Sequence record: OR498728.1
Direction: 5' to 3' (one strand)
Length of the DNA stretch: 64,000 bases
DNA from: Escherichia phage ZX4221
This document shows positions 1-64,000 of this stretch, one piece after another. Each line of letters begins with the position of its first letter. Positions within the stretch are counted from its first letter, which is position 1. The translations under genes and the position numbers were made by a program. Under the pieces are notes generated by a model. The model was not told the origin of the DNA and made no database searches. It worked only from the letters and a program-made list of their open reading frames with translations.

Positions 1-1100
1 GCCCCCTTAACATTTTCTTAACAATTTCTTAACAACCCCTACATAGTTATGCTTTTAAGGCACTTGTTAGCAACTTGTTAGCCCCTTGTTAAATATCTGT
101 TAAGACCACGTAAAAGCCTTGTAAGAGTCTTTAGCATAGCCTTTAAAGCCTCTGTAAAGCCCTATAAAGAGGTGTTTGTATAGTTGGGGTGTAATTACTA
201 GGAAGAGACTTAAAAGAGCTTACAAAGAGCTATAGAGAGCTTTTAAGAGGGCTATTTAGAGAATCACTAAGAGGGAAAGGGAACGATAAGAAAAGAGATA
301 GTGACCATGTTAATAGCTTGTTAAAAAGATTAAACACTTGTTAGGAACTTGTTAATTATCTTAACAAAATAACTCTTAAAAATTAACTTGTTAGCTCTTG
401 TTAGTCATCTGTTAAGACTCTGTAAAGTCTATGTATCAACTGTTAAGAACTTGTTACACCCTTGTTAGTTCTGTTAAGAATCTGTTAAGACCTCTGAAGA
501 GATGTTAAGAGGATGTAGTAGCTGTTAAGAGATTGTTAAGGATATTTTAAAATTCTGCAAAGTACTTGTAAGGGAGCTGTTAAGGGCTACCAAGCAGATA
601 TACATCTTCTACAGATATTTTTGAGTTCCTTCAAAGACCCTAAAAAATGACTTGATAGTCCTATTTTATAAAAATTTTAAAATTCTGAATAATTACCTAG
701 ACAGTATTCTAAAAATACAGGCATAAACAGGCTTATAAGATACCTTGTTAATACCGTGTTAGACCTTGTGAGATAAGGTCTGTAAAGATATTCCTGTTAA
801 GTTTGTTAAAACAGTCTATATAGAGGTTTAGTAATACCTAGTGAACACCTATAGAGGGTAACATAGCTGACATAGAGATTAAGAGGTGTATAGGTGCTTC
901 TAAGAGATTATAGAGAGGTGGTTAAGGTGATTGTATAGGTTGTTAAGAAGGCTTGTTAGAAGGCTTGTTAGAGGGCTATTTAGAAGGTTTATACAGAGGG
1001 CTATTAAGACCACTAGATAGATACTAAGATACTATATAGTACTATATAACTATATATATATATATATAGAGAGTAAGCTTAAGAAGGTTGTTAAGAAGGG
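1..1100. repeat. Iteron-like array of short (C/T)TGTTA(A/G) motifs, partly at 10-11 bp phasing; candidate origin or protein-binding array
   Basis: About 30 copies of CTTGTTAG/CTGTTAAG-type motifs read by eye (e.g. 65, 76, 87, 98 are 11 bp apart); second recurring motif TATAGAG(A/G)G; no ORF >=60 aa; window starts inside the region so its left edge is unknown. Confidence 0.55.
1051..1068. repeat. (TA)9 dinucleotide run, possible DNA unwinding element
   Basis: tatatatatatatatata seen directly, embedded in the motif array. Confidence 0.9.
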
Positions 1101-1157
1101 TAGATATTTTATTCACATATGATGGTGACCAAGAGGTTGGGACAACCGATAAAATTT

Positions 1158-1190
1158 TATAAAAATTAAAAAGCCCCCAATTAAGGAGGC
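1158..1190 (-). terminator. Rho-independent terminator ending the leftward operon
   Basis: On the minus strand GCCTCC-TTAATT-GGGGGC hairpin followed by TTTTTAATTTTT; lies just past the stop of CDS 1203..1796. Confidence 0.6.
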
Positions 1191-1202
1191 TCTTAAGATA
1201 TT

Positions 1203-1796
1203 TTAAATCAGTGTTTCCAGAACTGTCTTCAGTGATGACTTGGTTGTCTGATAAAAATGAGTAAATCCATTGTTGTTATCAAATACCTGCATCATGATAT
1301 CATCTCCCTTGATTGGGTACACTCGGATATCATAGTGGAACCCATTAAATACAGCAGAACCATTACAGAATGAACTGAAATCATCCACTGAGATATACTC
1401 CTCATGTCCTGTGATTTTTATACAGATACCCTTACTCGGTCTCTTAGGGTTAATATCTTCCATCACAGACATACTCTGTCCACCAAGAGAGACCATAGTG
1501 ACCACTTTACGGTTCTTCTGTCTGAAGTACATCTTAACTTTCTGCAAAGTGTCTTCATAGAATGGATAAGACCTTTCTACAAAGATTCCTTCTAATGGCT
1601 CTTTACCATTTTCAACTTCTCTGTTATGCCGCACTGCAAAGATAATTTGTTGGAACCAGTCAAGATTTTCTTCGGAGAGTGCTTCCCGAATATCATTCCA
1701 GTCAAGGACTAGGTAGTTGCCTTCAACATCTTTTAAGTTATCTTTTTCCATATCTATCACACCATTATCGTAAAACTTGGTAAGCTGGAACTGCAA
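1203..1796 (-). CDS. hypothetical protein (197 aa)
   Basis: ORF-track ORF; last gene of leftward operon; overlaps next ORF so true start may be internal; no motif recognised. Confidence 0.5.
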   Translation of the reverse strand: MQFQLTKFYDNGVIDMEKDNLKDVEGNYLVLDWNDIREALSEENLDWFQQIIFAVRHNREVENGKEPLEGIFVERSYPFYEDTLQKVKMYFRQKNRKVVTMVSLGGQSMSVMEDINPKRPSKGICIKITGHEEYISVDDFSSFCNGSAVFNGFHYDIRVYPIKGDDIMMQVFDNNNGFTHFYQTTKSSLKTVLETLI

Positions 1797-2229
1797 ACTT
1801 GTTGCCGTTGTTCTTAATGAGGTCTTCTTCTGTTACTAAGAATGTAAGACCAAACAAATGTAAATAGATGCTATCACACTCAAATATCTTAAATAGGTAT
1901 TTACCGTCATGATAAACAGATTCTACTACACCTTTTGCAACAACCTCTCCAGTCTTGAAGTCTTTAAGGCGGTATACATTACCAACTTTAGGAACTGTTT
2001 TCATCTCAGGTTCTTTTAGCTTCTCACCAACTTCTACATCACCTAGTAAGTTAGAACTTTCAAAAGCTATATGTTTCATATAAGCTTCTGAGCATTCCAA
2101 GATAAAACAATGCACAAGAGCCTTAGCAGCATGTCTTGAACAATTCAACTTATCACAAATCTCTTTGTACATTTTATCTTTAGTTGAATTGTTAAGCATT
2201 GCTTTTTGAACTACTACTTTAATTTTCAT
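1765..2229 (-). CDS. hypothetical protein (154 aa)
   Basis: ORF-track ORF, tightly packed with neighbours; no motif recognised. Confidence 0.5.
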   Translation of the reverse strand: MKIKVVVQKAMLNNSTKDKMYKEICDKLNCSRHAAKALVHCFILECSEAYMKHIAFESSNLLGDVEVGEKLKEPEMKTVPKVGNVYRLKDFKTGEVVAKGVVESVYHDGKYLFKIFECDSIYLHLFGLTFLVTEEDLIKNNGNKFAVPAYQVLR

Positions 2230-2641
2230 AAGCTCTCCGAATAACCTTGTTAAGCATCTCTAAAGTCAGCTTTCCAGATTCTAAATGTGGCACAATGAGT
2301 TTTAAAGCTTCTTCAACATCATGCACAACACCTATTATACCTTCTTCATAGGCTTCTACAAGGATGTCTTTTACACCGATATAACCTTCATTGATAAGTA
2401 TTTGCATATCAAAATCTTTTGATTGCTTGTTTAACTTACCTCTCCAATACCCATCAGCATTAAAAGATATCACTTCACACTCTTTAAAATCCATATCATC
2501 TGCATTGAATGGAGTAATTATTGTGCATTGGATTGGATACTCTACACCAGTGTCGTCAACATCAAAGACCTTCACAGAAGTGAGTGGTTTCTTTGTTTTA
2601 GAGCAGTAAACTGTCAATCTTTTACCAATAAGCTCTTTCAT
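2219..2641 (-). CDS. hypothetical protein (140 aa)
   Basis: ORF-track ORF in leftward operon. Confidence 0.5.
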   Translation of the reverse strand: MKELIGKRLTVYCSKTKKPLTSVKVFDVDDTGVEYPIQCTIITPFNADDMDFKECEVISFNADGYWRGKLNKQSKDFDMQILINEGYIGVKDILVEAYEEGIIGVVHDVEEALKLIVPHLESGKLTLEMLNKVIRRAYEN

Positions 2642-2694
2642 TTCGCTACCTTTTAAGTTTCTACAAAGGGGCTATCAAATAACCCCTCAAGCTA

Positions 2695-2919
2695 CTACTC
2701 AGACTTTTCAGTCTTTTTATCGGATTTCTTACTAGTCTTCTTCTCAGCTTTCTGCTCAGGTTCCTTCTCAGAAGTTGCCTTGATAACCATATCAAGAAGC
2801 TCTGATAGGTCACTCTTCAGCAGAGTAACAGGCTGCTCATTGTAGAAGTTTTTGTCAAGATAAACTTTGAACTCTTCAATAGAAGGAAATCCAAAAATTG
2901 GTACAGGTGTCTTAATCAT
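2695..2919 (-). CDS. hypothetical small protein with lysine/glutamate-rich C-terminus (74 aa)
   Basis: ORF-track ORF; C-terminal KKTSKKSDKKTEKSE tail. Confidence 0.4.
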   Translation of the reverse strand: MIKTPVPIFGFPSIEEFKVYLDKNFYNEQPVTLLKSDLSELLDMVIKATSEKEPEQKAEKKTSKKSDKKTEKSE

Positions 2920-2995
2920 TACTTAGTTTCTCCATAGGCATCTTTTAAGATTGCCTTGTTAATCATTTCAGCGATTGCAAAACGAACACATACAG

Positions 2996-3529
2996 CTATA
3001 ATTGTAGGTTGCATTCTTTACTTACCTCTTCAAGTTTAACCTCAGAGTCCTTAAGTCGTTTCTTATGAACTCTAAACCTCATTAGTGAGATGATGATACC
3101 AACTAAAGGGACAGCATACAAGTACCAAACATCATATACCTTTGCAGTAATCTGTGTAATGGTCAAATCTTGAGCTATAGAACTGATTGCTGATACTGCC
3201 AGTAATGTTGCTAAGAAAAATGCCAGTACCATTACTGTACTTAAACAACCTCTGGCATGGTGTTCATGCTTAATGCACTTATTCTTTTCGTCAACAACCC
3301 TGTTGTAGTCGTTTGTAAAGTCTCTGTAGAAAGCTTTCAAGTATTCTTTATTGTAGCCTTCAAAGCAACCTGTACCGTACCAATAATCACCACCGAAATG
3401 TGCTATGATACCAGTTTCTCCGTTTGGTTTAGTTACTCTCAAAGATGTGTGATGACGAGTATCTTGATAGTCTATTTTGTATCTTTCTTCGTAAATCATT
3501 TTCCAATCCCTCTCAATCGTTTGTTCCAC
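2996..3529 (-). CDS. hypothetical membrane protein (177 aa)
   Basis: ORF-track ORF; one clear hydrophobic segment (VMVLAFFLATLLAVSAISSIA). Confidence 0.5.
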   Translation of the reverse strand: MEQTIERDWKMIYEERYKIDYQDTRHHTSLRVTKPNGETGIIAHFGGDYWYGTGCFEGYNKEYLKAFYRDFTNDYNRVVDEKNKCIKHEHHARGCLSTVMVLAFFLATLLAVSAISSIAQDLTITQITAKVYDVWYLYAVPLVGIIISLMRFRVHKKRLKDSEVKLEEVSKECNLQL

Positions 3530-3714
3530 TCAAGGTCAACAAGTCTTTGTAGGACTTTCCCTCTAGGTGTTACACCTTTTAAATCTGCATCGTAGCAATG
3601 GTAAAAGTCACCTTCAGCATGTCTACCATAACATTTTCTGATGTTCTGACTTCTGCGATATTGTTCTAATAATGATATCTTATAGTAATCTTCAACTGTA
3701 GTTAGTTTTTTCAT
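3496..3714 (-). CDS. hypothetical protein (72 aa)
   Basis: ORF-track ORF; stop overlaps start region of downstream gene. Confidence 0.4.
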   Translation of the reverse strand: MKKLTTVEDYYKISLLEQYRRSQNIRKCYGRHAEGDFYHCYDADLKGVTPRGKVLQRLVDLEWNKRLRGIGK

Positions 3715-4379
3715 TCTTTCACCATAGCATTTCTGAACTGACGTTGAGTTTCTCTTGTAATTTCGTCTGGAGTAAACCCTGCTTTCAGCATATCTCTGAA
3801 AAGAACTTCTAAGTGATTCTTTTCAATGATGTAAATTGCATTCTGCACAGATGTTTTAAGTTCCTTCAGGTCACTGCTAATTTCTTCGCACTTGTTGACA
3901 ATCTCTGTATCAACTTTCTTAAAGACTGGCATGGTATATCTACGACCACCATTAGCAGCATCCATGAAAAATTTAAAAGATTCCTCAGAGTCCTTTAAAG
4001 CAATCCCGATAAAGTCCTTGTAAGCACCTGTGAAAGCTAAAGACTCAATCTCAGCAGTTGAGTAAACAGTTCCTGCACACAGTCTTGCAGAGGTACTAAA
4101 TGTGTAGCTTTGTGTTATGTCAAAGTCTAAGTTCTTCAGTGGTCGAAAATAAACTGTGCCAGTATGTGAGACATGTGTTACAACAGCCTCCACACTCTTT
4201 GAAGGGTTCTGTTTAACATACAGGATAATTTTATCGTGTTCTTTCACTTTAGGCATATCTATTCTCCGGAAACTAAAAAAGGGAACTACCTCTCGATAGC
4301 TCCCATCATAGTTAATATTGTATACTCGGTCAAGAGTATTTTTTAGGCAGTAATGCGCTACGCTTGTTGCTCTCTTCAC
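3711..4379 (-). CDS. hypothetical protein (222 aa)
   Basis: ORF-track ORF in leftward operon. Confidence 0.5.
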   Translation of the reverse strand: MKRATSVAHYCLKNTLDRVYNINYDGSYREVVPFFSFRRIDMPKVKEHDKIILYVKQNPSKSVEAVVTHVSHTGTVYFRPLKNLDFDITQSYTFSTSARLCAGTVYSTAEIESLAFTGAYKDFIGIALKDSEESFKFFMDAANGGRRYTMPVFKKVDTEIVNKCEEISSDLKELKTSVQNAIYIIEKNHLEVLFRDMLKAGFTPDEITRETQRQFRNAMVKE

Positions 4380-4911
4380 TCAATAGTGCGATAAATTCAT
4401 CACCTTTCCCTTTCCACGGACTGAATGTAGGGATGTGCTCTCTGATAGCCTCAATCACTGTTTTCAGGGCATTGTTCTTTAACCACCAATCAGACACTGC
4501 CGAAGCTACGATGTAGTAAGCACCATCATCTGTGAAGATTGGCTCAGAGATACATGGTGAAATCATAGTGGTAATGATAGAGCCATTATTCATGTAGTAT
4601 GTTCTTTTTTCAACCTTGTCAAGAAGTCTATGAAGGTCTGCAAAGAGACTTACCACCTCTTTATGGTCAATATCTTTTTCAAGATTTGCCCTGTATTTCA
4701 ATAGTGCAGCATCAACCTCTTTATCATTGAATTTGAAGTATTGGACTTCTTCATTCACACATACACTAATATTGTTGGTGTTTATCGTCAATTTGCACAG
4801 TTTGACTGGAGAGTTGATGTTGGTCTGGAAAAGTGCTACACAGCCTTCTACATTCCCGAAATGTTTGACTAGTGTAACTTCTGGTTGAATGTGCTCATGC
4901 TCTTCTGACAT
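4330..4911 (-). CDS. hypothetical protein (193 aa)
   Basis: ORF-track ORF; ATGA-type overlap with upstream gene at 4911. Confidence 0.5.
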   Translation of the reverse strand: MSEEHEHIQPEVTLVKHFGNVEGCVALFQTNINSPVKLCKLTINTNNISVCVNEEVQYFKFNDKEVDAALLKYRANLEKDIDHKEVVSLFADLHRLLDKVEKRTYYMNNGSIITTMISPCISEPIFTDDGAYYIVASAVSDWWLKNNALKTVIEAIREHIPTFSPWKGKGDEFIALLSEESNKRSALLPKKYS

Positions 4912-5255
4912 TACAGTTTCCTCATTAAATACTTTTTAAGTTGTGTGTTAGGTTTCTCAAAAACTTCTATAGAAGATATCTTGACAGATTCACCGCGCAT
5001 ACCAGTATGCTTGAAAATATAGTACTCTAACATCCCTATGTATTTTGCTGGTAAGTCATATTTTACGTACACCGTTACAGAATCTTCAAATTCAACAATC
5101 TTTGTACCATCTTTGTAGTTAAACTCTTTAGGATGGTTGTAATTGTCGATGTCGTACATTAAAAAGAGTCTTTTACGCTGCATATCTAGCTTATTTGTCA
5201 AAGACTCTTTGATATCTGAAAAGTTTTTATAGACTATGACATGGAGCTTACTCAT
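4911..5255 (-). CDS. hypothetical protein (114 aa)
   Basis: ORF-track ORF. Confidence 0.5.
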   Translation of the reverse strand: MSKLHVIVYKNFSDIKESLTNKLDMQRKRLFLMYDIDNYNHPKEFNYKDGTKIVEFEDSVTVYVKYDLPAKYIGMLEYYIFKHTGMRGESVKISSIEVFEKPNTQLKKYLMRKL

Positions 5256-5541
5256 CGTTAAACTCTCTGACGAAGAAATAGTTGACTTTGTTATTACCTA
5301 CCATAAGGTCAAAGCAGGTATTCTCAAAAGGCTTGTTGTAGGCATCATATGAAGTGTACGTATCAGCTACTTGTTTAGTGTTAAGCTTTTTACTTGATGG
5401 ATTTAAGAGGCCACCATACAGTTTCTTGATAGCCTCTTCTACAACAGACCAGATGATTTCGTCAGTAATTTCTTCGTACAGGTCAAGTTCACGCTCTAGT
5501 GAGAAGTCACAAATAGGGAAAATAACCTGCACTTTACTCAT
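5248..5541 (-). CDS. hypothetical protein (97 aa)
   Basis: ORF-track ORF. Confidence 0.45.
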   Translation of the reverse strand: MSKVQVIFPICDFSLERELDLYEEITDEIIWSVVEEAIKKLYGGLLNPSSKKLNTKQVADTYTSYDAYNKPFENTCFDLMVGNNKVNYFFVREFNDE

Positions 5542-5936
5542 TAACGAATAACCTGTGTGACTTGAATTGCTTCAGTTACGGACAAATCACCTACTTTCTC
5601 TTCTTTGATAAAAGTGAAGGTGAGTTCAACAGGTTCCTCCTCTTCTTGCTCAACTGGAATGCCGTTAAGCTCATCAAAGATTGATTGAGTTGTCCAGTCT
5701 TCTCCACCATCTGGGTAGTGGATTGCGTAAAGTGGAAACTCTAAATTATACCAAGCAAAAACAGGGCAACCATCTGCATCATCTCGACATCTGTGGAGAT
5801 ATGTGTTTGTGCCTTCAAAATGCAAATGGAGATTACCATTCTTCTCAAAGAGAATAGCATCTTGCAGGTCTAGTTCCTCATTTTCGCTGTAACGGCTGAC
5901 ATCAACTTTAACGTGAATATGACTGTTATTATTCAT
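5541..5936 (-). CDS. hypothetical protein (131 aa)
   Basis: ORF-track ORF. Confidence 0.5.
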   Translation of the reverse strand: MNNNSHIHVKVDVSRYSENEELDLQDAILFEKNGNLHLHFEGTNTYLHRCRDDADGCPVFAWYNLEFPLYAIHYPDGGEDWTTQSIFDELNGIPVEQEEEEPVELTFTFIKEEKVGDLSVTEAIQVTQVIR

Positions 5937-6327
5937 AAAAACCTCTCTCTGCTTGTTCGATTTTTGCTCTTAAAATTTCACAATGTTGAAAATGGTAGTT
6001 AGCTTCTTGTTCATGTGTTGCTAACTGCCTTTCAAGAACAGTTTTATAATAACCTGCAAGTTGCTCTTTTGTCAACGGGTGTTCTGAAATAATATCAAGT
6101 CCACTTTCGCCAAGAGGGTTGAATTGTCCATACTCATTGACATTGTAAGTCTCAAACTTGAACAGGCCATTGTTCACAGACTCAATAGGCGACAGTTCAA
6201 CAAGCTCTACAGTAAACCGTGTATACACCTTGTCGCCTCTTGAAACCACATTATTTCCGACAATGCGTACAAGCGAACCATTACGTGTGTACTTAAAAGT
6301 CCCAAAGTCACTAGCCCAAAGCTTCAT
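5929..6327 (-). CDS. hypothetical protein (132 aa)
   Basis: ORF-track ORF; followed on its strand by terminator at 6342..6368. Confidence 0.5.
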   Translation of the reverse strand: MKLWASDFGTFKYTRNGSLVRIVGNNVVSRGDKVYTRFTVELVELSPIESVNNGLFKFETYNVNEYGQFNPLGESGLDIISEHPLTKEQLAGYYKTVLERQLATHEQEANYHFQHCEILRAKIEQAERGFYE

Positions 6328-6341
6328 AATTTTCTCCTTAG

Positions 6342-6368
6342 AAAATAAAAAAGGCTCCCGAAGGAGCC
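6342..6368 (-). terminator. Rho-independent terminator after endolysin gene
   Basis: Minus strand GGCTCC-TTCG-GGAGCC hairpin followed by TTTTTTATTTT. Confidence 0.7.
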
Positions 6369-6378
6369 TATGAAGATA

Positions 6379-6843
6379 TTACTTTGGGTATACACTGTCA
6401 AGATAAATGTCAGCTTCCATTCTACGTCTGTTTTTCAGACCATTTGAAGTGACCTTCTTACCTTTGACTGTAACCTTGTTCCACCACTGCATAGCTTCTG
6501 CACAACCTACCTTGTTACCAGCATTGTGGCGCTTGATAAATGTAGAATCCTGCATAGCTGTGATACCGATGTTGTATGTTTCACTTACAAGTGCATCGAA
6601 CTCATTCTGAGAAGTTGGAGCCTTGATAGCTTTATTCACTGCTGCAACAAACTTCTCAACATCTGCGAGAAGATACTGTTCAGCTTGTTCAGCCGTGATT
6701 TTCATACCCATCTTAACAGGTTTTCCGTCAATACGGATTGTACCATACCCAATTGTTGGGATTCCGGCAGAGTCTTCGTAAGCCTCTAACTTCAGACCTT
6801 CAAAGAACTTAATAGCTTCTAAACCTTTTCTTGAGAGTTGCAT
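6379..6843 (-). CDS. endolysin, T4-lysozyme-like (glycoside hydrolase family 24)
   Basis: N-terminal FEGLKLEAYEDSAGIPTIGYGT matches the T4 lysozyme catalytic Glu/Asp/Thr region; 154 aa. Confidence 0.8.
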   Translation of the reverse strand: MQLSRKGLEAIKFFEGLKLEAYEDSAGIPTIGYGTIRIDGKPVKMGMKITAEQAEQYLLADVEKFVAAVNKAIKAPTSQNEFDALVSETYNIGITAMQDSTFIKRHNAGNKVGCAEAMQWWNKVTVKGKKVTSNGLKNRRRMEADIYLDSVYPK

Positions 6844-8228
6844 TATGCCTCCCCTGCTGGGTTAACTGTAACTGTTGCCGCATTAGATGTCACAGAGCCA
6901 CCTGCACCAGTAACTACACAGGTGTAGCTTCCTGCATCAGTAGTAGTTGCACCTTCTTTGGTGTAAGTTGCAGCAGTTGCGTCTAGGATGTTTTCCTCAC
7001 CCTTCTTCCACTGGTAACCTGTTGCACCTGTTGCCACAACATTCAGCGTTAAGGTCTCACCTTCAGTGATTTCTTGATTGGCTGGTTGTTGAGTGATGAC
7101 AGGAAGAGCATTAACGGTAACCGTTGCAGCATTAGATGTGACTGTTGTACCACCTGCACCAGTAACTACACAGGTATATGAACCAGCATCGGCAGGGTCT
7201 GCTTTAGCTTTCGTGTAAGTTGCACCAGTTGCGCTAGGGATGTTCACATTATCTTTCTTCCATTGATAACCTGTTGCACCTGTGGCCTCAATGCTCAGCG
7301 TCAAACTGCCACCTTCATTGACTACTTGGTTAGTTGGCTGCTTGGTAATAACTGGCAAAGCATTTACCGTGACAGTTGCAGGGTTAGAAGTAACAGAACC
7401 TCCAGCACCAGTTACAACGCAAGTGTAAGAACCTGCATCTGCTGGAAGCGCACCAGATTTGCTATAGTTAGCATTTGTAGCTGATGGGATGTCAGAGCCA
7501 TCTTTCTTCCATTGGTAGCCTGTTGCACCTGTTGCAGTAACTGATAAGTCAATGTTTCCACCCTCATTAATGGTCTGGCTAGAAGGTTGCTGTGTAATCA
7601 CAGGTAGTGCGTTAACAGTAACCGTTGCCGCATCTGAGGTAACACTTGTTCCACCATCTCCAGATACAACACAAGTGTATGAACCAGCGTCAGAAGGTGC
7701 TACAGATTGTTTTGTATAGGTTGCAGATGTGGCACTGGAGATATTCTCACCATCCTTCTTCCATTGATACCCAGTGGCATTAGTTGCGAGAACACTTAGG
7801 GTAAGTGCTCCACCTTCATTGACTGTTTGGTTTGTCGGTTGCTGAGTAATTACTGGTGGCTTAATGGCATCCTTCAACTTAGCATTCAACATTGAGAACG
7901 GTTTAACTCTTGCCAACCATTCACAATACACTGTGTCAACGTCTTTACCATTGATAATTGCATATTGTAAATCCATGAAGAAGTCAGAAGTTCTCATTTG
8001 AGCACCGACGCTGTAAAGCAAATCATCACTAAAAGGAACTTTGTAGTCTGGTTTGTAGTCAAACTTCTTAACCTCTGCGATATCAGCTTCAGGCCAATAT
8101 GAGCTATAGGTGAGTGGTAAAATAGCTTCTTGATATGTTCTAAAATCATATCTCTTACCAGCCTTTACATTTGCGATGAAGCCCTTCACAAATTCTTTGA
8201 AGTCTGGGTAAGTCTTTGCTTTAATCAT
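6843..8228 (-). CDS. protein with four tandem Ig-like repeats fused to an N-terminal domain paralogous to the next gene
   Basis: Four repeats of ~80 aa (VITQQP..NEGG..L..ATGATGYQWKKDG..AGSYTCVV..VTVN); N-terminal ~120 aa aligns by eye with 8225..8596. Confidence 0.6.
   Translation of the reverse strand: MIKAKTYPDFKEFVKGFIANVKAGKRYDFRTYQEAILPLTYSSYWPEADIAEVKKFDYKPDYKVPFSDDLLYSVGAQMRTSDFFMDLQYAIINGKDVDTVYCEWLARVKPFSMLNAKLKDAIKPPVITQQPTNQTVNEGGALTLSVLATNATGYQWKKDGENISSATSATYTKQSVAPSDAGSYTCVVSGDGGTSVTSDAATVTVNALPVITQQPSSQTINEGGNIDLSVTATGATGYQWKKDGSDIPSATNANYSKSGALPADAGSYTCVVTGAGGSVTSNPATVTVNALPVITKQPTNQVVNEGGSLTLSIEATGATGYQWKKDNVNIPSATGATYTKAKADPADAGSYTCVVTGAGGTTVTSNAATVTVNALPVITQQPANQEITEGETLTLNVVATGATGYQWKKGEENILDATAATYTKEGATTTDAGSYTCVVTGAGGSVTSNAATVTVNPAGEA
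6900..7860. repeat. Four ~240 bp tandem coding repeats (Ig-like domains)
   Basis: Nucleotide and protein periodicity visible inside CDS 6843..8228. Confidence 0.7.
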
Positions 8229-8596
8229 TTCTTTTTAGCCTCTAAACGTGCGTTTAATCTAAAATAGCCTTTATGTTGTGGAGACACATCACCAACAACG
8301 ATACCTTCAACTTTATAACCTTTACCGATTACATACTGGATATCCATAAGAAATGTACCAAGTCCTACAATGTGGAACATTGGATATAATAACTTATCTG
8401 AATCTGGGAGATTAATATCTGGGTTGTAGGTAGGTTGTTTACTAGTAGGTGTAATATCTTCTTCAGGCCATTTACTTAGTCTCCATGTCAAAGGTGTTGG
8501 GATAACATCATTAAGATTGTACCTCCCACCATTCTCCACGGAATGGATATAGGATTGTAGGAAGCAATAAAAGTCTTTTGCACTCTTAGCTTTCAT
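8225..8596 (-). CDS. hypothetical protein, paralog of the N-domain of the Ig-repeat protein
   Basis: Shared pattern K.K...DF..F....V..G.RY.......PLT....WPE.DI ... SD.LLY ... MD.QY.I with 6843..8228. Confidence 0.5.
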   Translation of the reverse strand: MKAKSAKDFYCFLQSYIHSVENGGRYNLNDVIPTPLTWRLSKWPEEDITPTSKQPTYNPDINLPDSDKLLYPMFHIVGLGTFLMDIQYVIGKGYKVEGIVVGDVSPQHKGYFRLNARLEAKKK

Positions 8597-8607
8597 TAAA
8601 TATCCTT

Positions 8608-8636
8608 ATAAATAGATAAAGGGGCATTAGCCCCTG
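8608..8636 (-). terminator. Possible rho-independent terminator
   Basis: Minus strand AGGGGC-TAAT-GCCCCT hairpin followed by TTTATCTATTT (interrupted T-run). Confidence 0.4.
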
Positions 8637-8643
8637 TTTACAC

Positions 8644-9234
8644 TTAAGCTTTGGTCTTAAGTAGGTTCTTAAGTTTTTTGAGATTCATGCTCTCGTCAAA
8701 CTTAAAACCAAATCCATTGACATAATCAATGAACTCGGATTTCTTACTAAGTGATAGCGCGTAACTCATATCAAAGTTATTACTTGTTTCTGCGTCTGGA
8801 CTAGAGTTCACATCAAATGAAATTTCTGTAGGCTCTTGCTTGCTACTTCTCATATTATCAATCAATAGGCATGTATAGTTCGCTGGATAGAAGTTTGCAC
8901 TACCATCAACATACCCATACTTATTGTTGTGAATAAGGTTTGAAAATACCTTAAGAAATGTTTCTGAGTCGTGGCATACAAGTTTGAATTGGCTGCATTC
9001 TCCAAGAGCCACTAAAGAATAAGGGCTTTCACTATCAATGTCGTAGTTTGGATTTGATGTTGTAACCGTCACACGCATCAAGTTATTAGCAATAGTCTTC
9101 TGCTTGAAAGAATTTGGGACATAGTGAAGACCTCTATCACACTGATTAACTAACTCTTTAAGTAGGTCATTTGCATATGGTGAATTAATTGATACAGAGC
9201 CATCACTATTATAGTTAAAACTTACTGTTAACAT
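8644..9234 (-). CDS. hypothetical protein (196 aa)
   Basis: ORF-track ORF. Confidence 0.5.
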   Translation of the reverse strand: MLTVSFNYNSDGSVSINSPYANDLLKELVNQCDRGLHYVPNSFKQKTIANNLMRVTVTTSNPNYDIDSESPYSLVALGECSQFKLVCHDSETFLKVFSNLIHNNKYGYVDGSANFYPANYTCLLIDNMRSSKQEPTEISFDVNSSPDAETSNNFDMSYALSLSKKSEFIDYVNGFGFKFDESMNLKKLKNLLKTKA

Positions 9235-9461
9235 TTTTCAGTTCTCCTGCGATTTATGATTTTGCTGCAATAGAGAAACGAAGTAAACTCACTGGAAGAA
9301 ACCATTAAGTGTTGTTCACTAGATTGAGCCATTGCCCTGAAATACATTCCAGTCAAAGCATCGTAGTGACTATTCTTTCCAATTGAGGTTATATAGCCAT
9401 GACTCTTTGCAGTTTTATATAAATCTATAATATCTGCGATTTCTAATTGGGAACTACACAT
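9228..9461 (-). CDS. hypothetical protein (77 aa)
   Basis: ORF-track ORF, first gene region of leftward operon. Confidence 0.4.
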   Translation of the reverse strand: MCSSQLEIADIIDLYKTAKSHGYITSIGKNSHYDALTGMYFRAMAQSSEQHLMVSSSEFTSFLYCSKIINRRRTEKC

Positions 9462-9702
9462 AGATAATCCTCTTGTCTTCTGTAATTTTGAAAGAACAGG
9501 TACAGACCAATTTCAGAGGATGAATAGTAGAGTGACTCTACCCTTTTTGATTCCTTACAGTGATTGGTATTTTTACCTTTCTTCGGGTTGTTTGATTTTC
9601 TCATTAAGTCTCCTTTGTAGAACAAGGCAGACCTACAGCTTTAAGTAAGATGGTACAGTAATCCATACAACAAGTCAAGAACTATTGCAAGTTAAAAAAG
9701 TT

Positions 9703-9727
9703 GTTGACAAAGGACTTGACAAGGTGT
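9703..9727. promoter_or_regulatory. Conserved double TTGACAA motif (copy 1) in divergent switch region
   Basis: GTTGACAAAGGACTTGACAAGGTGT; near-identical copy at 52310..52334; spacing to any -10 is not canonical. Confidence 0.45.
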
Positions 9728-9785
9728 AGGCTTATAAATACTTAGAAGATAACTTAAAAGGTTCCTCTAAAAAGGCTATTTAAAC

Positions 9786-9805
9786 AGATATCTTTCTGGA
9801 TATCT
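9786..9805. promoter_or_regulatory. Inverted repeat AGATATC-N6-GATATCT, operator-like
   Basis: Perfect 7 bp arms seen directly, ~50 bp upstream of CDS 9854. Confidence 0.35.
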
Positions 9806-9853
9806 ATCTTTTATCTTAAAAGCCTTTTAAGAGGTCTTATAAGAGGCATACCA

Positions 9854-10225
9854 ATGAAAAACAGAACAAACAAAGGCCAGTTTAAAAAAGGCCAGTCTGG
9901 AAACCCATCTGGAAGACCAAAAGGCTCTCGTAACAAAAGCTCACTTGTAAAAGCTCAACTGACCATTGATAATTCTGCTGAGTTTGCTGCAAAGTTGTTT
10001 GAGGCGATTGTTACAAGGGATGCTGCTAAGCTTGCAGAGTTCGGTTTAAACACAGATGACGTAACCATCAAGAGCATGATTGAGGTCGGTAAAACTATCA
10101 TGACTCACTCAGCAGGTGAGATGAAAGCAATTGCAGCAGATACTAAGAAGACCCCTGATAATGGTGGTCAACCACAGACAGATAACAAACCAACGTTCTC
10201 TGCTGTAGCGACTCTCAAAAAATAA
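9854..10225 (+). CDS. hypothetical protein with GNPSGRPKG motif (123 aa)
   Basis: ORF-track ORF; AAGAGG Shine-Dalgarno 8 nt upstream of ATG. Confidence 0.55.
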   Translation: MKNRTNKGQFKKGQSGNPSGRPKGSRNKSSLVKAQLTIDNSAEFAAKLFEAIVTRDAAKLAEFGLNTDDVTIKSMIEVGKTIMTHSAGEMKAIAADTKKTPDNGGQPQTDNKPTFSAVATLKK

Positions 10226-10237
10226 TTTTAAAAGGTG

Positions 10238-10267
10238 TTGACAGACTCTACAAAGTTACTCTAAAGT
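10238..10267 (+). promoter_or_regulatory. Possible sigma70-like promoter
   Basis: TTGACA at 10238, 17-18 nt spacer, weak -10 (TAAAGT). Confidence 0.3.
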
Positions 10268-10306
10268 CTGTCACATCAAACAACAAATGAGAAAAGAGAG
10301 TAAAAT

Positions 10307-11722
10307 ATGAGCGAATTATTTAAACATGCGCACCTTCATGCAGGTCGAACTGAAAATGGTGCTGTAAACCATACTTCATCAATGTCTGCTCTGGTAGACT
10401 TCTACAAAGCCGCTGGCTCAAGCCGTAGCAATGTAGAAATCTTACCAGACCTGTTCTACAAAGCTTTGCGTGAGGATGTTGATGTTGCAGTTCGTATTTT
10501 ACTGCATATGCGAGATGTACGAGAAGGTATGGGTGAGCGTAAAGCTTTCCGAACTGTTTTACTTCAAGCGATTGAAGATAAGGTTTTAGAACCTACACAG
10601 GTTCTTCGCATTATGGATAAGATTGCAGAGCTTGGTCGTTTTGATGACTTCAAAATCTTCGTAGGTACTCGTTTTGAGACAGATGCCTTCAAACATTTAG
10701 AAGCAGCATTACTAGACCCTGCAACAGCAGGTTTAGCGGCTAAGTGGTTACCACGAGTAAAACCACGCCACAAACAGTTTGTAAAACGTTTCTGTAAGTT
10801 TGCAAACTTAAGTGAGAAGGAGTATCGCACACTGTTATCTGCACTGTCCGATACGGTTGAGCAAAAAATCTCTGCTAATGAGTTTGGTAAGATTGACTAC
10901 AGCAAGATTCCTTCACTCGCTGCTGCACGTTACCAAAAGCTCTTTAACCGTAAAGATGGTGAACGTTACAAAGCTTATATCGAGTCACTCTCAAAGGGTG
11001 AGGCTAAGATTAACGCTGGTGCTGTTTACCCATACGATGTGATTAAATCTATCAAGTATGGTAATGCAGGTGTTGCTAATGAGCAGTGGAAAGCACTACC
11101 AAACTGGATGGCAGAGGGTGAAAACATCTTGTGTATGACTGATGTTTCAAGCTCAATGTCTTGGGTGAATCTTGGTTCAATCACTGCCCTTGATATTGGC
11201 GTATCACTTGCCTTGTATGTAGCAGAACGCAATACAGGTTGCTTTAAGAATGAGTTAATGGTTTATTCAACAAACCCTCACTTCATCGAACTGAGTGGTG
11301 ATTTGAGAAACCGTCACCGTCAGGTAATGCGTCATGTTGAATATGGTTCAACTAACTTACAAGCAGCTTTTGACCGCATTCTTGAAATAGGTAAGAGAAA
11401 CAACTTGACTCAGAAAGATATGCCAAGTAAGCTTATTATCTTCTCTGATATGGAGTTTAATCAGGTTGATGGTGCAAATGGTCGTACAAACTTTGAAGCA
11501 ATTCAGAGTAAGTACAAAAAAGCTGGATACGAAATGCCACAACTAGTATTCTGGTACTTAGCAAACCGTAATGGTACTTGCGAAGTATCTGTTAAAGATA
11601 ATGGTGTAGCAATGGTATCAGGGTTCTCTCCAGCCACTTTAAAAGCTCTGCTTGGTGGTGAGAAGTTTGACCCAATCAACGTAATGCTCAAAGCAGTAAT
11701 GGTTGACCGTTACATCTGGTAA
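10307..11722 (+). CDS. vWA (MIDAS) domain protein, putatively Ro60/TROVE-like RNA-binding protein
   Basis: 471 aa; C-terminal half has MIDAS-like TDVSSSM ... GSTN ... FSDME; N-terminal TENGAV...ALVDFYKAAGSSR resembles the start of TROVE domains from memory; good RBS; gene is certain, TROVE assignment is inference. Confidence 0.6.
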   Translation: MSELFKHAHLHAGRTENGAVNHTSSMSALVDFYKAAGSSRSNVEILPDLFYKALREDVDVAVRILLHMRDVREGMGERKAFRTVLLQAIEDKVLEPTQVLRIMDKIAELGRFDDFKIFVGTRFETDAFKHLEAALLDPATAGLAAKWLPRVKPRHKQFVKRFCKFANLSEKEYRTLLSALSDTVEQKISANEFGKIDYSKIPSLAAARYQKLFNRKDGERYKAYIESLSKGEAKINAGAVYPYDVIKSIKYGNAGVANEQWKALPNWMAEGENILCMTDVSSSMSWVNLGSITALDIGVSLALYVAERNTGCFKNELMVYSTNPHFIELSGDLRNRHRQVMRHVEYGSTNLQAAFDRILEIGKRNNLTQKDMPSKLIIFSDMEFNQVDGANGRTNFEAIQSKYKKAGYEMPQLVFWYLANRNGTCEVSVKDNGVAMVSGFSPATLKALLGGEKFDPINVMLKAVMVDRYIW

Positions 11723-11730
11723 AAAGTTTA

Positions 11731-11768
11731 AAAAGGGTATTGACAATGTGTTTAATACCCTTTAATAT
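11731..11768 (+). promoter_or_regulatory. Sigma70-like promoter for the tRNA array, embedded in a hairpin
   Basis: TTGACA 11740-45, 17 nt spacer, TAATAT 11763-68; flanked by 9 bp inverted repeat AAAGGGTAT/ATACCCTTT. Confidence 0.55.
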
Positions 11769-11830
11769 GTTCTACATAGAAACGAAATGAGAGCTTTTCT
11801 AAGATACTGAAAAATATTTTAAAAAAGTTC

Positions 11831-11860
11831 TTGACAACCACTAAAAAATAATGTTAAAGT
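11831..11860 (+). promoter_or_regulatory. Possible second promoter upstream of first tRNA
   Basis: TTGACA at 11831-36 with weak -10 about 17-18 nt downstream. Confidence 0.3.
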
Positions 11861-11886
11861 GGTTACATAGAGTTTGAAAAGTTTAT

Positions 11887-11963
11887 CTCTGTTTAGCTCA
11901 GCTTGGTAGAGCGTTCCGTTTGGGGCGGTAAGGCCGGAGGTTCAAGTCCTCCAACAGAGACCA
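11887..11963 (+). tRNA. tRNA-Pro (anticodon TGG)
   Basis: Hand-folded: acceptor CTCTGTT/AACAGAG, D-stem GCTC/GAGC, anticodon loop TTTGGGG, T-arm GGAGG-TTCAAGT-CCTCC, CCA encoded. Confidence 0.75.
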
Positions 11964-11970
11964 AATTAAT

Positions 11971-12048
11971 GTTCCAGTAGACAAAACGGTAAAGTCACCA
12001 CTCTTTCAAAGTGGATATTTGAGGGTTCAAATCCCTTCTGGAACGCCA
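11971..12048 (+). tRNA. tRNA-Glu (anticodon TTC)
   Basis: Acceptor GTTCCAG/CTGGAAC, anticodon stem CCACT/AGTGG with loop CTTTCAA, T-loop TTCAAAT, CCA encoded. Confidence 0.7.
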
Positions 12049-12055
12049 GTCTTGA

Positions 12056-12128
12056 CAGAAGACCAATTGCAGCAAACTTAATCTTATTCATCTGACACGA
12101 AATCGGACAAAGAAGAGATTTGGTCTGG
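12056..12128 (+). ncRNA. Stem-closed structured element A (CAGAAGACC ... GGTCTGG family), Y-RNA-like candidate
   Basis: 5' CAGAAGACCAA pairs with 3' TTGGTCTGG (7 bp); conserved 5' box CAGAAGACCnnnTnCAGCAA; inner hairpin AATCT/AGATT; directly follows tRNA-Glu. Confidence 0.4.
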
Positions 12129-12139
12129 TCATTAAGAAT

Positions 12140-12216
12140 TGCGGGTATAGAGAAAGGGCGTCTCACATGTCTCATTAGCATGGTATCGGCAGGTTCGACT
12201 CCTGCACCCGCCTCCA
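12140..12216 (+). tRNA. tRNA-Met (anticodon CAT), copy 1
   Basis: T-arm GCAGG-TTCGACT-CCTGC, acceptor TGCGGGT/ACCCGCC with mismatch at pair 1-72, anticodon loop CTCATTA; CCA encoded. Confidence 0.6.
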
Positions 12217-12222
12217 ATTTTG

Positions 12223-12283
12223 CAGAAGACCGTATTCAGCAACAAACTACTTTTTGCGGATAAAAGAAAAAAACACGGTCTGG
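12223..12283 (+). ncRNA. Stem-closed structured element B (same family)
   Basis: 5' CAGAAGACCGT pairs with 3' ACGGTCTGG (7 bp); same 5' box as element A. Confidence 0.4.
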
Positions 12284-12294
12284 CAATGTATTAA

Positions 12295-12371
12295 GGTTAG
12301 GAAGCACATAAGGTATGTGCGGTCGCCTGTTAAGCGAATGGCACAGGGTTCGAATCCCTGACTAACCGCCA
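12295..12371 (+). tRNA. tRNA-Asn (anticodon GTT)
   Basis: D-stem GCAC/GTGC, anticodon loop CTGTTAA, T-arm CAGGG-TTCGAAT-CCCTG, acceptor GGTTAGG/ACTAACC, CCA encoded. Confidence 0.7.
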
Positions 12372-12380
12372 AATTTAAAT

Positions 12381-12468
12381 GTGTCGTTATCCCGTAGATG
12401 GTAGCGGTGGGGACTGTAAATCCCTTGTCATTGAGACTCGGTAGGTTCGACTCCTACACGGCACACCA
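12381..12468 (+). tRNA. tRNA-Tyr (anticodon GTA), long variable arm
   Basis: 88 nt; acceptor GTGTCGT/ACGGCAC, anticodon stem GGGGA/TCCCT loop CTGTAAA, T-arm GTAGG-TTCGACT-CCTAC, CCA encoded. Confidence 0.7.
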
Positions 12469-12474
12469 AATAAA

Positions 12475-12552
12475 GGTTATGTAGTTTAATCTGGTTAAAA
12501 TACTCCCCTGTCACGGGAGATGATGAGGGTTCAAATCCCTTCGTAACCGCCA
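12475..12552 (+). tRNA. tRNA-Asp (anticodon GTC)
   Basis: Anticodon stem CTCCC/GGGAG perfect, loop CTGTCAC, T-loop TTCAAAT, acceptor GGTTATG/CGTAACC, CCA encoded. Confidence 0.75.
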
Positions 12553-12639
12553 AATTATAATAAGTATTTCAAGATGATGTTTTGAGAGGGCTATTTAGCC
12601 CCTCCCTTAAAGAGTTCTTACGAGTATTCTTTAAAGGAG

Positions 12640-12713
12640 CAGAAGACCAAATGCAGCAAGAATGTATGAAATTTCAAGCCAATTTAATTTTGAAAATTTA
12701 AACTTGGTCTGGC
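12640..12713 (+). ncRNA. Stem-closed structured element C (same family)
   Basis: 5' CAGAAGACCAA ... 3' TTGGTCTGG; inner hairpin AAATTTCAA/TTGAAATTT. Confidence 0.4.
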
Positions 12714-12725
12714 TCAACAAATTTA

Positions 12726-12857
12726 CAGAAGACCGTTTACAGCAAAACTTAAACAATCTATTTCTCCGGTAAAGAAAAGGCGAAGGTTCGATTCCTTCAC
12801 TCGGCAGATGTCGAGTTGGTGTAATGGTAGCACTTAAGATGATAAACAACGGTCTGG
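12726..12857 (+). ncRNA. Stem-closed structured element D enclosing a circularly permuted tRNA-like module; Y-RNA (YrlA-type) candidate
   Basis: Outer 8 bp stem AGACCGTT/AACGGTCT; inside, in order: anticodon-like arm TTTCT-CCGGTAA-AGAAA, T-arm GAAGG-TTCGATT-CCTTC, ACTCGGC-A-GAT-GTCGAGT acceptor hairpin, D-arm GTGT-AATGGTA-GCAC. Confidence 0.5.
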
Positions 12858-12860
12858 TAA

Positions 12861-12999
12861 TTATCTTTGTAGATAAGTTATTAAGCTTCCCTGTGAGTAT
12901 GCGACCACAAAGGTGAAAGGGTAGATTCTAGATTTAACCCGAAAAGACACATCGCTACAGACCTTAAGCAAGTCTGGGTAGCTTATCTACAAAGATAAT
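12861..12999 (+). ncRNA. Structured element bounded by a perfect 17 bp inverted repeat
   Basis: TTATCTTTGTAGATAAG (12861-77) and its exact reverse complement (12983-99) enclose ~105 nt with internal hairpins. Confidence 0.4.
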
Positions 13000-13004
13000 T
13001 TAAT

Positions 13005-13080
13005 GGAAGTGTAGCAGAATGGTGATGCGGCAGACTTTTAATCTGACAGGCGATGGGTTCGAATCCCTCCACTTCTACCA
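13005..13080 (+). tRNA. tRNA-Lys (anticodon TTT)
   Basis: Acceptor GGAAGTG/CACTTCT, anticodon loop CTTTTAA, T-loop TTCGAAT with imperfect T-stem ATGGG/CCCTC, CCA encoded. Confidence 0.6.
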
Positions 13081-13084
13081 ATAT

Positions 13085-13161
13085 GGTTCAGTCGCAGATA
13101 AGGTAATGCAGGGGTTTCATAAGCCCTATGAATGTGGGTTCGATTCCCATCTGAACCTCCA
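13085..13161 (+). tRNA. tRNA-Met (anticodon CAT), copy 2 (initiator, elongator or Ile-lysidine not resolved)
   Basis: Acceptor GGTTCAG/CTGAACC perfect, anticodon stem GGGGT/GCCCT loop TTCATAA, T-arm GTGGG-TTCGATT-CCCAT, CCA encoded. Confidence 0.7.
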
Positions 13162-13162
13162 A

Positions 13163-13238
13163 GCTGGTATAGTTAAGAAGGTTATAACACTCCCCTGATA
13201 AGGGAACATCGGTGGTTCGATTCCACCTACCAGTACCA
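13163..13238 (+). tRNA. tRNA-Ile (anticodon GAT)
   Basis: D-stem GTTA/TAAC, anticodon loop CTGATAA, T-arm GGTGG-TTCGATT-CCACC, acceptor GCTGGTA/TACCAGT, CCA encoded. Confidence 0.7.
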
Positions 13239-13253
13239 ATTCCAATAAAGTTG

Positions 13254-13282
13254 TTGACATTGAGATGTGACCACTTTATAGT
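13254..13282 (+). promoter_or_regulatory. Internal sigma70-like promoter within tRNA array
   Basis: TTGACA 13254-59, 17 nt spacer, TATAGT 13277-82. Confidence 0.55.
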
Positions 13283-13574
13283 AACTAAAATACTTCATAA
13301 TATGTATAATTCAAACACCAATACATGAGTGTTAGACGTAACACAATGTGGGGAAATTTGTTGTACATATTCTGAATAGTTTTCGTTGCGTAGCGTCTAT
13401 TTTGCAAACTTAAAATAAATGCAAACGACAATGTTTTTCTGGCAGTAGCTTGATAGGCTAAACACCAGTGAGGTCTTCCAACCCCTCATCAAAGAATTTG
13501 GCGTACTCGCCCACGGTATGATTAATAAGGTGGGCATCTTTAAGGGCTTTTTAAGAGAGTCTTTAAAGATTAAT

Positions 13575-13651
13575 GCACCCTTAGTTCAACTGGACAGAGC
13601 AAATGACTTCTAATCATTGAGTTACAGGTTCGAATCCTGTAGGGTGTGCCA
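13575..13651 (+). tRNA. tRNA-Arg (anticodon TCT)
   Basis: Anticodon stem AATGA/TCATT perfect, loop CTTCTAA, T-arm ACAGG-TTCGAAT-CCTGT, acceptor GCACCCT/AGGGTGT, CCA encoded. Confidence 0.75.
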
Positions 13652-13793
13652 AATAGTTAGCAGATTGCTTAGACGACCTTATCGGGTCTCCGTGTAAGGA
13701 GGTGGTCTGTATCTCATGTTTTCCAGAACATGTAAATAATCTGAGAAGGGGCTTTACAGTGTTGCGAAAATACGGTAAGCTTCGAATTATAGT

Positions 13794-13876
13794 GTGGGAC
13801 GATGTTAAGACTCTAAGGCATGAGCAACGGCCTCCAAAACCGTTTCAAAGGGGTTCAACTCCTCCGTCCCATGCCA
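13794..13876 (+). tRNA. tRNA-Trp-like (anticodon CCA) with atypical extended D-region
   Basis: Acceptor GTGGGAC/GTCCCAT, anticodon arm ACGGC-CTCCAAA-ACCGT, T-loop TTCAACT, CCA encoded; about 8 extra nt between acceptor and D-stem, so canonical fold not achieved by hand. Confidence 0.4.
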
Positions 13877-13889
13877 AAGTCTTATTAGG

Positions 13890-13977
13890 GGTAGGTAGCG
13901 GCTAATGGTAGCCAAACTGTCTTGAAAACAGTTGCCACTGTAGAGATACGGTGAGGGTTCGACTCCTTTACTTACCG
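13890..13977 (+). tRNA. tRNA-Ser (anticodon TGA), long variable arm, CCA not encoded
   Basis: Acceptor GGTAGGT/ACTTACC, 3 bp D-stem, anticodon stem ACTGT/ACAGT perfect with loop CTTGAAA, ~20 nt variable arm, T-loop TTCGACT. Confidence 0.6.
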
Positions 13978-14235
13978 CCTAATAAGATTTTACACCGTCC
14001 ATGCTTGCTCGCATTTTCGGTTTATCCCTCGTGTATTGTCGTACACACTGATAAAGCACCTAGTAGGTGTCACGGAGAAGAGATAATATCAAGCTCTCCA
14101 AAGGTTCTAGTCACCGGATTGAACAAGACTATGCAAAGACCTAAATAGGTCTTTTTAGAGGGCTTCTAAGGTTATTACAGCTTGTTGTGGAACCTTGTTG
14201 CTTAGGTTCTTAGAAGTTCTCTAAAAAGATTTAAT

Positions 14236-14312
14236 GCACCTATAGCCCAACTGGTAGAGGCAGCAGACTTAGAATCTGCTCAGTGTGAGTTCGAATCTCT
14301 CTAGGTGTACCA
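14236..14312 (+). tRNA. tRNA-Leu-type anticodon TAG, class I (short variable arm) architecture
   Basis: 77 nt; acceptor GCACCTA/TAGGTGT, anticodon stem GCAGA/TCTGC perfect, loop CTTAGAA, 5 nt variable loop, discriminator A, CCA encoded. Confidence 0.6.
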
Positions 14313-14319
14313 AATTAAT

Positions 14320-14395
14320 GCAGGTGTAGCAAAATGGTTATGCGGCTGACTCTTAATCAGTAAGACGATGGGTTCAATTCCCTCCACCTGTACCA
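14320..14395 (+). tRNA. tRNA-Lys (anticodon CTT)
   Basis: Paralog of tRNA-Lys(TTT): acceptor GCAGGTG/CACCTGT, anticodon loop CTCTTAA, T-loop TTCAATT with same imperfect T-stem, CCA encoded. Confidence 0.6.
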
Positions 14396-14401
14396 AACAT
14401 T

Positions 14402-14477
14402 GGGGATGTAGTTTACATGGTTAAAACATAAGTTTTGCAAACTTAAGTACAGGGTTCAATTCCCTGCTTCTCCACCA
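14402..14477 (+). tRNA. tRNA-Ala (anticodon TGC)
   Basis: G3:U70 wobble pair present in acceptor stem; anticodon stem TAAGT/ACTTA perfect, loop TTTGCAA; T-arm CAGGG-TTCAATT-CCCTG; CCA encoded. Confidence 0.75.
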
Positions 14478-14483
14478 ATTAGT

Positions 14484-14558
14484 GCATCCATAGTTTAAAC
14501 GGGAAAATTACAGTCTTCCAAACTGAGGTTGAGGGTTCGATTCCCTCTGGATGCTCCA
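14484..14558 (+). tRNA. tRNA-Gly (anticodon TCC)
   Basis: Acceptor GCATCCA/TGGATGC perfect, anticodon loop CTTCCAA, T-arm GAGGG-TTCGATT-CCCTC, CCA encoded. Confidence 0.75.
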
Positions 14559-14565
14559 AATTAAT

Positions 14566-14641
14566 GCTCCTATCGTATAATTGGCTATTACGGTTGCCTT
14601 GTAAGCAACTTATCAGGGTTCGAATCCTTGTGGGAGCACCA
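14566..14641 (+). tRNA. tRNA-Thr (anticodon TGT)
   Basis: Anticodon stem GTTGC/GCAAC perfect, loop CTTGTAA, T-arm CAGGG-TTCGAAT-CCTTG, acceptor GCTCCTA/TGGGAGC, CCA encoded. Confidence 0.75.
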
Positions 14642-14645
14642 ATTC

Positions 14646-14731
14646 AGAGGTCAAGTGAAAGACCGCTGGTGTCAACTGAAGACCGTAACAAATTCCACGG
14701 AGTTGAGTTAGCGGCACAACTTCAGACCTCT
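14646..14731 (+). ncRNA. Structured element E, divergent relative of the CAGAAGACC family
   Basis: Outer stem AGAGGTC/GACCTCT; contains CTGAAGACCGTAACAAATT resembling the family 5' box; nested stems CCGCT/AGCGG and CTGAAG/CTTCAG. Confidence 0.3.
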
Positions 14732-14736
14732 TTCAT

Positions 14737-14811
14737 ACTCGCTTAGTTTATATGGTAAAACATCACCCTTACAAGATGGAGAAAAAGGTTCAAGTCCTTT
14801 AGTGAGTACCA
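14737..14811 (+). tRNA. tRNA-Val (anticodon TAC)
   Basis: D-stem GTTT/AAAC, anticodon loop CTTACAA, T-arm AAAGG-TTCAAGT-CCTTT, acceptor ACTCGCT/AGTGAGT, CCA encoded. Confidence 0.7.
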
Positions 14812-14812
14812 T

Positions 14813-14890
14813 GTTCCAGTATCCCAATTGGCAGAGGATGCAAGCTCAAACCTTGTACTAGTGACGGTTCGAATCCGTCTTGGAACACCA
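14813..14890 (+). tRNA. tRNA-Leu-type anticodon CAA, class I (short variable arm) architecture
   Basis: 78 nt; acceptor GTTCCAG/TTGGAAC, anticodon stem GCAAG/CTTGT, loop CTCAAAC, ~6 nt variable loop, T-arm GACGG-TTCGAAT-CCGTC, discriminator A, CCA encoded. Confidence 0.55.
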
Positions 14891-14895
14891 ATTTT

Positions 14896-14971
14896 GCAGG
14901 ATTAGTTCAAATGGATAGAGCAACAGTCTACGAAGCTGTTAATAGGGGTTCGAATCCCTTATCCTGCGCCA
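14896..14971 (+). tRNA. tRNA-Arg (anticodon ACG)
   Basis: Acceptor GCAGGAT/ATCCTGC perfect, D-stem GTTC/GAGC, anticodon loop CTACGAA, T-loop TTCGAAT, CCA encoded. Confidence 0.75.
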
Positions 14972-14989
14972 GATAAGTAAGAGGAATTT

Positions 14990-15232
14990 ATGCAAACATT
15001 AATCGTCGTTGAACATGAAAATTCCAATAGTATTGAGTTTGTAAGGGTTCCCACTATAGATACCCACATTTTCTTGAAAGTCGGATGGGGATGTGACCCA
15101 ATAAAAGTAGAAAATTTTATTGGTCATTACTTTGGTGGAAGACAACTTAAAAGCGTCAATTTTGAGACAATGTTACCAGAAAACTCAGAAACAAATAATA
15201 ATGTTTATCTCCTTACGAGGATTAGACAATGA
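14990..15232 (+). CDS. hypothetical protein inside tRNA array (80 aa)
   Basis: AAGAGGA Shine-Dalgarno 6 nt before ATG; stop overlaps next start (ATGA). Confidence 0.45.
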   Translation: MQTLIVVEHENSNSIEFVRVPTIDTHIFLKVGWGCDPIKVENFIGHYFGGRQLKSVNFETMLPENSETNNNVYLLTRIRQ

Positions 15233-15786
15233 GATATCTGAAGTATGCTTCATGGATTTTCCTAGCTTTGTTAGACCCATTGGCAGCAACCTTAGCAGTT
15301 ATCTTAGCACCCTTTGTAGTCCCATTCTACAGTGAGAAGAAAGGCCATCTACCTTTTGGATTCAGATGGATGGAGACATATGACAACCCGATTGATGGCG
15401 ATGAAGGTCATATGAAACGATGGGCTAAGATTAGAAAGATTGGTAAGCTCGGTGTCTATATGCAGAGAGTTGGCTGGCTCTGGAGAAACAAAGCTTATAA
15501 CTTCTCTTACCATGTGTTAGGAAGAGATGTAAAAGATGTTACTAAGTGGAAAGGTAATATCAACGTGAGTTCTGACCCTGAAGATAATCAGACAGGTTAT
15601 CTCCTAATGTGGAACAGTAATGCTTGGGGATTATTTGCTTTTATCCCATCAATTAAAATCTTTGGTAAACAATTCTACTGGAGAATTTATGTTGGATGGA
15701 AACTTAAAAGTGTTGTCCCAGAAGAAAGAGCATTCTCAAGGGAAAGAGTTATGTTGGCATTCTTTATTCATCCACTGAGAAAGTAA
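15229..15786 (+). CDS. hypothetical protein with hydrophobic N-terminus inside tRNA array (185 aa)
   Basis: ORF-track ORF; translationally coupled to 14990..15232; N-terminal WIFLALLDPLAATLAVILAPFVVPF looks membrane-associated. Confidence 0.5.
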   Translation: MRYLKYASWIFLALLDPLAATLAVILAPFVVPFYSEKKGHLPFGFRWMETYDNPIDGDEGHMKRWAKIRKIGKLGVYMQRVGWLWRNKAYNFSYHVLGRDVKDVTKWKGNINVSSDPEDNQTGYLLMWNSNAWGLFAFIPSIKIFGKQFYWRIYVGWKLKSVVPEERAFSRERVMLAFFIHPLRK

Positions 15787-15794
15787 AGATTTAA

Positions 15795-15870
15795 AGGGGA
15801 TTAGTTTACAAGGTTAAAACCTCGGTCTTTGAAATCGAAGAAGTTGGTTCAATTCCAACATCCCCCGCCA
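15795..15870 (+). tRNA. tRNA-Gln (anticodon TTG)
   Basis: Anticodon stem TCGGT/ATCGA, loop CTTTGAA, T-arm GTTGG-TTCAATT-CCAAC, A1-C72 mismatch at top of acceptor, discriminator G, CCA encoded. Confidence 0.65.
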
Positions 15871-15872
15871 AT

Positions 15873-15951
15873 GCTCCATTACTCCAATTGGCAGAGAGGC
15901 CAGACTTAAAATCTGTGTTATGTATCGGTTCGAATCCGATATGGAGTACCA
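15873..15951 (+). tRNA. tRNA-Leu-type anticodon TAA, class I (short variable arm) architecture
   Basis: 79 nt; acceptor GCTCCAT/ATGGAGT, anticodon stem CAGA/TCTG, loop CTTAAAA, ~7 nt variable loop, T-arm ATCGG-TTCGAAT-CCGAT perfect, discriminator A, CCA encoded. Confidence 0.55.
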
Positions 15952-15956
15952 AATTT

Positions 15957-16032
15957 AGCGGTATAGCATAACTGGCAATGCAGCAGTCTCTGAAGCTGTC
16001 TTATTAAGGTTCAAATCCTTATGCCGCTGCCA
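15957..16032 (+). tRNA. tRNA-Gln (anticodon CTG)
   Basis: Acceptor AGCGGTA/TGCCGCT, D-stem GCAT/ATGC, anticodon loop CTCTGAA, T-arm TAAGG-TTCAAAT-CCTTA, discriminator G, CCA encoded. Confidence 0.65.
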
Positions 16033-16063
16033 CTTCTAAGGGTTCTTACGAGAGTCCTTAAAT

Positions 16064-16139
16064 GTGGCCTTATCATAAATGGTAATGACCCATGCTGTGA
16101 ACATGGTCTATACGGGTTCAAATCCCGTAGGTCACCCCA
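16064..16139 (+). tRNA. tRNA-His (anticodon GTG)
   Basis: Anticodon stem CCATG/CATGG perfect, loop CTGTGAA, D-stem TCAT/ATGA, T-arm ACGGG-TTCAAAT-CCCGT, discriminator C; no encoded G-1 (preceding base is T). Confidence 0.7.
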
Positions 16140-16145
16140 ATTTAT

Positions 16146-16221
16146 AGTCCAAGTAGCTTATATGGTTAAAGCGCGTGTCTGAAAAACATGAGAAGAGGGT
16201 TCAAATCCCACTGGACTACCA
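16146..16221 (+). tRNA. tRNA-Phe (anticodon GAA), irregular acceptor/linker geometry
   Basis: Anticodon stem CGTGT/ACATG, loop CTGAAAA, D-stem GCTT/AAGC, T-loop TTCAAAT; acceptor pairs only as 6 bp or with a 4 nt linker to the D-stem; boundaries uncertain. Confidence 0.55.
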
Positions 16222-16237
16222 ATTTCAAAGGTGCTTA

Positions 16238-16972
16238 ATGAAAGAGATGACAGAACAAGGTAAGGAGATTTTTAATCTCTTAAAAACCGGTAGAGGGTTT
16301 TCTAATCCCCTTATTACTGGTGCAGCAGTTCTCGGTGGAACCGTAGCTGCCTCTACATCACTTGTAAGCTCTATTAGCTCTGTAACAGACCCTACAATAA
16401 AGGATAAGCTTATTGCTGCTGGACTTACAACAGTTCTGCTTAACAGCTTTACAACGAGTCTGACAAGCACTACATCAACCACTAAGACACTGACAGATTA
16501 TGGTCAAAAGTCCATTGATGAGTTTTCATCACGTATGCAGGTAGCAAAAGGATATTCCAATGTTATGGGTGCAGCAGGAGAACAAGTCGGTTGTACACCA
16601 TTTAGTGGTATTATGGGTGTTGCTACAGAATATGGTCAAAAAGCTATTGACACAATTAACAGTGCACTAGATGGTGTTAATGATGTGTTAAGTGACTTAC
16701 AAGATGCTATTGATGAAGGTCTTGATACTATTTCTGATTTAGCTAACCAAGCTGTTAGCAAGATTAATGAAGGTATCTCGAAGATTACAGCTTATGCAGA
16801 TGAAGTTGTGCAGATGATTGAAGAAGAAGCTGCCCTTATTGCAGAGTACCTTAAAACGAATATCAATGGGTTCTTAGCAGGTATCTTACCAGACTGGTTT
16901 GATGATGCTTGTAAAACTGGTGTAATTGATACTATTGCAACACCAGAAATGAAGAACGCATTACAGAAATAA
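16238..16972 (+). CDS. hypothetical Ser/Thr-rich protein (244 aa)
   Basis: ORF-track ORF trimmed to first ATG with RBS (AAAGG) that does not overlap tRNA-Phe. Confidence 0.5.
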   Translation: MKEMTEQGKEIFNLLKTGRGFSNPLITGAAVLGGTVAASTSLVSSISSVTDPTIKDKLIAAGLTTVLLNSFTTSLTSTTSTTKTLTDYGQKSIDEFSSRMQVAKGYSNVMGAAGEQVGCTPFSGIMGVATEYGQKAIDTINSALDGVNDVLSDLQDAIDEGLDTISDLANQAVSKINEGISKITAYADEVVQMIEEEAALIAEYLKTNINGFLAGILPDWFDDACKTGVIDTIATPEMKNALQK

Positions 16973-16973
16973 T

Positions 16974-17066
16974 GGAAGATTAACCCTAAAAGGTAAGGGA
17001 GCAGTTTGCTAAACTGCCAGTAGCTGAGAAATCGGTGTACCAGTTCAAGTCTGGTATCTTCCTCCA
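16974..17066 (+). tRNA. tRNA-Ser (anticodon GCT), long variable arm
   Basis: 93 nt; acceptor GGAAGAT/ATCTTCC perfect, anticodon stem GCAGT/ACTGC perfect, loop TTGCTAA, T-arm ACCAG-TTCAAGT-CTGGT, CCA encoded. Confidence 0.75.
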
Positions 17067-17070
17067 ATTT

Positions 17071-17146
17071 GAATCCGTGACAGAAATGGCTATGTGCCTG
17101 TCTGCAAAACAGGTTTATAAGGGTTCGAGTCCCTTCGGATTCTCCA
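17071..17146 (+). tRNA. tRNA-Cys (anticodon GCA)
   Basis: Acceptor GAATCCG/CGGATTC perfect, anticodon stem CCTGT/ACAGG perfect, loop CTGCAAA, T-arm AAGGG-TTCGAGT-CCCTT, CCA encoded. Confidence 0.75.
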
Positions 17147-17183
17147 AGTTATTTTACTCTCTCTCAATTAAAATAATAATAAT

Positions 17184-17243
17184 GCCCTGCTATAAGTATT
17201 CTTCCTTTCGCTACCGAAGAGTATTTTTAGACAGGGCTTTTTT
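17184..17243 (+). terminator. Possible terminator after tRNA array (long-loop hairpin plus T-run)
   Basis: GCCCTG ... CAGGGC stem with ~42 nt loop containing an inner hairpin, followed by TTTTTT. Confidence 0.45.
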
Positions 17244-17308
17244 ACAGAGTTATACTTTATAAGAAGACTTATACAGTATGTCTCTGACGTACATTGTGGT
17301 TTCTCCTT

Positions 17309-17332
17309 GACGGTCTCTGTACCGTCTTTTTT
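17309..17332 (+). terminator. Rho-independent terminator
   Basis: GACGGT-CTCTGT-ACCGTC hairpin followed by TTTTTT. Confidence 0.7.
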
Positions 17333-17368
17333 AAGGAGAAACATGGTTAATTATTTGGAGAAAACATA

Positions 17369-17569
17369 ATGAGCGAGACCGTTTATAAAGAACTTTATGA
17401 AGCTAATAAGAAGCTAGAATTTATGCAGAACACTATCATGGCAATTGCAGACAGATTGTCTGTAGCAACAGGTATTGATATCAAAGAAGCCTCTATGGAT
17501 GCACTTCTTGATGCTGTTGATGCAAAGTTCGAAGTTAAGAAAGAAGAGACTGCTACAGACTCTGAATAA
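17369..17569 (+). CDS. hypothetical small protein upstream of large terminase (66 aa)
   Basis: ORF-track ORF with GGAGAAA RBS; too small to call small terminase with confidence. Confidence 0.45.
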   Translation: MSETVYKELYEANKKLEFMQNTIMAIADRLSVATGIDIKEASMDALLDAVDAKFEVKKEETATDSE

Positions 17570-17590
17570 TTCTATTTGCGGAGGTGCTTA

Positions 17591-19192
17591 ATGGACTTAA
17601 ATGCTGTTAAGCAGAAGCGAGTGGAAGATGTTAGGAAAGTCCTAGCTGGAGAGTTGGGGCTTTCTGATGAAGTAAAAGAAATTATCAAATCATTCGGTAA
17701 AGACCCCTCTAAATTCCTTCCAACTCAAATTCTGACTTTATTAAGATACACACCAGACCAAGTTAGACTTATCTTCAAATTGATGACTGATAAGAACTAT
17801 GTAGCCCCTCAGCCGGGTTCTCAAGAGGTCTTTTTAAATACTAATGCTGACTTGGTTCTCTATGGTGGTGCTGCTGGTGCTGGTAAAACTGCTGCATTGT
17901 TAATGGACTCTTTAAGGTTTATTGAAGACCCTAACTATAATGCTGTATATTTCCGTCGAAATACAACACAGTTACAAGGTGGTTTGTGGCCTGCTGCAAA
18001 GAAACTATTTGGTAAGTTTGGTGGGGTTCCTCACGAGCAGAAGATGACTATCACATTCCCTTCTGGGGCAACTATTAAGTTCACCTATCTAGAACTTGAA
18101 AAGCACGCTGAAGGTCATCAGGGTATTGAATACTCAGCTATCTACTTTGACGAAGGTACACACTTCTCTGCTTCACAGATTTCATACCTACAGACCCGTC
18201 TACGTTCTGGTGCTGAAGGTGATTCATACATGAAGATTTCTATGAACCCAGATAGAGACCACTTCATTTATGATTGGGTAGAGCCATTCTTAGATGAAGA
18301 AGGTTACCCAGACCCTGAGAAGTGCGGTCGTATTCGTTGGTATGTTATGAATGATGGTGTGATGGTTTCTGATTGGGAAAGAGACAAGATTCTTGAAATG
18401 TTCCCTCTTGAGATTCCCCAGACATACACCTTCATCTCTGGTACGATTGATGATAACCCAATTCTTGACTTCTTAGAACCTAAATATCGTGGTAAGTTGG
18501 AAAACAACACACCTGTAAACGTTGCAAGACTTCGTTTCGGTAACTGGAAGGCTCGTGCAGAAGGTTCAAACTATTGGCAAAGACAATGGTGTGAGATTGT
18601 TGATTCACTCCCAGAAGATGTGTTTGATGTCAGAGCATGGGACTTAGCAGCGACTTTACCATCTGAAATTAACCCTAATCCAGACTGGACAGCGGGTGTT
18701 AAGATGGGTAAATCTAAAAAAGACGGTTGCTATTATATCATTGATGTAGTAAGATTTAGAGATAGACCCTCTGGAGTCGAAACACAAATTAATTTGACTG
18801 CTGAAAGTGACGGTAAGCGAACTGGTATTTTTATCCCTCAAGACCCAGGCGCTGCTGGTAAATCCTATGCAACATCCCTCATCAGGAAACTTGCCGAGAA
18901 AGGTTATCGCGCAAGAGCTAAACCAACAAATAAAGATAAAGTTACCCGCTTTGCGGGATTTTCTGCTGCTTCTGAAGCTGGACTTGTAAAAGTCTTGAGA
19001 GGTAGTTGGAACGAAGCTTACTTTCAAGAACTTGAAGGTTTTTGTGGTGATGGTAAAACTAAAGATGACCAAGTGGATGCTACCAGCGATGCTTTCAACA
19101 GTCTTAACGAAGTTAAATTATTCAAGCCACCATCAATGGGTGCTCACACAGACTTAGTGAGAGGAAACCCATACGAGGGGCTTAGACGTTGA
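17591..19192 (+). CDS. terminase large subunit
   Basis: Walker A-like LVLYGGAAGAGKT near N-terminus; size and position ahead of portal; start set to ATG after GGAGGT RBS. Confidence 0.85.
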   Translation: MDLNAVKQKRVEDVRKVLAGELGLSDEVKEIIKSFGKDPSKFLPTQILTLLRYTPDQVRLIFKLMTDKNYVAPQPGSQEVFLNTNADLVLYGGAAGAGKTAALLMDSLRFIEDPNYNAVYFRRNTTQLQGGLWPAAKKLFGKFGGVPHEQKMTITFPSGATIKFTYLELEKHAEGHQGIEYSAIYFDEGTHFSASQISYLQTRLRSGAEGDSYMKISMNPDRDHFIYDWVEPFLDEEGYPDPEKCGRIRWYVMNDGVMVSDWERDKILEMFPLEIPQTYTFISGTIDDNPILDFLEPKYRGKLENNTPVNVARLRFGNWKARAEGSNYWQRQWCEIVDSLPEDVFDVRAWDLAATLPSEINPNPDWTAGVKMGKSKKDGCYYIIDVVRFRDRPSGVETQINLTAESDGKRTGIFIPQDPGAAGKSYATSLIRKLAEKGYRARAKPTNKDKVTRFAGFSAASEAGLVKVLRGSWNEAYFQELEGFCGDGKTKDDQVDATSDAFNSLNEVKLFKPPSMGAHTDLVRGNPYEGLRR

Positions 19193-19208
19193 TAGCTAGG
19201 TGAGAAGA

Positions 19209-20675
19209 ATGGCAGATATTACAGAAACACAAGAAAGCTTACCACCATTTAGAATGGGTGAAGTAGGTTCTTTGGGTCTGAAGGTTAAGAATGGTAGAAT
19301 CTATGAAGAACCTCGTCAGGCACTAAGGTTCCCTGAAAGTATTAAAACTTTCCAATTAATGATGCGTGACCCTGCTGTAGCAGCATCTGTAAATATTATT
19401 AAGATGTTTGTCAGAAAAGTCAACTGGAGATTCGTACCTCCAAAGGGAAAAGAGCAAGACCCTAAAATGCTTGAAAGAGCAGACTTCTTTAATTCTTTAA
19501 TGGATGACATGGAGCATGATTGGGCAGATTTTATTAACTCTGTAATGTCATTCTGCACTTATGGGTTCTGTGTTAACGAAAAGGTTTATAAGAAACGTCA
19601 GGGTAAAAAAGGAAAGTATCAGTCGAAATTTGATGATGGTCTAATTGGGTGGGCTAAATTACCAATCAGAAACCAGTCAACACTTGATAAGTGGTATTTT
19701 GACGAAGACTTTAGAAAAGTTACTGGTGTTAGACAAAATCTAAGAAATGTTTCACATATTGCTGGAGCAATTAATCTTGGAGAAAGACCACTAACAAGAA
19801 AACTTCCACGAGCTAAATTCATGCTGTTTAAGTATGATGATGAGTATGGTAACCCAGAAGGTCGTTCACCATTACTTAATGCTTATGTACCGTGGAAGTA
19901 TAAAGTACAGATTGAAGAGTATGAAGCTGTTGGTGTTTCAAGAGACTTGGTAGGTATGCCAAAGATTGGTTTACCACCAGATTATCTGGATGAAAATGCA
20001 GAACCTGAAAAGAAAGCTTTCGTACAATACTGCAAAACTGTTGTTAATGATATGATTGCTAACGACAGAGCAGGTTTAATCTGGCCTAGATATATTGACC
20101 CAGATACTAAAGAGGATATTTTTGAGTTCTCATTAGTTTCTAGACAGGGTGCTAAAGCATATGACACAGGTTCTATCATTGACAGATATTCTAAGCAGAT
20201 TATGATGGCATTTATGTCAGATGTTCTTGCTATGGGTCAGTCAAAATACGGTTCATTCTCTCTTGCAGATTCTAAGACAAGCTTATTAGCAATGTCAGTA
20301 GATATTCTGCTGAAGCAAATTAAGAACGTAATTAACCGTGACTTAGTTGCACAGACTTATGCTCTTAATATGTGGGATGACGAAGAACATGTACAAATCA
20401 CATATGATGATATCGAAACTCCAGACCTTGAAGCAATTGGTTCTTATATTCAGAAGACTGTTGCAGTAGGTGCTTTGGAAGTTGACAAAGAGCTATCTAA
20501 CAAACTTAGAGAGCATATTGGTCTTCCTCCTGCTGATGAGTCTCAGCCAGTATCTGAAAAGCTTTCTCCAAATAGCCAAAGCCGTTCAGGAGATGGTTAT
20601 AAGACCGCTGGAGAAGGTACTGCAAAGACACCTTCAGCGAAAGACCCAAGCACAGCAAATAAGGCAAATAAATAA
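19209..20675 (+). CDS. portal protein (putative)
   Basis: ~490 aa ORF immediately after large terminase; acidic C-terminus; assignment by position and size. Confidence 0.6.
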   Translation: MADITETQESLPPFRMGEVGSLGLKVKNGRIYEEPRQALRFPESIKTFQLMMRDPAVAASVNIIKMFVRKVNWRFVPPKGKEQDPKMLERADFFNSLMDDMEHDWADFINSVMSFCTYGFCVNEKVYKKRQGKKGKYQSKFDDGLIGWAKLPIRNQSTLDKWYFDEDFRKVTGVRQNLRNVSHIAGAINLGERPLTRKLPRAKFMLFKYDDEYGNPEGRSPLLNAYVPWKYKVQIEEYEAVGVSRDLVGMPKIGLPPDYLDENAEPEKKAFVQYCKTVVNDMIANDRAGLIWPRYIDPDTKEDIFEFSLVSRQGAKAYDTGSIIDRYSKQIMMAFMSDVLAMGQSKYGSFSLADSKTSLLAMSVDILLKQIKNVINRDLVAQTYALNMWDDEEHVQITYDDIETPDLEAIGSYIQKTVAVGALEVDKELSNKLREHIGLPPADESQPVSEKLSPNSQSRSGDGYKTAGEGTAKTPSAKDPSTANKANK

Positions 20676-21175
20676 TGGCTGAAGTTATCTCTATTTCAAA
20701 TGCTACACGAGTGCATTCGTATAGAGGTGTCCTTATCATTACTGATAAGCTATCTGTAGAGGCTGGCTCAAGGGTCAGCCTTTCAGGTTATGTTAGTGAT
20801 GGTGGAATCTCTGACGTTTTCACTATTTGTAGGTTACTTGATGCACCAATGAGTGGAAAACCGTTTATTTCAGGAAATTGTAGTGAAATTGTTAAAATTC
20901 CATTTGACAGTTCATGCCTTTTGGGTGTAAAGTTATATAACTGCGAGAATAAACGTATCAATGTTAATAGCATTGAAGCCGCTTTCATTACCCTCGACAC
21001 TGCATTTCAATCTCCAATGACAGTTAATAAAGAAACAAACAGACTTGAATACATTTTTTCACAAAATGATTACAAAGTACTTGTCAAAGGTAAAGTATAT
21101 GATATGATTGTAAATGTGGTAGATGAATCTGGTAACCATTCAACAGTCCTTAAACAAAAAGTAAGGTTTAATTAA
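20675..21175 (+). CDS. hypothetical head-module protein (166 aa)
   Basis: ORF-track ORF, start overlaps portal stop. Confidence 0.5.
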   Translation: MAEVISISNATRVHSYRGVLIITDKLSVEAGSRVSLSGYVSDGGISDVFTICRLLDAPMSGKPFISGNCSEIVKIPFDSSCLLGVKLYNCENKRINVNSIEAAFITLDTAFQSPMTVNKETNRLEYIFSQNDYKVLVKGKVYDMIVNVVDESGNHSTVLKQKVRFN

Positions 21176-21507
21176 TGGGAACATTAACTATTGATGGTAA
21201 GAATAAAATCCTCGCCACGCTAACCCCAACGACTATTATTTTACACAATGTAGACCCAACGGCAGACCCTACAGCAAATAAGGTTACTCAGCCAGTGGCT
21301 ATTTATTTTTCTGAACCGGATAATGGCTTAATTGCCTCAGAAGACACAGTTAATATTACTGTTCCAGCTTCTGCAACGGTCTCACACTATAGCTTGTGGG
21401 ATGCTAACGATAAATGCGTGGCAACTGGTGCTCTTAGCAAACCTCAATTCTTTGCTGAAGAAGGTATCTATGTTATCTCTTCAGTCTCTGTAGATTTAAA
21501 CAAATAG
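21175..21507 (+). CDS. hypothetical head-module protein (110 aa)
   Basis: ORF-track ORF, ATGA overlap with upstream gene. Confidence 0.5.
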   Translation: MGTLTIDGKNKILATLTPTTIILHNVDPTADPTANKVTQPVAIYFSEPDNGLIASEDTVNITVPASATVSHYSLWDANDKCVATGALSKPQFFAEEGIYVISSVSVDLNK

Positions 21508-21518
21508 GGTGAGTAAAA

Positions 21519-22865
21519 ATGAGTTCGAATATCTTCAGACTTGCTGATAGATTATTCAACCAACCTTTACTAGCCACTGAATCATTAGCTCACTCAGCAG
21601 CAACTTATGTGAATAACAGATTGCTGGGTGATGTCCAAGCAGCAGTAAACTTTGATAAACCCAAAGGTGATGCAAGAAGTCTTTTAAAAGTAAAAGATGA
21701 CATTGCTATTATCCCTATTATGGGTGGCTTAACTCACCGTATGACATTCATTGATGCAATGTGTACAGGTGGTCTAAGCTCTTATGAAGGTTTACGTAGA
21801 GGCTTTGATGAAGCTTTAGCAGACGAGTCAATCAAGACTATTGTTCTGCATATTGATTCTGGTGGTGGTGAAGCTTCAGGTTGCTTTGAATTAGCACGTC
21901 ACATTATGGCTTCAAGAGGCCAAAAGAAAATTATTGCTTATGTAGATGAGTTCGCTTGTTCCGCTGCATATGCTCTTGCATCTTCTGCTGAAGAAATTAT
22001 TGCGTCACCAGATGCAGATGTTGGTTCTATTGGTGTAATCATGGTTCATCAGGAATTAACTAAGGCATTTGAAAAGAATGGCGTAACAATTAACGTCATC
22101 AAAGCTGGTGAGTTTAAAGGTATGGGTTCACCATTCCAAGCACTTTCAGAAGAAAGCAAAGAAAGACTTCAAAAGAGAATTAATGATACCTACGCAACCT
22201 TTACAGGTTTTGTAGCTGAATCTCGTAATCTCTCTGAAGAAGCTGTAAAGAATACTGAGGCGAATGTTTATTCTGCTCAGGAAGCTCTTGAACTTGGTTT
22301 AATTAACTCAATCATGTCTCAAGATGATTTCTTAAATTACTTACAAGGTTCTGAAGAGGCTCCTGTAAGTTTAAACGTTAACAATTCAGGTGAAGAAATG
22401 ACTGAACAAGAAAAGCAAGAACTAGAAGCTTTGCGTCTTCAGGTTGCTCAAATGAAAGCTAAAGAACAGGAAGCTGCTTTGTCAGATTTGACTAATAAGA
22501 TTTCTGCTTCTGCTGAAGCTTTTGGGTTTGATGCAAAAGAAGCTGCAACGACTATTTTAGGTGCTGGTCTTGATAACCCTCTGAGTGTTCTGTTTATGAA
22601 TGCTATGGAAGGTGCTAACCAGAAACTTAATGAAACTATCGCGTCCCATGCTTCTGCAATGGAAGAAAAAGAATCAGAAATTACCAAGCTGAAAGAAACT
22701 GCTGGTGCTGTTCTTGAACACTCCAACGCTATGGAAGAAGTGGGTAATGACGGCGAAGCTGATTTGGTTGAAGAAGAAAAAGAACCAGCTAAGAATGCTT
22801 CCGAAGACACCGCTGAACAACGCAAACTGGCTCTCCAGAATGCTCTAAAATCTCTTATCAAATAA
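21519..22865 (+). CDS. prohead protease (S49/ClpP-like) fused to scaffold-like acidic coiled-coil C-terminus
   Basis: IAIIPIMGG ... HIDSGGGEASG ... SAAYALASSAEEIIASPDADVGSIGV resembles S49-family serine peptidases; C-terminal half is E/K/A-rich. Confidence 0.65.
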   Translation: MSSNIFRLADRLFNQPLLATESLAHSAATYVNNRLLGDVQAAVNFDKPKGDARSLLKVKDDIAIIPIMGGLTHRMTFIDAMCTGGLSSYEGLRRGFDEALADESIKTIVLHIDSGGGEASGCFELARHIMASRGQKKIIAYVDEFACSAAYALASSAEEIIASPDADVGSIGVIMVHQELTKAFEKNGVTINVIKAGEFKGMGSPFQALSEESKERLQKRINDTYATFTGFVAESRNLSEEAVKNTEANVYSAQEALELGLINSIMSQDDFLNYLQGSEEAPVSLNVNNSGEEMTEQEKQELEALRLQVAQMKAKEQEAALSDLTNKISASAEAFGFDAKEAATTILGAGLDNPLSVLFMNAMEGANQKLNETIASHASAMEEKESEITKLKETAGAVLEHSNAMEEVGNDGEADLVEEEKEPAKNASEDTAEQRKLALQNALKSLIK

Positions 22866-22876
22866 GGAACACAATA

Positions 22877-23254
22877 ATGGCATATCAAGGTTTTACTAAG
22901 TTAGGTAAAAGAGAACCTCTGAATGATATCATTCTTTGGGAACAGGTTACCCCAACAGGCCACTCTCGTAAAGAGTACACTCCACAGGCATCTACAGAAT
23001 ATCGTGTAGGCGAAGTTCTGAAAGCAGATGGTACTAAAGTTACAGCAGGACAAGAAGCTCAGGCTGATTCGGTATGTATCGTTAACTTTTATGCAGACCT
23101 GCAACTGTCTTACCACGGTCAGTTGAAAGTTGTTGGCATTTACCGCGACGCAGAACTAAAAGACCTGCTTACTCTTGAGTCAGGTGTTGATGCTGCCGCA
23201 GTCAAGACAGCTCTGGCTGCTAAAGGTATTGATTTCGTACCAACTGGCCTGTAA
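22877..23254 (+). CDS. hypothetical protein, possible head decoration protein (125 aa)
   Basis: Position between protease-scaffold and major capsid gene. Confidence 0.4.
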   Translation: MAYQGFTKLGKREPLNDIILWEQVTPTGHSRKEYTPQASTEYRVGEVLKADGTKVTAGQEAQADSVCIVNFYADLQLSYHGQLKVVGIYRDAELKDLLTLESGVDAAAVKTALAAKGIDFVPTGL

Positions 23255-23287
23255 TAACAATAATAAGACATTCTGGAGAATTTTACA

Positions 23288-24394
23288 ATGTTGACTAATT
23301 CTGAAAAAAGCAGATTTTTCCTTGCTGACCTGACTGGTGAAGTCCAGTCTATCCCAAATACTTACGGGTATATTTCCAACTTAGGTCTGTTCCGTTCAGC
23401 ACCAATCACCCAAACTACTTTCCTTATGGACTTGACTGATTGGGATGTTAGCTTGCTTGATGCGGTAGACCGTGATAGCCGTAAAGCAGAGACTAGCGCA
23501 CCTGAGCGTGTTCGTCAAATCAGCTTCCCAATGATGTACTTCAAAGAAGTTGAAAGCATCACTCCTGACGAGATTCAGGGTGTACGTCAGCCAGGCACTG
23601 CAAACGAACTGACTACTGAAGCTGTAGTACGTGCTAAGAAGCTGATGAAGATTCGTACCAAGTTCGATATTACTCGTGAGTTCCTGTTTATGCAAGCTCT
23701 GAAGGGTAAAGTTGTTGATGCTCGTGGTACTCTGTACGCTGACCTGTACAAGCAGTTCGACGTTGAGAAGAAGACTATCTACTTCGACCTTGACAACCCT
23801 AATGCTGACATCGACGCTGCTATTGAAGAACTGCGTATGCACATGGAAGACGAAGCTAAGACTGGCACTGTAATCAACGGTGAAGAAATTCACGTAGTTG
23901 TTGACCGCTTATTCTTCAGCAAACTGGTTAAGCATCCTAAGATTCGTGACGCTTATCTTGCACAGCAGACTCCGCTGGCTTGGCAACAGATTACTGGTTC
24001 TCTGAGAACTGGTGGTACTGACGGAGTTCAGGCTCACATGAACACTTTCTACTACGGTGGTGTTAAGTTTGTCCAGTACAACGGTAAGTTCAAAGACAAG
24101 CGTGGTAAGGTTCACACTCTGGTGAGCATTGACAGCGTAGCGGCAACTGTTGGTGTAGGTCATGCTTTCCCTAACGTTTCTATGCTGGGTGAAGCAAACA
24201 ACATCTTCGAAGTGGCATATGGTCCATGTCCTAAGATGGGTTATGCAAATACACTTGGTCAGGAACTGTACGTATTCGAATACGAAAAAGACCGTGACGA
24301 AGGTATTGACTTTGAAGCTCACTCTTACATGCTGCCATACTGCACACGTCCTCAGTTGCTGGTAGACGTTCGTTCTGACGCTAAACCAGACTAA
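23288..24394 (+). CDS. major capsid protein (putative)
   Basis: 368 aa ORF after protease-scaffold with strong AGGAG-type RBS; assignment by position and size. Confidence 0.6.
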   Translation: MLTNSEKSRFFLADLTGEVQSIPNTYGYISNLGLFRSAPITQTTFLMDLTDWDVSLLDAVDRDSRKAETSAPERVRQISFPMMYFKEVESITPDEIQGVRQPGTANELTTEAVVRAKKLMKIRTKFDITREFLFMQALKGKVVDARGTLYADLYKQFDVEKKTIYFDLDNPNADIDAAIEELRMHMEDEAKTGTVINGEEIHVVVDRLFFSKLVKHPKIRDAYLAQQTPLAWQQITGSLRTGGTDGVQAHMNTFYYGGVKFVQYNGKFKDKRGKVHTLVSIDSVAATVGVGHAFPNVSMLGEANNIFEVAYGPCPKMGYANTLGQELYVFEYEKDRDEGIDFEAHSYMLPYCTRPQLLVDVRSDAKPD

Positions 24395-24415
24395 TATTCT
24401 TAAGGAGGGTTATGA

Positions 24416-24865
24416 ATGTGTTATACAGGCGACCCAGCCAATAACCCTCTTGATAGAGTAAGAATCCTCTGCACAGACACCAATAATGATGAAATTCTTA
24501 TTGAGCAGTCTGTGCTAGAGTGGTTCTATCTAGAATCTGGAAAGGATGAAAAGAAAGCAGCCATCAAAGCTCTTAAATATTTACTCTTTCAAGTAGCCAA
24601 GATGGGAGATGAGAAAGTTGGTGGTGTTTATTTACGTAACTCTTCCAGATTCAAATCTCTGAAAGCTGTTTATGACGACCTTGTTAAAAGCTCTGTTTCA
24701 GGACTGCCCTATGCAGGTGGTATTAATCAGTGCGATATTGACATGCGTCGTCAGAATCCTTGCTCTGTCAAGAAATACACAGAATATGGTGATGCTGCCA
24801 GATACGAAGGCAGAGATTACTGCAACCGTGTTAATGGCGTATTTATTATCGAGCGAGATGAATAA
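24416..24865 (+). CDS. hypothetical protein, head-tail connector region (149 aa)
   Basis: ORF-track ORF with AAGGAGGG RBS. Confidence 0.45.
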   Translation: MCYTGDPANNPLDRVRILCTDTNNDEILIEQSVLEWFYLESGKDEKKAAIKALKYLLFQVAKMGDEKVGGVYLRNSSRFKSLKAVYDDLVKSSVSGLPYAGGINQCDIDMRRQNPCSVKKYTEYGDAARYEGRDYCNRVNGVFIIERDE

Positions 24866-25347
24866 TGGTTAAAAGGGTTATTCACCCCGCTAGAGCAAAA
24901 TTAGTCGGGGCTATGAAGAACTTGCAAACGGCTAATGCTCAAGTTGGGTATTTTCAAGAACAAGGTCAACATAGCTCTGGTTTTTCTTATCCTGCTTTAA
25001 TGTATTTACAAGAAGTTATTGGGGTTCCTTCAGCTTCTGGTAAAGTATATCGTAGGTTGTTTGAAATCACTATGATGCTAAACAGACAGACCTTGTTAGA
25101 GCAGACTAAGAAGAATCTATATAAGCAACTTAGTAGTCTTAACACAGACCCTTCAAATACCTTAGAAGCATTTGCAAAGAATGCTCAGAAGGCAATTAAA
25201 AGAGGTTTTGGTAATTCTGCTATCCTCCCTCCTAACGCACCTTCCACAGTCAAGAAAAAAGGCTTTAATGCACCTCTTGTTGAGACAGGTGACTTAAGGG
25301 AGAACCTTGCTTATAAAATTTCTACTAAGAAGGGTATTAAAAAATGA
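24865..25347 (+). CDS. hypothetical protein, head-tail connector region (160 aa)
   Basis: ORF-track ORF, overlapping start/stop with neighbours. Confidence 0.45.
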   Translation: MVKRVIHPARAKLVGAMKNLQTANAQVGYFQEQGQHSSGFSYPALMYLQEVIGVPSASGKVYRRLFEITMMLNRQTLLEQTKKNLYKQLSSLNTDPSNTLEAFAKNAQKAIKRGFGNSAILPPNAPSTVKKKGFNAPLVETGDLRENLAYKISTKKGIKK

Positions 25348-25745
25348 GGCTCTTAAACAGACACAGCTTTGTAGTAAAGCGTAAAGTCTCTGAAGATGGT
25401 TATTATAATGATGATGGTGATTGGGTAGCTTCACAAGATATTGTAGAGGTTAACTGTAAAGGTAATATCCAGCCGTATATCAAAGGTTCTGTAAAGAATG
25501 GTACACAGATTGCTTTACCGGAAGGTATTAGGCTTACCGATACAAGAATCCTGTATACCACATATAAACTTAGAACTTCAGATGATGTAGAGTGGAATGA
25601 GTCTGACATTGTTATGATTGATGGTCATGAGTATGAAGTATTTATGACTATGGATTGGTCACAGCAATTAGCCCATACGTCCCATTATGAATATATCATT
25701 ATTAGAAGGGATAAAATGAATGCAGTTAGAAACAGCAGAACTTGA
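25344..25745 (+). CDS. hypothetical protein, head-tail connector region (133 aa)
   Basis: ORF-track ORF. Confidence 0.45.
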   Translation: MRLLNRHSFVVKRKVSEDGYYNDDGDWVASQDIVEVNCKGNIQPYIKGSVKNGTQIALPEGIRLTDTRILYTTYKLRTSDDVEWNESDIVMIDGHEYEVFMTMDWSQQLAHTSHYEYIIIRRDKMNAVRNSRT

Positions 25746-26319
25746 AAAAGGTCTAGTTAGAACCTTAGTGGATGTTATTGGTCACAGACTAGCTCGTGAT
25801 AAAAATAATAGACCAAATGTAATTAGAGCTTACCCTTCTGATAACTCAAATGACAAAGGTTTAAAACCTGACCAACCATTTATTACCGTATATTGTCAAG
25901 ATGCTGCAACACCTTATGGTTGGGTTCTTGATAAGTTTGTTGAGGATGATGTAGTTTGCTACAGAATTGCTTTTCAGATTCCAGTATTAATTACGGTGAA
26001 TGGTAAAGGTGCTCACAGTATTATGCTTGAGCTTAAACAACGATTAGAGATGAGTTCAGTCAGGGATTTAATTCTTGAAGAGACAGGAGCTACAGTTTTA
26101 GACACTGGAGCTATCCCAAATGACTACACTTATCTTAATACAGATTTCGAAAATTCTGCACCTCTTGTTGTAACTCTTGTAAAAAATTCAGTCCTGAAAG
26201 ATGAACGTGGAGGTATTATTGAACGTGTCATTGTTGATGGTGAATTAGTTTACGAAGAAGGACAAGAGCCACCAGAATATACTATCCATCTAGATGTAGA
26301 CTCCAAAGGGGTAAAATAA
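25720..26319 (+). CDS. hypothetical protein, tail completion region (199 aa)
   Basis: ORF-track ORF. Confidence 0.45.
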   Translation: MQLETAELEKGLVRTLVDVIGHRLARDKNNRPNVIRAYPSDNSNDKGLKPDQPFITVYCQDAATPYGWVLDKFVEDDVVCYRIAFQIPVLITVNGKGAHSIMLELKQRLEMSSVRDLILEETGATVLDTGAIPNDYTYLNTDFENSAPLVVTLVKNSVLKDERGGIIERVIVDGELVYEEGQEPPEYTIHLDVDSKGVK

Positions 26320-27672
26320 ATGTGGAATCCAATTGTTAATGTAGATATTACATTGAACACCGCAGGAACTACAAGAGAAGGTTTTGGGCTACCACTATTT
26401 TTAGCTTCAACAGATAACTTTGAAGAAAGAGTCCGTGGTTACACTTCCTTAACTGAAGTTGCTGAAGATTTCGATGAAAACTCTGCTGCATATAAGGCTG
26501 CTAAACAACTTTGGAGTCAGACTCCTAAAGTAACCCAGCTTTATATTGGTAGACGTGCTATGCAGTACACTGTATCAATTCCTGACTCTGTTACTGAAAG
26601 TACCGATTATTCTTTAACTGTAGCTGTTAGAGGTGGAGTTTCTCAACCATTCCAGTACACTTCACAGTCAGAAGATACTGCTGAGAAGGTGTTACAGCAG
26701 CTTAAAACACAGATTGAAGCAGAACCTTCTGTAAAAGACCTTGTTACTGTCAATGTAACTGGTACTGGTGGTTCAGCAACAATGGTAATCACCAAAGCTG
26801 GTGACAACGACTTCGTGAAGGTTACTACTACAGCACAAACAGTGTCAATTGCAAGCACAACTGCTGACACAGCATCGACTGCTCTGGCAGCTATTGAAGC
26901 TTATTCGACTGACTGGTATTTCATTGCAGCAGAAGACAGAACTCAACAGTTTGTCTTAGCAATGGCTTCTGAGATTCAAGCTCGTAAGAAGATTTTCTTT
27001 ACAGCTAACTCTGATGTAGCAGCACTGCAAGGTACAGAATTAGCCAGTGCAAATGACGTTCCAGCACAACTTGCTAAGAATAAGTACACTCGTACAGTTT
27101 GCTTGTGGCATCACACAGCAGCAGAAGATTATCCAGAAATGGCATACATTGCTTATGGTGCTCCATATGATGCAGGTTCAATTGCTTGGGGTAACGCACA
27201 GTTAACTGGTGTAGCTGCTTCTCTACAGCCATCTAATCAAAGACCTCTGACAAGTATTCAGAAGTCAGCTTTAGATGCACGTCACTGTAACTTTATTGAC
27301 CTTGATGGTGGTGTTCCAGTGGTTCGTAGAGGGATTACTTCTGGTGGGGAATGGATTGATATCATCCGTGGTGTTGACTGGTTAGAATCAGACCTGAAAA
27401 CTTCTCTGAGAGACTTGCTAATTAACCAGAAGGGTGGTAAGATTACTTATGATGATACTGGTATTACCCGTATTCGTCAAGTCATTGAAACCTCTCTGCA
27501 AAGAGCAGTCAACAGAAACTTCCTGTCATCTTACACAGTTAATGTTCCTAAAGCCTCTCAAGTTGCTTTAGCAGACAAGAAAGCTCGTATCCTGAAAGAT
27601 GTTACCTTCGCAGGTATCTTAGCAGGGGCTATCTTGGATGTTGACTTGAAAGGTACAGTGGCTTACGAATAA
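26320..27672 (+). CDS. tail sheath protein (putative)
   Basis: 450 aa ORF directly upstream of a ~150 aa tube-like gene and the tape measure gene; assignment by synteny. Confidence 0.55.
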   Translation: MWNPIVNVDITLNTAGTTREGFGLPLFLASTDNFEERVRGYTSLTEVAEDFDENSAAYKAAKQLWSQTPKVTQLYIGRRAMQYTVSIPDSVTESTDYSLTVAVRGGVSQPFQYTSQSEDTAEKVLQQLKTQIEAEPSVKDLVTVNVTGTGGSATMVITKAGDNDFVKVTTTAQTVSIASTTADTASTALAAIEAYSTDWYFIAAEDRTQQFVLAMASEIQARKKIFFTANSDVAALQGTELASANDVPAQLAKNKYTRTVCLWHHTAAEDYPEMAYIAYGAPYDAGSIAWGNAQLTGVAASLQPSNQRPLTSIQKSALDARHCNFIDLDGGVPVVRRGITSGGEWIDIIRGVDWLESDLKTSLRDLLINQKGGKITYDDTGITRIRQVIETSLQRAVNRNFLSSYTVNVPKASQVALADKKARILKDVTFAGILAGAILDVDLKGTVAYE

Positions 27673-27687
27673 TAGAGGTAAATTGGA

Positions 27688-28134
27688 ATGGCTATGTATC
27701 AGCAATATTCCCCTAAAGACGTTGTGTGTAGCTGGAATGGTATTGCCATTGAAGGCTTTGCCCCAGACTCATTCTTACGTCTACAGAGAACATCACCACT
27801 TGTGACACCAGTTGTAGGTGCAGGTGGTCAAGTTGCTCTGACAAGAAATGCAGACAAGACAGGTACTATTGAGATTGAGCTAATGCAGACTTCTCTCTCT
27901 AATCAGATGCTTTCTGCAATTCAAGCTAAACAAGACAATATGGAACTTGAAGAAGATATCTCTTCTAACTTCGTAATCTACGACCCATCAGGCTCTGTTC
28001 TGGCAACTGGTATTAATGCTTGGTTGCAGGAACTACCACAGATTGAACTTGGTCGTGACCAGAACTCTAAAACTTGGATTTTTGGTTGTGAGAAGCTAGA
28101 CTACACTTCTACAATTCCAGCGTCAAGTGTTTAA
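27688..28134 (+). CDS. tail tube protein (putative)
   Basis: 148 aa ORF after sheath, followed by a strong terminator. Confidence 0.5.
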   Translation: MAMYQQYSPKDVVCSWNGIAIEGFAPDSFLRLQRTSPLVTPVVGAGGQVALTRNADKTGTIEIELMQTSLSNQMLSAIQAKQDNMELEEDISSNFVIYDPSGSVLATGINAWLQELPQIELGRDQNSKTWIFGCEKLDYTSTIPASSV

Positions 28135-28146
28135 TAAATCCTATAA

Positions 28147-28178
28147 GGGGGAGACTTTAAAAGGTCTTCCCCTTTTTT
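28147..28178 (+). terminator. Rho-independent terminator after tail tube gene
   Basis: GGGGGAGAC ... GTCTTCCCC hairpin followed by TTTTTT. Confidence 0.7.
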
Positions 28179-28207
28179 GTTTCTTTTAAAAGTATTAAGG
28201 AATCACA

Positions 28208-28606
28208 ATGAAAACAGAAGCTAGAGTAATTAATGGTAAGAAAGTAAATATCGTTCTGCTTGGGGCAAGAGATGGTATTAAGATGTCTATGAAGTTGGGT
28301 AAAATTGTTGTTCCAACCTTTGCACAGATGCTGTCAAGCCTGACTGATAAAGATAAGAAAGAAGCTCCAATGGTTCCATTTAAAGAACTTGTTGAGGCTT
28401 GTTTTGACAGAATTGAAGAAATTAACCTTGAAGAAATGGCTACCCTGCTATTTCAAGGGGCAACTGTTGATGACTTCCCACTTAATATTGATACATACTT
28501 CCAAGCAAACTATGGCGAATTTATTGATTACTTAGCATTTGCGCTGGAGGCAAACTTCGGAAGTTTTTTCGAAGCAAGCATTTTCAAAAGCCTAACTTCT
28601 CAGTAA
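28208..28606 (+). CDS. tail assembly chaperone (putative)
   Basis: 132 aa ORF upstream of tape measure. Confidence 0.4.
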   Translation: MKTEARVINGKKVNIVLLGARDGIKMSMKLGKIVVPTFAQMLSSLTDKDKKEAPMVPFKELVEACFDRIEEINLEEMATLLFQGATVDDFPLNIDTYFQANYGEFIDYLAFALEANFGSFFEASIFKSLTSQ

Positions 28607-28608
28607 AC

Positions 28609-28847
28609 ATGGGTAACACTCTACAGACACCACTAACTGATGCTGCTGTAGAGGCAACCTATGAAGAAGCAGACGAGATGAAATTTGTGCTTGCTATTTA
28701 TGGTATGGAAGGGTGTAAAGAAACACTTGACCAACTCTTTGCTATGACATTCTCTGATTTATTATCATTGAGACAATTTCTTGAAATTCAGAGGTCGTAT
28801 AAAGAGGAAATTGCTTACAACGAACTTAGAAGAGCAGGAAAAATGTA

Positions 28848-28848
<1 letters not shown>
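28609..28848 (+). CDS. hypothetical protein, possible second chaperone (79 aa)
   Basis: Small ORF abutting tape measure start. Confidence 0.4.
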
Positions 28849-34235
<5,387 letters not shown>

Positions 34236-34236
<1 letters not shown>

Positions 34237-35705
34237 TGGCAGGATTAACTACAACAGGATTACAAACTCTAAGATATCAGGAGATTTTTGATAATATCAA
34301 ATCAAGACTTCTTAGAGATATTTCACCCAACCTTGACGTTTCTGAAGATAGCCAATTAGGACTCTTCCTAGCTTCAATTGCAAGGTCTTTAGCAGATACT
34401 CATGAGATTCTATCAGAAATCTACGATGGGGGTACAATTGATAAGGCTGAAGGCTTTAACCTTGATGATATTACAGCTTTAAATGCGGTATACAGATATG
34501 TTGCTCAGGCAACAAGAGGTCAAGTTGAGTTTACTGGAACGACTGGTGCTACCATTCCTTCAACAACAAGATTAAGAAGTACTGCCGGAAACATCTTTTA
34601 TCCAGTTAATAATATTACCCTTACTCCATCATATTGTGTTGAAGCTATCCTTGAAGTTAACTCTTTACGAACTGATGCAGATTATGTTATTATTATTGAT
34701 AACGTCATTTTCTCATATAAACCAACCTCATCAGACACAATCACCACGCTTCTAACAAAATTAGCAGAAGCTATTAATGGTGGTATTGTAGCAAAAGCAG
34801 AAGTCATTAATGATGGAGCCTCACTAAGAGTCTATAAAGAAGAGGGTGATATCATTGCAAGAACAAACCCTATGGTTGTCACTGCAACAACATTTCTGAC
34901 CTTTACAAAAATTACAACTATTTCAGATGTAGTAGCTGAAGAGGTTGGTGCTACCCCTGCTTTGGCTGGTACGCTTATTGAGATTGAGACAACTGTTGAT
35001 GGTCTTGACAGTATTTATAACAGGTATGACTTAACAACTGGTAGAAACGAAGAAACTGACACAGAACTTAGACAGAGATATTTAGAATCTTTAGCAGTTA
35101 CTGGTGTAGGGACTTTGGATGCAATTGTAGCTGCTGTTAAAAGAGTTCAAGGTGTCTCAGATGCTTCAGGTGTTGAGAATGATACTGAAGAGACAAGCTC
35201 AGAAGGTCTTCCACCAAAATCTTTTAAGATTGTTGTAGTTGGTGGTCAAAATGATAATGTTGCTCAAGCAATCTGGGATACAAAACCTGCTGGTATTAGG
35301 GCTTATGGCTCAATTTTTGGTACAGCCCATGATTTAGGTGGTTTGGCACATAATATTTATTTTAGCAGACCAACACCAAAATACGCATTTGTTAAAGTCT
35401 CTTACTCTTTATATGATGAAGAAAGCTTGACAATCCCTGAAGAGGATATCAGAGACAGCATTGTACAAGGTATTAATGCTTATGGGAGAACTCTTAAGGT
35501 TGGTAATGATGTTATCCCTAACAGAATCTATGGATATATCTATGACGTAATTAAAGGTATTGAGATTAATGAGGTTAAAGTAGCCTTATCAAACAGTCAA
35601 TCAGTCCCACCTAGTGACGGGCAGTATACTACAGCAAGAATTACTGTTGACGGTGACCAATATACTGTTTGGGAAAGCAGCCAGTATACCATCACTAAGG
35701 AGTAA
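34236..35705 (+). CDS. baseplate J-like protein (putative)
   Basis: 489 aa ORF in wedge position; assignment by synteny. Confidence 0.45.
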
Positions 35706-35707
35706 TA

Positions 35708-36562
35708 ATGTTTGAAAAGATTGATAGTGTTTATTACAAAACACTTGATGAAAGGACTGTAACACAGTTTAAAGATAAATTTATCTATACAAGTATCTTG
35801 AAAGCAATCACTGATGAATTACAAACTCTAGAGGATGTTTGCTGGCAGATGCACACAGAGAGAAATATCAGGACGTCAGTAGGCCAACAACTTGATAACA
35901 TTGGCTCACTGATTAAAGTTCCTAGACCTTTAGGTGCAGATGATGAAACATATAGGGCTATGCTTTATATCCAAATCTTCCTAAGACGCTCTGACACCAC
36001 CCCAACATTCTTGCAAAAAGCAATTATGACGCTATATGGTGCAACTTTCTCTCAGATTTTTGAGCATATTACTCCTAAGACTGGTGGTATCGTTATCCGT
36101 ATCAACACTAGAAAAAGCGTTCTAGATGCTGCATATACATTGTCAAAGATTTCTGCAACAACTACTGGCTCCGCTGTCATCTTAAGAGATGTTACTTTAA
36201 ATGGAACTGCTTGGACTCCTGTAGAGGTTGCTGATTCATCACTTGCTATTGTTGATGATAAAGAGAACTGGTTTGTAACTGATGCTAACAGAGGTCTTGT
36301 CACAAATAACACTGGTGGCTCTCTGGAATCCAACTTAGTAGGTAGTCTTGCAGATGCTGGTGTTATTGATGGTTACTTTAGGGTTGACAGAACAGCAAAC
36401 TCACAGAGTGATGATTATATGACTGTAGATAGGTCCAATAATAGTGGCTATTTCATCGTTGGTAAAGAAGCTATCGCAGGTGGTGCATATGGAATCATGG
36501 CTGAGGTTGCACAAATTGTCAAAGGCAGAAAAGATAAATCACAACAAGAAGGAAATTCTTAA
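35708..36562 (+). CDS. baseplate wedge protein (putative) (284 aa)
   Basis: Position. Confidence 0.4.
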
Positions 36563-36864
36563 TGGCAGTTTTAAATTGGTCTACAAATGAAGTAGATACT
36601 GATGGTAACCAGTTAAAAGTTTTACCACCACCGGAAGTTCAAGAGACAGGTCTTTTAAAGGGTGAACCTATGGGTAGGCAGTGGTTCAACTATATTATCA
36701 ACTACCTGCTTAATAAAGTAAACGGCACTGTTGGTGAAGTTCGCTCATATGCAACTGAGCAACCAGATTTAGTGGCTAATGGCTGGAATCTGATTAAATC
36801 TGAGACAGGGACTGCATCAACAAGTACAGGAAACCTTTACACATATGAATATGTAGGAGCTTAA
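36562..36864 (+). CDS. hypothetical tail protein (100 aa)
   Basis: ORF-track ORF. Confidence 0.4.
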
Positions 36865-36866
36865 TA

Positions 36867-38042
36867 ATGGCAGTAGGTGAAATTCAAATTAGTGCCTTGC
36901 CACAAGCGGCCTTACCAGTTGATTTAAGTGATATCTTCCACCTTAAGCAAGGTGTTGAGGATAAAAGATGTACGCTTGAACAGTTGTTAGCACCTCACGC
37001 ATCTCTGAGGAATAATCCTCATGGTGTAACTAAATCACAAGTGGGTCTTGATAATGTTATTAACTCTCTCCAATTAGTTGCAGCCAATAACTTGTCAGAC
37101 ATTGTGAATGTTGCTGAGGCAAGAGCAAATCTACAAATTATGTCGTCAGAAGAAGTGAATAACTCAATTCAGCAACATATTGACGACAAAAGTAACCCAC
37201 ACAATACAACGAAAGCACAGGTAGGTTTAAGTAATGTTCAGAACTGGACAACATCTAATCTGTACAATGAAGATGCTGATAAGTACGCTACCGCGAGAGC
37301 AGTGAATAATTTATACAAAGCTATTCAAGCATCATATCCAGTAGGGACTATTCACCTATCTGTTAACTCTGCCAACCCATCCACTTACTTGCTTTGTGGA
37401 GGTACTTGGGAGTTAGTTTCTAAAGGTAGAGCACTGGTTGGTTATGATACAGATTCTAGACCTGTTGGTTCAACTTTTGGTTCTCAGACTGTAGTATTGA
37501 CAAATAACAATTTACCAGCACATACTCACTCTATCTATCTAACAGGGGGTGGTCATACACACTCTGCAAGTGTATCTATCTCTAGTTTTGATTATGGTTC
37601 AAAGAGTACATCAACTTTTGACTACGGTACGAAGGCAACTAACAGTGCTGGTGCTCACACCCACACATTTAGTGGAACGACAAGTAATGCTGGTAACCAC
37701 AACCATAGAGTACCTCTGAGGGGTAATGATAGAAGTGGGTCAAATGCTATTACCGCATCTGCTGATGCTGGGGTTGGTAATGCTTCATATACTGACTTAG
37801 CTGGTGCTCACACCCATAGCTTCTCAGGTACAACTGCATCATCTGGTGCTCATAGTCATACTGTTGCAATTGGTGCTCACAGCCACACTGTCAATATTGG
37901 TTCACACAGTCATACGGGCACTGTTACTGTTTCTAGCTCTGAGCATACACACTCAGGGACATCTGGTTCTGTTGGTGGTGGTCAAGCTTTCAGTGTTGAG
38001 CAGCCATCTTTTGTAGTATATGTGTGGCAGAGAACAGCTTAA
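36867..38042 (+). CDS. tail fibre protein (short), C-terminal His-box repeats
   Basis: Repeated HTHS/AHTH/HSHT motifs and C-terminus ...FSVEQPSFVVYVWQRTA shared with the next gene. Confidence 0.6.
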   Translation: MAVGEIQISALPQAALPVDLSDIFHLKQGVEDKRCTLEQLLAPHASLRNNPHGVTKSQVGLDNVINSLQLVAANNLSDIVNVAEARANLQIMSSEEVNNSIQQHIDDKSNPHNTTKAQVGLSNVQNWTTSNLYNEDADKYATARAVNNLYKAIQASYPVGTIHLSVNSANPSTYLLCGGTWELVSKGRALVGYDTDSRPVGSTFGSQTVVLTNNNLPAHTHSIYLTGGGHTHSASVSISSFDYGSKSTSTFDYGTKATNSAGAHTHTFSGTTSNAGNHNHRVPLRGNDRSGSNAITASADAGVGNASYTDLAGAHTHSFSGTTASSGAHSHTVAIGAHSHTVNIGSHSHTGTVTVSSSEHTHSGTSGSVGGGQAFSVEQPSFVVYVWQRTA

Positions 38043-38051
38043 TTTCTTTAC

Positions 38052-38072
38052 AGGGGCTTTGTAGCCCCTTTT
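38052..38072 (+). terminator. Rho-independent terminator
   Basis: AGGGGCT-TTGT-AGCCCCT hairpin followed by TTTT. Confidence 0.65.
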
Positions 38073-38088
38073 AAGAGGAAAATTTATA

Positions 38089-40638
38089 ATGGCAGATTAC
38101 AAATTGAGTCAATTAAACTCAATCGACACAATTCGTTCAGAAGACCTATTGCACATCAGAGTTAAGAAAAGACCTGAAATGTTGGGTGACGAAGACCGTA
38201 GAATGACCTATCAAGACTTCTTAGCTTCCTTCAAACTAGAAAGGTTTGTTCAGATTGCTGGGAGTACTATGGTTGGGGATTTAGGTATTGTCAAGTTACT
38301 TTACGGTGGTAAGGCAGTATTTGACCCAACAGGCTCTTCTGAGATTACTATTGGGGATATTTTAAAGACTTTTAAAATTAACTCAAATGGGCTTAAACTC
38401 ACTATTGCAGATGCCACAAGGTCGGCAACTGTTTATCATACTTTGAATAAACCAAGCCCTAATGAACTTGGTATGAGAACTAATGAAGAGAATGATGCAA
38501 GATATGCAAGGCTTGCTGTTACAAACACATTCTCTGGGACTCAGAACATTCAAGGTGATGCTAACTTACTTCGCCTTAGAAACCGAAATGCAAACAATGC
38601 ACAATACATTGAAGGTGTAAACCCAGATGGTTCAGCTAGATGGTGGGTTGGTATTGGTAGCAATGGTTCTGACGAAGTAAAACTGTACAATAACAAATAC
38701 AACTCAGTCTTGACTGTTGCAAGTAATATCTCTGTTAATAAGTCTTTAGCAATCACTGGACAAGTCCAACCTTCAGATTTCTCTAACTTAGATGCTAGAT
38801 ACTTTACTCAGACAGTTGCTAATCAGAGATTTGCACAGTTAGCTGGCAATAATACTTTTACAGGTGCTAACACATTTAGGACTATGAGTGTTATTTCAAA
38901 TGCTGCTGCTATCACACTGCAATGTGCATCAGCAAACGAATCACTGTATCTACTTGCAAAAGATTATGAAGGTGGAAACTTATGGTATCTTGGTAAAGGT
39001 AGTTCAGGTGCTGGTGTAACTATCTACAACTATACCACTAACACCTCTTTGGTCTTAGATGCTGCTGGAGTATCAGCAAATAAAAATGTCAGAATCACTG
39101 GACAAGTTCAACCTTCAGATTGGGCTAACATTGACTCTAGATATATTCCGGCAGCAACATTAAGTACAATTGCAAGAACTAATGCAAGGAATACTTTTAA
39201 TGGTGTACAGACAGTTGTTACGGATAATGAAGGTCTGATTGTTAAAAACTCTACTCAGAATAGACCATTATATATTCGTGGTGTGGACACTGCTAATGTA
39301 TCAAGATGGTGGATTGGTGTTGGTGGTGCTGATACGAATGATGTTACCCTAAATAACAGTTATTCTGGAACCCAATTGGTTCTCGGGAATACAACATCAT
39401 ACATTAACAAAACATTGACTATTGCTGGACAAGTTCAACCTTCAGATTTTTCTAACTTAGATGCTAGATACTTTACGCAAAGTGCTAGTGATAGCAGATA
39501 CCTAAGAATCAGAAGCACTAGCTTCAATGTGGGAAACACTGAGAAGTGGGCTAAAATTGCCACTGTTGTGATGCCACAATCAGCATCAACTGCTGTTATT
39601 GAGGTATTTGGTGGGTCAGGTTTTAATATTAATACACCACAACAAGCAGGTAAATGTGAAATTGTTCTGCGAACTTCAAATAACAATCCAAAGGGCTTAA
39701 ATGTTGTTGCTTGGAGAACATCAGATAACACCATCGTCAGGGATATTGGTTATGTGAATACTTCTGGAGACACCTATGATATTTACTATCTTGCTGGTAC
39801 GTATCAAAACAGCACAACGACAAGGGTTCAGTCTTCTAGGAATGCAAGTGTACAGTTGTTTGAAGTCCCACAGACATTTGATGATGCTCCACAAGGTATT
39901 GTGAAGGGTACAATTGCAAAATACTACACAAGTTTGCAAAAACCAACCCCTTCAGATATTGGTGCATACACTAAAGCAGAGACTGACCAGAAGATTGCAG
40001 ATGCAATTAGTGACTCTACAGACCTGAATAAAATCTATCCAGTAGGTATTGTGACGTGGTTTAACAGCAATGTTAACCCTAATACAGCACTTCCTGGGTT
40101 AACTTGGACGTACCTGAACAATGGTGTTGGTAGAACTATTAGGATTGCAGCAGCAAATGGTTCAGATGTTGCTACAACTGGTGGTTCAGATTCTGTAACG
40201 TTATCTGTTGGTAACTTACCTTCACACACGCATAGTTTCTATGCTACCACTTCATCATTTGATTATGGTACTAAGACGACAAATACGACTGGCAACCATG
40301 CTCATGATAGAGGTAACATGGAAATTTCTGGTGTGTTTGGTTGGTTCAGAAGTGATAACGGTGCATTCTACACTGCTAGTGGTGCATTTGTGATGGGTGG
40401 TAGTCAGGCTTCGCATGGCTTCACAGGCTCTAACTTCACTTATGGTGCGCCTGTTGATTTCCACGCGTCAAGAACTTGGACAGGTGTAACCAACACGACT
40501 GGTAACCACGCCCACAGTGTAGGTATTGGCGCTCACAGCCACACAGTTAGTGGTAACACAGGTGGTACTGGTTCTGGTTCAGCATTTAGTGTTACTAACC
40601 AGTTCTATAAGCTAATGGCTTGGGTAAGAACTGCTTAA
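38089..40638 (+). CDS. tail fibre protein (long), internal repeats and C-terminal His-box domain
   Basis: 849 aa; three internal copies of ...ITGQVQPSD(F/W)(S/A)N(L/I)D(A/S)RY...; C-terminal NLPSHTHSF ... GNHAHSVGIGAHSHTV ... MAWVRTA. Confidence 0.65.
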   Translation: MADYKLSQLNSIDTIRSEDLLHIRVKKRPEMLGDEDRRMTYQDFLASFKLERFVQIAGSTMVGDLGIVKLLYGGKAVFDPTGSSEITIGDILKTFKINSNGLKLTIADATRSATVYHTLNKPSPNELGMRTNEENDARYARLAVTNTFSGTQNIQGDANLLRLRNRNANNAQYIEGVNPDGSARWWVGIGSNGSDEVKLYNNKYNSVLTVASNISVNKSLAITGQVQPSDFSNLDARYFTQTVANQRFAQLAGNNTFTGANTFRTMSVISNAAAITLQCASANESLYLLAKDYEGGNLWYLGKGSSGAGVTIYNYTTNTSLVLDAAGVSANKNVRITGQVQPSDWANIDSRYIPAATLSTIARTNARNTFNGVQTVVTDNEGLIVKNSTQNRPLYIRGVDTANVSRWWIGVGGADTNDVTLNNSYSGTQLVLGNTTSYINKTLTIAGQVQPSDFSNLDARYFTQSASDSRYLRIRSTSFNVGNTEKWAKIATVVMPQSASTAVIEVFGGSGFNINTPQQAGKCEIVLRTSNNNPKGLNVVAWRTSDNTIVRDIGYVNTSGDTYDIYYLAGTYQNSTTTRVQSSRNASVQLFEVPQTFDDAPQGIVKGTIAKYYTSLQKPTPSDIGAYTKAETDQKIADAISDSTDLNKIYPVGIVTWFNSNVNPNTALPGLTWTYLNNGVGRTIRIAAANGSDVATTGGSDSVTLSVGNLPSHTHSFYATTSSFDYGTKTTNTTGNHAHDRGNMEISGVFGWFRSDNGAFYTASGAFVMGGSQASHGFTGSNFTYGAPVDFHASRTWTGVTNTTGNHAHSVGIGAHSHTVSGNTGGTGSGSAFSVTNQFYKLMAWVRTA

Positions 40639-40645
40639 TCCCTTG

Positions 40646-40674
40646 TTGACTGATTGTTAAGATGGTGTTAATAT
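40646..40674 (+). promoter_or_regulatory. Sigma70-like promoter
   Basis: TTGACT 40646-51, 17 nt spacer, TAATAT 40669-74. Confidence 0.45.
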
Positions 40675-40717
40675 TCTTTATGGGTATTCTCACCATCTTG
40701 GCTGATGAGGTGATTAA

Positions 40718-40915
40718 ATGCCTACAATCCTAGCAATTCTTCTAAAAAATCTAGGTAGCTTCTTCTGGAAACTCATTTTATCCCTTCTAAGTGAATACAT
40801 GATTGAGAAAGTGTTCTTTAAGCTTGCAAGATATCTTGCGAGTAAAACAGACACACCTATTGATGATGAGTTCGTAGATAACTTAGAAAAAGCTTTTAAG
40901 GGGGAGAATAAATGA
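40718..40915 (+). CDS. hypothetical small protein with hydrophobic N-terminus (65 aa), possible lysis-associated
   Basis: ORF-track ORF. Confidence 0.35.
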   Translation: MPTILAILLKNLGSFFWKLILSLLSEYMIEKVFFKLARYLASKTDTPIDDEFVDNLEKAFKGENK

Positions 40916-41283
40916 AGTGGCTAGAGGAAGCTTTTAAAAATAATATTGGTGCAATTGTAGTTGGTATTTTTAGTGTTATTGGGATGTATACCACCATGCA
41001 AGTCTCGGATGGTAAGCAAGAAGTGTCTGTCACAACAAAGTTACAGCAGCTAGATAATTATAGCAAATCTAATTACTCAGCTATTCGTGATTTACAGTCT
41101 GACATGAGACTGATTCAGCTAGGGATGGAGAACCAGAAAGTTCAGTTAGAGAATGTTAAGGGTGAGAATGCAAAACTTACTAAGACTCTTGATAAATTCT
41201 CTGACAGTGTGAACAATCTGGCTCAATCAGTATCAGCCTTGCAAGCTATTACTGAAAAGAACACAAAGAATACTGAAAAATAA
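40912..41283 (+). CDS. membrane-anchored coiled-coil protein (spanin- or holin-like candidate)
   Basis: One N-terminal TM (IGAIVVGIFSVIGMYTTM) followed by heptad-like Q/L/N-rich sequence. Confidence 0.4.
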   Translation: MKWLEEAFKNNIGAIVVGIFSVIGMYTTMQVSDGKQEVSVTTKLQQLDNYSKSNYSAIRDLQSDMRLIQLGMENQKVQLENVKGENAKLTKTLDKFSDSVNNLAQSVSALQAITEKNTKNTEK

Positions 41284-41290
41284 AATTTAA

Positions 41291-41315
41291 GGCTCCTTTT
41301 TACGGGAGCCTTTTT
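41291..41315 (+). terminator. Terminator at convergence point of rightward and leftward modules
   Basis: GGCTCC-TTTTTAC-GGGAGCC hairpin followed by TTTTT. Confidence 0.65.
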
Positions 41316-41318
41316 GTT

Positions 41319-42218
41319 TTACTTGCCTACTGACAGAGGTGCTTCAATCTTACCTGCATGTTGGTAGTTATTAATCCCACCAATAAAATCACTTGCTGTA
41401 AGATGTTTTAAGTCACTTAAAGTGTTAAGTGAGATACCAATCTCAAAAGTTGGTGCATGGAACTCTTCATTGTTCATCAGTTCATAAACCTGTTTCATAT
41501 GGTTCTGATAAATCTGAGTATCTCCAAAGACACCTATCAAGTACCGTGGAGTGTATCCAGTCATCTTACAAAGAACTTCCAGAATAAAACCGTAAGATGC
41601 AATATTAAACGGAAGTCCTAAAAAGGTGTCTACTGAACGTTGATACCATTGTAAGTCAACTTCACCCTCGTTAGTGATATAAATCTGAAACAGAACATGA
41701 CAAGGTGCTAAAGCCATTGAGTTTGCTGCAATATCTGCTGCATTCCAAGCATTAACAAGCATGTAACGGTCTGTGATATCACCCTTCATCTTCGCTACTA
41801 AGGTCTCTAGTTGGTCTACAACACAACCATTATGACCTTCAAAGTTTCTCCACTGAACTCCGTAGATTCTTCCACCTGCATCTTCTAACCAATCTTGTTC
41901 AGAGGAATAATTAGAGCTTAACCAGCGTTTAAAATCGTCTGACCAGATTGTCCAGCGTTCTCCATCATTTTCACCCCAAGTACGGTAACGGAGTTCACCC
42001 AGCTTATTCTCACCGTTCAGAAACCATAAAGCTTCACCGATAACTTGTCGTGTAAACACCTGTTTAGATGTTAAGAGTGGGAAACCAGTTCGCATATCAA
42101 AACGAAACTGAGGTGGAGCAAATGCAGAGATAACATCTCCAGTTCGTGTAGTACGCAGTTCACCAACTGATAAAACATGGTTCAGAATATTTTTGTAACT
42201 TGTATCTGCTTGTGACAT
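41319..42218 (-). CDS. thyA: thymidylate synthase
   Basis: ALAPCHVLFQIY ... QLYQRSVDTFLGLPFNIASY matches the ThyA active-site region (E. coli ALAPCHAFFQFY ... LYQRSCDVFLGLPFNIASY). Confidence 0.9.
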   Translation of the reverse strand: MSQADTSYKNILNHVLSVGELRTTRTGDVISAFAPPQFRFDMRTGFPLLTSKQVFTRQVIGEALWFLNGENKLGELRYRTWGENDGERWTIWSDDFKRWLSSNYSSEQDWLEDAGGRIYGVQWRNFEGHNGCVVDQLETLVAKMKGDITDRYMLVNAWNAADIAANSMALAPCHVLFQIYITNEGEVDLQWYQRSVDTFLGLPFNIASYGFILEVLCKMTGYTPRYLIGVFGDTQIYQNHMKQVYELMNNEEFHAPTFEIGISLNTLSDLKHLTASDFIGGINNYQHAGKIEAPLSVGK

Positions 42219-42219
42219 A

Positions 42220-42765
42220 TCAAAAGTGTCCTTTTACTTGTGGTGTATAGATATCAAAAGTTGCTTTTCCATCTGCTGATGGTCTTGACTGAATCTTAGC
42301 GAAAATTTTACGGTCATGCAACTTGTCAAAGAAGTTCTCAAAAGGTAGATACACAGTTGCCTCTTCAGTAACTTCATGGAAAACTGTATGGAACACTACA
42401 TCAGCATATGGTAAAGCACTGACAAGGATACCTGCACCACCAATTACGAAAACATCCTCTTCAATATTACTATCAAGATACTTTAAAAATGCTCCAAAAG
42501 AGTCTTTATGAGCTTTAGCAAACATAACATCATCTTTACTAAAATCTATACCGTAATAAGGCACAGAGTTTGTCAAGATAAGATTTTCACGTTCAGGTAA
42601 AGGTTTACTTCCCAGAGTCTTGAAAGTCTCGTTACCCATTACTACTAAATTGTCTTTAGTGAGTCTCTTAAACTCTTGCATATCCTCTTTATGTCGAGGC
42701 CACGGCATACCAGTTGGAGTACCAAACTCACCATTTTCACCACTTGCAAAGATTAATTTAATCAT
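42220..42765 (-). CDS. dihydrofolate reductase
   Basis: N-terminal MIKLIFA..NGEFG...MPW...LVVMGNETFKTLG..LPER.NLILT resembles DHFR; immediately upstream of thyA on the same strand. Confidence 0.8.
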   Translation of the reverse strand: MIKLIFASGENGEFGTPTGMPWPRHKEDMQEFKRLTKDNLVVMGNETFKTLGSKPLPERENLILTNSVPYYGIDFSKDDVMFAKAHKDSFGAFLKYLDSNIEEDVFVIGGAGILVSALPYADVVFHTVFHEVTEEATVYLPFENFFDKLHDRKIFAKIQSRPSADGKATFDIYTPQVKGHF

Positions 42766-43022
42766 TTTGTAAACCCTTTCTTAATGAACCAGTTGATAAC
42801 ATTCTTCACAGCTTTATTGCTATGGTAGATTAAGTGTGGCGTAGGCTGGTATGAACCATAAGCCCAGAAAGCAATAACTTCACTACACCCTGTACACCTT
42901 GTACTCTCTTCAGCAATATGACCGTTGACTATTTCACTTACCTCACCTTGTAAGTCTGTGCATCCACAATGTGGACAACGGATAGGTGCTCCGTCAGACT
43001 CATAGCAGTGTTCAATTTTCAT
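42762..43022 (-). CDS. zinc-ribbon protein (86 aa)
   Basis: CPHCGC ... CTGC cysteine pairs. Confidence 0.5.
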   Translation of the reverse strand: MKIEHCYESDGAPIRCPHCGCTDLQGEVSEIVNGHIAEESTRCTGCSEVIAFWAYGSYQPTPHLIYHSNKAVKNVINWFIKKGFTK

Positions 43023-43538
43023 TTATTTAACCTCAAAAACTGGTTCAAGAACCAATATAAAATCTACACAGTCATCTTCTTCATCCAGAATACCATCAAA
43101 GTTCTTAGGAACGAAGTCGAAGAGGCTCATAACAAAACAGTCAGAAGTAACCCTGATAGTTCCTCCCATGTTCTCTACAGTCAACACTGTACGACTTTCT
43201 TTTACCTCTCTCAGAAGATTACTCACAAAGTCATCTAAGAAGTACTTCATCAGTGACTTAAAACCTTTAGGGTAATCTGTACCAGAGTATGTTTCAATCT
43301 GGGGTACAAGCTTAACATTTATACTAGTCTTTGTTAAGAATGTGCTAGAGAACATGCTATCAGGTAACTTACAAACAGTCTTTCCAGTACCTTCATGCTC
43401 AATCTCAACAAAACCAGCTTCGTCGCCACATGTAACTATTTTAAAAGATGCTTCATTCTCATACTGTGAAGCCATAAACTTTTTAAGCATCACTTTAAGG
43501 AAATCTGCATGAGCATCTTGTAAGTATATATCAATCAT
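43023..43538 (-). CDS. hypothetical protein (171 aa)
   Basis: ORF-track ORF. Confidence 0.5.
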   Translation of the reverse strand: MIDIYLQDAHADFLKVMLKKFMASQYENEASFKIVTCGDEAGFVEIEHEGTGKTVCKLPDSMFSSTFLTKTSINVKLVPQIETYSGTDYPKGFKSLMKYFLDDFVSNLLREVKESRTVLTVENMGGTIRVTSDCFVMSLFDFVPKNFDGILDEEDDCVDFILVLEPVFEVK

Positions 43539-43551
43539 AGTTAATCACCTA

Positions 43552-43911
43552 TTATGGGAACAGACACTTGATGTCATCGTTTTTAAAAACAAAACTTGTG
43601 TAGTTGTGACCGTCAACATCCAGCCAAACCGCCTGAACATCTACACCATCAAGATTGTGGTGAAGCTCTTTGATGAAGTGGTCTTTCACAATCTGACTGC
43701 TGGTTGTTTCCAGCTTAATGTTTGAGATTGCTGAACCTACAGCCATATAACCCATGACGCGTTTCTTCTCAGTATGCTTAATCTTACCATCTTTGTAGGC
43801 CATAATGAGATTGGAAAGAATCTTCACACCATAATATTTTTCAAGGTGAGTCGGTACACCATAAAAACCTAATGCGAAGTTTTCAGAGTGGATAATGTTT
43901 TCACGTTTCAT
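43552..43911 (-). CDS. hypothetical protein (119 aa)
   Basis: ORF-track ORF. Confidence 0.5.
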   Translation of the reverse strand: MKRENIIHSENFALGFYGVPTHLEKYYGVKILSNLIMAYKDGKIKHTEKKRVMGYMAVGSAISNIKLETTSSQIVKDHFIKELHHNLDGVDVQAVWLDVDGHNYTSFVFKNDDIKCLFP

Positions 43912-43912
43912 A

Positions 43913-44242
43913 TTAATCTGCCAGCCTTAAATTAAAATTAACACCAAATTTTTCGCATACTTCCAACATATACTCAAGGGAGACATTACCAGTGAGGTGG
44001 ATTATGTTGGATACACGAGCCTGAGAGATACCACAAATTTTAGCAACTTGCTCTTGGGAAAGACCTCTGGATTTAATCTCTCTCTTAAAACGATGTGCAA
44101 CGAAATCTCTCATTTCGTCTACATCCATTGGACAAACATAACTCTCCATTTCAGCCTCTCTGTCAGCCTCCCAATCATCTTGTGGAGCATAAGGGTCAAA
44201 AACCTCATTCATCTTTCTTCTTCCGTTTGCGTGAAGTATCAA
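43913..44242 (-). CDS. helix-turn-helix DNA-binding protein (XRE-like)
   Basis: GLSQEQVAKICGISQARVSNI is a typical HTH signature. Confidence 0.6.
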   Translation of the reverse strand: MILHANGRRKMNEVFDPYAPQDDWEADREAEMESYVCPMDVDEMRDFVAHRFKREIKSRGLSQEQVAKICGISQARVSNIIHLTGNVSLEYMLEVCEKFGVNFNLRLAD

Positions 44243-44417
44243 TCAATGAATCTATGTTTGTAGCCCTAACCTTTTCACGTTCATCGTTAAGATAATCATC
44301 AAGAGCCTTTTCAATCTGTGAATCATCTTGACAGATAACTGTAAAGACTGTAAAGCCATCTGTATCGTCAATTATCTTACCATAACCGCTTCTGGGATGT
44401 AACTTTTTAAGAGCCAT
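44205..44417 (-). CDS. hypothetical small protein (70 aa)
   Basis: ORF-track ORF. Confidence 0.4.
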   Translation of the reverse strand: MALKKLHPRSGYGKIIDDTDGFTVFTVICQDDSQIEKALDDYLNDEREKVRATNIDSLIDTSRKRKKKDE

Positions 44418-44418
44418 A

Positions 44419-44802
44419 TTAGATACCTGTGCAGCTTCTGTTTTCTAAGAAATATTCAACACCGTACATAGATTTTTGCATCAAATCTTCTTTAAACTGG
44501 ATACGATGGTTGAGCATAGCCTGTACATCAATATCGTCATGGTGCTTCTCTTTAATATTTGCAGATTGCAGGAAATACTCTGCAAGAACACGATACTGAT
44601 AGTCAGTCACCTTATCTGTCATCTCTGTCAAAGACTCTTCAGAGATTGGTTTAAGTAGCTCACCATTAGCTAGGGCAACACCTTTTACAATCTGGCAAGT
44701 GTCTTCTGGAACACCTGATAAGTCCACATTTGGAAGTTCTGTTGCATTGACTGGTAAATTCATTGCCATAACCATTGCAGCAGCTAATAAAATCTTTTTC
44801 AT
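44419..44802 (-). CDS. secreted/periplasmic protein with N-terminal signal peptide
   Basis: MKKILLAAAMVMAMNLPVNA then polar sequence. Confidence 0.55.
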   Translation of the reverse strand: MKKILLAAAMVMAMNLPVNATELPNVDLSGVPEDTCQIVKGVALANGELLKPISEESLTEMTDKVTDYQYRVLAEYFLQSANIKEKHHDDIDVQAMLNHRIQFKEDLMQKSMYGVEYFLENRSCTGI

Positions 44803-44917
44803 AATGACCTCAAAGTTATATTAAATTTTGTATTACATTGAGTATAAAAATAAGCTATAACACCTGACTTGTCAACAGACTTTATAGCTTATTTGGCAGA
44901 TTTTTTATAAGGTTACT

Positions 44918-45291
44918 GCCATCCTTCCATACCAAACCTCACCTGACCTCGCCTAACCCTACCTTACCCCACCATACAGCACCTTATTAAAACACCCTGT
45001 TTAAAGACCTTTTAAAAAGGTAAGTCTCATTTTAATGTAGCTGAGACTAACTACCCATACCTCACCCTACCAGACCCTACCAGACCAGACCTTACCCTAC
45101 CAGACCCTACCGAACATCACTTAAAAACCCTCTTAGAAGACTCTTAAGTGATGTAATCGAATTTTAATGTAGCTCCGATTAACTACCCATACCTCACCTC
45201 ACCCAACCATACCATGCCTTGCCAGACCGCACCTTACCTCATTAAAAGACCCTCTTAAAAGACCTTTTAAAAAGGAGCCTCCGAAGAGGCT
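44918..45291. repeat. Composite intergenic repeat block I: three units of a pentamer-periodic CC tract (NNACC)n plus a conserved hairpin module
   Basis: Tracts such as ATACC TCACC CTACC AGACC CTACC AGACC AGACC TTACC...; conserved modules TTAAAAGACCCTCTTAAAGACCTTTTAAAAAG, GTCTCATTTTAATGTAGCTGAGAC and ATCACTTAA...TTAAGTGAT recur here and at 46428..46730. Confidence 0.7.
45265..45291 (-). terminator. Rho-independent terminator downstream of CDS 45303..45743
   Basis: Minus strand AGCCTC-TTCG-GAGGCT hairpin followed by CCTTTTTAAAAGG. Confidence 0.6.
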
Positions 45292-45302
45292 ACCTAGTCA
45301 AC

Positions 45303-45743
45303 TTAGAAAGGTTTTCTACGTTGCTTGTTAATGTTAGCTTTCATAGCAGCTAAATGGTTTTGCTGTTCAATCAGTCGTGAACGTTCTTGATGACTAAGCG
45401 CCATAGTGTTCACATTCTCAATTGCTTGAGTGGCTTGCTTTAAAGCTCGACCAATCTTACCAGACATTTTGCGTTTTGCAATAGTTGCTTGATGCTTAGG
45501 TTCAACCACACGATAACCAACACCCATTGAAGCAACCAGGTAAATCTTCTCTTCTTTAAGAAGCTTTTCAATAAACTTCTCAAGTCGGTTTAGACGTGTA
45601 AGTGCATAAGCCTTCATTTCATCTTCGTACTTAACAATGTCACCTTGATAAGTTGGCTTCACAATACCTAAGAAGGTGTCCATCTCGGAATGTGATACAG
45701 TGTCGCCGTAACTAAACTTTGCTGCTAATGCTTTTGTATTCAT
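45303..45743 (-). CDS. hypothetical protein (146 aa), cassette gene 2
   Basis: ORF-track ORF; flanked by the composite repeat blocks. Confidence 0.5.
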   Translation of the reverse strand: MNTKALAAKFSYGDTVSHSEMDTFLGIVKPTYQGDIVKYEDEMKAYALTRLNRLEKFIEKLLKEEKIYLVASMGVGYRVVEPKHQATIAKRKMSGKIGRALKQATQAIENVNTMALSHQERSRLIEQQNHLAAMKANINKQRRKPF

Positions 45744-45745
45744 AA

Positions 45746-46351
<606 letters not shown>

Positions 46352-46427
46352 TTAGTTGATTGTTAAGTTGTTTGTAAAGAACCCTCAACAGAAGACTCTT
46401 TAGAAACTTGGTAGATTTTTAACGTGG

Positions 46428-46730
46428 CTACTACCATCCACCCACACCGTGCCACACCACACCACACCATACCCAACTCCACCTAATCCTACCACACCTT
46501 ATTAAAAGACCCTCTTAAAGACCTTTTAAAAAGATAAGTCTCATTTTAATGTAGCTGAGACTAACTACCCATACCGAACCTCACCGCACCATACTACACC
46601 TGACACCACCTTACACCACCGCACCATACCTGACCGAGCTACACATCACTTAAAAACCCTTTTCAAAGACTCTTAAGTGATGCTGGTGAGTACCCGTTGG
46701 TTTATGCTGCTCAGTATACTCACCAAATTT
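46428..46730. repeat. Composite intergenic repeat block II: two units of the same CC-tract plus hairpin module
   Basis: CTACCATCCACCCACACCGTGCCACACCACACCACACC... tract and the same hairpin modules as block I; ends with inverted repeat GGTGAGTA/TACTCACC. Confidence 0.7.
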
Positions 46731-46736
46731 TCTATG

Positions 46737-46925
46737 TCAACAAATTTCTAATAAAGTTTTATGAAGATTTTGCTTAACAACCCGCCTCACATGCCTGTGC
46801 TCTTTCTTAATAAAGAGTGACCTCTTCTTGATAGAGCGCCTATTCTTGTAAGTGTTGCTAGGGTACTTATCATGAACCGGACAACAACTACCCGTATTTG
46901 TAAACTTGATAATCTCTCTTTTCAC
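46737..46925 (-). CDS. hypothetical small basic protein (62 aa)
   Basis: ORF-track ORF; Arg/Lys-rich. Confidence 0.35.
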   Translation of the reverse strand: MKREIIKFTNTGSCCPVHDKYPSNTYKNRRSIKKRSLFIKKEHRHVRRVVKQNLHKTLLEIC

Positions 46926-48061
46926 TATTCATAATCCCTAATAACTAGCCCGACAGGGAACTGTAAAGAACCCTTACGAGTCATCTTCTGGAACTGTACT
47001 GTTAAAGGCTTCCCGATAAACTCATCAGGATGCTCAGCAAGATACTGTTTCTTCTCATGAGTAGTCTTCCATGAGACATCTACAAAGACGTTAGGAAGAG
47101 TCTCTACAACGAACTTACCGTGGCCACGCTTATCAGTCTTTACACCAGTCACTTTAAACTCTTCAGTGTGCATCTTCTTATGCTTAATCAAGAAGTATGA
47201 ACGGTGACCACACTCGTAGAAAGATTCTTCAGAGATTGAGCGGTACATTGCACCTTCAAACTTAGCTTCAACCCACTTATCATGAGCTTCATCAAACTCT
47301 TCCCAAGAGTTAACACGGATAGTCTGTACAGGAACAACTCTACAGGTATCACCAAACTCAACAATGGGTGAGTTATCAATAACTTCACGACGCTCAGGCC
47401 AAGTTTTTGAATTGTCGCAGATATCATACCAGTAGAACTTAAGAAGGTGACGGTCTGGATTGTCAGCATTCTTAATCATAGACACAATATCTTCTAAGTC
47501 CCAACCATGAGCATAAATCTCACCATCAAAGTCTTCTACTTGTGGATGCAATTTAAGCAACAAAAGCAAATCTGGGATTAGTTCTTCTGGGACGTTGTAA
47601 ATAGTATTCTCACGAGAATAAGCCGTGAAGCTAACTAAATCAGCATCTCTTGAAATTCTACAACGTACACCATCAAGTTTTGGTTGAGCATCAGCAGGGA
47701 ATATTAAATACTTTGCATGACTCACCTTTGCAGCATCATGAGCAAGCTGCACACCTACCTTCTCAGTATTCTGTGCAGACTCTTTTGTGTAAGCATAACC
47801 TTTACGGTCAACTTGCTTTTTATACTTAGCAGCAACTTCAAAGAGAGCTTGCTGTTCAGCGTTACGCTCATTCTTTTTACCGATGTTTTTAGGTTCTGCT
47901 GTATACTCTTCAAACATCATCTTGCCATTTTCTTTACCGTAGGTTGTAATAACTTTGTCACCTACAGCAACACATGACCAGACATTGAAAGAGCCATCTT
48001 TATTTTGTTTGTACAGTATTGTCATTTTTAACCTCTGAGTGATACCAAGTGTAACAAGCAT
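46925..48061 (-). CDS. ATP-dependent DNA ligase
   Basis: KxDG adenylation motif (PKLDGVRC) in a 378 aa protein. Confidence 0.8.
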   Translation of the reverse strand: MLVTLGITQRLKMTILYKQNKDGSFNVWSCVAVGDKVITTYGKENGKMMFEEYTAEPKNIGKKNERNAEQQALFEVAAKYKKQVDRKGYAYTKESAQNTEKVGVQLAHDAAKVSHAKYLIFPADAQPKLDGVRCRISRDADLVSFTAYSRENTIYNVPEELIPDLLLLLKLHPQVEDFDGEIYAHGWDLEDIVSMIKNADNPDRHLLKFYWYDICDNSKTWPERREVIDNSPIVEFGDTCRVVPVQTIRVNSWEEFDEAHDKWVEAKFEGAMYRSISEESFYECGHRSYFLIKHKKMHTEEFKVTGVKTDKRGHGKFVVETLPNVFVDVSWKTTHEKKQYLAEHPDEFIGKPLTVQFQKMTRKGSLQFPVGLVIRDYE

Positions 48062-48218
48062 TACATGCGTAAAGCTCTAAGTCATTTTTATCTGGTTTAT
48101 GGAAACAGTTTGACCCACAACGACACCGGAATAGTTTACCATCAACACGAAGAATGAATGTTTCAAGCTCACCATCTTCTGTAAGAACTGCGTTCTTAAA
48201 TTTATCTTCTACAGTCAT
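48000..48218 (-). CDS. hypothetical Cys-rich small protein (72 aa)
   Basis: CRCGSNC ... CNAC cysteine pairs. Confidence 0.4.
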   Translation of the reverse strand: MTVEDKFKNAVLTEDGELETFILRVDGKLFRCRCGSNCFHKPDKNDLELYACNACYTWYHSEVKNDNTVQTK

Positions 48219-48520
48219 TTTCTCTTACCACCAATCTCTACGTCGATAACTTGAACATCGCCAGCAACATCAAACTTATGAATGATGCTTTCCACAGTGT
48301 AAGTCCAACCCCCAATGCGAACCAACTCACCTTCTCGTGGGACGATTGGATTACGTTGAGCTACGGTTGTAGTGGAGTGAACAACATCATAACAGTAGAT
48401 ATAGTTTACTAGGACTTCCATCGTAAAAACCTCACTCAATAACCGTAGTATGTGATTGACTATTTTTATCATATCTATAAGATGTTGTTGTTTGAGAGTT
48501 TGGACATCTGACAACAACAA
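48215..48520 (-). CDS. hypothetical protein (101 aa)
   Basis: ORF-track ORF; start probably internal as it overlaps the next gene. Confidence 0.4.
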   Translation of the reverse strand: MLLSDVQTLKQQHLIDMIKIVNHILRLLSEVFTMEVLVNYIYCYDVVHSTTTVAQRNPIVPREGELVRIGGWTYTVESIIHKFDVAGDVQVIDVEIGGKRK

Positions 48521-48668
48521 TATCTGTGCTTATTGCATCACCATTTAACTTATAGACTTTGCAATCTTGCATCTCTGGTGGGAGGCTATAAGAAGCGTTT
48601 TTGTCCTCGTAAGAGGGATTACAGCCAGATAGAAAAATAACACCAAGCGCAATTACTACTTTCCACAT
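48432..48668 (-). CDS. putative lipoprotein (78 aa)
   Basis: MWKVVIALGVIFLSGC: signal peptide with lipobox-like LSGC. Confidence 0.5.
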   Translation of the reverse strand: MWKVVIALGVIFLSGCNPSYEDKNASYSLPPEMQDCKVYKLNGDAISTDIVVVRCPNSQTTTSYRYDKNSQSHTTVIE

Positions 48669-48855
48669 AATACTTCTCCTATTTACTGTTCACGATGTTC
48701 TACTTCTCTGTACGTTCGTCGATAGTTTATAATAAGCTGTGCTAATTCGTTGCTTTTAACATCTGAACGTAGCAGTTGCCAATCAAAACCTTTACCGACT
48801 CTTCCATATAAACTAAAGAATTTTACTTTGCGTTTCATTTTGGTGTTCCCAATAC

Positions 48856-49083
48856 TCAGAGGTCAACGCTAATACGTTCACCCTTAAGGACTCCTGTACG
48901 GTCTCTTGCAATCTTACCGTCAACAATAAGGATATGCGCAGACTTTAAAGATTCACTATTAAAACCTTTTACGAACTTACTAGGCATCACCACAATAAGC
49001 ATCTCTTGAATCAACTCTGGAGTGTAGCAATTATCGTGAAGTTGCTGAATAACGTCTGCAAGTGTCATTTTTGATGTCTCCAA
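48856..49083 (-). CDS. hypothetical small protein, paralog of 49271..49489
   Basis: Shared C-terminal pattern (I/F)(V/A)(D/G)GKIA(R/K)D(R/K)TG.LKGER(I/V). Confidence 0.45.
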   Translation of the reverse strand: METSKMTLADVIQQLHDNCYTPELIQEMLIVVMPSKFVKGFNSESLKSAHILIVDGKIARDRTGVLKGERISVDL

Positions 49084-49274
49084 TATTCAATATCAATAAG
49101 TTCTTGTGCAATGCTTTTCAGATTACCTTTCAAGAAAACCTTCTCAGAACCTGAAAGAGATGAATTGTCAATTAACCTGTTCATTCTCTCAAACAACTTC
49201 TGCTTACGGTTCTTGATAGTTTCCTTTGAAGCACCTTTCATCATCGCTGCATGGGTTCTTCCACGGTGGCTCAT
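49065..49274 (-). CDS. hypothetical small protein (69 aa)
   Basis: ORF-track ORF between the two paralogs. Confidence 0.4.
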   Translation of the reverse strand: MSHRGRTHAAMMKGASKETIKNRKQKLFERMNRLIDNSSLSGSEKVFLKGNLKSIAQELIDIEYWRHQK

Positions 49275-49489
49275 AGTAAACTCTCAATATTTACACGCTC
49301 ACCTTTTAAGTAGCCTGTCTTATCTTTTGCGATTTTACCTCCAGCAATAAAGATATCTACTCTACGTAGAACTTCAGGGTTTACCTTCAAATTCCTACAG
49401 CTACTGCAAAGAACAATAAACATCCCTTCAATCTCTTTTTGAGAATAACCTGCACATTGCAACTGAACTTCAATCTCTGAAAGTGTCAT
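49271..49489 (-). CDS. hypothetical small protein, paralog of 48856..49083
   Basis: See paralog. Confidence 0.45.
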   Translation of the reverse strand: MTLSEIEVQLQCAGYSQKEIEGMFIVLCSSCRNLKVNPEVLRRVDIFIAGGKIAKDKTGYLKGERVNIESLL

Positions 49490-49550
49490 GTGACCTCCTA
49501 TACAAGATATAGTATAAGGTACTCTTCCATGAGCACCTTGTCAATACTAA

Positions 49551-52250
49551 TTAGTGTACTTCAAGCCAGCTTTTGCCAACCTTACCAGTACCTGTAACAA
49601 GCGTTTCTTTCTTAAGACCTAAGTTTTTAGAAGCTTGTCCATAATACCAGTCAGTAACTGCTTTCACATCTGCCGTCATACTCTCTGGACATTCCCAACT
49701 CGTCTCGTCGTGATATGCGCAGAGCAAACGAGCACCAATAGCTGGTTGACGACCATTCAACTTCATCAAACCTTCGTCAATCATACGACGACAAGCAAGG
49801 TTAATCGCCTCATTTTGAATCTGAGCCTCTGAACCCATTAGCAAATAATTCAATAACTTATGTGGAGATTTACACCACAACCAAGCTCCAGCAACCCTTA
49901 CAAAACCCCCTTTAGAGATTGCAGCAGTTTTACCAAACACCTCTTCAAGTGCCTTTTTAGTTGCTTTGTAGTCAGCTTCCAAGTCATCTAGCAACTTCTT
50001 AATTTTAGGCAAACGAATAAAGTAAGTCTGTTTAGTCAGTGCACCTTCCTGAGTAGTTGCAGCTTTAATCGTCTTAGCAAACTTCTCATCACCTGCACCG
50101 AACAGTAGTGCATAGATACCATTCTTAGCTTTCTTACGGCCCTTGCTAATCTCATGGAGAAGGTTCTCATCCTGAGTAGCTCGACAAGTCAAGATATCCT
50201 GCTCATCATTCAAGCTAAAGTAAATACTGTTCAGTGTGTGTGCATCAGTCCCTGAATAGACAACGTAAAGGTCGTTCTCAGAGTCATAGCGAAGGTACTT
50301 ATCAATCTCTGGGTTGAGGTACTCATCAAAGTGTTTGCAGTAATAGCGTCCATCTTCTTGACGAATAAACTCAATCTCTTCTTTACCTTGCGTTACCGCT
50401 TTGGTGAAGTCTTTGTCACCCATAAAGTTACAAAGAAGAACTAGCTGGGCTGAGTTCATGTCTACAGAGACAACGTTAGTACCTTCCTCACAAATCCATA
50501 CTGCCCTCATTGGTTCCCCATAGACAGCAGCACCAGACGGTACGTTTACAATACCATACTGTGTCATACGTCCAGTTGAAGTACCAAATACCATTGCACC
50601 AGCACTAAGGCGACCATCTGGACGAATCTGGTTCAACCAACCTTTTTCATCATCCTTTGAGTTCTCAATAGTTCTGCGTCGGTGCATCAAGGTATAGTAC
50701 TTAGCAATCTTCTGTCCAAGCTCACCTTCAATCGTATCATAAGATGATTCAGTAAGTTTTGGTGAAGTACGGATTAAGCAAGGCTCAAGCAAATCTGTGT
50801 ACTTCTTCACAGACCAGTTATGCTCAATGTATTGGACACCTTCATGTTCAACATAACTCAAACCACACCGTTCAACCATCTCCTGCCACTTAGGATGCTT
50901 GGTAATCATCTTTTTGTTGTCTTTGAAACGACAAACCTTAACAGGACGACCATCTGAGTCTTTCTTGTAGTTCCAGTCATCTGGAATCCAACCAACTGAT
51001 TTCAAGTAGTCTTTAACAACTGCTACCTGAGTCATACGAGAAACTTCGAACTCAATTGGTGTATATGGTGCATCAATCAAACCTGTGTAGCGACTTGACT
51101 CAAGTTCAAAGTGGTTAACAACATGACTGTTATAGTACTTCACAGTCTTAACTGTTTTTACTGGCTTCCAGTCTTTGCACTTCTTACCAATCTTTGCATT
51201 CAACTCATTGCAAATTGCACGAGCATCCTTCATTGCTACAAAACCTTCCTTGTACTCTTCACCAGTTACAGAGTTGGTTGGGGTATAGCAATTCCGCTTT
51301 TCAATGTTAAAAATCTTGGTAGTTGGTTTACCAAATGGCTTGATTTCATATGTCTGCATCTCACCGTTACGTACCTGTTGACGATACTTTGTCTTAGGGT
51401 ACTTGGTAATTCTTTTCAGTCCATCTGCATGACCAAACGCTTCAACATACTCATTCCAAGCTTTTGCAAACTCTTCTCCAGTAACTTTACCTTTGGTTTT
51501 AATAGTTGGAGGAAGATGTGGTTCAACTTCTGAAGCAAGCTCATTAGTCAACTTGTCAAGTTCCTTTACATGGAACTCCATAAGCTCTTTATCAGCTTTC
51601 CAACCATTGATAGCCTGTTGACTCATCCAGAAAGATGTTTCTTTAGCTCGCATGTAGGTTTCATAAGTATCTACGCCACACTTCTTCAGCTTGAGATATT
51701 CATTATCCAGTGCACGTTTAGTTTTGGCGTTAATACGAATATCCTCTACGACACGAGTGAAGATTTCTGCATTCCACACACCCCAATGTTCAATCTCTGG
51801 TTTACGTACACCAACACGAGCACCCCATGCTGCCAAGCCATGAGCACCTTTATAGCCCTTTGGAGTTGGTCTATCCATCCACTGAACACGAGACTGGATA
51901 AGAGAATCCTGAAAGAAATTACTCCACGGCTTACACTTTGGATTATCAAAGTTCCATAAATCAGGTGCAATGTGATTGAAAACCCACCAGTCATAACCCA
52001 GACCATTATGGATGCAAAGTCGTTTTGCCTTTAACGCAAACTCAATACCTTCACGCAAACCACCCTTGATGTACTTGGTGTATTTGTGACCGAGGATAGG
52101 CTCATCTGTAAAGACCCATACAGGTGGCTCTTCATCGTCAGATTTATAGTCTGCGAAAGCCATTACGTGCACTTTAGTGAACTCAAGGAGTAAACCATCA
52201 GTTTCTGTATCACCAACTAAATGTAAGTTTTTAAAATCTACGTTTTCCAT
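49551..52250 (-). CDS. DNA polymerase, family A, with 3'-5' exonuclease domain
   Basis: N-terminal DTETDGL (exo motif I); VDMNSAQLVLL (motif A-like); KNGIYALLFGAG (motif B-like); YHDE (motif C); start set to ATG following AGAGGGAG RBS. Confidence 0.85.
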   Translation of the reverse strand: MENVDFKNLHLVGDTETDGLLLEFTKVHVMAFADYKSDDEEPPVWVFTDEPILGHKYTKYIKGGLREGIEFALKAKRLCIHNGLGYDWWVFNHIAPDLWNFDNPKCKPWSNFFQDSLIQSRVQWMDRPTPKGYKGAHGLAAWGARVGVRKPEIEHWGVWNAEIFTRVVEDIRINAKTKRALDNEYLKLKKCGVDTYETYMRAKETSFWMSQQAINGWKADKELMEFHVKELDKLTNELASEVEPHLPPTIKTKGKVTGEEFAKAWNEYVEAFGHADGLKRITKYPKTKYRQQVRNGEMQTYEIKPFGKPTTKIFNIEKRNCYTPTNSVTGEEYKEGFVAMKDARAICNELNAKIGKKCKDWKPVKTVKTVKYYNSHVVNHFELESSRYTGLIDAPYTPIEFEVSRMTQVAVVKDYLKSVGWIPDDWNYKKDSDGRPVKVCRFKDNKKMITKHPKWQEMVERCGLSYVEHEGVQYIEHNWSVKKYTDLLEPCLIRTSPKLTESSYDTIEGELGQKIAKYYTLMHRRRTIENSKDDEKGWLNQIRPDGRLSAGAMVFGTSTGRMTQYGIVNVPSGAAVYGEPMRAVWICEEGTNVVSVDMNSAQLVLLCNFMGDKDFTKAVTQGKEEIEFIRQEDGRYYCKHFDEYLNPEIDKYLRYDSENDLYVVYSGTDAHTLNSIYFSLNDEQDILTCRATQDENLLHEISKGRKKAKNGIYALLFGAGDEKFAKTIKAATTQEGALTKQTYFIRLPKIKKLLDDLEADYKATKKALEEVFGKTAAISKGGFVRVAGAWLWCKSPHKLLNYLLMGSEAQIQNEAINLACRRMIDEGLMKLNGRQPAIGARLLCAYHDETSWECPESMTADVKAVTDWYYGQASKNLGLKKETLVTGTGKVGKSWLEVH

Positions 52251-52309
52251 TTTTACTCCCTCTAAAATCATTAACCTCATACATTACTGCAAAAAATTAT
52301 AAAAAGCAA

Positions 52310-52334
52310 GTTGACAATGTACTTGACAAGGTGT
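52310..52334. promoter_or_regulatory. Conserved double TTGACAA motif (copy 2) in divergent switch region
   Basis: GTTGACAATGTACTTGACAAGGTGT; matches 9703..9727 at 22 of 25 positions. Confidence 0.45.
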
Positions 52335-52422
52335 TAATCTTTGCGAAGTGGGTTTTTACTTAAAAGGTTACTTAACAGTTTAACTATACAGATACTTTAA
52401 AACTCTTAAAAGATTATTTAAT

Positions 52423-52464
52423 AGCTTTTAAAAAGCTTTAAAGTATAACGTATAGAATACGTTA
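52423..52464. promoter_or_regulatory. Two operator-like palindromes upstream of the rightward replication module
   Basis: AGCTTTTAAAAAGCT (perfect 15 bp palindrome) and TAACGTA-TAGAA-TACGTTA (7 bp arms). Confidence 0.35.
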
Positions 52465-52507
52465 AGATAAAAGATTAAAACTTAATAGTTACTTAAAAGA
52501 GGCTTAC

Positions 52508-52930
52508 ATGCAGAAAATGTTTGTTCACCCAGACATAGCTGACTTTGTTAGAGCTTTGCAGAAGTTGGAAGAACTTGACATTGCTGCTCAACGGGAATAT
52601 GCTCACCATCACAGGAGAATGGTTGATATACAACATGAAATAGAGTTGTCTGAAAACTATGAAGATGACTTAAAATGCTCTGTATTTGAGCATATGAAAG
52701 ATGTTGCTACAGCGAGACGTAAAGCTAAAGACACAGTTGCTTTACTAGATTCTCTTAAAAAGAGGTTGCAAAGTGGTACAGACCTGTGTAATCTAGCGTC
52801 ACTGATTAATGATGTTGAAACTTCTTGGGATAGACATTACTATCCACGTTCTGAAAAGACACTTGACTTTTCTTCATCCGAAAACTTAAAATGTTCTAGA
52901 AAGAAACTTAACCAACTGAGAGAGAAATAA
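52508..52930 (+). CDS. hypothetical protein (140 aa)
   Basis: ORF-track ORF, AAAGAGG RBS. Confidence 0.5.
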   Translation: MQKMFVHPDIADFVRALQKLEELDIAAQREYAHHHRRMVDIQHEIELSENYEDDLKCSVFEHMKDVATARRKAKDTVALLDSLKKRLQSGTDLCNLASLINDVETSWDRHYYPRSEKTLDFSSSENLKCSRKKLNQLREK

Positions 52931-52931
52931 T

Positions 52932-53744
52932 ATGAACACTACTGTAGACCAAATGCTTAAAGAAAAAGGTATTGACGAAGCATTCTTAATCAATGCCGTA
53001 GAAAGCATGGCTATGATTCTTCGTGGAAACAACTACACAGAACGGTTTATGCCTGCAAGCTATAACTTGCCTAAAGACAAGTCTGATAACGGTGCTTTTG
53101 CAGAACAGGTTAACATGATGTTGACAGACACTTCACTAGCTCTGGCATCTATCGCTGTTGGTGTTGACGCACTTGCTGAGTTCATTTTTTATGAAATGCA
53201 AAAGAATGACTATATCAGGATGTCAGACGAAAATAAAGAGCTGTTGCTGACTCAGGATAATGATTCCCTTATTGATACAATCATTGCATCAACAAGTGCT
53301 GTTATGGCTGCTCTTGAGAAGCGCATGGAAGAGAAGCTTTCACGATATGAAAAGTTTGATTGGGGTGTAGAAGAGTTAACCCCACGAATCAGAGAGATTA
53401 TCCAGCAAACTAAAGAGTCTTTAGCAGAAGCTGTGAAAGATGATTCTGTAGCTGATGTAGAACCACTACAGGTGAAGGTCGCTCTGATGATTCCAGCTAT
53501 TTCTACAATGATGAATATCGTTGCACTAATCCAACTTGCTCAGATGTTGGGTGTAACCATTGAGTTCGTTGAGGAGATGACTGGTGGTGTCAGTATGCAA
53601 GCAATCAATGATGTTTTGGTAAACATTGGTGCTTCAATCATTGAAGAGAAGCTTCGCATTCACTTTGGTGACGATTTTGTGAAGCAAGTCTCAGCTATGG
53701 CTGAAAAAGAGCACTCACAAATTACTAGTGAACAACTTCACTAA
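52932..53744 (+). CDS. hypothetical protein (270 aa)
   Basis: ORF-track ORF. Confidence 0.5.
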   Translation: MNTTVDQMLKEKGIDEAFLINAVESMAMILRGNNYTERFMPASYNLPKDKSDNGAFAEQVNMMLTDTSLALASIAVGVDALAEFIFYEMQKNDYIRMSDENKELLLTQDNDSLIDTIIASTSAVMAALEKRMEEKLSRYEKFDWGVEELTPRIREIIQQTKESLAEAVKDDSVADVEPLQVKVALMIPAISTMMNIVALIQLAQMLGVTIEFVEEMTGGVSMQAINDVLVNIGASIIEEKLRIHFGDDFVKQVSAMAEKEHSQITSEQLH

Positions 53745-53763
53745 GCATTTATAAATCTTACAA

Positions 53764-53786
53764 GCCTCCTTAATTGGGGGCTTTTT
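53764..53786 (+). terminator. Rho-independent terminator
   Basis: GCCTCC-TTAATT-GGGGGC hairpin followed by TTTTT; same hairpin sequence as the minus-strand terminator at 1158..1190. Confidence 0.7.
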
Positions 53787-53804
53787 AGTAATTAAGGGGA
53801 TAAA

Positions 53805-54548
53805 ATGAGTAATATTATTGCGTTTACTGGGAAGGCACGTTCTGGAAAAGATACCTCATGTTCTATTGTTAAGAATATCTTAGAAGATGAGTATGGCTAC
53901 AATGTTGCAGTAATGGCCTATGCAGACAATCTTAAGCTGTCTGCATCAAAGATATTTGACTTGACATGGAATGACCTGTACGGTGAAACTAAAGAGACTC
54001 CACAGGTTTTTGATTTATCATACTCTGAACTGATGTTCAAAGTTACAGAAGCTATGGAGTTCACCTTCAGAGATGAACGTTACCATATGGACTTTAAGCT
54101 TATGTCGGAGTTAACCGGACGATTAATCATGGAACTTAAGAAGGTTGCTAAGCCAACTCTATTGACACGTCTGGGATTTAGCAAGAAGTATAAATTCTCA
54201 TCAAGACAAATTCAACAGATTTGGGGCACTGAAGTAATACGTAAAGTTATGGGTGACAAATTCTGGGCTAAAGACCTTGAAAAAAGAATGGTAAACTTCT
54301 TTGACGTTTGCTCACTTAGGAATCAAGAAGGTGTTGTTTTAATCAGTGACTTAAGGTTTGACTCTGAAGCTGAGTGGCTGAGTAGATTTGCACACCAGAT
54401 TATTGAAGTAAAAAGAGACAATGTGGACAAGGTTTCATCACATGTTTCAGAAAATGGAATTTCTACTAAATATGCGCGTGACATTATCCATAATAATGGT
54501 ACTCTTGCAGACCTTGAAAGTAAGCTGAGAGCTATCCTGAAAATTTAA
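53805..54548 (+). CDS. deoxynucleoside monophosphate kinase (putative)
   Basis: N-terminal P-loop IIAFTGKARSGKDT typical of phage dNMP kinases. Confidence 0.55.
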   Translation: MSNIIAFTGKARSGKDTSCSIVKNILEDEYGYNVAVMAYADNLKLSASKIFDLTWNDLYGETKETPQVFDLSYSELMFKVTEAMEFTFRDERYHMDFKLMSELTGRLIMELKKVAKPTLLTRLGFSKKYKFSSRQIQQIWGTEVIRKVMGDKFWAKDLEKRMVNFFDVCSLRNQEGVVLISDLRFDSEAEWLSRFAHQIIEVKRDNVDKVSSHVSENGISTKYARDIIHNNGTLADLESKLRAILKI

Positions 54549-54556
54549 AAGAGAGA

Positions 54557-54757
54557 ATGAAGATGAGAGTAAAAGATAATTTTAAGGTTATTGACCATCG
54601 TTTAGTGGAACTCTCATCTCTTTCCAATGAGGTAATGATTGAACGTCTTAAGAGAGTTGAATCACGAAGGAAAGAGATTGCAGATGAGATTCATGAACTG
54701 GACAAGATTGAAAATGGATTGAAGGCAGAACTACAACGAAGAGGTGCTAATGTCTAA
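54557..54757 (+). CDS. hypothetical small coiled-coil protein (66 aa)
   Basis: ORF-track ORF. Confidence 0.4.
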   Translation: MKMRVKDNFKVIDHRLVELSSLSNEVMIERLKRVESRRKEIADEIHELDKIENGLKAELQRRGANV

Positions 54758-56735
54758 AGGTCGTAAATTGAAAGAGGCTGGTCAGTTTATTGGTCATTGT
54801 GCATGTCCACGTTGTGGTTCATCAGATGCTGGTTCAATCTACCATCATGACGATGATTCTTATTCAATGACTTGCTTTAGCTGTAACAAAGGTTTCCCAG
54901 AGTGGGATTTTGATAAAGGACAAATCGTGAGCACTTATTCTACTGGTTCAGATAATAAAAACCGTACTTTCCGTGGAATGGATTTAGACGATGTAAAAGA
55001 AAACCTAGAAGCAATGGACTTGAAAGATAGGAAGATTCCTGCAAAAGTCCTTGAACGTTTAGGTATCAAGGTTGACATTGATAGTGACGGTGAAATTGAT
55101 GCACATTTCTATCCAACTTACAAACGTAATGAAGATGGCAAACTAGAACATGTTGGTTATCGTGTTCGTCACCGTTACCCAGAAGACCATCCAAAAGAAC
55201 ACCTACGTGGTAAGTTAAAAGACTTTTCAGGTGGTGTTGGAGATATTAAAGGTGAACTGGCAATGTTCGGTTCATGGATTGCTCCAGAAGGTGGGAACCG
55301 ACTGTTCATCTGGGAAGGTGAGATGGAATGTGCGACAGCTATCTACATGACTTCTTTGGCGATTAAAGATAAGTCTCGTCGTAAGAATTACTGTCACGTA
55401 TCTGTTCCATCAGGTGCAAACATTAAGTCTATCAAAGACAACTATCAGTACATCACATCATTTGATGAGATTTACTTGTGCTTTGATAACGATGAAGCAG
55501 GTGCTAAAGCTACCAAAGAGGCGGCTGGTATCCTACCTATTGAGAAGGTTCGTTTGTTCCAGTATCCAGAAGGTGTAAAAGACCTTAACGAATGGTGGAC
55601 AAAGTTCTATAAAGAGAAAGACACAGTTCTGGAAGGATTTAAACAGCGTATCTACAACGCACCTCGTTACTGCCCTGCTGGTATCAAGAACTTTGCAGAT
55701 GGTTTTGAGGCAATGAAGAATCGTGGTCAGATTCCATTGATTCCTTTCCCAGAATCTTTCGGGGATTTGAACAGGTTGACTTATGGTGGTTATGGTTTAG
55801 GTGAGATTACAACTCTGGCAGCACCATCTTCAGTAGGTAAATCAGCATACACCCGTGAAATGATTTACACTGCTTGGAAGGAAACCGATTACAATATTGG
55901 TGTAATTCCAGTTGAAGATACCTATGAAGAGTTGATGGAGATGCTCTGTGCAATCCACCTGAGCAAGCAGATTTCTGAGATTCCTTATGACGAACGTGAT
56001 TGGGATGAATTAAAGGAAGCACACGCAGAACTATCTAAAGGTCGTCGTATCCACATCGTAGACCATCAAGGGGCAATTGACCAAGATAACCTGCTGGAAT
56101 TTGTTGACTATCTTGTTAACAGTTTAGACTGTAAGATTATTATTCTTGACCCTATTACGTTGGCTCTGTCACGTTCAGATACGGATGAAGAGGAAGTTTT
56201 GTCTGAACTATTGCGTCGTTGCAAACGCTACCAGTATGCACAGGTTAACGTCTGTCACGTTCGTAAGAGTGCAGGTGGTCAGAAAGCTAACTCTGAAGGT
56301 GGGGATATTTCTGAAGAGGATATCAAGGGTTCTGGTGCATACTTCCAGATTTCCATGAACAACATTCTGTTAATGCGTAACAAGGTTGACCCAGACCCTG
56401 TTAAGAAAAACTTGACAAAAATCAAGTTAACTAAGTGTCGTCGTCATGGTAAGTCAACAGGTATTGCTGGACACACTTGGTACAATCCAGATACAGGCCG
56501 CCTTATCAAAGCTTCTGGATGTGGTGTTGACATTGATGGTGCAGCAGAAAATATCCGTCAACAGTTTGGCATTGGTGAAGCTGAAGACCATTACGATGAC
56601 TCTTTACCTCATTATGAGGATGAAGTGTTTGACCGTGAGACTGGTGAAGTCTATACTGAAGAACAGCGTCAAAGCTCAACGATTCCACCTGTATTAAGTG
56701 AGGATGCAGATGACTGCCCGTTCGAAACTGAGTGA
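54750..56735 (+). CDS. bifunctional primase-helicase
   Basis: N-terminal zinc-binding CPRCGS ... CFSC; TOPRIM-like E ... CFDNDEAG; helicase Walker A AAPSSVGKSAYT; start set to first ATG after GAAGAGG. Confidence 0.8.
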   Translation: MSKGRKLKEAGQFIGHCACPRCGSSDAGSIYHHDDDSYSMTCFSCNKGFPEWDFDKGQIVSTYSTGSDNKNRTFRGMDLDDVKENLEAMDLKDRKIPAKVLERLGIKVDIDSDGEIDAHFYPTYKRNEDGKLEHVGYRVRHRYPEDHPKEHLRGKLKDFSGGVGDIKGELAMFGSWIAPEGGNRLFIWEGEMECATAIYMTSLAIKDKSRRKNYCHVSVPSGANIKSIKDNYQYITSFDEIYLCFDNDEAGAKATKEAAGILPIEKVRLFQYPEGVKDLNEWWTKFYKEKDTVLEGFKQRIYNAPRYCPAGIKNFADGFEAMKNRGQIPLIPFPESFGDLNRLTYGGYGLGEITTLAAPSSVGKSAYTREMIYTAWKETDYNIGVIPVEDTYEELMEMLCAIHLSKQISEIPYDERDWDELKEAHAELSKGRRIHIVDHQGAIDQDNLLEFVDYLVNSLDCKIIILDPITLALSRSDTDEEEVLSELLRRCKRYQYAQVNVCHVRKSAGGQKANSEGGDISEEDIKGSGAYFQISMNNILLMRNKVDPDPVKKNLTKIKLTKCRRHGKSTGIAGHTWYNPDTGRLIKASGCGVDIDGAAENIRQQFGIGEAEDHYDDSLPHYEDEVFDRETGEVYTEEQRQSSTIPPVLSEDADDCPFETE

Positions 56736-56991
56736 TAGTTATAAAAGAGAGGGGTTCATACCCTTCTTTGAAGAAAAAAGTTTAAATAAATTTCAGGAAG
56801 AGTGTTTGACAAAGATTGATAGGTTCTATAGAATGCTCCTCATGAAATGCGATGGGGAGGTTGCTATAAAAGAAGACTCCTACCAAAGCACGATTACAGT
56901 CATCATTACACTGCCTCAGCATAATATTAGTTGGCTGTTTATAATTAAAGAAAATGTGTTTGAATATCAAGTATATCGGAGAATATCATGA
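56698..56991 (+). CDS. hypothetical protein (97 aa), overlaps primase-helicase 3' end
   Basis: ORF-track ORF only. Confidence 0.3.
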   Translation: MRMQMTARSKLSDSYKREGFIPFFEEKSLNKFQEECLTKIDRFYRMLLMKCDGEVAIKEDSYQSTITVIITLPQHNISWLFIIKENVFEYQVYRRIS

Positions 56992-57137
56992 AACACTCTA
57001 AAGCATTTGAAAAAGTTTTTGGGGATTCCTTAAAAGCCACTGCTGGCAAACCAGCAAAATACTATGAAGAGAAGCGTGTAAGAACTGGAAAAACTGCACG
57101 CAAAGCAGCTTCTAAAGATAAGCACAACTTCCAGTAA
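56988..57137 (+). CDS. small basic protein (49 aa), not in ORF track
   Basis: ATG preceded by GGAGAA; reads MKHSKAFEKVFGDSLKATAGKPAKYYEEKRVRTGKTARKAASKDKHNFQ, lysine-rich. Confidence 0.3.
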   Translation: MKHSKAFEKVFGDSLKATAGKPAKYYEEKRVRTGKTARKAASKDKHNFQ

Positions 57138-57144
57138 TTAATGT

Positions 57145-57173
57145 TTGACAATAGAGTATCAACAAATTAGAAT
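57145..57173 (+). promoter_or_regulatory. Sigma70-like promoter
   Basis: TTGACA 57145-50, 17 nt spacer, TAGAAT 57168-73. Confidence 0.5.
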
Positions 57174-57209
57174 TGGTACTCTTCATAAATTGAGATAGAG
57201 GTTTAAATA

Positions 57210-58067
57210 ATGTCTAAAGTTGTTAAAATGAAAGCTCCGGTAGAGAAGTACAATGGTACTGAACGTCAAACTCTGCGTTACCTGCTGAAAGATGTTTGGT
57301 TTTATTACCTGAACACTTCCCCACGTCCGGGAAAAGGTAAATCCATTGATAAGAAATTCCCAGGAAAAGACTGCAACTACAGTGTTTCAATTCTGGCAGA
57401 AGATGGTAACAAGCTGTTTAAAGAGTTCACTAAGTCTAAGAAAAACCCAGAAGGTTGGGATAAGGTTACTACTGAAGCAGTTGATGCAGATGACTTCGAA
57501 GAGAAGTTTGGTTGCAAACCACCTTTTGAAGCAGACACTTACTACATCTTGAAAGTAAGTCGTGCAGCAGCTTATAAAGATGGTGCTGTGTGGACAGCTA
57601 AACAGTCATTCCCTGTAATGCTGATTGAAGAAGTAAATGGTAAGCGTGTAGCTGTTAAACAGCCGATGAAGAAAATCAAAGCTCAAGCATCTGATAAGCA
57701 TGAAGATGACAAGAACTATGATGTAATTCATCCAGATATTGCAGTTGGTAACGGTTCTTTTGGTAGTGTGATTCTTTCTACTCACTTCTACACCTTTGAG
57801 AACAATGTTCTGACAAAACCTATTCAGGAACAGTTTATCATTGATACACTTGTACCTTACACTGGTGGTAATGGTGCTAATGGCGAACCTGAACTGGATG
57901 AAGACGAACTGGCTATGCTTGGCCTTGATGGTGTTGAAGATAACGGTGAAATCACTGAAGAAGATGCAACAGACCACAAACCTTCGAATGATTCTGATGA
58001 TGGTGACGATGAAGACTTACCAGACCCAGATGACGAAGAAGATGAAGACTTCGATACAGAAGACTAA
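57210..58067 (+). CDS. single-stranded DNA-binding protein (putative) with acidic C-terminal tail
   Basis: C-terminus DSDDGDDEDLPDPDDEEDEDFDTED resembles the acidic tails of phage SSBs; strong RBS and promoter; terminator follows. Confidence 0.45.
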   Translation: MSKVVKMKAPVEKYNGTERQTLRYLLKDVWFYYLNTSPRPGKGKSIDKKFPGKDCNYSVSILAEDGNKLFKEFTKSKKNPEGWDKVTTEAVDADDFEEKFGCKPPFEADTYYILKVSRAAAYKDGAVWTAKQSFPVMLIEEVNGKRVAVKQPMKKIKAQASDKHEDDKNYDVIHPDIAVGNGSFGSVILSTHFYTFENNVLTKPIQEQFIIDTLVPYTGGNGANGEPELDEDELAMLGLDGVEDNGEITEEDATDHKPSNDSDDGDDEDLPDPDDEEDEDFDTED

Positions 58068-58086
58068 TCTCTAAAAGTTACTTTAA

Positions 58087-58113
58087 AGCCCTGTACTTAG
58101 TATGGGGCTTTTT
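58087..58113 (+). terminator. Rho-independent terminator
   Basis: AGCCC-TGTACTTAGTAT-GGGGCT hairpin followed by TTTTT. Confidence 0.6.
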
Positions 58114-58129
58114 CATATGGAGAGTCACA

Positions 58130-59170
58130 ATGGAGAAGTATACGCTAACAAAACTTCCCGATTCAGTTACACATGTCTTTATTGACTCTGATAGTATTGC
58201 CTATAAGGGTGCTTGTGTAGTTGAGAAAGCAAAATATAAATACGTCAATAAACTCACAGCAGAAGAATCTGAACCATTTGATAATGCAAAAGATGCTGCA
58301 AGATGGTTAGCAGACCAGAGAATCCTTGTAGAAGAGCTTGGCCTAACATTTGATGAAGATGAATGGGAAAGACAGACTTGGAAAGAAGCTAAGAGTGAAA
58401 AAGAAGCTATAATGGCGACTCAGCAGGTTCTTCAGGAATGGCTTAAGGTTGTTGGTAAAGAAAGAACTTGGGTAGGTTACTTAACAGAGAAGGGTGTACA
58501 TAAACATAAAGACGTTAAAGGTCTTGAGCACCAATATCAAGGTAACCGTAAAGATGCCGTCACACCAACACACTTAGTCGCTTGTCGTGAATATCTTTTA
58601 TCCAGACCAGAGTTCAAACTCTTAAAGGGAGGCTTCGAAGCCGATTCCATCGTAATTGCTAAAGCTGAAAAGATGGGTAAGAAGGCTGCTCTTATGAGTA
58701 TTGACAAAGACCTTCGACAAGCTGAAGGTACTTATTGCATTGATATGACTTATGAAAAGTCACCACTAATTTTTATTGCTGATAATAATGTTGGTGATAT
58801 CTGGGATTGTCCTATCAAATCAAAACCAAAAGCTGCAAAAACAGTTGGTGTAGGTTTTAAATTTTTGTGTTATCAGGCTGTTGCTGGAGATAATGCAGAT
58901 AACTACTTTGGCCTTAAAGGTGCTGGAAAAGTAGCTGTGATGAATGCTTTAGATGGTAAAGAGACTTATAAAGAGTGTCTTGATGCTATCTATGAACTCT
59001 ATGCTAAAAAAGAGTCTTATACCTATGTATCGTGGGATGGACAGACTGTTACCAAAACACCATTAGAGTTAATGGAACAGCATTTCTGGATAGCATATCA
59101 AGAGAGAAATCCAAAAGATAATTTCTCTTTTAAGAAATATAATTGGGAGCCGTGTATGAATGAAGATTAA
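58130..59170 (+). CDS. 5'-3' exonuclease / flap endonuclease (FEN family)
   Basis: VFIDSDSIAY, YQGNRKD, EADSIV and SIDKDLRQ match the conserved FEN/RNase H-like nuclease motifs. Confidence 0.7.
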   Translation: MEKYTLTKLPDSVTHVFIDSDSIAYKGACVVEKAKYKYVNKLTAEESEPFDNAKDAARWLADQRILVEELGLTFDEDEWERQTWKEAKSEKEAIMATQQVLQEWLKVVGKERTWVGYLTEKGVHKHKDVKGLEHQYQGNRKDAVTPTHLVACREYLLSRPEFKLLKGGFEADSIVIAKAEKMGKKAALMSIDKDLRQAEGTYCIDMTYEKSPLIFIADNNVGDIWDCPIKSKPKAAKTVGVGFKFLCYQAVAGDNADNYFGLKGAGKVAVMNALDGKETYKECLDAIYELYAKKESYTYVSWDGQTVTKTPLELMEQHFWIAYQERNPKDNFSFKKYNWEPCMNED

Positions 59171-59657
59171 AGGATTTGGCAATTGTCCTACCTATGGTCA
59201 TTGGGTATCTTTATGTGGGGAAGTTGACCCCACTAAACATTTTGGTTTTGTCTATTTAGTACACTGTAAGAAAACCGGACAATATTATATTGGAAAGAAA
59301 CAGCTTAATAGCGTGACCAAAAGAAAAGTTGCTGGCAAGACTCGGAAGAAAGTAGTCACTAAGGAGAGTGATTGGATGACTTATGAGACTTCTTCTGAGT
59401 ATATTAAAAAAGATATTGAGAACTTTGGAAAAGAATTTTTTGACTTTTACATTATCCAAACCTACTACACGAAAGGTGGTCTAGTTTATGGTGAAGCAAA
59501 CCTCCAACATAAATTCGATGTAATGACAAAAAGGATTGACTCTAAGCTCAGACTCTTCTACAATGCCAATATTGCAGCAATTAAGTTTATCACTAAAGAA
59601 ACTTATGAAGATGCTGAAAAAAGAATCCATAAGGTAATGAAAGCAAATTGTGCTTGA
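59160..59657 (+). CDS. GIY-YIG-like endonuclease (candidate)
   Basis: FGFVYLVHCKKTGQYYIGKK has VY(L)...YIG spacing like GIY-YIG nucleases; remainder not diagnostic. Confidence 0.4.
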   Translation: MKIKGFGNCPTYGHWVSLCGEVDPTKHFGFVYLVHCKKTGQYYIGKKQLNSVTKRKVAGKTRKKVVTKESDWMTYETSSEYIKKDIENFGKEFFDFYIIQTYYTKGGLVYGEANLQHKFDVMTKRIDSKLRLFYNANIAAIKFITKETYEDAEKRIHKVMKANCA

Positions 59658-59663
59658 TAACTA

Positions 59664-59909
59664 TTGAGAGAGAATAAAATGTTTAACAAAAGTAAAGCTG
59701 TGAGTCATGTAGCAAAGGTTGACAGCAAGATTGAAGAACTTGAGCGCATTCTTGCAAATGCCAGAGAGTCAATAATTAAAGAGGTTGAAGCTGTTGAATC
59801 TCAAATGCAGCACCTAATGCTTAAACGTCAAGAGTTACGTGAGCATCTGGAATATATTGAAACACGAGAGCTAAAAGTTAACAGATTTTTAAGGAGTCCG
59901 AATGTTTAA
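59664..59909 (+). CDS. hypothetical coiled-coil protein (81 aa)
   Basis: ORF-track ORF. Confidence 0.4.
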   Translation: MRENKMFNKSKAVSHVAKVDSKIEELERILANARESIIKEVEAVESQMQHLMLKRQELREHLEYIETRELKVNRFLRSPNV

Positions 59910-60657
59910 CTCAAGAGAATCAGTAAAAAACTGGAATCTTCGTTGCGGAAACACCCAAAAGCAACCTTACAGTGATGAGTATTGGGAATCTTTGAAATCC
60001 CAATCTCTGTGTATGCTTGAAGAAGCAAAAGAGCTTGTAAAAGCAATTGAAGAGAAAGACCCCATTGAGACACTGGATGCTCAGGCAGATTTGCAATACG
60101 TTCTTGACGGTCTGATTTATCTGTCACAACATGACCACAATGGCGCTATGGAAGCTGTTTGTCATAATAATGACCTGAAGTATACAGACAACTATGAAGA
60201 AGCTTTAAAGCGTCTTGCAGATGTTGAGAAGCGTACTGGTCAAGAGTGTATCATCAGAATGTCAGTGGTTGATGGTAAAGAATGGTATGCGATTGTCCGT
60301 GCAGCCGATGGGAAGATTATGAAGCAATCAAATCTCCCTAAAGTACAGCTTGGTGAATACATTGTAGAGCTTGAAAGCCAAGAACTTTTTGTGGTAGTAT
60401 CTGAGACATGCGTTATCTGCAAAGGTATTGTAGGTAGCTTAAAGGATTTGGGTGTAGATGGTTTTGTAGAAGTTAATCCAATTACCTCTAAAGCAGATAA
60501 AGATTTCTGTAAAGAGAATGGACTATGGATTGCAGATATTGTCTACTACGATGGTGAGCAGTTCCATGTAACCTCATACCCGAAACTGAATTATGATGCT
60601 AATAACCTGAAGTGCTGGTTAAAAGGGGTTGGTTATAATGGATTCACAGAACATTAA
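59902..60657 (+). CDS. hypothetical protein (251 aa)
   Basis: ORF-track ORF; acidic helical N-terminal region. Confidence 0.5.
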   Translation: MFNSRESVKNWNLRCGNTQKQPYSDEYWESLKSQSLCMLEEAKELVKAIEEKDPIETLDAQADLQYVLDGLIYLSQHDHNGAMEAVCHNNDLKYTDNYEEALKRLADVEKRTGQECIIRMSVVDGKEWYAIVRAADGKIMKQSNLPKVQLGEYIVELESQELFVVVSETCVICKGIVGSLKDLGVDGFVEVNPITSKADKDFCKENGLWIADIVYYDGEQFHVTSYPKLNYDANNLKCWLKGVGYNGFTEH

Positions 60658-60961
60658 TAAAGAAGGTGTGGCTCAGAAGAGCCACTTCTCAAACTACAAT
60701 ATTTCTATGACGGTGTTTATGAATGACCCGTTACTTGAGAAGTATGGTGAGACTCCAGATACACTTCTGGATAATGAACAAGTTTTAAAAGCAGTCCTGT
60801 ACAAATATGGGATTGATATTGAGAAAGAGTATTCCTTTGAAATCTGCCAACACAGAAATACTTTTGGTAAAGTTGTGATGGCTCCACTCTTCATGGGTGT
60901 AGAAAGAACTGACTATGGTTGGTTATATCTAAAAAGAAACTTGGAGAAATACCGTGTCTAA
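60629..60961 (+). CDS. hypothetical protein (110 aa)
   Basis: ORF-track ORF. Confidence 0.45.
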   Translation: MVIMDSQNINKEGVAQKSHFSNYNISMTVFMNDPLLEKYGETPDTLLDNEQVLKAVLYKYGIDIEKEYSFEICQHRNTFGKVVMAPLFMGVERTDYGWLYLKRNLEKYRV

Positions 60962-61295
60962 AGCAAAAAAGTTATCTTATGATGACATTATCTCAGGTGC
61001 TAAGTTAGGTGTTGACAGTATCGGACAAGACGTTAAGCACGGAGACACAGTTATGTACTGTGATGACCGAAGAGGGAGAAGTGCAATCTTGTTTGGAAGG
61101 ATTGTTTGCAAGATGCGAGGTAATTACGTTGTTGCAGACATGGATGTGAACGTTACACAAAAACTTGAAACACTTATGGATGATAATACATCATCATCAT
61201 GGTTCTTCCTGAATTGTATGCACACTTCTTCAGTCACAAAAGTAAGTGATAAGTTTTACGATATGTGGCAGAATGAGCAAATTTTCAAGATTTAA
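60954..61295 (+). CDS. hypothetical protein (113 aa)
   Basis: ORF-track ORF. Confidence 0.45.
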   Translation: MSKAKKLSYDDIISGAKLGVDSIGQDVKHGDTVMYCDDRRGRSAILFGRIVCKMRGNYVVADMDVNVTQKLETLMDDNTSSSWFFLNCMHTSSVTKVSDKFYDMWQNEQIFKI

Positions 61296-61301
61296 ACTAG
61301 G

Positions 61302-61324
61302 GAGCCTCTTTGGAGGCTCTTTTC
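61302..61324 (+). terminator. Rho-independent terminator
   Basis: GAGCCTC-TTTG-GAGGCTC hairpin followed by TTTTC. Confidence 0.65.
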
Positions 61325-61341
61325 ATCTGTAGGATTTAAAA

Positions 61342-63576
61342 ATGATTAAGACAATTAAAAAATCAAACGGTACAGTAGTAAACTTTGACCCAGAAAGACT
61401 GAATAAGTGGGCATCATGGGCAGATAAGCGTGGTATTATCTGGTCAGAAGTCACTATGGAAGCTATGAAACGTGTCTATGAAGGTTGCACTACAAAAGAG
61501 ATGCACCAAGCCATGATTGATGTTTGTGTTGATAAACAAACTCAAGAGTACTCAGATATGGCTGGACGGCTACTGCTGGGAATTATCTACAAAGAAGCCT
61601 TTGGAGGCTTTACTAAGGTTCCTACGTTGGTTACCTTCGTTAAAAATATGGAGAGAGCAGGACTTTGGGAGAAGATGGACTATTCTCAGGAAGAGCTTGA
61701 ATATCTGCAAGGGTACATTGTACACTCAAAAGATATCTCTTACGGTTATGCAGTCCTGAAACAGTTCAGAGACAAGTATGGTATCCGTGATATTAAAACG
61801 GGAAGACTTTTTGAGTCACCACAATTTATGTTTATGGGTATGGCTATGAAAGCCTTTGAGAAGCAACCAAAGCACCGTAGACTGCAAGATGTTATCAAGC
61901 TGTACACTTACCTATCTGACCTGAAGATTAACGCTCCTACGCCTTATCTGAATGGTTTAAGAGCTACTAAATCAGGTTATGCGTCATGCTGTTTGATTAA
62001 GGCGAATGATACCGCTGAATCACTTGGTATTGCTGCAAAGGTTGCTTATGATATGACTACAAAGCAAGCTGGTATTGGGATGCTGATGGAGACTCGTACT
62101 ATTGGTGATGGTATCCGTCAAAATACTATTGAGCACATGGGTAAACTACCTTATTACAAGCTTGTACGTTCATCTGTAGAGGCAAACAAACAAAAGAGCC
62201 GTGGTGGTTCAGCTAACAACTTCTACACCGCTCTAGACCCGCAGATTGAAGATTTACTGCGTTTGAAGCACCCTACAACGGTTCCTTCGAAACGTATTAA
62301 CGAGATGGACTACTCATTTGGTACAAATGATTATTTCTGGCAGTGTGTTCAATATGATACAGACTGGTTGCTATTCTCTTACAAGGATGCACCAAAGCTC
62401 TATGACATGTTCTACACAGCATCTGCTGATGAGTTTGCTATGGCAGTTGGTCACGCAGTACATTCAGGTGTTAAGCACAGACGGGTGAAGGCTCGTGAAA
62501 TTGCTAAACTGTTTATCCAGCAGCGTTATGCAACAGGCCGTGTGTACCCATTCTTCACGAATAATGCAAACACACATACACCATTTAAAGAGCCTTTGAA
62601 GATGTCAAACCTTTGTATGGAAATTGTGTTGCCAGTGTACGGCTTTGAGAAAGAGACAGACCTTTACAGAGATGATGCTGTGAAAGAGGATGGTGAGGTA
62701 GCTCTTTGCTTCCTAGCTAGTTTGGTTGCAGGGAGAATTTCAGAAGATGAATACGCTGACGTTGCTTATTATGCTCTTGCAATGGTTGACTCCGTTATTG
62801 ACCTTATGGATTATCCGTATCCGTCGATGCGTAACCATGTTCAGAAGCGTCGTTCTGTTGGTATTGGCCTTACAAATGTGGCTCATTACCTTGCAAAAAA
62901 CTACGTGAACTACTCTTCAAGAGCAGGTAAGACGAAGCTTCATGAGCTTGCTGAAATGCACTCTTACTACTTACACGAAGCTTCTTTAAGACTTGCTAAA
63001 GAACGTGGTGTACCTGAGTATATGCAGTTCACTAAGTATCCTGAAGGTTGGGTTCCTCCGAAGACAGCTAACAGGAAGATTGATGAGAAGCATGATGCAA
63101 AACTTCGTTATGATTGGGATGACTTAGCACAACGTATTAAAGAAAATGGTGGAATCCGTAACTCTGTATTAGAAGCTTACATGCCTAATGAGAGTTCTTC
63201 ACTGGCAACTAATACGACAAACGGCTTGTACCCAATTCGTGACTTTATTTTAACTAAAAAGTCTGCAACTGGTAACGTACTGTTTATTGTTCCAGATTAC
63301 GAAGAGTTGAAGTATGTCTATGAAATTGCTTGGGATATTGACACCTTTGACCTGATTGATTGTTATGCAATTGTTCAAAAGTTCACTGGTCAAGCTATCT
63401 CTTCAGATTTCTATGTTGACTACGCAAAAGCTAAGAAGGTATCATTGGCTCAAGCTTTGAAGTATATGATTTATGCCAACTCAGTAGGTATGAAAACCAT
63501 GTACTACCTTAACAGTCGCATTGGTGTAGGTAAATCTGCACTACAAGATGCTTATTGCGAGGGTTGTGGTGTTTAG
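61342..63576 (+). CDS. nrdA: ribonucleotide reductase large subunit (class I)
   Basis: 744 aa; active-site-like SNLCMEIVLP and C-terminal CEGCGV cysteine pair. Confidence 0.85.
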   Translation: MIKTIKKSNGTVVNFDPERLNKWASWADKRGIIWSEVTMEAMKRVYEGCTTKEMHQAMIDVCVDKQTQEYSDMAGRLLLGIIYKEAFGGFTKVPTLVTFVKNMERAGLWEKMDYSQEELEYLQGYIVHSKDISYGYAVLKQFRDKYGIRDIKTGRLFESPQFMFMGMAMKAFEKQPKHRRLQDVIKLYTYLSDLKINAPTPYLNGLRATKSGYASCCLIKANDTAESLGIAAKVAYDMTTKQAGIGMLMETRTIGDGIRQNTIEHMGKLPYYKLVRSSVEANKQKSRGGSANNFYTALDPQIEDLLRLKHPTTVPSKRINEMDYSFGTNDYFWQCVQYDTDWLLFSYKDAPKLYDMFYTASADEFAMAVGHAVHSGVKHRRVKAREIAKLFIQQRYATGRVYPFFTNNANTHTPFKEPLKMSNLCMEIVLPVYGFEKETDLYRDDAVKEDGEVALCFLASLVAGRISEDEYADVAYYALAMVDSVIDLMDYPYPSMRNHVQKRRSVGIGLTNVAHYLAKNYVNYSSRAGKTKLHELAEMHSYYLHEASLRLAKERGVPEYMQFTKYPEGWVPPKTANRKIDEKHDAKLRYDWDDLAQRIKENGGIRNSVLEAYMPNESSSLATNTTNGLYPIRDFILTKKSATGNVLFIVPDYEELKYVYEIAWDIDTFDLIDCYAIVQKFTGQAISSDFYVDYAKAKKVSLAQALKYMIYANSVGMKTMYYLNSRIGVGKSALQDAYCEGCGV

Positions 63577-63631
63577 TTTTAATAACTATGAGGGTCGTAA
63601 AAGACCCTCTAAAATTAACTTTGGAGAAACT

Positions 63632-63889
63632 ATGAAAGACCTAATAGAAAAACATGAGAGACCAATATACCTGTTCTACAAACCCCGCAAAACATTATAC
63701 TACGTGAGCAGCACAGGCATCATGATAAAGCAGAATGATGACTTATGGGTAACTGGAGCCTCTTACATCTCTACAGCAGATGGTAAAATCTACGCAAGAC
63801 CTTACGAGATGTTCAATGAAGAAAATTGGGAAGTTTTAGACAGAAAACAAGCCTTAGAGATGATAAAGAAAGGAGAAATCACACTATGA
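63632..63889 (+). CDS. hypothetical small protein between RNR subunit genes (85 aa)
   Basis: ORF-track ORF trimmed to ATG after GGAGAAA RBS. Confidence 0.4.
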   Translation: MKDLIEKHERPIYLFYKPRKTLYYVSSTGIMIKQNDDLWVTGASYISTADGKIYARPYEMFNEENWEVLDRKQALEMIKKGEITL

Positions 63890-64000
63890 TTAACCAACAC
63901 CCAATCTTTTTAGGTGGTGAAAGAAAAACATTTGACTCCCTTAATAAACACTACCCAAAAATCTTTGAGCTATACAAACAACAAAAAGCGCAAGACTGGT
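63886..64000 (+). CDS. ribonucleotide reductase small subunit (putative), 5' partial at window edge
   Basis: ATG after AAAGGAG RBS; N-terminus ...KHYPKIFELYKQQKAQDW resembles the NrdB N-terminal region; truncated by window. Confidence 0.45.
   Translation, partial: MINQHPIFLGGERKTFDSLNKHYPKIFELYKQQKAQDW

Follow-up and report, generated by a model that had tools for sequence, protein, structure and literature searches.

The window analysed here, 64,000 nucleotides of Escherichia phage ZX4221 (OR498728.1), belongs to a Felixounavirus, Felix O1-like, and contains an array of 26 tRNA genes, three of which have leucine anticodons and a short variable loop. The question raised by the locus is what these three tRNAs carry. 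The original prediction left two options: either they are charged with leucine despite lacking the long variable arm, or their identity is other than the anticodon suggests. Felixounavirus genomes of Escherichia and Salmonella phages carry this array too, at 94–97% identity. The serine and tyrosine genes within it are class II with long variable regions (Table 1), as had been predicted. Beside the leucine genes, no phage-encoded synthetase or helper was found, only domains of unknown function.

Table 1. Coordinates of the tRNA array, of the genes compared and of the flanking signals; variable regions are those of the structural parse
Feature	Position	Strand	Length (nt)	Variable region (nt)	Basis
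Two sigma-70-like promoter matches, just 5' of the first tRNA	11740..11860	+			consensus only; no enrichment over shuffles
tRNA array, 26 tRNA genes in several blocks with small ORFs between	11887..17146	+			ARAGORN
tRNA-Tyr(GUA), class II comparator	12381..12468	+	88	15	ARAGORN and parse
tRNA-Ser(UGA), class II comparator	13890..13979	+	90	20	ARAGORN and parse
tRNA-Leu(UAG), class I	14236..14312	+	77	5 (UCAGU, 14280-14284)	ARAGORN; Rfam RF00005 57.3 bits
tRNA-Leu(CAA), class I	14813..14890	+	78	6 (ACUAGU, 14857-14862)	ARAGORN; Rfam RF00005 43.6 bits
tRNA-Leu(UAA), class I	15873..15951	+	79	7 (GUUAUGU, 15917-15923)	ARAGORN; Rfam RF00005 47.5 bits
tRNA-Ser(GCU), class II comparator	16974..17066	+	93	21	ARAGORN and parse
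Terminator-like hairpin with T run, past the last tRNA	17309..17326	+			consensus match only

Fold of the short-armed tRNA-Leu genes

ARAGORN and the covariance model RF00005 agree on canonical cloverleaves of 77, 78 and 79 nt with anticodons UAG, CAA and UAA, as had been obtained by hand folding. These lengths count the encoded CCA; the bodies of the UAG, CAA and UAA genes are 74, 75 and 76 nt. All three genes align to model positions 1–71 of 71 (gathering threshold 29 bits). The original prediction had allowed that covariance folding might move the anticodon, but RF00005 leaves it at the position given by ARAGORN in every case. The variable region consists of 5–7 unpaired nucleotides in all three genes, short of the stem-loop arm of more than 10 nt that marks class II. 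The loop sizes and the discriminator A73 expected for all three were recovered by the structural parse.

In Leu(UAG), the anticodon is located at 14270–14272. U8 and A9 are present, the D stem has 3 bp (GCC/GGC) with C13.A22, and the D loop is CAACUGGUAGA. The acceptor end has G1.U72, A73 and encoded CCA, position 37 is A37 and the T stem contains one mismatch. Leu(CAA) has the D arm UCC-CAAUUGGCAGA-GGA with C13.A22, the anticodon loop CUCAAAC with C38, A73 and encoded CCA. In Leu(UAA), the D arm is CUC-CAAUUGGCAGA-GAG with C13.A22; G1.U72, A73 and encoded CCA are again present, and the topmost pair of the anticodon stem is mismatched (C27.U43).

Energy folding of lone tRNA sequences is usually uninformative. 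Single-sequence folding of the three genes gives non-significant z-scores (−0.16 to −1.6), and Leu(UAA) does not adopt a cloverleaf at minimum energy, so the cloverleaf assignment rests on the covariance model and on covariation. In 100 related sequences, 97.1% of cells are paired as compared with 59.3% in shuffles (none of 500 shuffles reached that value), and slid controls give 38–47%. Compensatory double changes are observed in 19 of the 20 pairs.

Leucine identity elements and isotype

The leucine determinants of E. coli, as reviewed in PMC9976931, are A73, the Levitt pair A15-U48, G18G19, A20a and the D/T tertiary pairs. The three phage genes contain A73, U8, A14, A15, a variable loop ending in U48, G18G19 and A20a, and their T loop (UUCGAAU) offers U54, U55, C56 and A58. 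The tRNA-Leu genes of the host used for comparison (E. coli K-12 leuZ, leuW, leuX and leuQPV) are all class II, with an arm of 13–15 nt. They share the D-arm geometry of the phage genes: the stem has 3 bp, 13.22 is unpaired and the loop measures 11 nt, with the phage loop (CAAYUGGYAGA) equal in length and register to that of the host (NAAUYGGUAGA). G1.U72 is found as in leuZ. The phage genes, in contrast, have no arm, and with it the unpaired base 47n and the large variable loop favoured by the leucine-specific domain of LeuRS are absent. The core also differs; all three have A9 with C13.A22 in place of the G9 with R13.A22 of class II tRNA-Leu, which probably reflects a re-adaptation of the core. 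Position 37 of Leu(UAG) is A, as compared to G37 in the CUN-reading tRNA-Leu of the host. Even with the arm removed from the host sequences, identity is only 51–64%, so the phage genes are not versions of host tRNA-Leu adapted to the LeuRS of the host. A blastn search with Leu(UAG) against 5,426 complete E. coli genomes (E <= 10) gave no match, at a database size that hides weak tRNA-level similarity; a close copy of Leu(UAG) is absent from E. coli chromosomes and prophages.

The same elements recur in 165 distinct viral class I Leu genes among the matches listed (A73 99%, unpaired 13.22 99%, A15 96%, U48 97%), which were collected with a search pattern containing none of these positions. The combination is also found in class II Leu and in no other isotype. 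A9 with C13.A22 is present in 107 of the 165 viral genes and in 94 genomic class I Leu genes but in no class II Leu, again among the matches listed; this signature is an observation made here and has no published definition.

Isotype profiles were compared with the anticodon and the variable loop masked. Profiles built from class I Leu of unrelated viral contigs scored best (42–57 bits), and profiles of single-copy chromosomal class I Leu gave 38–52 bits, above every other isotype; the best non-Leu profiles gave 18, 26 and 46 bits. The classifier is crude, with three isotypes lacking a model, and is regarded as supporting evidence only: the correct isotype ranked first for about 14 of the 23 other tRNAs in the window (8 of 14 among the individually quoted non-Leu tRNAs). 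A better score as another isotype, which had been named as a possible outcome, was not seen, since class I Leu ranks first for the masked genes.

The genes are probably three functional leucine isoacceptors of a distinct class I tRNA-Leu lineage, charged by the LeuRS of the host, as judged from sequence comparison. Their transcripts would be made together with those of the other genes in the 26-gene array and would mature with the CCA already encoded. Leucylation would be carried out by the Salmonella or E. coli enzyme, for which the determinant positions are all present. The UAA tRNA is predicted to decode UUA and UUG, the CAA tRNA UUG, and the UAG tRNA CUA and other CUN codons, presumably to the benefit of the phage. 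The phage has a G+C content of 39%, and the Leu codons matched by these anticodons are common in its genes but rare in those of the host; the shares in the 41 long ORFs of the window are 26.8% for UUA, 14.4% for UUG, 10.3% for CUA and 15.9% for CUG. In the Felix O1 genome paper, Leu[TTA] is named as one of the codons aided by phage tRNAs. Decoding and modification may differ from those of the host because of A37 in the UAG gene, C38 in the CAA gene and C27.U43 in the UAA gene.

The arm can be missing because bacterial LeuRS does not need it. According to PMC9976931, sequence and folding of the long arm are uncorrelated with leucylation, and the engineered armless E. coli tRNA-Leu of Larkin et al. 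2002 and Asahara et al. 1993 and 1998, summarised there, show the arm to be dispensable for LeuRS. Unlike these 'minimalist' variants, the phage genes are natural. SerRS, in contrast, needs the arm and TyrRS makes contact with it, which would account for its retention in the Ser and Tyr genes of the same arrays. With the identity set kept and the arm dispensable by that review, the sequences favour the first of the two original options, leucine charging without the arm; the part of the prediction that allowed for another identity is not supported.

Occurrence in phages and bacterial chromosomes

Leu(UAG) is 100% identical in phage wV8 and in many Felixounavirus records annotated as tRNA-Leu. 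Leu(CAA) is 99% identical in Mooglevirus KPS64 and phage pEC-M719. For Leu(UAA), 215 phage records contain a copy of 99% identity or higher, and the matches listed include Felix O1 (100%, annotated as tRNA-Leu). Across Ounavirinae genera (Felixounavirus versus Mooglevirus), Leu(CAA) and Leu(UAA) are 99–100% identical, whereas the non-tRNA DNA of the same region is 62–75% identical; the sequences indicate purifying selection on both genes. All Ounavirinae checked have the three short Leu genes and long-armed Ser, with long-armed Tyr in three of four.

Class I Leu is also present in phages of Cronobacter, Klebsiella, Pseudomonas, Enterococcus, Lactobacillus, Streptomyces and Mycobacterium. At least three unrelated groups of enterobacterial phages have short-armed Leu (Ounavirinae, Vequintavirinae CR9 and Klebsiella FBKp34). 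The collection scans give ratios within the matches listed, not absolute counts. In the less biased IMG/VR sample, from a scan anchored on the T arm of a non-Leu tRNA, about 40% of the distinct tRNA-Leu genes among the matches listed are class I; the ratio of short to long in distinct genes is 13:17 for Leu, 3:27 for Ser and 0:10 for Tyr. Arm retention in the viral sample tracks the needs of the synthetases, with Leu often short and Ser and Tyr mostly long. In Actinomycetota, many single chromosomal tRNA-Leu genes are class I. The window genes are 76–84% identical to these (84% for Leu(UAG) and a gene on an actinobacterial MAG contig), and the D arm of Leu(CAA) is identical to that of the chromosomal class I tRNA-Leu(CAA) of Rhodococcus and Mycobacterium. 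The premise that bacterial tRNA-Leu is normally class II holds for the E. coli K-12 host genes but fails for Actinomycetota chromosomes and many phage lineages, so the short arm is far less singular than the original prediction implied. By sequence, the window genes fall within a large but little-noticed group of short-armed tRNA-Leu that spans phages and actinobacterial chromosomes. A literature search for an earlier description of short-armed phage tRNA-Leu found nothing; the genes appear as Leu, with the variable arm unmentioned, both in the genome paper of Felix O1 and in a 2025 study of the tRNAs of the related phage Sf14.

In Streptomyces coelicolor, LeuRS leucylates a type I tRNA-Leu(CAA), with five nucleotides as the minimal functional variable loop (Fan et al., NAR 2019, PMC6614811). 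Together with the class I genes of Actinomycetota, this tRNA resembles the phage genes in the Leu anticodon, the cloverleaf, a 5-nt-class loop, U8-A14, G18G19, the T-psi-C loop and A73, and in occurring alongside class II Ser (and Tyr) within the same cytoplasm. The window genes differ in residing in a virulent phage of Enterobacteria, where host tRNA-Leu is class II only, and in that all three isoacceptors are class I, as compared to one among five in S. coelicolor. Animal mitochondrial tRNA-Leu(UUR) and tRNA-Leu(CUN) are likewise class I, have A73 and A14 as determinants and are served by a bacterial-type LeuRS (PMC9976931). Their D and T loops are degenerate and their stems weak, whereas the phage genes have canonical G18G19, UUCGAAU loops and ordinary stems and lie on a phage replicon. 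There is no evidence for common descent of the phage and mitochondrial class I tRNA-Leu. T-even and T5-like coliphages also carry Leu isoacceptors (UAA, UAG) in tRNA arrays matching A/U-rich codons. The tRNA-Leu of T4 is class II; so are those of the T5-like Salmonella phage rokbiter (86 and 85 nt, G9 core, 13-nt-class arm), unlike those of the window.

Alternative readings and implications

The short arm could be a counter-defence, which would refine the favoured explanation: the tRNAs would be charged normally and would escape factors that read the arm, such as nucleotidyltransferase toxins of the AbiEii or MenT type. MenT3 depends on the long variable loop, loop-deleted tRNA-Ser being left unmodified and tRNA-Met becoming a target once the loop is grafted on (PMC11541572), and AbiEii, a toxin acting in abortive infection, seems to favour class II tRNAs (bioRxiv 10.64898/2026.01.19.700257). 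Evasion of anticodon nucleases via loop changes has already been proposed for phage tRNAs (PMC10264068), and among the matches listed, phages show a strong excess of class I Leu over non-actinobacterial hosts. We nevertheless regard a counter-defence as unlikely. No enterobacterial toxin is known to inactivate tRNA-Leu via the arm, MenT3 prefers Ser over Leu (PMC11541572), and the Ser and Tyr tRNAs of the same arrays retain their arms. Class I Leu is an ordinary single-copy gene in Actinomycetota, which calls for no defence story, and neutral loss wherever the synthetase permits fits equally well.

It is also doubtful that the genes encode stable tRNA-shaped RNAs which enterobacterial LeuRS, preferring class II, charges poorly or not at all. 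Such RNAs might divert or soak up host factors that target tRNAs, might act as a regulator, or might be carried over from hosts whose LeuRS accepts class I. The literature is split on the arm, which is dispensable in the review cited above (PMC9976931). In PMC6614811, by contrast, E. coli LeuRS was unable to leucylate the S. coelicolor type I tRNA-Leu(CAA), the sole natural bacterial type I tRNA-Leu tried, and is said to charge type II only; earlier work cited there has its leucine-specific domain favouring a large variable loop, and the S. coelicolor enzyme uses C74, not A73, and has a leucine-specific domain adapted to type I. The nearest kin of the window genes are actinobacterial (76–84% identity, as compared to 51–64% to the host), which is consistent with poor charging. 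We know of no type I adaptation of the leucine-specific domain in the LeuRS of the phage's host. The failure of the E. coli enzyme may not transfer to the phage genes, however, since the refractory Streptomyces tRNA has the variable loop ACAGC and hence C48 (PMC6614811), without the A15-U48 pair on which E. coli LeuRS depends, whereas U48 is present in the phage genes. The full set of E. coli leucine determinants is retained in these genes, among them A73 and U48, for which a decoy would have no use, and the three anticodons fit the frequent Leu codons of the phage. The architecture is also kept in the three or more unrelated enterobacterial phage groups and in Pseudomonas, Enterococcus and Lactobacillus phages, and E. 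coli tRNA-Leu variants without the arm are still substrates (PMC9976931).

A misleading anticodon, with an amino acid other than leucine attached to these tRNAs, is highly improbable. The class I architecture is atypical for Leu, and the Lys profile gave the 46 bits noted above with Leu(UAG), but the Leu profiles gave 52–57 bits with this gene and no isotype fits better. There is no G3-U70 (Ala), no G-1 (His) and no long arm (Ser). The synthetases for Val, Ile, Met, Phe, Lys, Tyr and Pro accept A73 but need anticodon bases that are missing from the three genes. The Leu-specific D arm and A15-U48 are present, and the covariance model fixes the anticodon unambiguously. Decay to pseudogenes, to which the single mismatches in the anticodon stem of the UAA gene and the T stem of the UAG gene and two other tRNAs of the array flagged pseudo in the Felix O1 genome paper might point, is effectively refuted by the conservation pattern (99–100% as compared to 62–75% for the flanking DNA), and the compensatory changes throughout the family, the encoded CCA and the Rfam scores well above threshold also speak against it.

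The preferred reading remains that of three class I leucine isoacceptors charged by the host LeuRS. A broader proposal, to which we give little credence, is that this class I lineage was spread by phages and is charged efficiently by enterobacterial LeuRS, and that the missing arm hides it from AbiEii/MenT-type toxins or from cross-recognition by SerRS. If true, the phage would keep leucine decoding going while the class II tRNAs of the host are attacked, and actinobacterial chromosomes might have gained their class I Leu genes from phages.

The short-armed genes also matter for annotation; in some records of these phages, members of the array are labelled tRNA-OTHER or carry no annotation. 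The lone bacterial class I exception studied so far was described as rare (PMC6614811). Short-armed Leu nevertheless makes up a large share of phage tRNA-Leu among the matches listed, is found in phages of Proteobacteria, Firmicutes and Actinobacteria, and is a routine gene in Actinomycetota. Efficient charging of class I tRNAs by enterobacterial LeuRS would be contrary to the published type II-only view. Whether E. coli or Salmonella LeuRS charges a natural class I tRNA-Leu bears on how LeuRS recognises tRNA, on the design of orthogonal or minimal Leu tRNAs, and on the shaping of phage tRNAs by tRNA-directed defences of the host.

The tRNA array and its surroundings

The 5.4-kb stretch carrying the three tRNA-Leu genes is 94–97% identical to Escherichia and Salmonella phages of Felixounavirus, the genus of Felix O1-like myoviruses in the subfamily Ounavirinae. 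All three genes are found by ARAGORN within a large tRNA array and align over their full length to the Rfam tRNA covariance model, with 57.3 bits for Leu(UAG), 43.6 for Leu(CAA) and 47.5 for Leu(UAA) (threshold 29). Parsing of the ARAGORN structures gives variable loops of UCAGU, ACUAGU and GUUAUGU, respectively, and the discriminator A73 in each gene. By these three methods, the original prediction of leucine tRNAs of class I (short variable loop) is exact in positions, lengths, loops and discriminator, and the long arms (class II) that it gave to the tRNA-Ser and tRNA-Tyr genes of the array are borne out. Since the covariance model puts the anticodon at the same triplet in all three genes, a misplaced anticodon does not account for the leucine assignment.

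Features of the tRNA array region of Escherichia phage ZX4221 (OR498728.1)
Feature	Coordinates	Strand	Length	Variable region	Basis
tRNA array, 26 genes	11887–17146	+ (all)			ARAGORN
tRNA-Leu (tag)	14236–14312	+	77 nt incl. encoded CCA		ARAGORN
tRNA-Leu (caa)	14813–14890	+	78 nt incl. encoded CCA		ARAGORN
tRNA-Leu (taa)	15873–15951	+	79 nt incl. encoded CCA		ARAGORN
tRNA-Tyr	same array		88 nt	15 nt	
tRNA-Ser(UGA)	13890–13979		90 nt	20 nt	
tRNA-Ser(GCU)	16974–17066		93 nt	21 nt	
Promoter-like sites	11740–11860				consensus match only
Terminator-like hairpin	17309–17326				consensus match only

Directly upstream of the array, an ORF of 471 aa (10307–11722, +) matches DUF2828, DUF7788 and von Willebrand A domains, and the same DUF2828/DUF7788 gene is located upstream of the array in Mooglevirus KPS64. 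DUF2828 proteins resemble TROVE/Ro60-type RNA-binding proteins, so the fixed position beside tRNA genes may not be accidental. Two further ORFs between the tRNA blocks (15229–15786 and 16175–16972, +) belong to the function-unknown families DUF7338 and DUF7217, the former being absent at the corresponding position in KPS64. Gaps in the array contain sub-threshold tRNA-like matches (12749–12799 and 13796–13870, +; 22 and 23 bits), possibly decayed tRNA genes, and a T-arm-like sequence, GCGAAGGTTCGATTCCTTCAC, at 12780–12800. The 336-nt gap between tRNA-Ile and tRNA-Arg holds weak matches to tmRNA models (13327–13574, +; RF00023 at 16.9 bits, E 8e-4; permuted tmRNA at 20 bits) and the region's best promoter-like match (13254–13282, 11 of 12 positions). 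The discriminator of tRNA-Ser(GCU) is U, against G73 in E. coli tRNA-Ser; the 3′ end of the phage gene, AUCUUCC-U-CCA, recurs in Erwinia phage Hena2 and a T5-like Salmonella phage. After its G73, tRNA-Ser(UGA) encodes just CC. The anticodon loop of Leu(UAG) (14270–14276) reads CUUAGAA, with C32 and A37, compared to UUUAGGU in host leuW, whose G37 is the site of m1G37; the phage tRNA would offer TrmD no substrate. Three loop differences were counted for this tRNA in a 2025 paper on the tRNAs of the related phage Sf14. Leu(CAA) has C38, and neither TrmD nor MiaA would be expected to modify these two tRNAs.

Leucine identity

The phage genes were aligned beside leuZ, leuW, leuX and leuQPV of E. 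coli K-12 (85–87 nt, variable regions of 13–15 nt). The arm differs; A73, a variable region ending in U48 and the build of the D arm are common to both. This D arm is unusual, with a 3-bp stem, 13.22 unpaired and an 11-nt loop (CAAYUGGYAGA in the phage, NAAUYGGUAGA in the host). E. coli LeuRS depends on A73, A14, the A15–U48 Levitt pair, G18G19, A20a and the D/T-loop tertiary pairs and does not read the anticodon; leucylation is uncorrelated with the sequence or folding of the long arm, and arm-less variants are still active (PMC9976931; Fan et al. 2019, PMC6614811). All of the listed determinants are found in all three phage genes. Identity for another amino acid finds no support: the genes are without G3–U70, G-1 and a long arm, and the anticodon bases of ValRS, IleRS, MetRS, PheRS, LysRS, TyrRS and ProRS are missing. 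By established identity rules, no synthetase other than LeuRS finds its determinants here.

Isotype was also assessed with isotype-specific profile HMMs, for which some 1,500 tRNAs from unrelated loci were used after removal of the anticodon and variable region. Class I Leu profiles match all three genes best (viral 42–57 bits, single-copy chromosomal 38–52 bits), the top non-Leu profiles reaching 18, 26 and 46 bits; as the classifier is imperfect (three isotypes have no profile, and 8 of 14 individually checked non-Leu tRNAs of the window scored best as their own isotype), we regard this crude test as support only.

Conservation and distribution of class I tRNA-Leu

Four lines of evidence argue that the three genes are under selection as tRNAs. 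Leu(CAA) and Leu(UAA) share 99% identity with their counterparts in KPS64, where the non-tRNA DNA of the region is 62% identical, and 99–100% with those in phage pEC-M719 (non-tRNA DNA 75%). In 215 phage records, Leu(UAA) is found at 99% identity or more; among the matches listed, identity is 100%, including Felix O1, where the gene is annotated as tRNA-Leu. In the three class I Leu genes of Erwinia phage Hena2 (Kolesnikvirus), the acceptor and anticodon stems differ from those of the window at most positions, with pairing kept. The Leu(UAG) slot of KPS64 (locus L369, 3058–3135) and pEC-M719 (locus L370, 2951–3028) is occupied by an unrelated sequence just 56–57% identical to the gene of ZX4221, with a G9 core and the D loop GUAAUUGGUAAA, and again of class I; the replacement is non-orthologous and has kept the short arm. 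When 100 distinct class I Leu genes are aligned with MAFFT, cloverleaf pairing is present in 97.1% of cells compared with 59.3% when shuffled (none of 500 shuffles reaches the observed value) and 38–47% with partners slid, and 19 of 20 pairs have compensatory double changes.

The short-armed trait is much more widespread than the original prediction implied. The four Ounavirinae checked all have three short Leu genes and long-armed Ser, with long-armed Tyr in three. Two short Leu genes are present in Cronobacter phage CR9 (Vequintavirinae) and three in Mycobacterium phage FudgeTart (Bixzunavirus); the Leu genes of a T5-like Salmonella phage belong to class II. Searching GenBank phages with Leu(UAG) by blastn gave ungapped matches through the variable region, mostly annotated as tRNA-Leu with a few rows featureless, in phages of Mycobacterium (83 records), Streptomyces (52), Pseudomonas (13), Enterococcus (13), Lactobacillus (9), Escherichia, Salmonella, Erwinia, Shigella, Gordonia, Klebsiella, Enterobacter and Cronobacter. 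A class I pattern requiring a short distance between the anticodon loop and the T loop has at least 120 matches in IMG/VR; among the matches listed, the loci carry 168 short and 24 long Leu genes (ARAGORN). In a second, less biased IMG/VR scan, the anchor was the T arm of a tRNA whose G73 excludes a Leu identity. The distinct genes in this sample are short and long in ratios of 13:17 for Leu, 3:27 for Ser and 0:10 for Tyr; class I thus makes up about 40% of phage tRNA-Leu genes there, with the arms of Ser and Tyr kept. Features that are nearly constant in a set of 165 distinct class I Leu genes from viruses are A73 (99%), unpaired 13.22 (99%), A15 (96%) and U48 (97%); none of them was part of the search pattern, and their combination is also present in class II Leu and in no other isotype. 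The anticodon AAG is found in Hena2 (locus L001, 4862–4939) and in 5 of the 165 genes. Apart from tRNA-Arg(ACG), bacterial tRNAs seldom have A34, which would have to be deaminated to inosine for CUU, CUC and CUA to be read.

On bacterial contigs, with one genome per species, the same pattern has at least 120 matching loci (L125–L244). A lone class I Leu gene, with no other tRNA within 8 kb, occurs in 88 of the 120 listed, overwhelmingly in Actinomycetota (Nocardia, Mycobacterium, Rhodococcus, Gordonia, Arthrobacter, Corynebacterium, Bifidobacterium, Amycolatopsis, Pseudonocardia and others). The anticodons among the matches listed are UAA (64), CAA (28), UAG (22), CAG (10) and GAG (7). Across Actinomycetota, class I tRNA-Leu is an ordinary single-copy gene of the chromosome, with UAA and CAA as the prevailing anticodons. 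This agrees with published work: one of the five tRNA-Leu of S. coelicolor, tRNA-Leu(CAA), is type I and is charged by that species' own LeuRS (PMC6614811), and in M. tuberculosis only tRNA-Leu 2, 3 and 5 have long loops (PMC11541572). About 12 of the remaining listed loci are arrays of 9–30 tRNAs, as is characteristic of phage DNA that has been binned into metagenome-assembled genomes, the others having 2–5 tRNAs. Some contigs of metagenome-assembled genomes (Acidobacteriota, Planctomycetota, Elusimicrobia) carry such 9–30-gene arrays with several class I Leu genes, and are probably phage or other mobile DNA.

The actinobacterial chromosomal genes are 76–84% identical to the three phage genes, whereas E. 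coli tRNA-Leu with the arm removed is only 51–64% identical. The phage genes thus belong to a separate class I lineage and do not derive from host genes by recent arm deletion. This lineage has a core of its own, A9 with C13.A22, found in 107 of the 165 viral and 94 genomic class I Leu genes; in class II Leu the core is invariably G9 with R13.A22. A smaller number of class I genes share the G9/R13 core and appear to have lost their arms independently.

Proposed charging and function, and the missing arm

The Leu genes would be transcribed together with the array. Host LeuRS would leucylate the tRNAs through A73 and the D/T hinge, and the charged tRNAs would read UUA/UUG and CUA/CUN codons. Their anticodons correspond to frequent phage codons (the Leu codons of 41 long window ORFs are 26.8% UUA, 14.4% UUG, 27.2% CUU, 10.3% CUA and 15.9% CUG); E. 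coli has a strong preference for CUG. Bacterial TyrRS contacts the long arm. SerRS requires it (PMC9976931), and the contrast between short Leu and long Ser and Tyr fits these synthetase rules, with a LeuRS that does not need the arm. However, E. coli LeuRS is reported to be inactive on the type I tRNA of S. coelicolor and was termed a type II-only enzyme (Fan et al. 2019, PMC6614811); earlier work cited there has its leucine-specific domain favouring a large variable loop. That tRNA has the variable loop ACAGC, with C48 (PMC6614811), and so is without the A15–U48 pair needed by E. coli LeuRS, whereas the three phage genes, like nearly all viral class I Leu genes, have U48. The negative result may therefore not apply to the phage tRNAs, to judge from position 48. 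The failure nevertheless limits our confidence, and we consider it probable, though short of certain, that these are working class I tRNA-Leu charged by host LeuRS for phage codons.

As to why the arm is missing, neutral loss wherever the synthetase permits fits the contrast between Leu and Ser/Tyr. That its absence instead evades host factors reading the class II arm seems unlikely, although analogies exist. MenT3, a DUF1814 nucleotidyltransferase toxin akin to the abortive-infection toxin AbiEii, needs the long variable loop of its targets (PMC11541572); AbiEii itself seemingly prefers class II tRNAs (bioRxiv 10.64898/2026.01.19.700257), and anticodon-loop changes have been proposed as an escape of phage tRNAs from host nucleases (PMC10264068).

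These genes are not new and have long carried a tRNA-Leu annotation, being given as such in Table 1 of the Felix O1 genome paper, and class I tRNA-Leu is already known from animal mitochondria and S. coelicolor. A 2023 identity review describes the long arm as present in tRNA-Leu everywhere but animal mitochondria (PMC9976931), and the word 'variable' is absent from the Sf14 paper. In the searchable literature, we found no statement that phage tRNA-Leu is commonly class I or that enterobacterial phages carry class I. The three genes of ZX4221 are ordinary as genes, but they offer a way into a phenomenon that is little described and easy to test.

Follow-up and report, generated by a model that had tools for sequence, protein, structure and literature searches.

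ORF2, the second of two overlapping protein genes in the tRNA array of Escherichia phage ZX4221, encodes a member of the family DUF7338. Its best explanation, held at a probability of roughly two in five, is an accessory late or lysis factor acting at the cell envelope, neither a hole-forming holin nor a tRNA-related protein. The window, the whole stretch of 64,000 nucleotides that was analysed, belongs to a Felix O1-like myovirus (Felixounavirus). The locus is ordinary in that hundreds of Felix O1-like genome records already list both genes as hypothetical proteins; what is new is the analysis of their context and the doubt that it casts on a ‘holin’ annotation. The earlier note on this DNA had recognised no function for either gene. 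Beyond that point, ORF2 can be assigned to a family, DUF7338, whose distant relatives are linked to lysis cassettes.

Two protein genes within the tRNA array

The array consists of 26 tRNAs on one strand, at positions 11887-17146 (ARAGORN, Rfam). ORF1 (80 aa) and ORF2 (185 aa) both start with ATG and lie between tRNA-Arg and tRNA-Gln, as ARAGORN and Rfam confirm for the placement given in the earlier note. The ribosome-binding site that it had called good is AAGAGGA, 6 nt upstream of the ORF1 ATG, and the overlap that it had seen is exact, with the ORF1 stop and the ORF2 start sharing ATGA. The features of the locus are as follows.

14896..14971 (+): tRNA-Arg(acg), upstream flank (ARAGORN; Rfam 59.8 bits)
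14977..14983 (+): AAGAGGA, Shine-Dalgarno sequence of ORF1, 6 nt before its ATG (sequence)
14990..15232 (+): ORF1, soluble, pI 5.8, PHROG 14202 (HMM match; dN/dS)
15214..15218 (+): GAGGA, Shine-Dalgarno sequence of ORF2, within the 3' end of ORF1, 7 nt before the ATG (sequence)
15229..15786 (+): ORF2, DUF7338 / PHROG 2143, predicted membrane-anchored protein, pI 9.9 (HMM, AF2, dN/dS)
15244..15330 (+): N-terminal hydrophobic helix of ORF2, residues 6-34, with P28 conserved (hydropathy, AF2, alignment)
15349..15402 (+): ORF2 motif 1, LP..W..T.DN...GD, residues 41-58 (173-sequence alignment)
15475..15498 (+): ORF2 motif 2, W.WRN..Y, residues 83-90 (alignment)
15694..15702 (+): ORF2 motif 3, GWK, residues 156-158 (alignment)
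15795..15870 (+): tRNA-Gln(ttg), downstream flank, beginning 8 nt past the ORF2 stop (ARAGORN, Rfam)

Both ORFs are genuine protein-coding genes under purifying selection. By the Nei-Gojobori method, dN/dS is 0.04-0.10 for ORF2 among relatives (0.05 for a pair with saturated synonymous sites included) and 0.16-0.30 for ORF1 between its two allelic types. The GC content of both agrees with that of the genome. Because of the dN/dS values and the Rfam search, which has no match inside ORF1 or ORF2, a chance ORF or a non-coding RNA is ruled out; the claim of two real genes is upheld by purifying selection together with the HMM family matches. A 1.2-kb segment around the pair has matches in 254 phage records, of which Salmonella phage SP3_SHan-2021 is the closest (99.3%). 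Good sigma-70-like sites lie at 11831-11860 and 13254-13282, and together with a terminator-like hairpin (17309-17326) they bracket the array. They suggest that the tRNA unit with ORF2 is possibly expressed early, although the count of promoter-like sites is no higher than in shuffled sequence.

Conservation of the pair in related arrays, which the earlier note had proposed as a check, separates the two genes. ORF2 is kept, with about 220 Felix O1-like records carrying it at ≥90% identity, so that absence from relatives, named beforehand as evidence against the pair, applies to ORF1 in about half of them and not to ORF2. Among 23 close relatives sampled, whose ORF2 is 94.6-97.3% identical, ORF1 is present in 11 and missing from 12. 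In the 12 genomes lacking ORF1, the end of the tRNA and the ORF2 ATG are 19 nt apart, the ORF2 site reads AAGAGG or GAGAGG, and the preceding tRNA is Arg-acg or, in genomes that lack this one too, Leu-caa. This layout identifies ORF1 as a precise optional insert between a tRNA and ORF2. The flanking tRNA-Arg(acg) is itself polymorphic among relatives and is missing in VpaE1-type genomes. Judged by gene content, ORF2 can clearly work without ORF1. The translational coupling that had been proposed is possible, but it is not obligatory, because ORF2 has its own Shine-Dalgarno sequence and stands without ORF1 in about half of the relatives.

ORF1 matches PHROG 14202 over its full length (E=4.9e-39), its residues 1-80 spanning all 76 positions of the model. 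It has no hydrophobic segment, is soluble with a pI of 5.8, and has sequence homologs in only 7 clusters, at ≥73% identity. Its AF2 model is weak (pLDDT 64), with the order beta-beta-beta-alpha-beta. Pfam, PHROGs, NCBIfam and PADLOC yield no nuclease, tRNA-processing or defence domain in ORF1, and a profile search against PDB sequences is empty.

A similar pair stands inside the tRNA array of Escherichia phage Av-05 (Vequintavirinae, Avunavirus), where the 75-aa Av05_009 overlaps by ATGA the DUF7338 gene Av05_008, which is 80% identical to ORF2. BLASTP returns no alignment of ORF1 with this upstream ORF. The Smith-Waterman score of ORF1 against Av05_009 is 65-68 against a shuffle mean of 22-24 (z ~10, with 0 of 2000 shuffles reaching the score), and on this comparison the similarity is judged real despite the BLASTP miss. 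Outside Felix O1-like phages and Av-05, no ORF1-like gene was found beside DUF7338 in T4-like and other phages. Retention of the ATGA overlap in two phage subfamilies suggests that ORF1 is a possible modulatory partner of ORF2.

A tighter partnership, in which the small acidic and the larger basic membrane protein form a toxin-antitoxin-like or inhibitor-effector pair, is very improbable. The overlap, the acidic 80-aa and basic 185-aa arrangement, and the retention of the overlapping pair in Av-05 are all compatible with it. Against these stand the 12 of 23 close relatives in which ORF1 is absent beside an intact, 95-97% identical ORF2, the lack of an ORF1-like gene beside DUF7338 in the other phages examined, Av-05 aside, and PADLOC and Pfam searches without a toxin-antitoxin match. 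A type II toxin-antitoxin pair in particular was rejected, as ORF1 is dispensable and obligate co-occurrence fails.

The DUF7338 protein and its tRNA-cluster setting

ORF2 is a full-length match to Pfam DUF7338 (PF24027), with residues 1-184 covering positions 1-176 of the 180-position model and a score of 208.6 bits where the cutoff is 27 (E=7.9e-62). It also matches PHROG 2143 (E=8e-81), and many Felixounavirus genomes have annotated hypothetical proteins that are 96-99% identical to it. The family is large: a profile search of 1.84 billion representatives gave at least 889 clusters at 50% identity, 401 of them at E≤1e-10, and nearly all members are single-domain proteins of 160-200 aa. The searched literature holds no mention of DUF7338 or PF24027.

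The hydrophobic N-terminus noted earlier corresponds to residues ~6-34, the sole strongly hydrophobic segment of ORF2, with a Kyte-Doolittle 19-residue maximum of 2.16 at residues 9-27. By its hydropathy, this helix should anchor the protein in the inner membrane. The remainder is very basic (pI 9.9 and net charge +13 for ORF2), and family-wide the domain has a median pI of 9.4 and 6.3% Trp. Across 174 members, K/R residues are about equally frequent on either side of the helix (1.2 and 1.4; positive-inside rule), and the basic domain could therefore be cytoplasmic.

Structure prediction, also among the checks proposed in the earlier note, gave a confident model of ORF2 and the weak one of ORF1 described above. 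The ORF2 model, built with AlphaFold2 from a 31-sequence alignment, has a pLDDT of 94.2 and a pTM of 0.84. Its first element is a 32-residue helix; residues 43-96 then form a helical subdomain, and residues 106-184 a five-stranded antiparallel sheet. Comparison with solved structures found no relative of this fold, and a profile search of PDB sequences was empty. The basic, Trp-rich alpha+beta domain of ~150 residues is, as modelled, a new predicted fold.

Conservation within the family points to the soluble domain. In an alignment of 173 members, with a median identity to ORF2 of 30%, the near-invariant positions are P28, L41, P42, W47, T50, D52, G57, D58, W83, R86, N87, Y90, G109, G123, G156, W157 and K158, and W83, R86 and N87 occur in 99% of aligned sequences. 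ORF2 carries all of these positions (T.DN...GD, W.WRN..Y, GWK) together with the N-terminal helix. Conservation falls mainly on polar and aromatic residues outside the membrane helix, in the soluble domain; such a pattern would be expected for a site that binds or catalyses, but not for a protein that merely makes a hole. The set T50, D52, D58, W83, R86, N87, Y90, W157 and K158 looks like a putative ligand-binding or catalytic site.

By tblastn, DUF7338 is present in 564 phage records, ~220 of which are Felix O1-like genomes. T4-like carriers include RB43/Pseudotevenvirus, ~175-kb Klebsiella and Enterobacter phages, Dhakavirus-type coliphages, Cronobacter S13 and Aeromonas Aeh1, and the same search finds the gene in jumbo phages and others. 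The hosts named in matching records are mostly diderm, and one of the matches is a prophage in a MAG of the Negativicutes (Selenomonadaceae). The three monoderm hosts that are named seem to be labelling errors. A scan of bacterial genomes gave only 7 loci, 1 of which is a phage contig.

Close homologs share a tRNA setting. In the sampled phages with a homolog at least 56% identical, tRNA genes lie within ~1.2 kb, often on both sides, the exception being the locus L040. This placement spans three phage subfamilies or families and is found in Ounavirinae, Avunavirus and at least four T4-like groups. Hafnia phage Zyzzx has the order tRNA-Asp, DUF7338 gene, tRNA-Ser; RB43 and Klebsiella K14-2 have tRNA-Met ~0.9 kb upstream of the gene; MX01 has tRNA-Met and tRNA-Arg 300 nt upstream, in the T4 ‘trna.3/trna.4 ... 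e.8’ region; S13 has the gene near tRNA genes; and a 172-kb T4-like type has it embedded between tRNA-Phe and tRNA-Met. The tRNAs that flank the gene are different in each lineage, and the arrays are polymorphic among relatives for HNH endonuclease genes and single tRNAs. From these two observations, the tRNA cluster is inferred to be a plastic stretch, prone to recombination, where accessory genes accumulate and are exchanged, a reading that argues against a functional tie of ORF2 to tRNA.

A role in tRNA or RNA biology, for ORF2 as a membrane-tethered basic RNA-binding protein or for the pair, would draw on this proximity of tRNA genes to the closer homologs and on the basic domain. Such a role is scarcely to be expected. 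Homologs that are ≤42% identical have no tRNA within 6 kb, apart from one locus with a single tRNA ~2.4 kb away on the opposite strand, and their recurrent neighbours, where there are any, are lysis or tail-fibre genes. The changing identity of the flanking tRNAs counts against it as well. Searches of Pfam, PHROGs, NCBIfam and PDB sequences detected no HNH, GIY-YIG, LAGLIDADG, tRNA ligase, nucleotidyltransferase or modification domain in ORF1 or ORF2, nor any RNA-binding or nuclease domain, and PADLOC gave no defence-system match for either ORF. The earlier statement that no tRNA-enzyme or nuclease function is recognisable agrees with these searches of Pfam, NCBIfam, PHROGs and PADLOC.

Lysis and tail-fibre genes beside distant relatives

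In at least nine independent lineages, DUF7338 homologs (≤42% identity) lie on the same strand as lysis genes and 0-2 genes away from them, with gaps of 0-100 nt. The gene orders at these loci are as follows.

L070: DUF7338, a 3-TM GTA_holin_3TM-like gene (PF11351, PHROG 3427), GH108 endolysin
L071-L086 cluster: DUF7338, Phage_holin_4_1 (3e-20), GH24 lysozyme, TMD protein
L095 (prophage): DUF7338, Phage_holin_8 (2e-22), 204-aa gene, spanin-like gene, integrase
L064: Tfa-like gene, DUF7338, 89-aa TMD/coiled-coil protein, GH24 endolysin (1e-42)
L058: tail genes, DUF7338, GH24, 84-aa TMD protein, Rz-like gene
L060/61/66 (jumbo phages): 2-TMD 66-aa protein, 279-aa gene, GH19 endolysin (PHROG 181, 3e-61), DUF7338
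Aeh1: gp37-like fibre, DUF7338, lysozyme e, TMD/coiled-coil protein, asiA
L094 (Selenomonadaceae prophage): tail fibre, Tfa, DUF7338, small TMD protein, coiled-coil spanin-like gene, integrase
L096/97: Mu-like baseplate, tail fibre, Tfa, DUF7338, 96-aa TMD protein, GH108 endolysin, Rz

The DUF7338 stop and the lysozyme e start are 2 nt apart in Aeh1, and DUF7338 overlaps the Tfa gene in L096/97. The GH24 endolysin of L064 has a hydrophobic N-terminus and is apparently of the SAR type; no endolysin was recognised at the L094 locus. In smaller and temperate phages, DUF7338 is a late-operon gene that follows the genes for the tail fibre and its assembly and directly precedes the lysis genes. The holin, endolysin and spanin genes downstream of it belong to several unrelated families. 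Twelve further lineages have no lysis gene within 3 kb of DUF7338; in several of them it is next to tail-fibre, Tfa or baseplate genes, and in others it is in replication or miscellaneous regions of jumbo phages.

One reading of this setting is that ORF2 is itself the phage holin, a class III-like protein with one TM helix and a large extra-membrane domain that forms the endolysin-releasing lesion, as T4 T does. T4 T likewise has one N-terminal TMD and a large globular extra-membrane domain, and ORF2 repeats this layout with its single N-terminal TMD and ~150-aa domain. Its distant relatives adjoin endolysins of three families. However, canonical holins stand between DUF7338 and the endolysin in relatives, and Klebsiella phage PTP25 carries DUF7338 at 75.9 kb and a T holin at 130 kb in one genome. 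The conservation pattern of DUF7338 is also wrong for a holin, and altogether this identity is quite improbable. Of the traits by which a holin is recognised, ORF2 has at least one TMD in a small phage protein (helix 6-34); it does not have an endolysin neighbour or the place of the only hole-former, as tRNAs flank it and another candidate lies at 40912-41283. Membership in the T4 T holin family (PF11031) was rejected, as neither sequence, profile (hhalign negative) nor fold relates ORF2 to T4 T.

The best argument for a holin-like role is the arrangement in Aeh1. Its genes follow the T4 order 37-38-t-asiA, except that DUF7338 and e stand where 38 and t would be, which puts the DUF7338 gene in the slot of gene t (37 - X - e - asiA). 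Against this, a second TMD protein follows lysozyme e in the same phage.

Annotation would also seem to favour a holin, as several records bear that label (SLAM_phiST56, P54, HP1, GEC_vB_B1) and the authors of the Felix O1 study could not identify the holin with certainty (PMC3185647). In the HP1 paper, the label comes from database similarity and is said to need experimental verification (PMC9120918), and the DUF7338 gene is not among the holin candidates of the Felix O1 paper (PMC3185647). The ‘putative holin’ of the Moogle annotation is a different gene, of 124 aa and located after the tail fibre, and its homolog here is the candidate at 40912-41283 (92% identity). The ‘holin’ label on the DUF7338 gene is a propagated one; it lacks support and is probably on the wrong gene.

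A spanin was considered separately. An i-spanin (Rz-like) was rejected because the domain of ORF2 is alpha+beta in the AF2 model and not a coiled coil, and because Rz-like genes co-occur with DUF7338 in L058 and L096. Alternative-frame ORFs inside ORF2 have no lipobox.

The junction of tail-fibre and lysis modules is a classic site of unrelated ‘moron’ genes, and the adjacency of DUF7338 to lysis genes may mirror an insertion site, not a function. P2 fun(Z), for example, is an exclusion or conversion gene located after the tail-fibre and Tfa genes. ORF2 could correspondingly be an accessory gene for superinfection exclusion or envelope protection, with a role like that of T4 Imm/Sp or P2 Z/fun. 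Its patchy, horizontally mobile distribution among unrelated phages that share hosts, the position of DUF7338 directly after tail-fibre/Tfa genes, the mostly diderm hosts and the probably early, sigma-70-driven unit of Felix O1-like phages are in keeping with this role. It is nonetheless unlikely. In several phages, DUF7338 overlaps the Tfa gene before it and directly adjoins the holin, leaving no room for a promoter or terminator, unlike typical morons. The family is also widely conserved, with 889 clusters and an invariant polar motif; known exclusion proteins rarely reach such breadth. A gene-essentiality study (PhageMaP) of the Felixounavirus Bas63, whose text treats lysis/membrane genes as a category and does not name the DUF7338 gene, describes them as mostly dispensable (10.1101/2024.10.10.617714). 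This would suit an exclusion gene, and ORF2 is possibly dispensable too.

A proposed envelope role and its relation to known systems

As an accessory envelope or lysis factor, ORF2 would be held in the membrane by its N-terminal helix, and the domain with the polar site would bind or modify an envelope component. Its action would not depend on the type of holin, endolysin or spanin that the phage encodes. The gene would be an accessory one, autonomous and passed horizontally among unrelated phages with the same hosts; the target of its product would be a conserved host component, not a phage-specific partner. A conserved host target fits because ORF2 is 56-62% identical across unrelated Felix O1-like and T4-like phages, which share enterobacterial hosts. 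In large virulent myoviruses, the DUF7338 gene would have been deposited and exchanged in the tRNA cluster, where homing endonucleases are abundant and conserved tRNA sequence would favour recombination. ORF1 would be a small, soluble and optional protein inserted between the tRNA and the start of ORF2 that may modulate ORF2.

Extended to the whole family, the proposal is possible at best and rather doubtful: DUF7338 would be an unrecognised component of lysis or late envelope remodelling in diderm hosts, a membrane-anchored protein of new fold whose conserved pocket of Asp, Arg, Asn, Tyr and Lys-Trp binds or modifies a conserved envelope molecule. It would function with whatever holin, endolysin and spanin are present, and would be spread among unrelated virulent phages through recombination hotspots in their tRNA clusters. 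Candidate ligands of such a pocket would be a peptidoglycan precursor, LPS or an anionic lipid.

The action of ORF2 on the envelope or in lysis is the weakest step of the explanation. Within the window and in T4-like phages, the DUF7338 gene is not beside lysis genes.

A probably mislabelled holin matters in practice, as Felix O1-like phages are used in the biocontrol of Salmonella and E. coli. A large orphan family (at least 889 clusters) gains a testable context at the tail-fibre/lysis junction. The presence of an ORF2-type gene in the tRNA clusters of three unrelated myovirus groups presents these clusters as sites of accessory-gene exchange. The family would be of greater interest than the locus if the lysis link is true.

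Within DUF7338 / PHROG 2143, ORF2 has the length, helix and motifs of the family, and nothing sets it apart. The locus resembles T4 segB and trna.2-4 and the HNH genes of Felix O1-like phages, which are likewise embedded among tRNAs on the same strand in a polymorphic region. Unlike segB and the HNH endonucleases of the arrays, ORF1 and ORF2 are without a nuclease motif or domain, and ORF2 is a predicted membrane protein.

The accessory lysis proteins offer a second comparison. The antiholins T4 RI and P1 LydB and the phage Mu releasin gp25 are likewise small, membrane-anchored proteins of non-enzymatic appearance that are encoded with a holin and an endolysin. Each of these known proteins acts on a specific cognate holin or endolysin. 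DUF7338, in contrast, occurs with at least four types of holin and with endolysins of three families. Because it is found with so many types and moves between unrelated phages, a partner-specific mechanism like that of RI, LydB or gp25 is unlikely for DUF7338.

The tRNA array around the ORF1/ORF2 pair

The array is variable just 5' of ORF1 and ORF2, at window positions 14890-14896 and in the corresponding loci of other phages (L002 1591-1706; L013, L011 at about 5981). Some relatives carry approximately 109 additional nucleotides between tRNA-Leu(caa) and tRNA-Arg(acg), while VpaE1-type relatives lack tRNA-Arg(acg) entirely. An HNH endonuclease gene is inserted between tRNA-Tyr and tRNA-Asp in some relatives, as in SLAM_phiST56.

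The pair is accompanied by another protein gene within the array, by a protein gene directly 5' of the array, and by four unusually long gaps that hold no credible ORFs:

10307-11722, + strand: 471-aa protein with DUF2828, DUF7788, and VWA domains, directly 5' of the tRNA array
16175-16972 (probable true start 16238), + strand: third array protein gene, matching DUF7217 / PHROG 2114
12553-13004, 13239-13574, 13652-13889, and 13980-14235: long tRNA-array gaps

The third array protein gene is flanked by tRNA-Phe and tRNA-Ser(gct), and its product matches DUF7217 (E=1e-89) and PHROG 2114 (3e-111) and weakly resembles coiled-coil or tape-measure-like proteins. With the GTG chosen by the ORF finder as its start, the gene overlaps tRNA-Phe (16146-16221), and annotations of relatives give a 244-aa product from the internal ATG. 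The true start is probably 16238.

Searches of the array gaps against Rfam returned only sub-threshold matches. One of them, at 13385-13574, is tmRNA-like (E=1e-3, 16.9 bits against a gathering threshold of 47); the others, at 12749-12799 and 13796-13870, look like remnants of tRNAs. A tmRNA detected by ARAGORN in a relative is reported in the genome paper of the Felix O1-like phage Moogle; ARAGORN found no tmRNA in this window. The gaps may contain degenerate tRNAs or unknown small RNAs.

The gene 5' of the array corresponds by position to gp130 of the Felixounavirus Bas63. According to the PhageMaP preprint (10.1101/2024.10.10.617714), Bas63 gp130 is Ro60-like and counters the Ppl defence system, and its authors speculate that some "tRNA" genes are possibly Y-RNA-like partners.

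Doubtful database records

Several Felix O1-like or Ounavirinae GenBank entries carry implausible metadata (PV390658.1, OK283618.1, MG065664.1). The 88-kb vB_EcoM_P54 is assigned to Tequatrovirus in its record, "Listeria phage LPML1" shares 96% identity with a Hafnia phage across the compared segment, and the DUF7338 gene in "Campylobacter phage A132" is a Felixounavirus one (97% identity). Host or taxonomy is likely mislabelled in these three entries.

In a chimeric metagenomic protein of 172 aa (P0033), residues 3-96 of DUF7338, its N-terminal half, are fused to the tail-fibre C-terminal domain Gp53-like_C. Either this protein arose by recombination at a junction between tail-fibre and DUF7338 sequence, or it is an artefact of assembly.

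A putative holin and the lysis region of Aeh1

The tail-fibre operon ends with two small genes that have homologs in Moogle:

40718-40909, + strand: 63-aa membrane protein, homolog of Moogle gp55 (89%)
40912-41283, + strand: 123-aa protein with a TMD and coiled coil, homolog of Moogle gp54 (92%)

Moogle gp54 is termed a "putative holin" in expert annotation. Proteins sharing this architecture adjoin DUF7338 or endolysin genes in Aeromonas phage Aeh1 and in two further comparison loci (L064, L096). In Aeh1 (L005 4920-6260), the endolysin gene e now stands at the position of the T4 holin t, flanked on one side by the DUF7338 gene and on the other by the gene for a 101-aa TMD/coiled-coil protein.

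Follow-up and report, generated by a model that had tools for sequence, protein, structure and literature searches.

The Fibre Locus of Phage ZX4221

The window, by which the whole 64,000-nucleotide stretch of Escherichia phage ZX4221 (OR498728.1) is meant, is a wV8-like Felixounavirus genome of the wV8 group, that of a Felix O1-like E. coli myophage. At the nucleotide level it is 96% identical to KEP2 and H12, two Escherichia phages, and 94% identical to wV8. An earlier note on the sequence had placed two tail-fibre genes at 36867–40638, and this region corresponds exactly to two adjacent plus-strand ORFs, 36867–38042 (391 aa) and 38089–40638 (849 aa). That both encode tail fibres was borne out by PHROG and Pfam matches and by the annotation of wV8. 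The short tail fibre (STF) has its equivalents in wV8 gp82, Felix O1 NP_944921, VpaE1 gp74 and Bas63 gp26, and it is identical to wV8 gp82 at 382 of 391 residues (97.7%). The long tail fibre (LTF) is equivalent to wV8 gp83, VpaE1 gp75 and Bas63 gp27, and shows 100% identity to an Escherichia phage ZX4221 protein.

The gene pair is preceded by the baseplate wedge genes and a 100-aa ORF, and is followed by two small ORFs, beyond which td and frd lie on the other strand. Gene order at the fibre locus is conserved in wV8 and in contig L002, and this synteny identifies the two genes as the Felixounavirus fibre pair. No gp38-like gene adjoins STF or LTF, whereas the T4-like phage CJY920 has one beside its gene 37. 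A hairpin lies between the two fibre genes, and the annotation of wV8 places a rho-independent terminator at the matching site. In a consensus scan for promoters and terminators, matches did not exceed the shuffle expectation, and this hairpin was not called. The features of the locus are as follows.

36867–38042, plus strand: STF gene; 391-aa ORF matching phrog_2097 (tail fiber protein, E = 3e-137)
37302–37529, plus strand: first part of the STF collar domain, gp10-type; about aa 146–221, ending in NLPAHTHS
37617–37892, plus strand: STF tip cassette; aa 251–342, FDYGTK to AIGAHSHTV, spanning the distal needle and the head
37707–37808, plus strand: STF head, the predicted receptor-contacting tip; aa 281–314 (34 aa), flanked by ascending and descending His boxes
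37953–38039, plus strand: STF C-terminal stretch (ending in AFSVEQPSFVVYVWQRTA), predicted to run back to the collar
38053–38072, plus strand: hairpin between STF and LTF, GGGGCT-TTGT-AGCCCC followed by TTTT, read from the sequence
38089–40638, plus strand: LTF gene; 849-aa ORF matching phrog_4277 (tail fiber protein, E = 0)
38089–38505, plus strand: LTF N-terminal region; aa 1–139, identity 0.90–1.00 (117 homologues)
38506–39501, plus strand: three LTF shaft repeats; aa 140–248, 249–361 and 362–471
39502–39933, plus strand: LTF middle β-rich domain; aa 472–615, AlphaFold2 pLDDT mostly 50–85, β strands
39934–40257, plus strand: first part of the LTF collar domain; aa 616–723, ending in NLPSHTHS; Gp10_C 27.8 bits (cut-off 27)
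40258–40548, plus strand: LTF tip cassette; aa 724–820, from FDYGTK through the head to GIGAHSHTV
40306–40506, plus strand: LTF head core, the predicted receptor-contacting part; aa 740–806 (67 aa)
40549–40635, plus strand: LTF C-terminal stretch (ending in AFSVTNQFYKLMAWVRTA), predicted to run back to the collar; identity 0.99–1.00; aligns with the STF C-terminus

Parts and Conservation of the Two Fibres

The histidine motifs that the earlier note had pointed out (HTHS, AHTH and SHSH) are all present. HxH motifs occur nine times in STF (at aa 219, 230, 264, 278, 315, 329, 338, 347 and 360) and four times in LTF (at aa 713, 737, 807 and 816), while the mean in shuffled sequences was 1.4 and 0.16, respectively; for neither fibre was the observed count reached in any of 20,000 shuffles. 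Four of the STF motifs lie on the predicted outgoing strand and five on the predicted returning strand, and in LTF each strand has two. Of 75 STF homologues with identities down to 32%, at least 90% keep both histidines in five STF motifs (H219/221, H278/280, H315/317, H338/340 and H347/349), and W387 and R389 are kept to the same degree. The head behaves differently: the identity of STF aa 281–310 is 0.11–0.19 versus about 0.4–0.85 elsewhere in the protein (71 homologues).

The three internal repeats of about 100 aa claimed for the long fibre are real, with a size closer to 110 aa; PF20744 also matches three stretches of LTF (E = 6.8e-77). The repeats are 38–46% identical to the first of them in the alignment, and each ends in ITGQVQPSD(F/W)xN(L/I)DxRY. 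The repeat linkers are also repeated at the DNA level (76 nt, 70–84%). The middle domain has been exchanged for unrelated versions of about 91 aa, with 17–21% identity, in 18 of 118 sequences, and the collar is almost invariant among relatives (identity 0.93–1.00). From the cryo-EM of Bas63, the role of the LTF N-terminal region is baseplate attachment (PMC12609058).

Homology to the T4 gp37 Tip

The receptor-binding tip of T4 gp37 was reportedly described by Bartual et al. in 2010 (PDB 2XGF). It was found that STF aa 146–362 match 2XGF with E = 2.3e-27, and that, within an ungapped STF block of 103 aa, each of the seven HxH motifs of T4 faces an HxH of STF. The STF head aligns with the gp37 segment between the ascending and descending motifs. 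LTF aa 710–828 match 2XGF with E = 6e-8, and three of the four LTF motifs align with an HxH of T4. A profile of the family gave E = 1.1e-28 against 2XGF and E = 5.6e-11 against T4 gp10 (2FKK); the C-terminus of gp10, IQPYITVYRWIRIA, aligns with the STF family consensus, an alignment that is not significant alone (2.0 bits, E = 8.4e+02). Three marks of a gp37-type tip are present, namely significant homology to 2XGF, conserved HxH motifs on two strands and a gp10-type collar including the extreme C-terminus. The metal analogy of the earlier note holds to the extent that both fibres end in a homologous His-box domain matching the T4 gp37 tip, the HxH motifs of which coordinate iron (PMC12609058).

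It is very probable that the STF and LTF of the window are two baseplate fibres that end in T4 gp37-type tips, and both are probable homotrimers. A different reading of the 391-aa STF, as a gp10-like structural baseplate protein that shares the collar fold and is not a receptor-binding fibre, is most unlikely. Gp10_C, matched by the STF collar with 68.7 bits (cut-off 27), is the only Pfam match of STF, and the top Foldseek matches are gp10 chains of T4 and KP1, those of the collar having probabilities of 0.93–0.99 but E > 0.01. However, the sequence match to the gp37 tip, needle and head included, is far stronger (E = 2e-27), the STF head is hypervariable, and head cassettes are held in common with long fibres and T4-type heads. 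The homologue in Bas63, moreover, appears as a 430-Å fibre (PMC12609058).

Structure Prediction

The structure prediction proposed as a check in the earlier note was made for monomers only. The AlphaFold2 model of STF (75-sequence alignment) has a mean pLDDT of 71.8, with the head below 50; that of LTF (52 sequences) has a mean of 54.4, and its whole tip (aa 614–849) lies below 50. A gp37-type tip is an intertwined trimer, which monomer modelling cannot reproduce. Long strands at aa 222–237 and 350–365 of the STF model, with short strands between them, are consistent with a chain that runs out and back. When the STF monomer model was compared with the PDB, Foldseek returned nothing at E ≤ 0.001, and the matches listed did not include 2XGF. 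The best matches were gp10 collars (T4, KP1; probability up to 0.99) and long β-hairpin pore toxins, because the monomer model is hairpin-shaped. For LTF, only the shaft gave meaningful matches (T7 gp17, probability 1.0, E = 2.5e-4; T4 gp34, probability 0.85–0.93), and the sequence match to 4A0U is weak (E = 0.011).

These results bear on the possibility that the HxH motifs are a compositional or structural trait of a Gly/Ser/Thr/His-rich β repeat that binds no metal, LTF perhaps having a larger globular tip. Such a reading is improbable, even though the predicted tips are not confident, 2XGF is missing from the Foldseek matches listed, and LTF shares only three aligned HxH motifs with T4 and has a head twice as long. 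Across distant homologues, no tip residues are better conserved than the histidines, and all seven iron-binding HxH positions of T4 are matched ungapped in STF. Furthermore, the same LTF head is found in the gp37 of CJY920, where collar and needle are of T4 type, and the cryo-EM density of Bas63 supports a collar, needle and head in both fibres (PMC12609058). The LTF needle may nevertheless be very short or differently built, given its four motifs, three of them aligned with T4. Since the monomer models are uninformative for the tips, we infer metal binding from the sequence, and likewise the trimeric structure of STF and LTF.

Proposed Architecture

In the proposed arrangement, STF and LTF would each form a homotrimer, the conserved N-terminus of which attaches to the baseplate wedge, and the C-terminal ~230 residues of each fibre would make up a T4 gp37-type receptor-binding tip composed of a collar, a needle and a head. 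In the needle, each chain would run out and back, the three chains giving a six-stranded β structure in which layers of six histidines, with one HxH from each chain, would keep metal ions in place along the axis; the metal of the T4 needle is Fe2+. The small distal head would contact the receptor and set the specificity. From the head the chain would return, and its last residues (W-x-R-T-A) would close the collar; STF and LTF would end alike because these residues close the collar in both. STF would thus combine a long needle of nine HxH motifs with a 34-aa head, and LTF a short needle of four motifs with a 67-aa head, three shaft repeats like those of gp34 and T7 gp17, and the middle β domain.

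Similarity between the Two Tips

STF ends in VYVWQRTA and LTF in LMAWVRTA, with four of the last six and 13 of the last 30 residues identical (hand count). The C-terminal domains are homologous, with 29–32% identity (BLASTP E = 8e-12; tblastn 1e-15). The earlier description of the C-termini as near-identical was overstated, as they share a conserved motif in domains that are about 30% identical. The two heads are unrelated in sequence.

A recent event in the window, either a duplication or a gene conversion involving both genes, is a highly improbable source of the similarity. At the FDYG edge of the cassette, STF and LTF have 24 nt in common at 83%, and at the GIGAHSHTV edge 35 nt at 80% or 20 nt at 95%; conversion of this kind is possible, judging from the related contig L002. 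However, the tips are only 29–32% identical, the heads differ in length (34 vs 67 aa) as well as in sequence, and in the sampled relatives each head type keeps to its own scaffolds, the LTF type being found only on LTF and the STF type only on STF. The longest DNA stretch common to the two genes is 35 nt at 86%; recent exchange within the window was rejected, since the DNA comparison found no shared tract above 35 nt. The modular exchange suggested by the earlier note thus occurs between the fibre slots of relatives and does not apply to the pair in this window.

Exchange of Head Cassettes among Relatives

Variation among relatives is concentrated in the head. Compared with wV8, the only diverged blocks of LTF are repeat 2 and the head cassette (head ~65% aa identity). 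The identity of the LTF head to relatives is about 0.55 versus about 1.0 for the flanking collar and C-terminus, and at least 13 unrelated head types occupy this position. The unit of exchange, which is well supported, is a head cassette of ~290 nt bounded by the FDYGTK and GIGAHSHTV coding motifs. It is swapped between phages, between STF and LTF slots, and into the gene 37 of T4-like phages.

The cassette edges agree in four comparisons, namely the window with wV8, STF with LTF of L002, SPJ41 with D1-2, and the window with CJY920; those of the STF tip cassette are exchange breakpoints found in relatives. In L002, the STF and LTF cassettes share 291 nt at 96.9%, differing at nine positions. 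This is the sole case of cassette sharing within a genome that was found, and L002 is a metagenome-assembled contig that could be chimeric, although its two copies are not identical. Matches of the L002 cassette at two places per record were considered as a sign of widespread intragenomic sharing; this was rejected on the one such record checked, ECML-1, in which the second place is only a 30-nt His-box edge. Between phages, the STF of SPJ41 and the LTF of D1-2 are identical at 63 of 64 aa (hand count). Window positions 40246–40535 in LTF match gene 37 of Tequatrovirus CJY920 over 290 nt with 87.9% DNA identity; it is the LTF head type of the window that this T4-like gp37 bears. Exchange would proceed by recombination at the motif edges. 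In the gp37 of T-even phages, His boxes were reportedly described by Tétart, Krisch and colleagues as the borders of recombination; a literature search for "His box" found the term in no paper.

The LTF head type of the window was found in 59 phage records. Silverhawkium, PHB11 and SME50 have an LTF head with 100% identity, and that of Sf14 is 92% identical. In 56 of the 59 records (Felixounavirus and Mooglevirus; O157, STEC and Shigella hosts) the LTF head type occurs together with the STF head type of the window.

Host Range and Receptors

The role in host range put forward in the earlier note is supported, since the tips are the variable parts among relatives and are therefore plausible host-range determinants. 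Within the tip, the head is a plausible determinant of receptor specificity, as far as the sequence can tell. It is hypervariable and swapped as a cassette, and phages of O157/Shigella-type hosts have the head types together. TP11 and TP15, typing phages of the genus Felixounavirus, need group 4 capsule and the GlcIII of the R3 LPS core (bioRxiv 10.64898/2026.07.23.740414). By analogy, likely targets on O157/Shigella-type hosts are the outer core of the LPS and/or a surface polysaccharide, with the LTF head of the typing phages being only 63.5% identical to that of the window. It is by such analogy that we infer which fibre binds which receptor.

The ~290-nt cassette may be a discrete and freely portable module that moves from one fibre slot to the other in the Ounavirinae, even inside a single genome, and passes between Ounavirinae and T4-like phages. 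The co-occurrence of the two heads of the window in 56 of 59 records may then mean that they form a co-adapted set for two receptors; this is a tentative suggestion, and on the whole a doubtful one. Speculatively, group 4 capsule might be bound by one head and the GlcIII of the R3 LPS core by the other. Co-adaptation of the pair is itself speculative, and shared ancestry could by itself explain the co-occurrence.

For a phage group used in the typing and biocontrol of Salmonella and E. coli O157, these tips would be textbook determinants of host range. The finding is correct and ordinary: a histidine-studded tip of the gp37 type has already been published for Felixounavirus (VpaE1 in 2015; Bas63 cryo-EM in 2025), and no new biological question is opened by it. 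Its practical value lies in engineering, for which the exact cassette edges are available (STF aa 251–342, 37617–37892; LTF aa 724–820, 40258–40548). As heads have repeatedly been swapped at these edges in nature, they are sensible junctions for retargeting.

Comparison with Known Systems

As proposed for STF and LTF, the tip of T4 gp37 has a collar, a His-box needle and a head, with the chain doubling back. The T4-type ending NYIVRLA (CJY920 gp37) resembles the ends of STF and LTF in its C-terminal hydrophobic-R-x-A. T4 gp37 has seven HxH motifs, compared with nine in STF and four in LTF, and the heads of the two fibres are unrelated in sequence to that of T4, whereas some relatives have a head about 80–90% identical to it (our own reading of the alignments). 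Another difference is that STF and LTF are single proteins placed straight onto the baseplate, while the gp37 of T4 is the distal quarter of a four-protein fibre.

The C-terminal domain of T4 gp10 (2FKK; PF21939, Gp10_C) shares with STF and LTF the collar fold and the elements YPVG, NLPA and QP..VY.W.R.A. The gp10 alignments span the collar only, with no counterpart of the needle and head aligned. The shaft and pyramid domains of T4 gp34 and T7 gp17 resemble the LTF repeats and middle region by Foldseek, with low TM-scores because the monomer model is extended, and with marginal sequence similarity.

The orthologous gene pair is present in wV8 (gp82/gp83), the O157 typing phages TP1/8/11/12/15, VpaE1 (gp74/gp75) and Sf14 (gp52/gp53). 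Both gp74 and gp75 of VpaE1 were reported in 2015 to be homologous to T4 gp37 (PMC4690856); VpaE1-type phages have head cassettes other than those of the window. Bas63 (JohannRWettstein), a phage of the same genus, has wedge proteins 2 and 1 of 489 and 285 aa, and in the window the matching ORFs ahead of the fibre genes measure 489 and 284 aa. According to its published description, Bas63 has seven di-histidine motifs in STF and six in LTF versus nine and four in the window, and the head cassettes therefore probably differ. Its cryo-EM structure shows gp34-like shaft repeats, and both STF (gp26) and LTF (gp27) have a gp37-like collar, needle and head (PMC12609058).

The two fibre genes and their surroundings

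The region under study carries two adjacent open reading frames, which encode a short tail fibre (STF) and a long tail fibre (LTF) and whose boundaries agree exactly with those assigned to them in an earlier note on this DNA. The features of the locus are as follows:

36867-38042, + strand: STF gene, open reading frame of 391 aa
38053-38072: STF-LTF intergenic hairpin, GGGGCT-TTGT-AGCCCC and then TTTT
38089-40638, + strand: LTF gene, open reading frame of 849 aa, adjoining STF
40718-41283: two small open reading frames of 65 and 123 aa, downstream of LTF
41289-41312: strong bidirectional terminator hairpin, between the small open reading frames and td/frd
41319-42765: td and frd genes, in the orientation opposite to the fibre genes

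Both proteins fall into tail-fibre families of PHROGs (E = 3e-137 for STF, E = 0 for LTF). LTF agrees at 100% with a protein from Escherichia phage ZX4221. At the DNA level, the fibre region shares 96% identity with Escherichia phages KEP2 and vB_EcoM_H12; for wV8 and the O157 typing phages the figure is 94%, and all these phages belong to Felixounavirus. The wV8 counterparts, gp82 and gp83, are each annotated as tail fibre protein, and the gene order is the same in wV8 and in the window: baseplate wedge genes, STF, LTF, two small open reading frames, and td/frd on the opposite strand. At the site equivalent to the intergenic hairpin, a rho-independent terminator is annotated in wV8; the hairpin of the window was not called by a consensus scan. 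This hairpin could set the ratio of STF to LTF expression. The two small open reading frames look membrane-associated, and a homologue of the first (65 aa) in L002, a metagenome-assembled relative contig, matches PF26925 (Phage_PM2_Gpl).

Elsewhere in the window, 26 tRNA genes, tRNA-His(GTG) among them, are clustered on the + strand at 11887-17146. With 22 reported for VpaE1 (PMC4690856), such a large set is in keeping with the genus. The Felixounavirus fibre region also matches, at about 79% or more, records named "Campylobacter phage A132" (e.g., MG065664.1) and one "Staphylococcus" phage; these host labels look doubtful.

His boxes and the gp37-like tips

HxH motifs (His boxes) had been noted in both fibres, and counting bears this out. 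In STF, 18 of the 24 histidines lie within nine such motifs (aa 219, 230, 264, 278, 315, 329, 338, 347 and 360), and LTF has four (aa 713, 737, 807 and 816). Shuffling the residues gave means of 1.4 and 0.16 motifs, respectively, and none of 20,000 shuffles of either protein reached the observed count. At the DNA level, a tandem periodicity of 27 nt (2.4 copies, 76% matches) at 37844-37909 in STF encodes successive IGAHSHTV/IGSHSHTG boxes, and the STF gene contains five copies of an element GGTGCTCAC..CAC, the LTF gene one. The C-terminal domains of the two fibres are homologous (BLASTP E = 8e-12; tblastn 1e-15). However, they are far from "near-identical", as had been stated: the domains share 29% identity, and by manual count four of the last six residues (VWQRTA/AWVRTA) and 13 of the last 30 are the same.

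Both fibres are related to the receptor-binding tip of T4 gp37. STF aa 146-362 aligns to the crystal structure of that tip (PDB 2XGF) with E = 2.3e-27, including a block of 103 residues without gaps in which all seven T4 HxH motifs stand opposite HxH in STF. LTF aa 710-828 aligns to the same chain (E = 6e-8), and HxH coincides at three positions. A profile of 75 STF homologues, with identity down to 32%, found 2XGF at 1.1e-28 and the C-terminal domain of T4 gp10 at 5.6e-11. Across these 75 homologues, five of the nine STF motifs have histidines conserved in at least 90%, and few other positions are so kept. In the profile alignment, the family ending "qafnveqpslvvyvWkRta" stands against "TSITNIQPYITVYRWIRIA", the end of gp10, a stretch that alone is not significant (2.0 bits). 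Pfam Gp10_C scored above its gathering cut-off in STF and in LTF. Because of these profile, 2XGF/gp10 and Pfam matches, the likeness of the STF and LTF endings is read as the closing stretch of a gp10-type collar, predicted to be common to both fibres. The chain would thus go out to the head, come back and re-enter the collar at its C-terminus.

Structure prediction, the check that the earlier note had named, yielded monomer models only. That of STF had a mean pLDDT of 71.8, falling below 50 in the head, and that of LTF was below 50 across the entire tip. Two long strands of the STF model, at 222-237 and 350-365, are consistent with an out-and-back chain. A Foldseek search of the STF model against the PDB gave no match with E <= 0.001, and gp10 collars came up with probabilities of 0.93-0.99; the shaft of the LTF model matches T7 gp17 and T4 gp34. 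A monomer model is no basis for judging an intertwined, metal-stapled trimer; metal binding by the two tips, and with it the proposed metal-coordinating role of the His boxes, is a prediction from their homology to gp37.

Both fibres are known members of a known family. The VpaE1 paper (2015, PMC4690856), on Felix O1-like fibres, described gp74 aa 146-362 and gp75 aa 584-780 as homologous to the T4 gp37 adhesin, with conserved fibre N-termini and variable C-termini. [quoted passage not shown] The Sf14 paper reported the same arrangement of two fibres in Mooglevirus. In the light of these papers, the His-box fibre tip is a correct finding that was already known.

Repeats of the LTF shaft

The three internal repeats claimed for LTF are present at aa 140-248, 249-361 and 362-471, with 38-46% identity to the first, and Pfam PF20744 (gp37_trimer) likewise matches three stretches. 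Their linkers (ITGQVQPSDFSNLDARYFTQ) are repeated in the DNA:

38735-38810, 39077-39152 and 39404-39479: LTF repeat linkers

The linkers are 70-84% identical over 76 nt, and the first and third share 91% over 66 nt. They are possible substrates for repeat replacement; repeat 2 is exactly a block that differs from wV8.

Variation among relatives and receptor context

In the whole 3.8-kb region, only two DNA blocks have diverged from wV8, and the remainder is about 96% identical:

about 38.85-39.1 kb: LTF repeat 2
about 40.23-40.52 kb: LTF head cassette

Outside the head, 71 full-length STF homologues match the window protein at an identity of about 0.4-0.85, whereas aa 281-310, the segment that separates the outgoing His boxes from the returning ones, reach only 0.11-0.19. 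Comparison of LTF with 117 homologues gave 0.9-1.0 for its N-terminus, its collar and its last 50 residues; the variable parts are repeat 2, the middle domain and, at about 0.55, the head (aa 741-800), a position filled by at least 13 unrelated head types. Such variation in the two heads makes the host-range role that had been suggested plausible.

Each of the two head types of the window, LTF and STF, was found in 59 phage records, with 56 common to both when the lists were compared. The records comprise phages of the genera Felixounavirus and Mooglevirus whose hosts are E. coli O157:H7, STEC O103/O111, Shigella and Citrobacter; the LTF head type alone is present in two T4-like phages. The co-occurrence may simply stem from shared ancestry. 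According to a 2026 preprint (bioRxiv 10.64898/2026.07.23.740414), two typing phages of Felixounavirus, TP11 and TP15, depend on the group 4 capsule as well as on the R3 LPS core's terminal GlcIII. Their heads are 90% (STF) and 63.5% (LTF) identical to those of the window.

Exchange of head cassettes

Exchange between these two genes had also been proposed. The longest stretch that their DNA has in common is 35 nt at 86%, and they share only short His-box and FDYG microhomologies; to judge from this comparison, STF and LTF of the window have exchanged no sequence recently. On this point and on the "near-identical" C-termini the earlier note was wrong; its interpretation is otherwise mostly right.

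Among relatives, the aligned sequences make exchange clear, and in every case the left edge is FDYGTK and the right edge GIGAHSHTV. Five cassette types were found on STF and LTF scaffolds alike, at 75% identity or more. In L002 (ENA ERZ28585085 scaffold_106), the STF and LTF genes have a tip cassette of 291 nt in common (3514-3804 and 6164-6454), 96.9% identical with flanks far less alike, so that the two fibres would bear one and the same head. Either true gene conversion or an assembly chimera may explain this, the latter being conceivable because L002 is an assembled metagenomic contig. Between two isolates, the STF of Salmonella phage SPJ41 and the LTF of D1-2 agree in 63 of 64 cassette residues (manual count).

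The cassette also occurs in a T4-like phage. Gene 37 of the Tequatrovirus CJY920 matches nt 2158-2447 of the window LTF gene at 87.9% over 290 nt (95% at the amino acid level):

1136-4372 of L005 (PQ349265.1, an "UNVERIFIED" GenBank record): Escherichia phage CJY920 gp37, 1078 aa

Here a T4 collar and needle enclose the LTF head type of the window, the middle domain resembles that of Felixounavirus LTF, and a gp38-like open reading frame follows. A second 170-kb phage, vB_EcoM-ZQ3, has this head type at 69%. Conversely, some Felixounavirus fibres bear a head near T4 gp37's own (...HYIEAWNGTG.GG.K.SSYA.SYR.GG...), on either scaffold:

LTF scaffold: homologous fibre proteins P0206, P0211, P0232, P0233, P0237 and P0238
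STF scaffold: P0024

An exchangeable cassette is thereby precisely defined, with evidence for its transfer from one fibre slot to the other and across phage families. Tétart, Krisch and colleagues reportedly proposed His-box-mediated recombination for T-even gp37, a process that cassette exchange in Felixounavirus would, by analogy, mirror.
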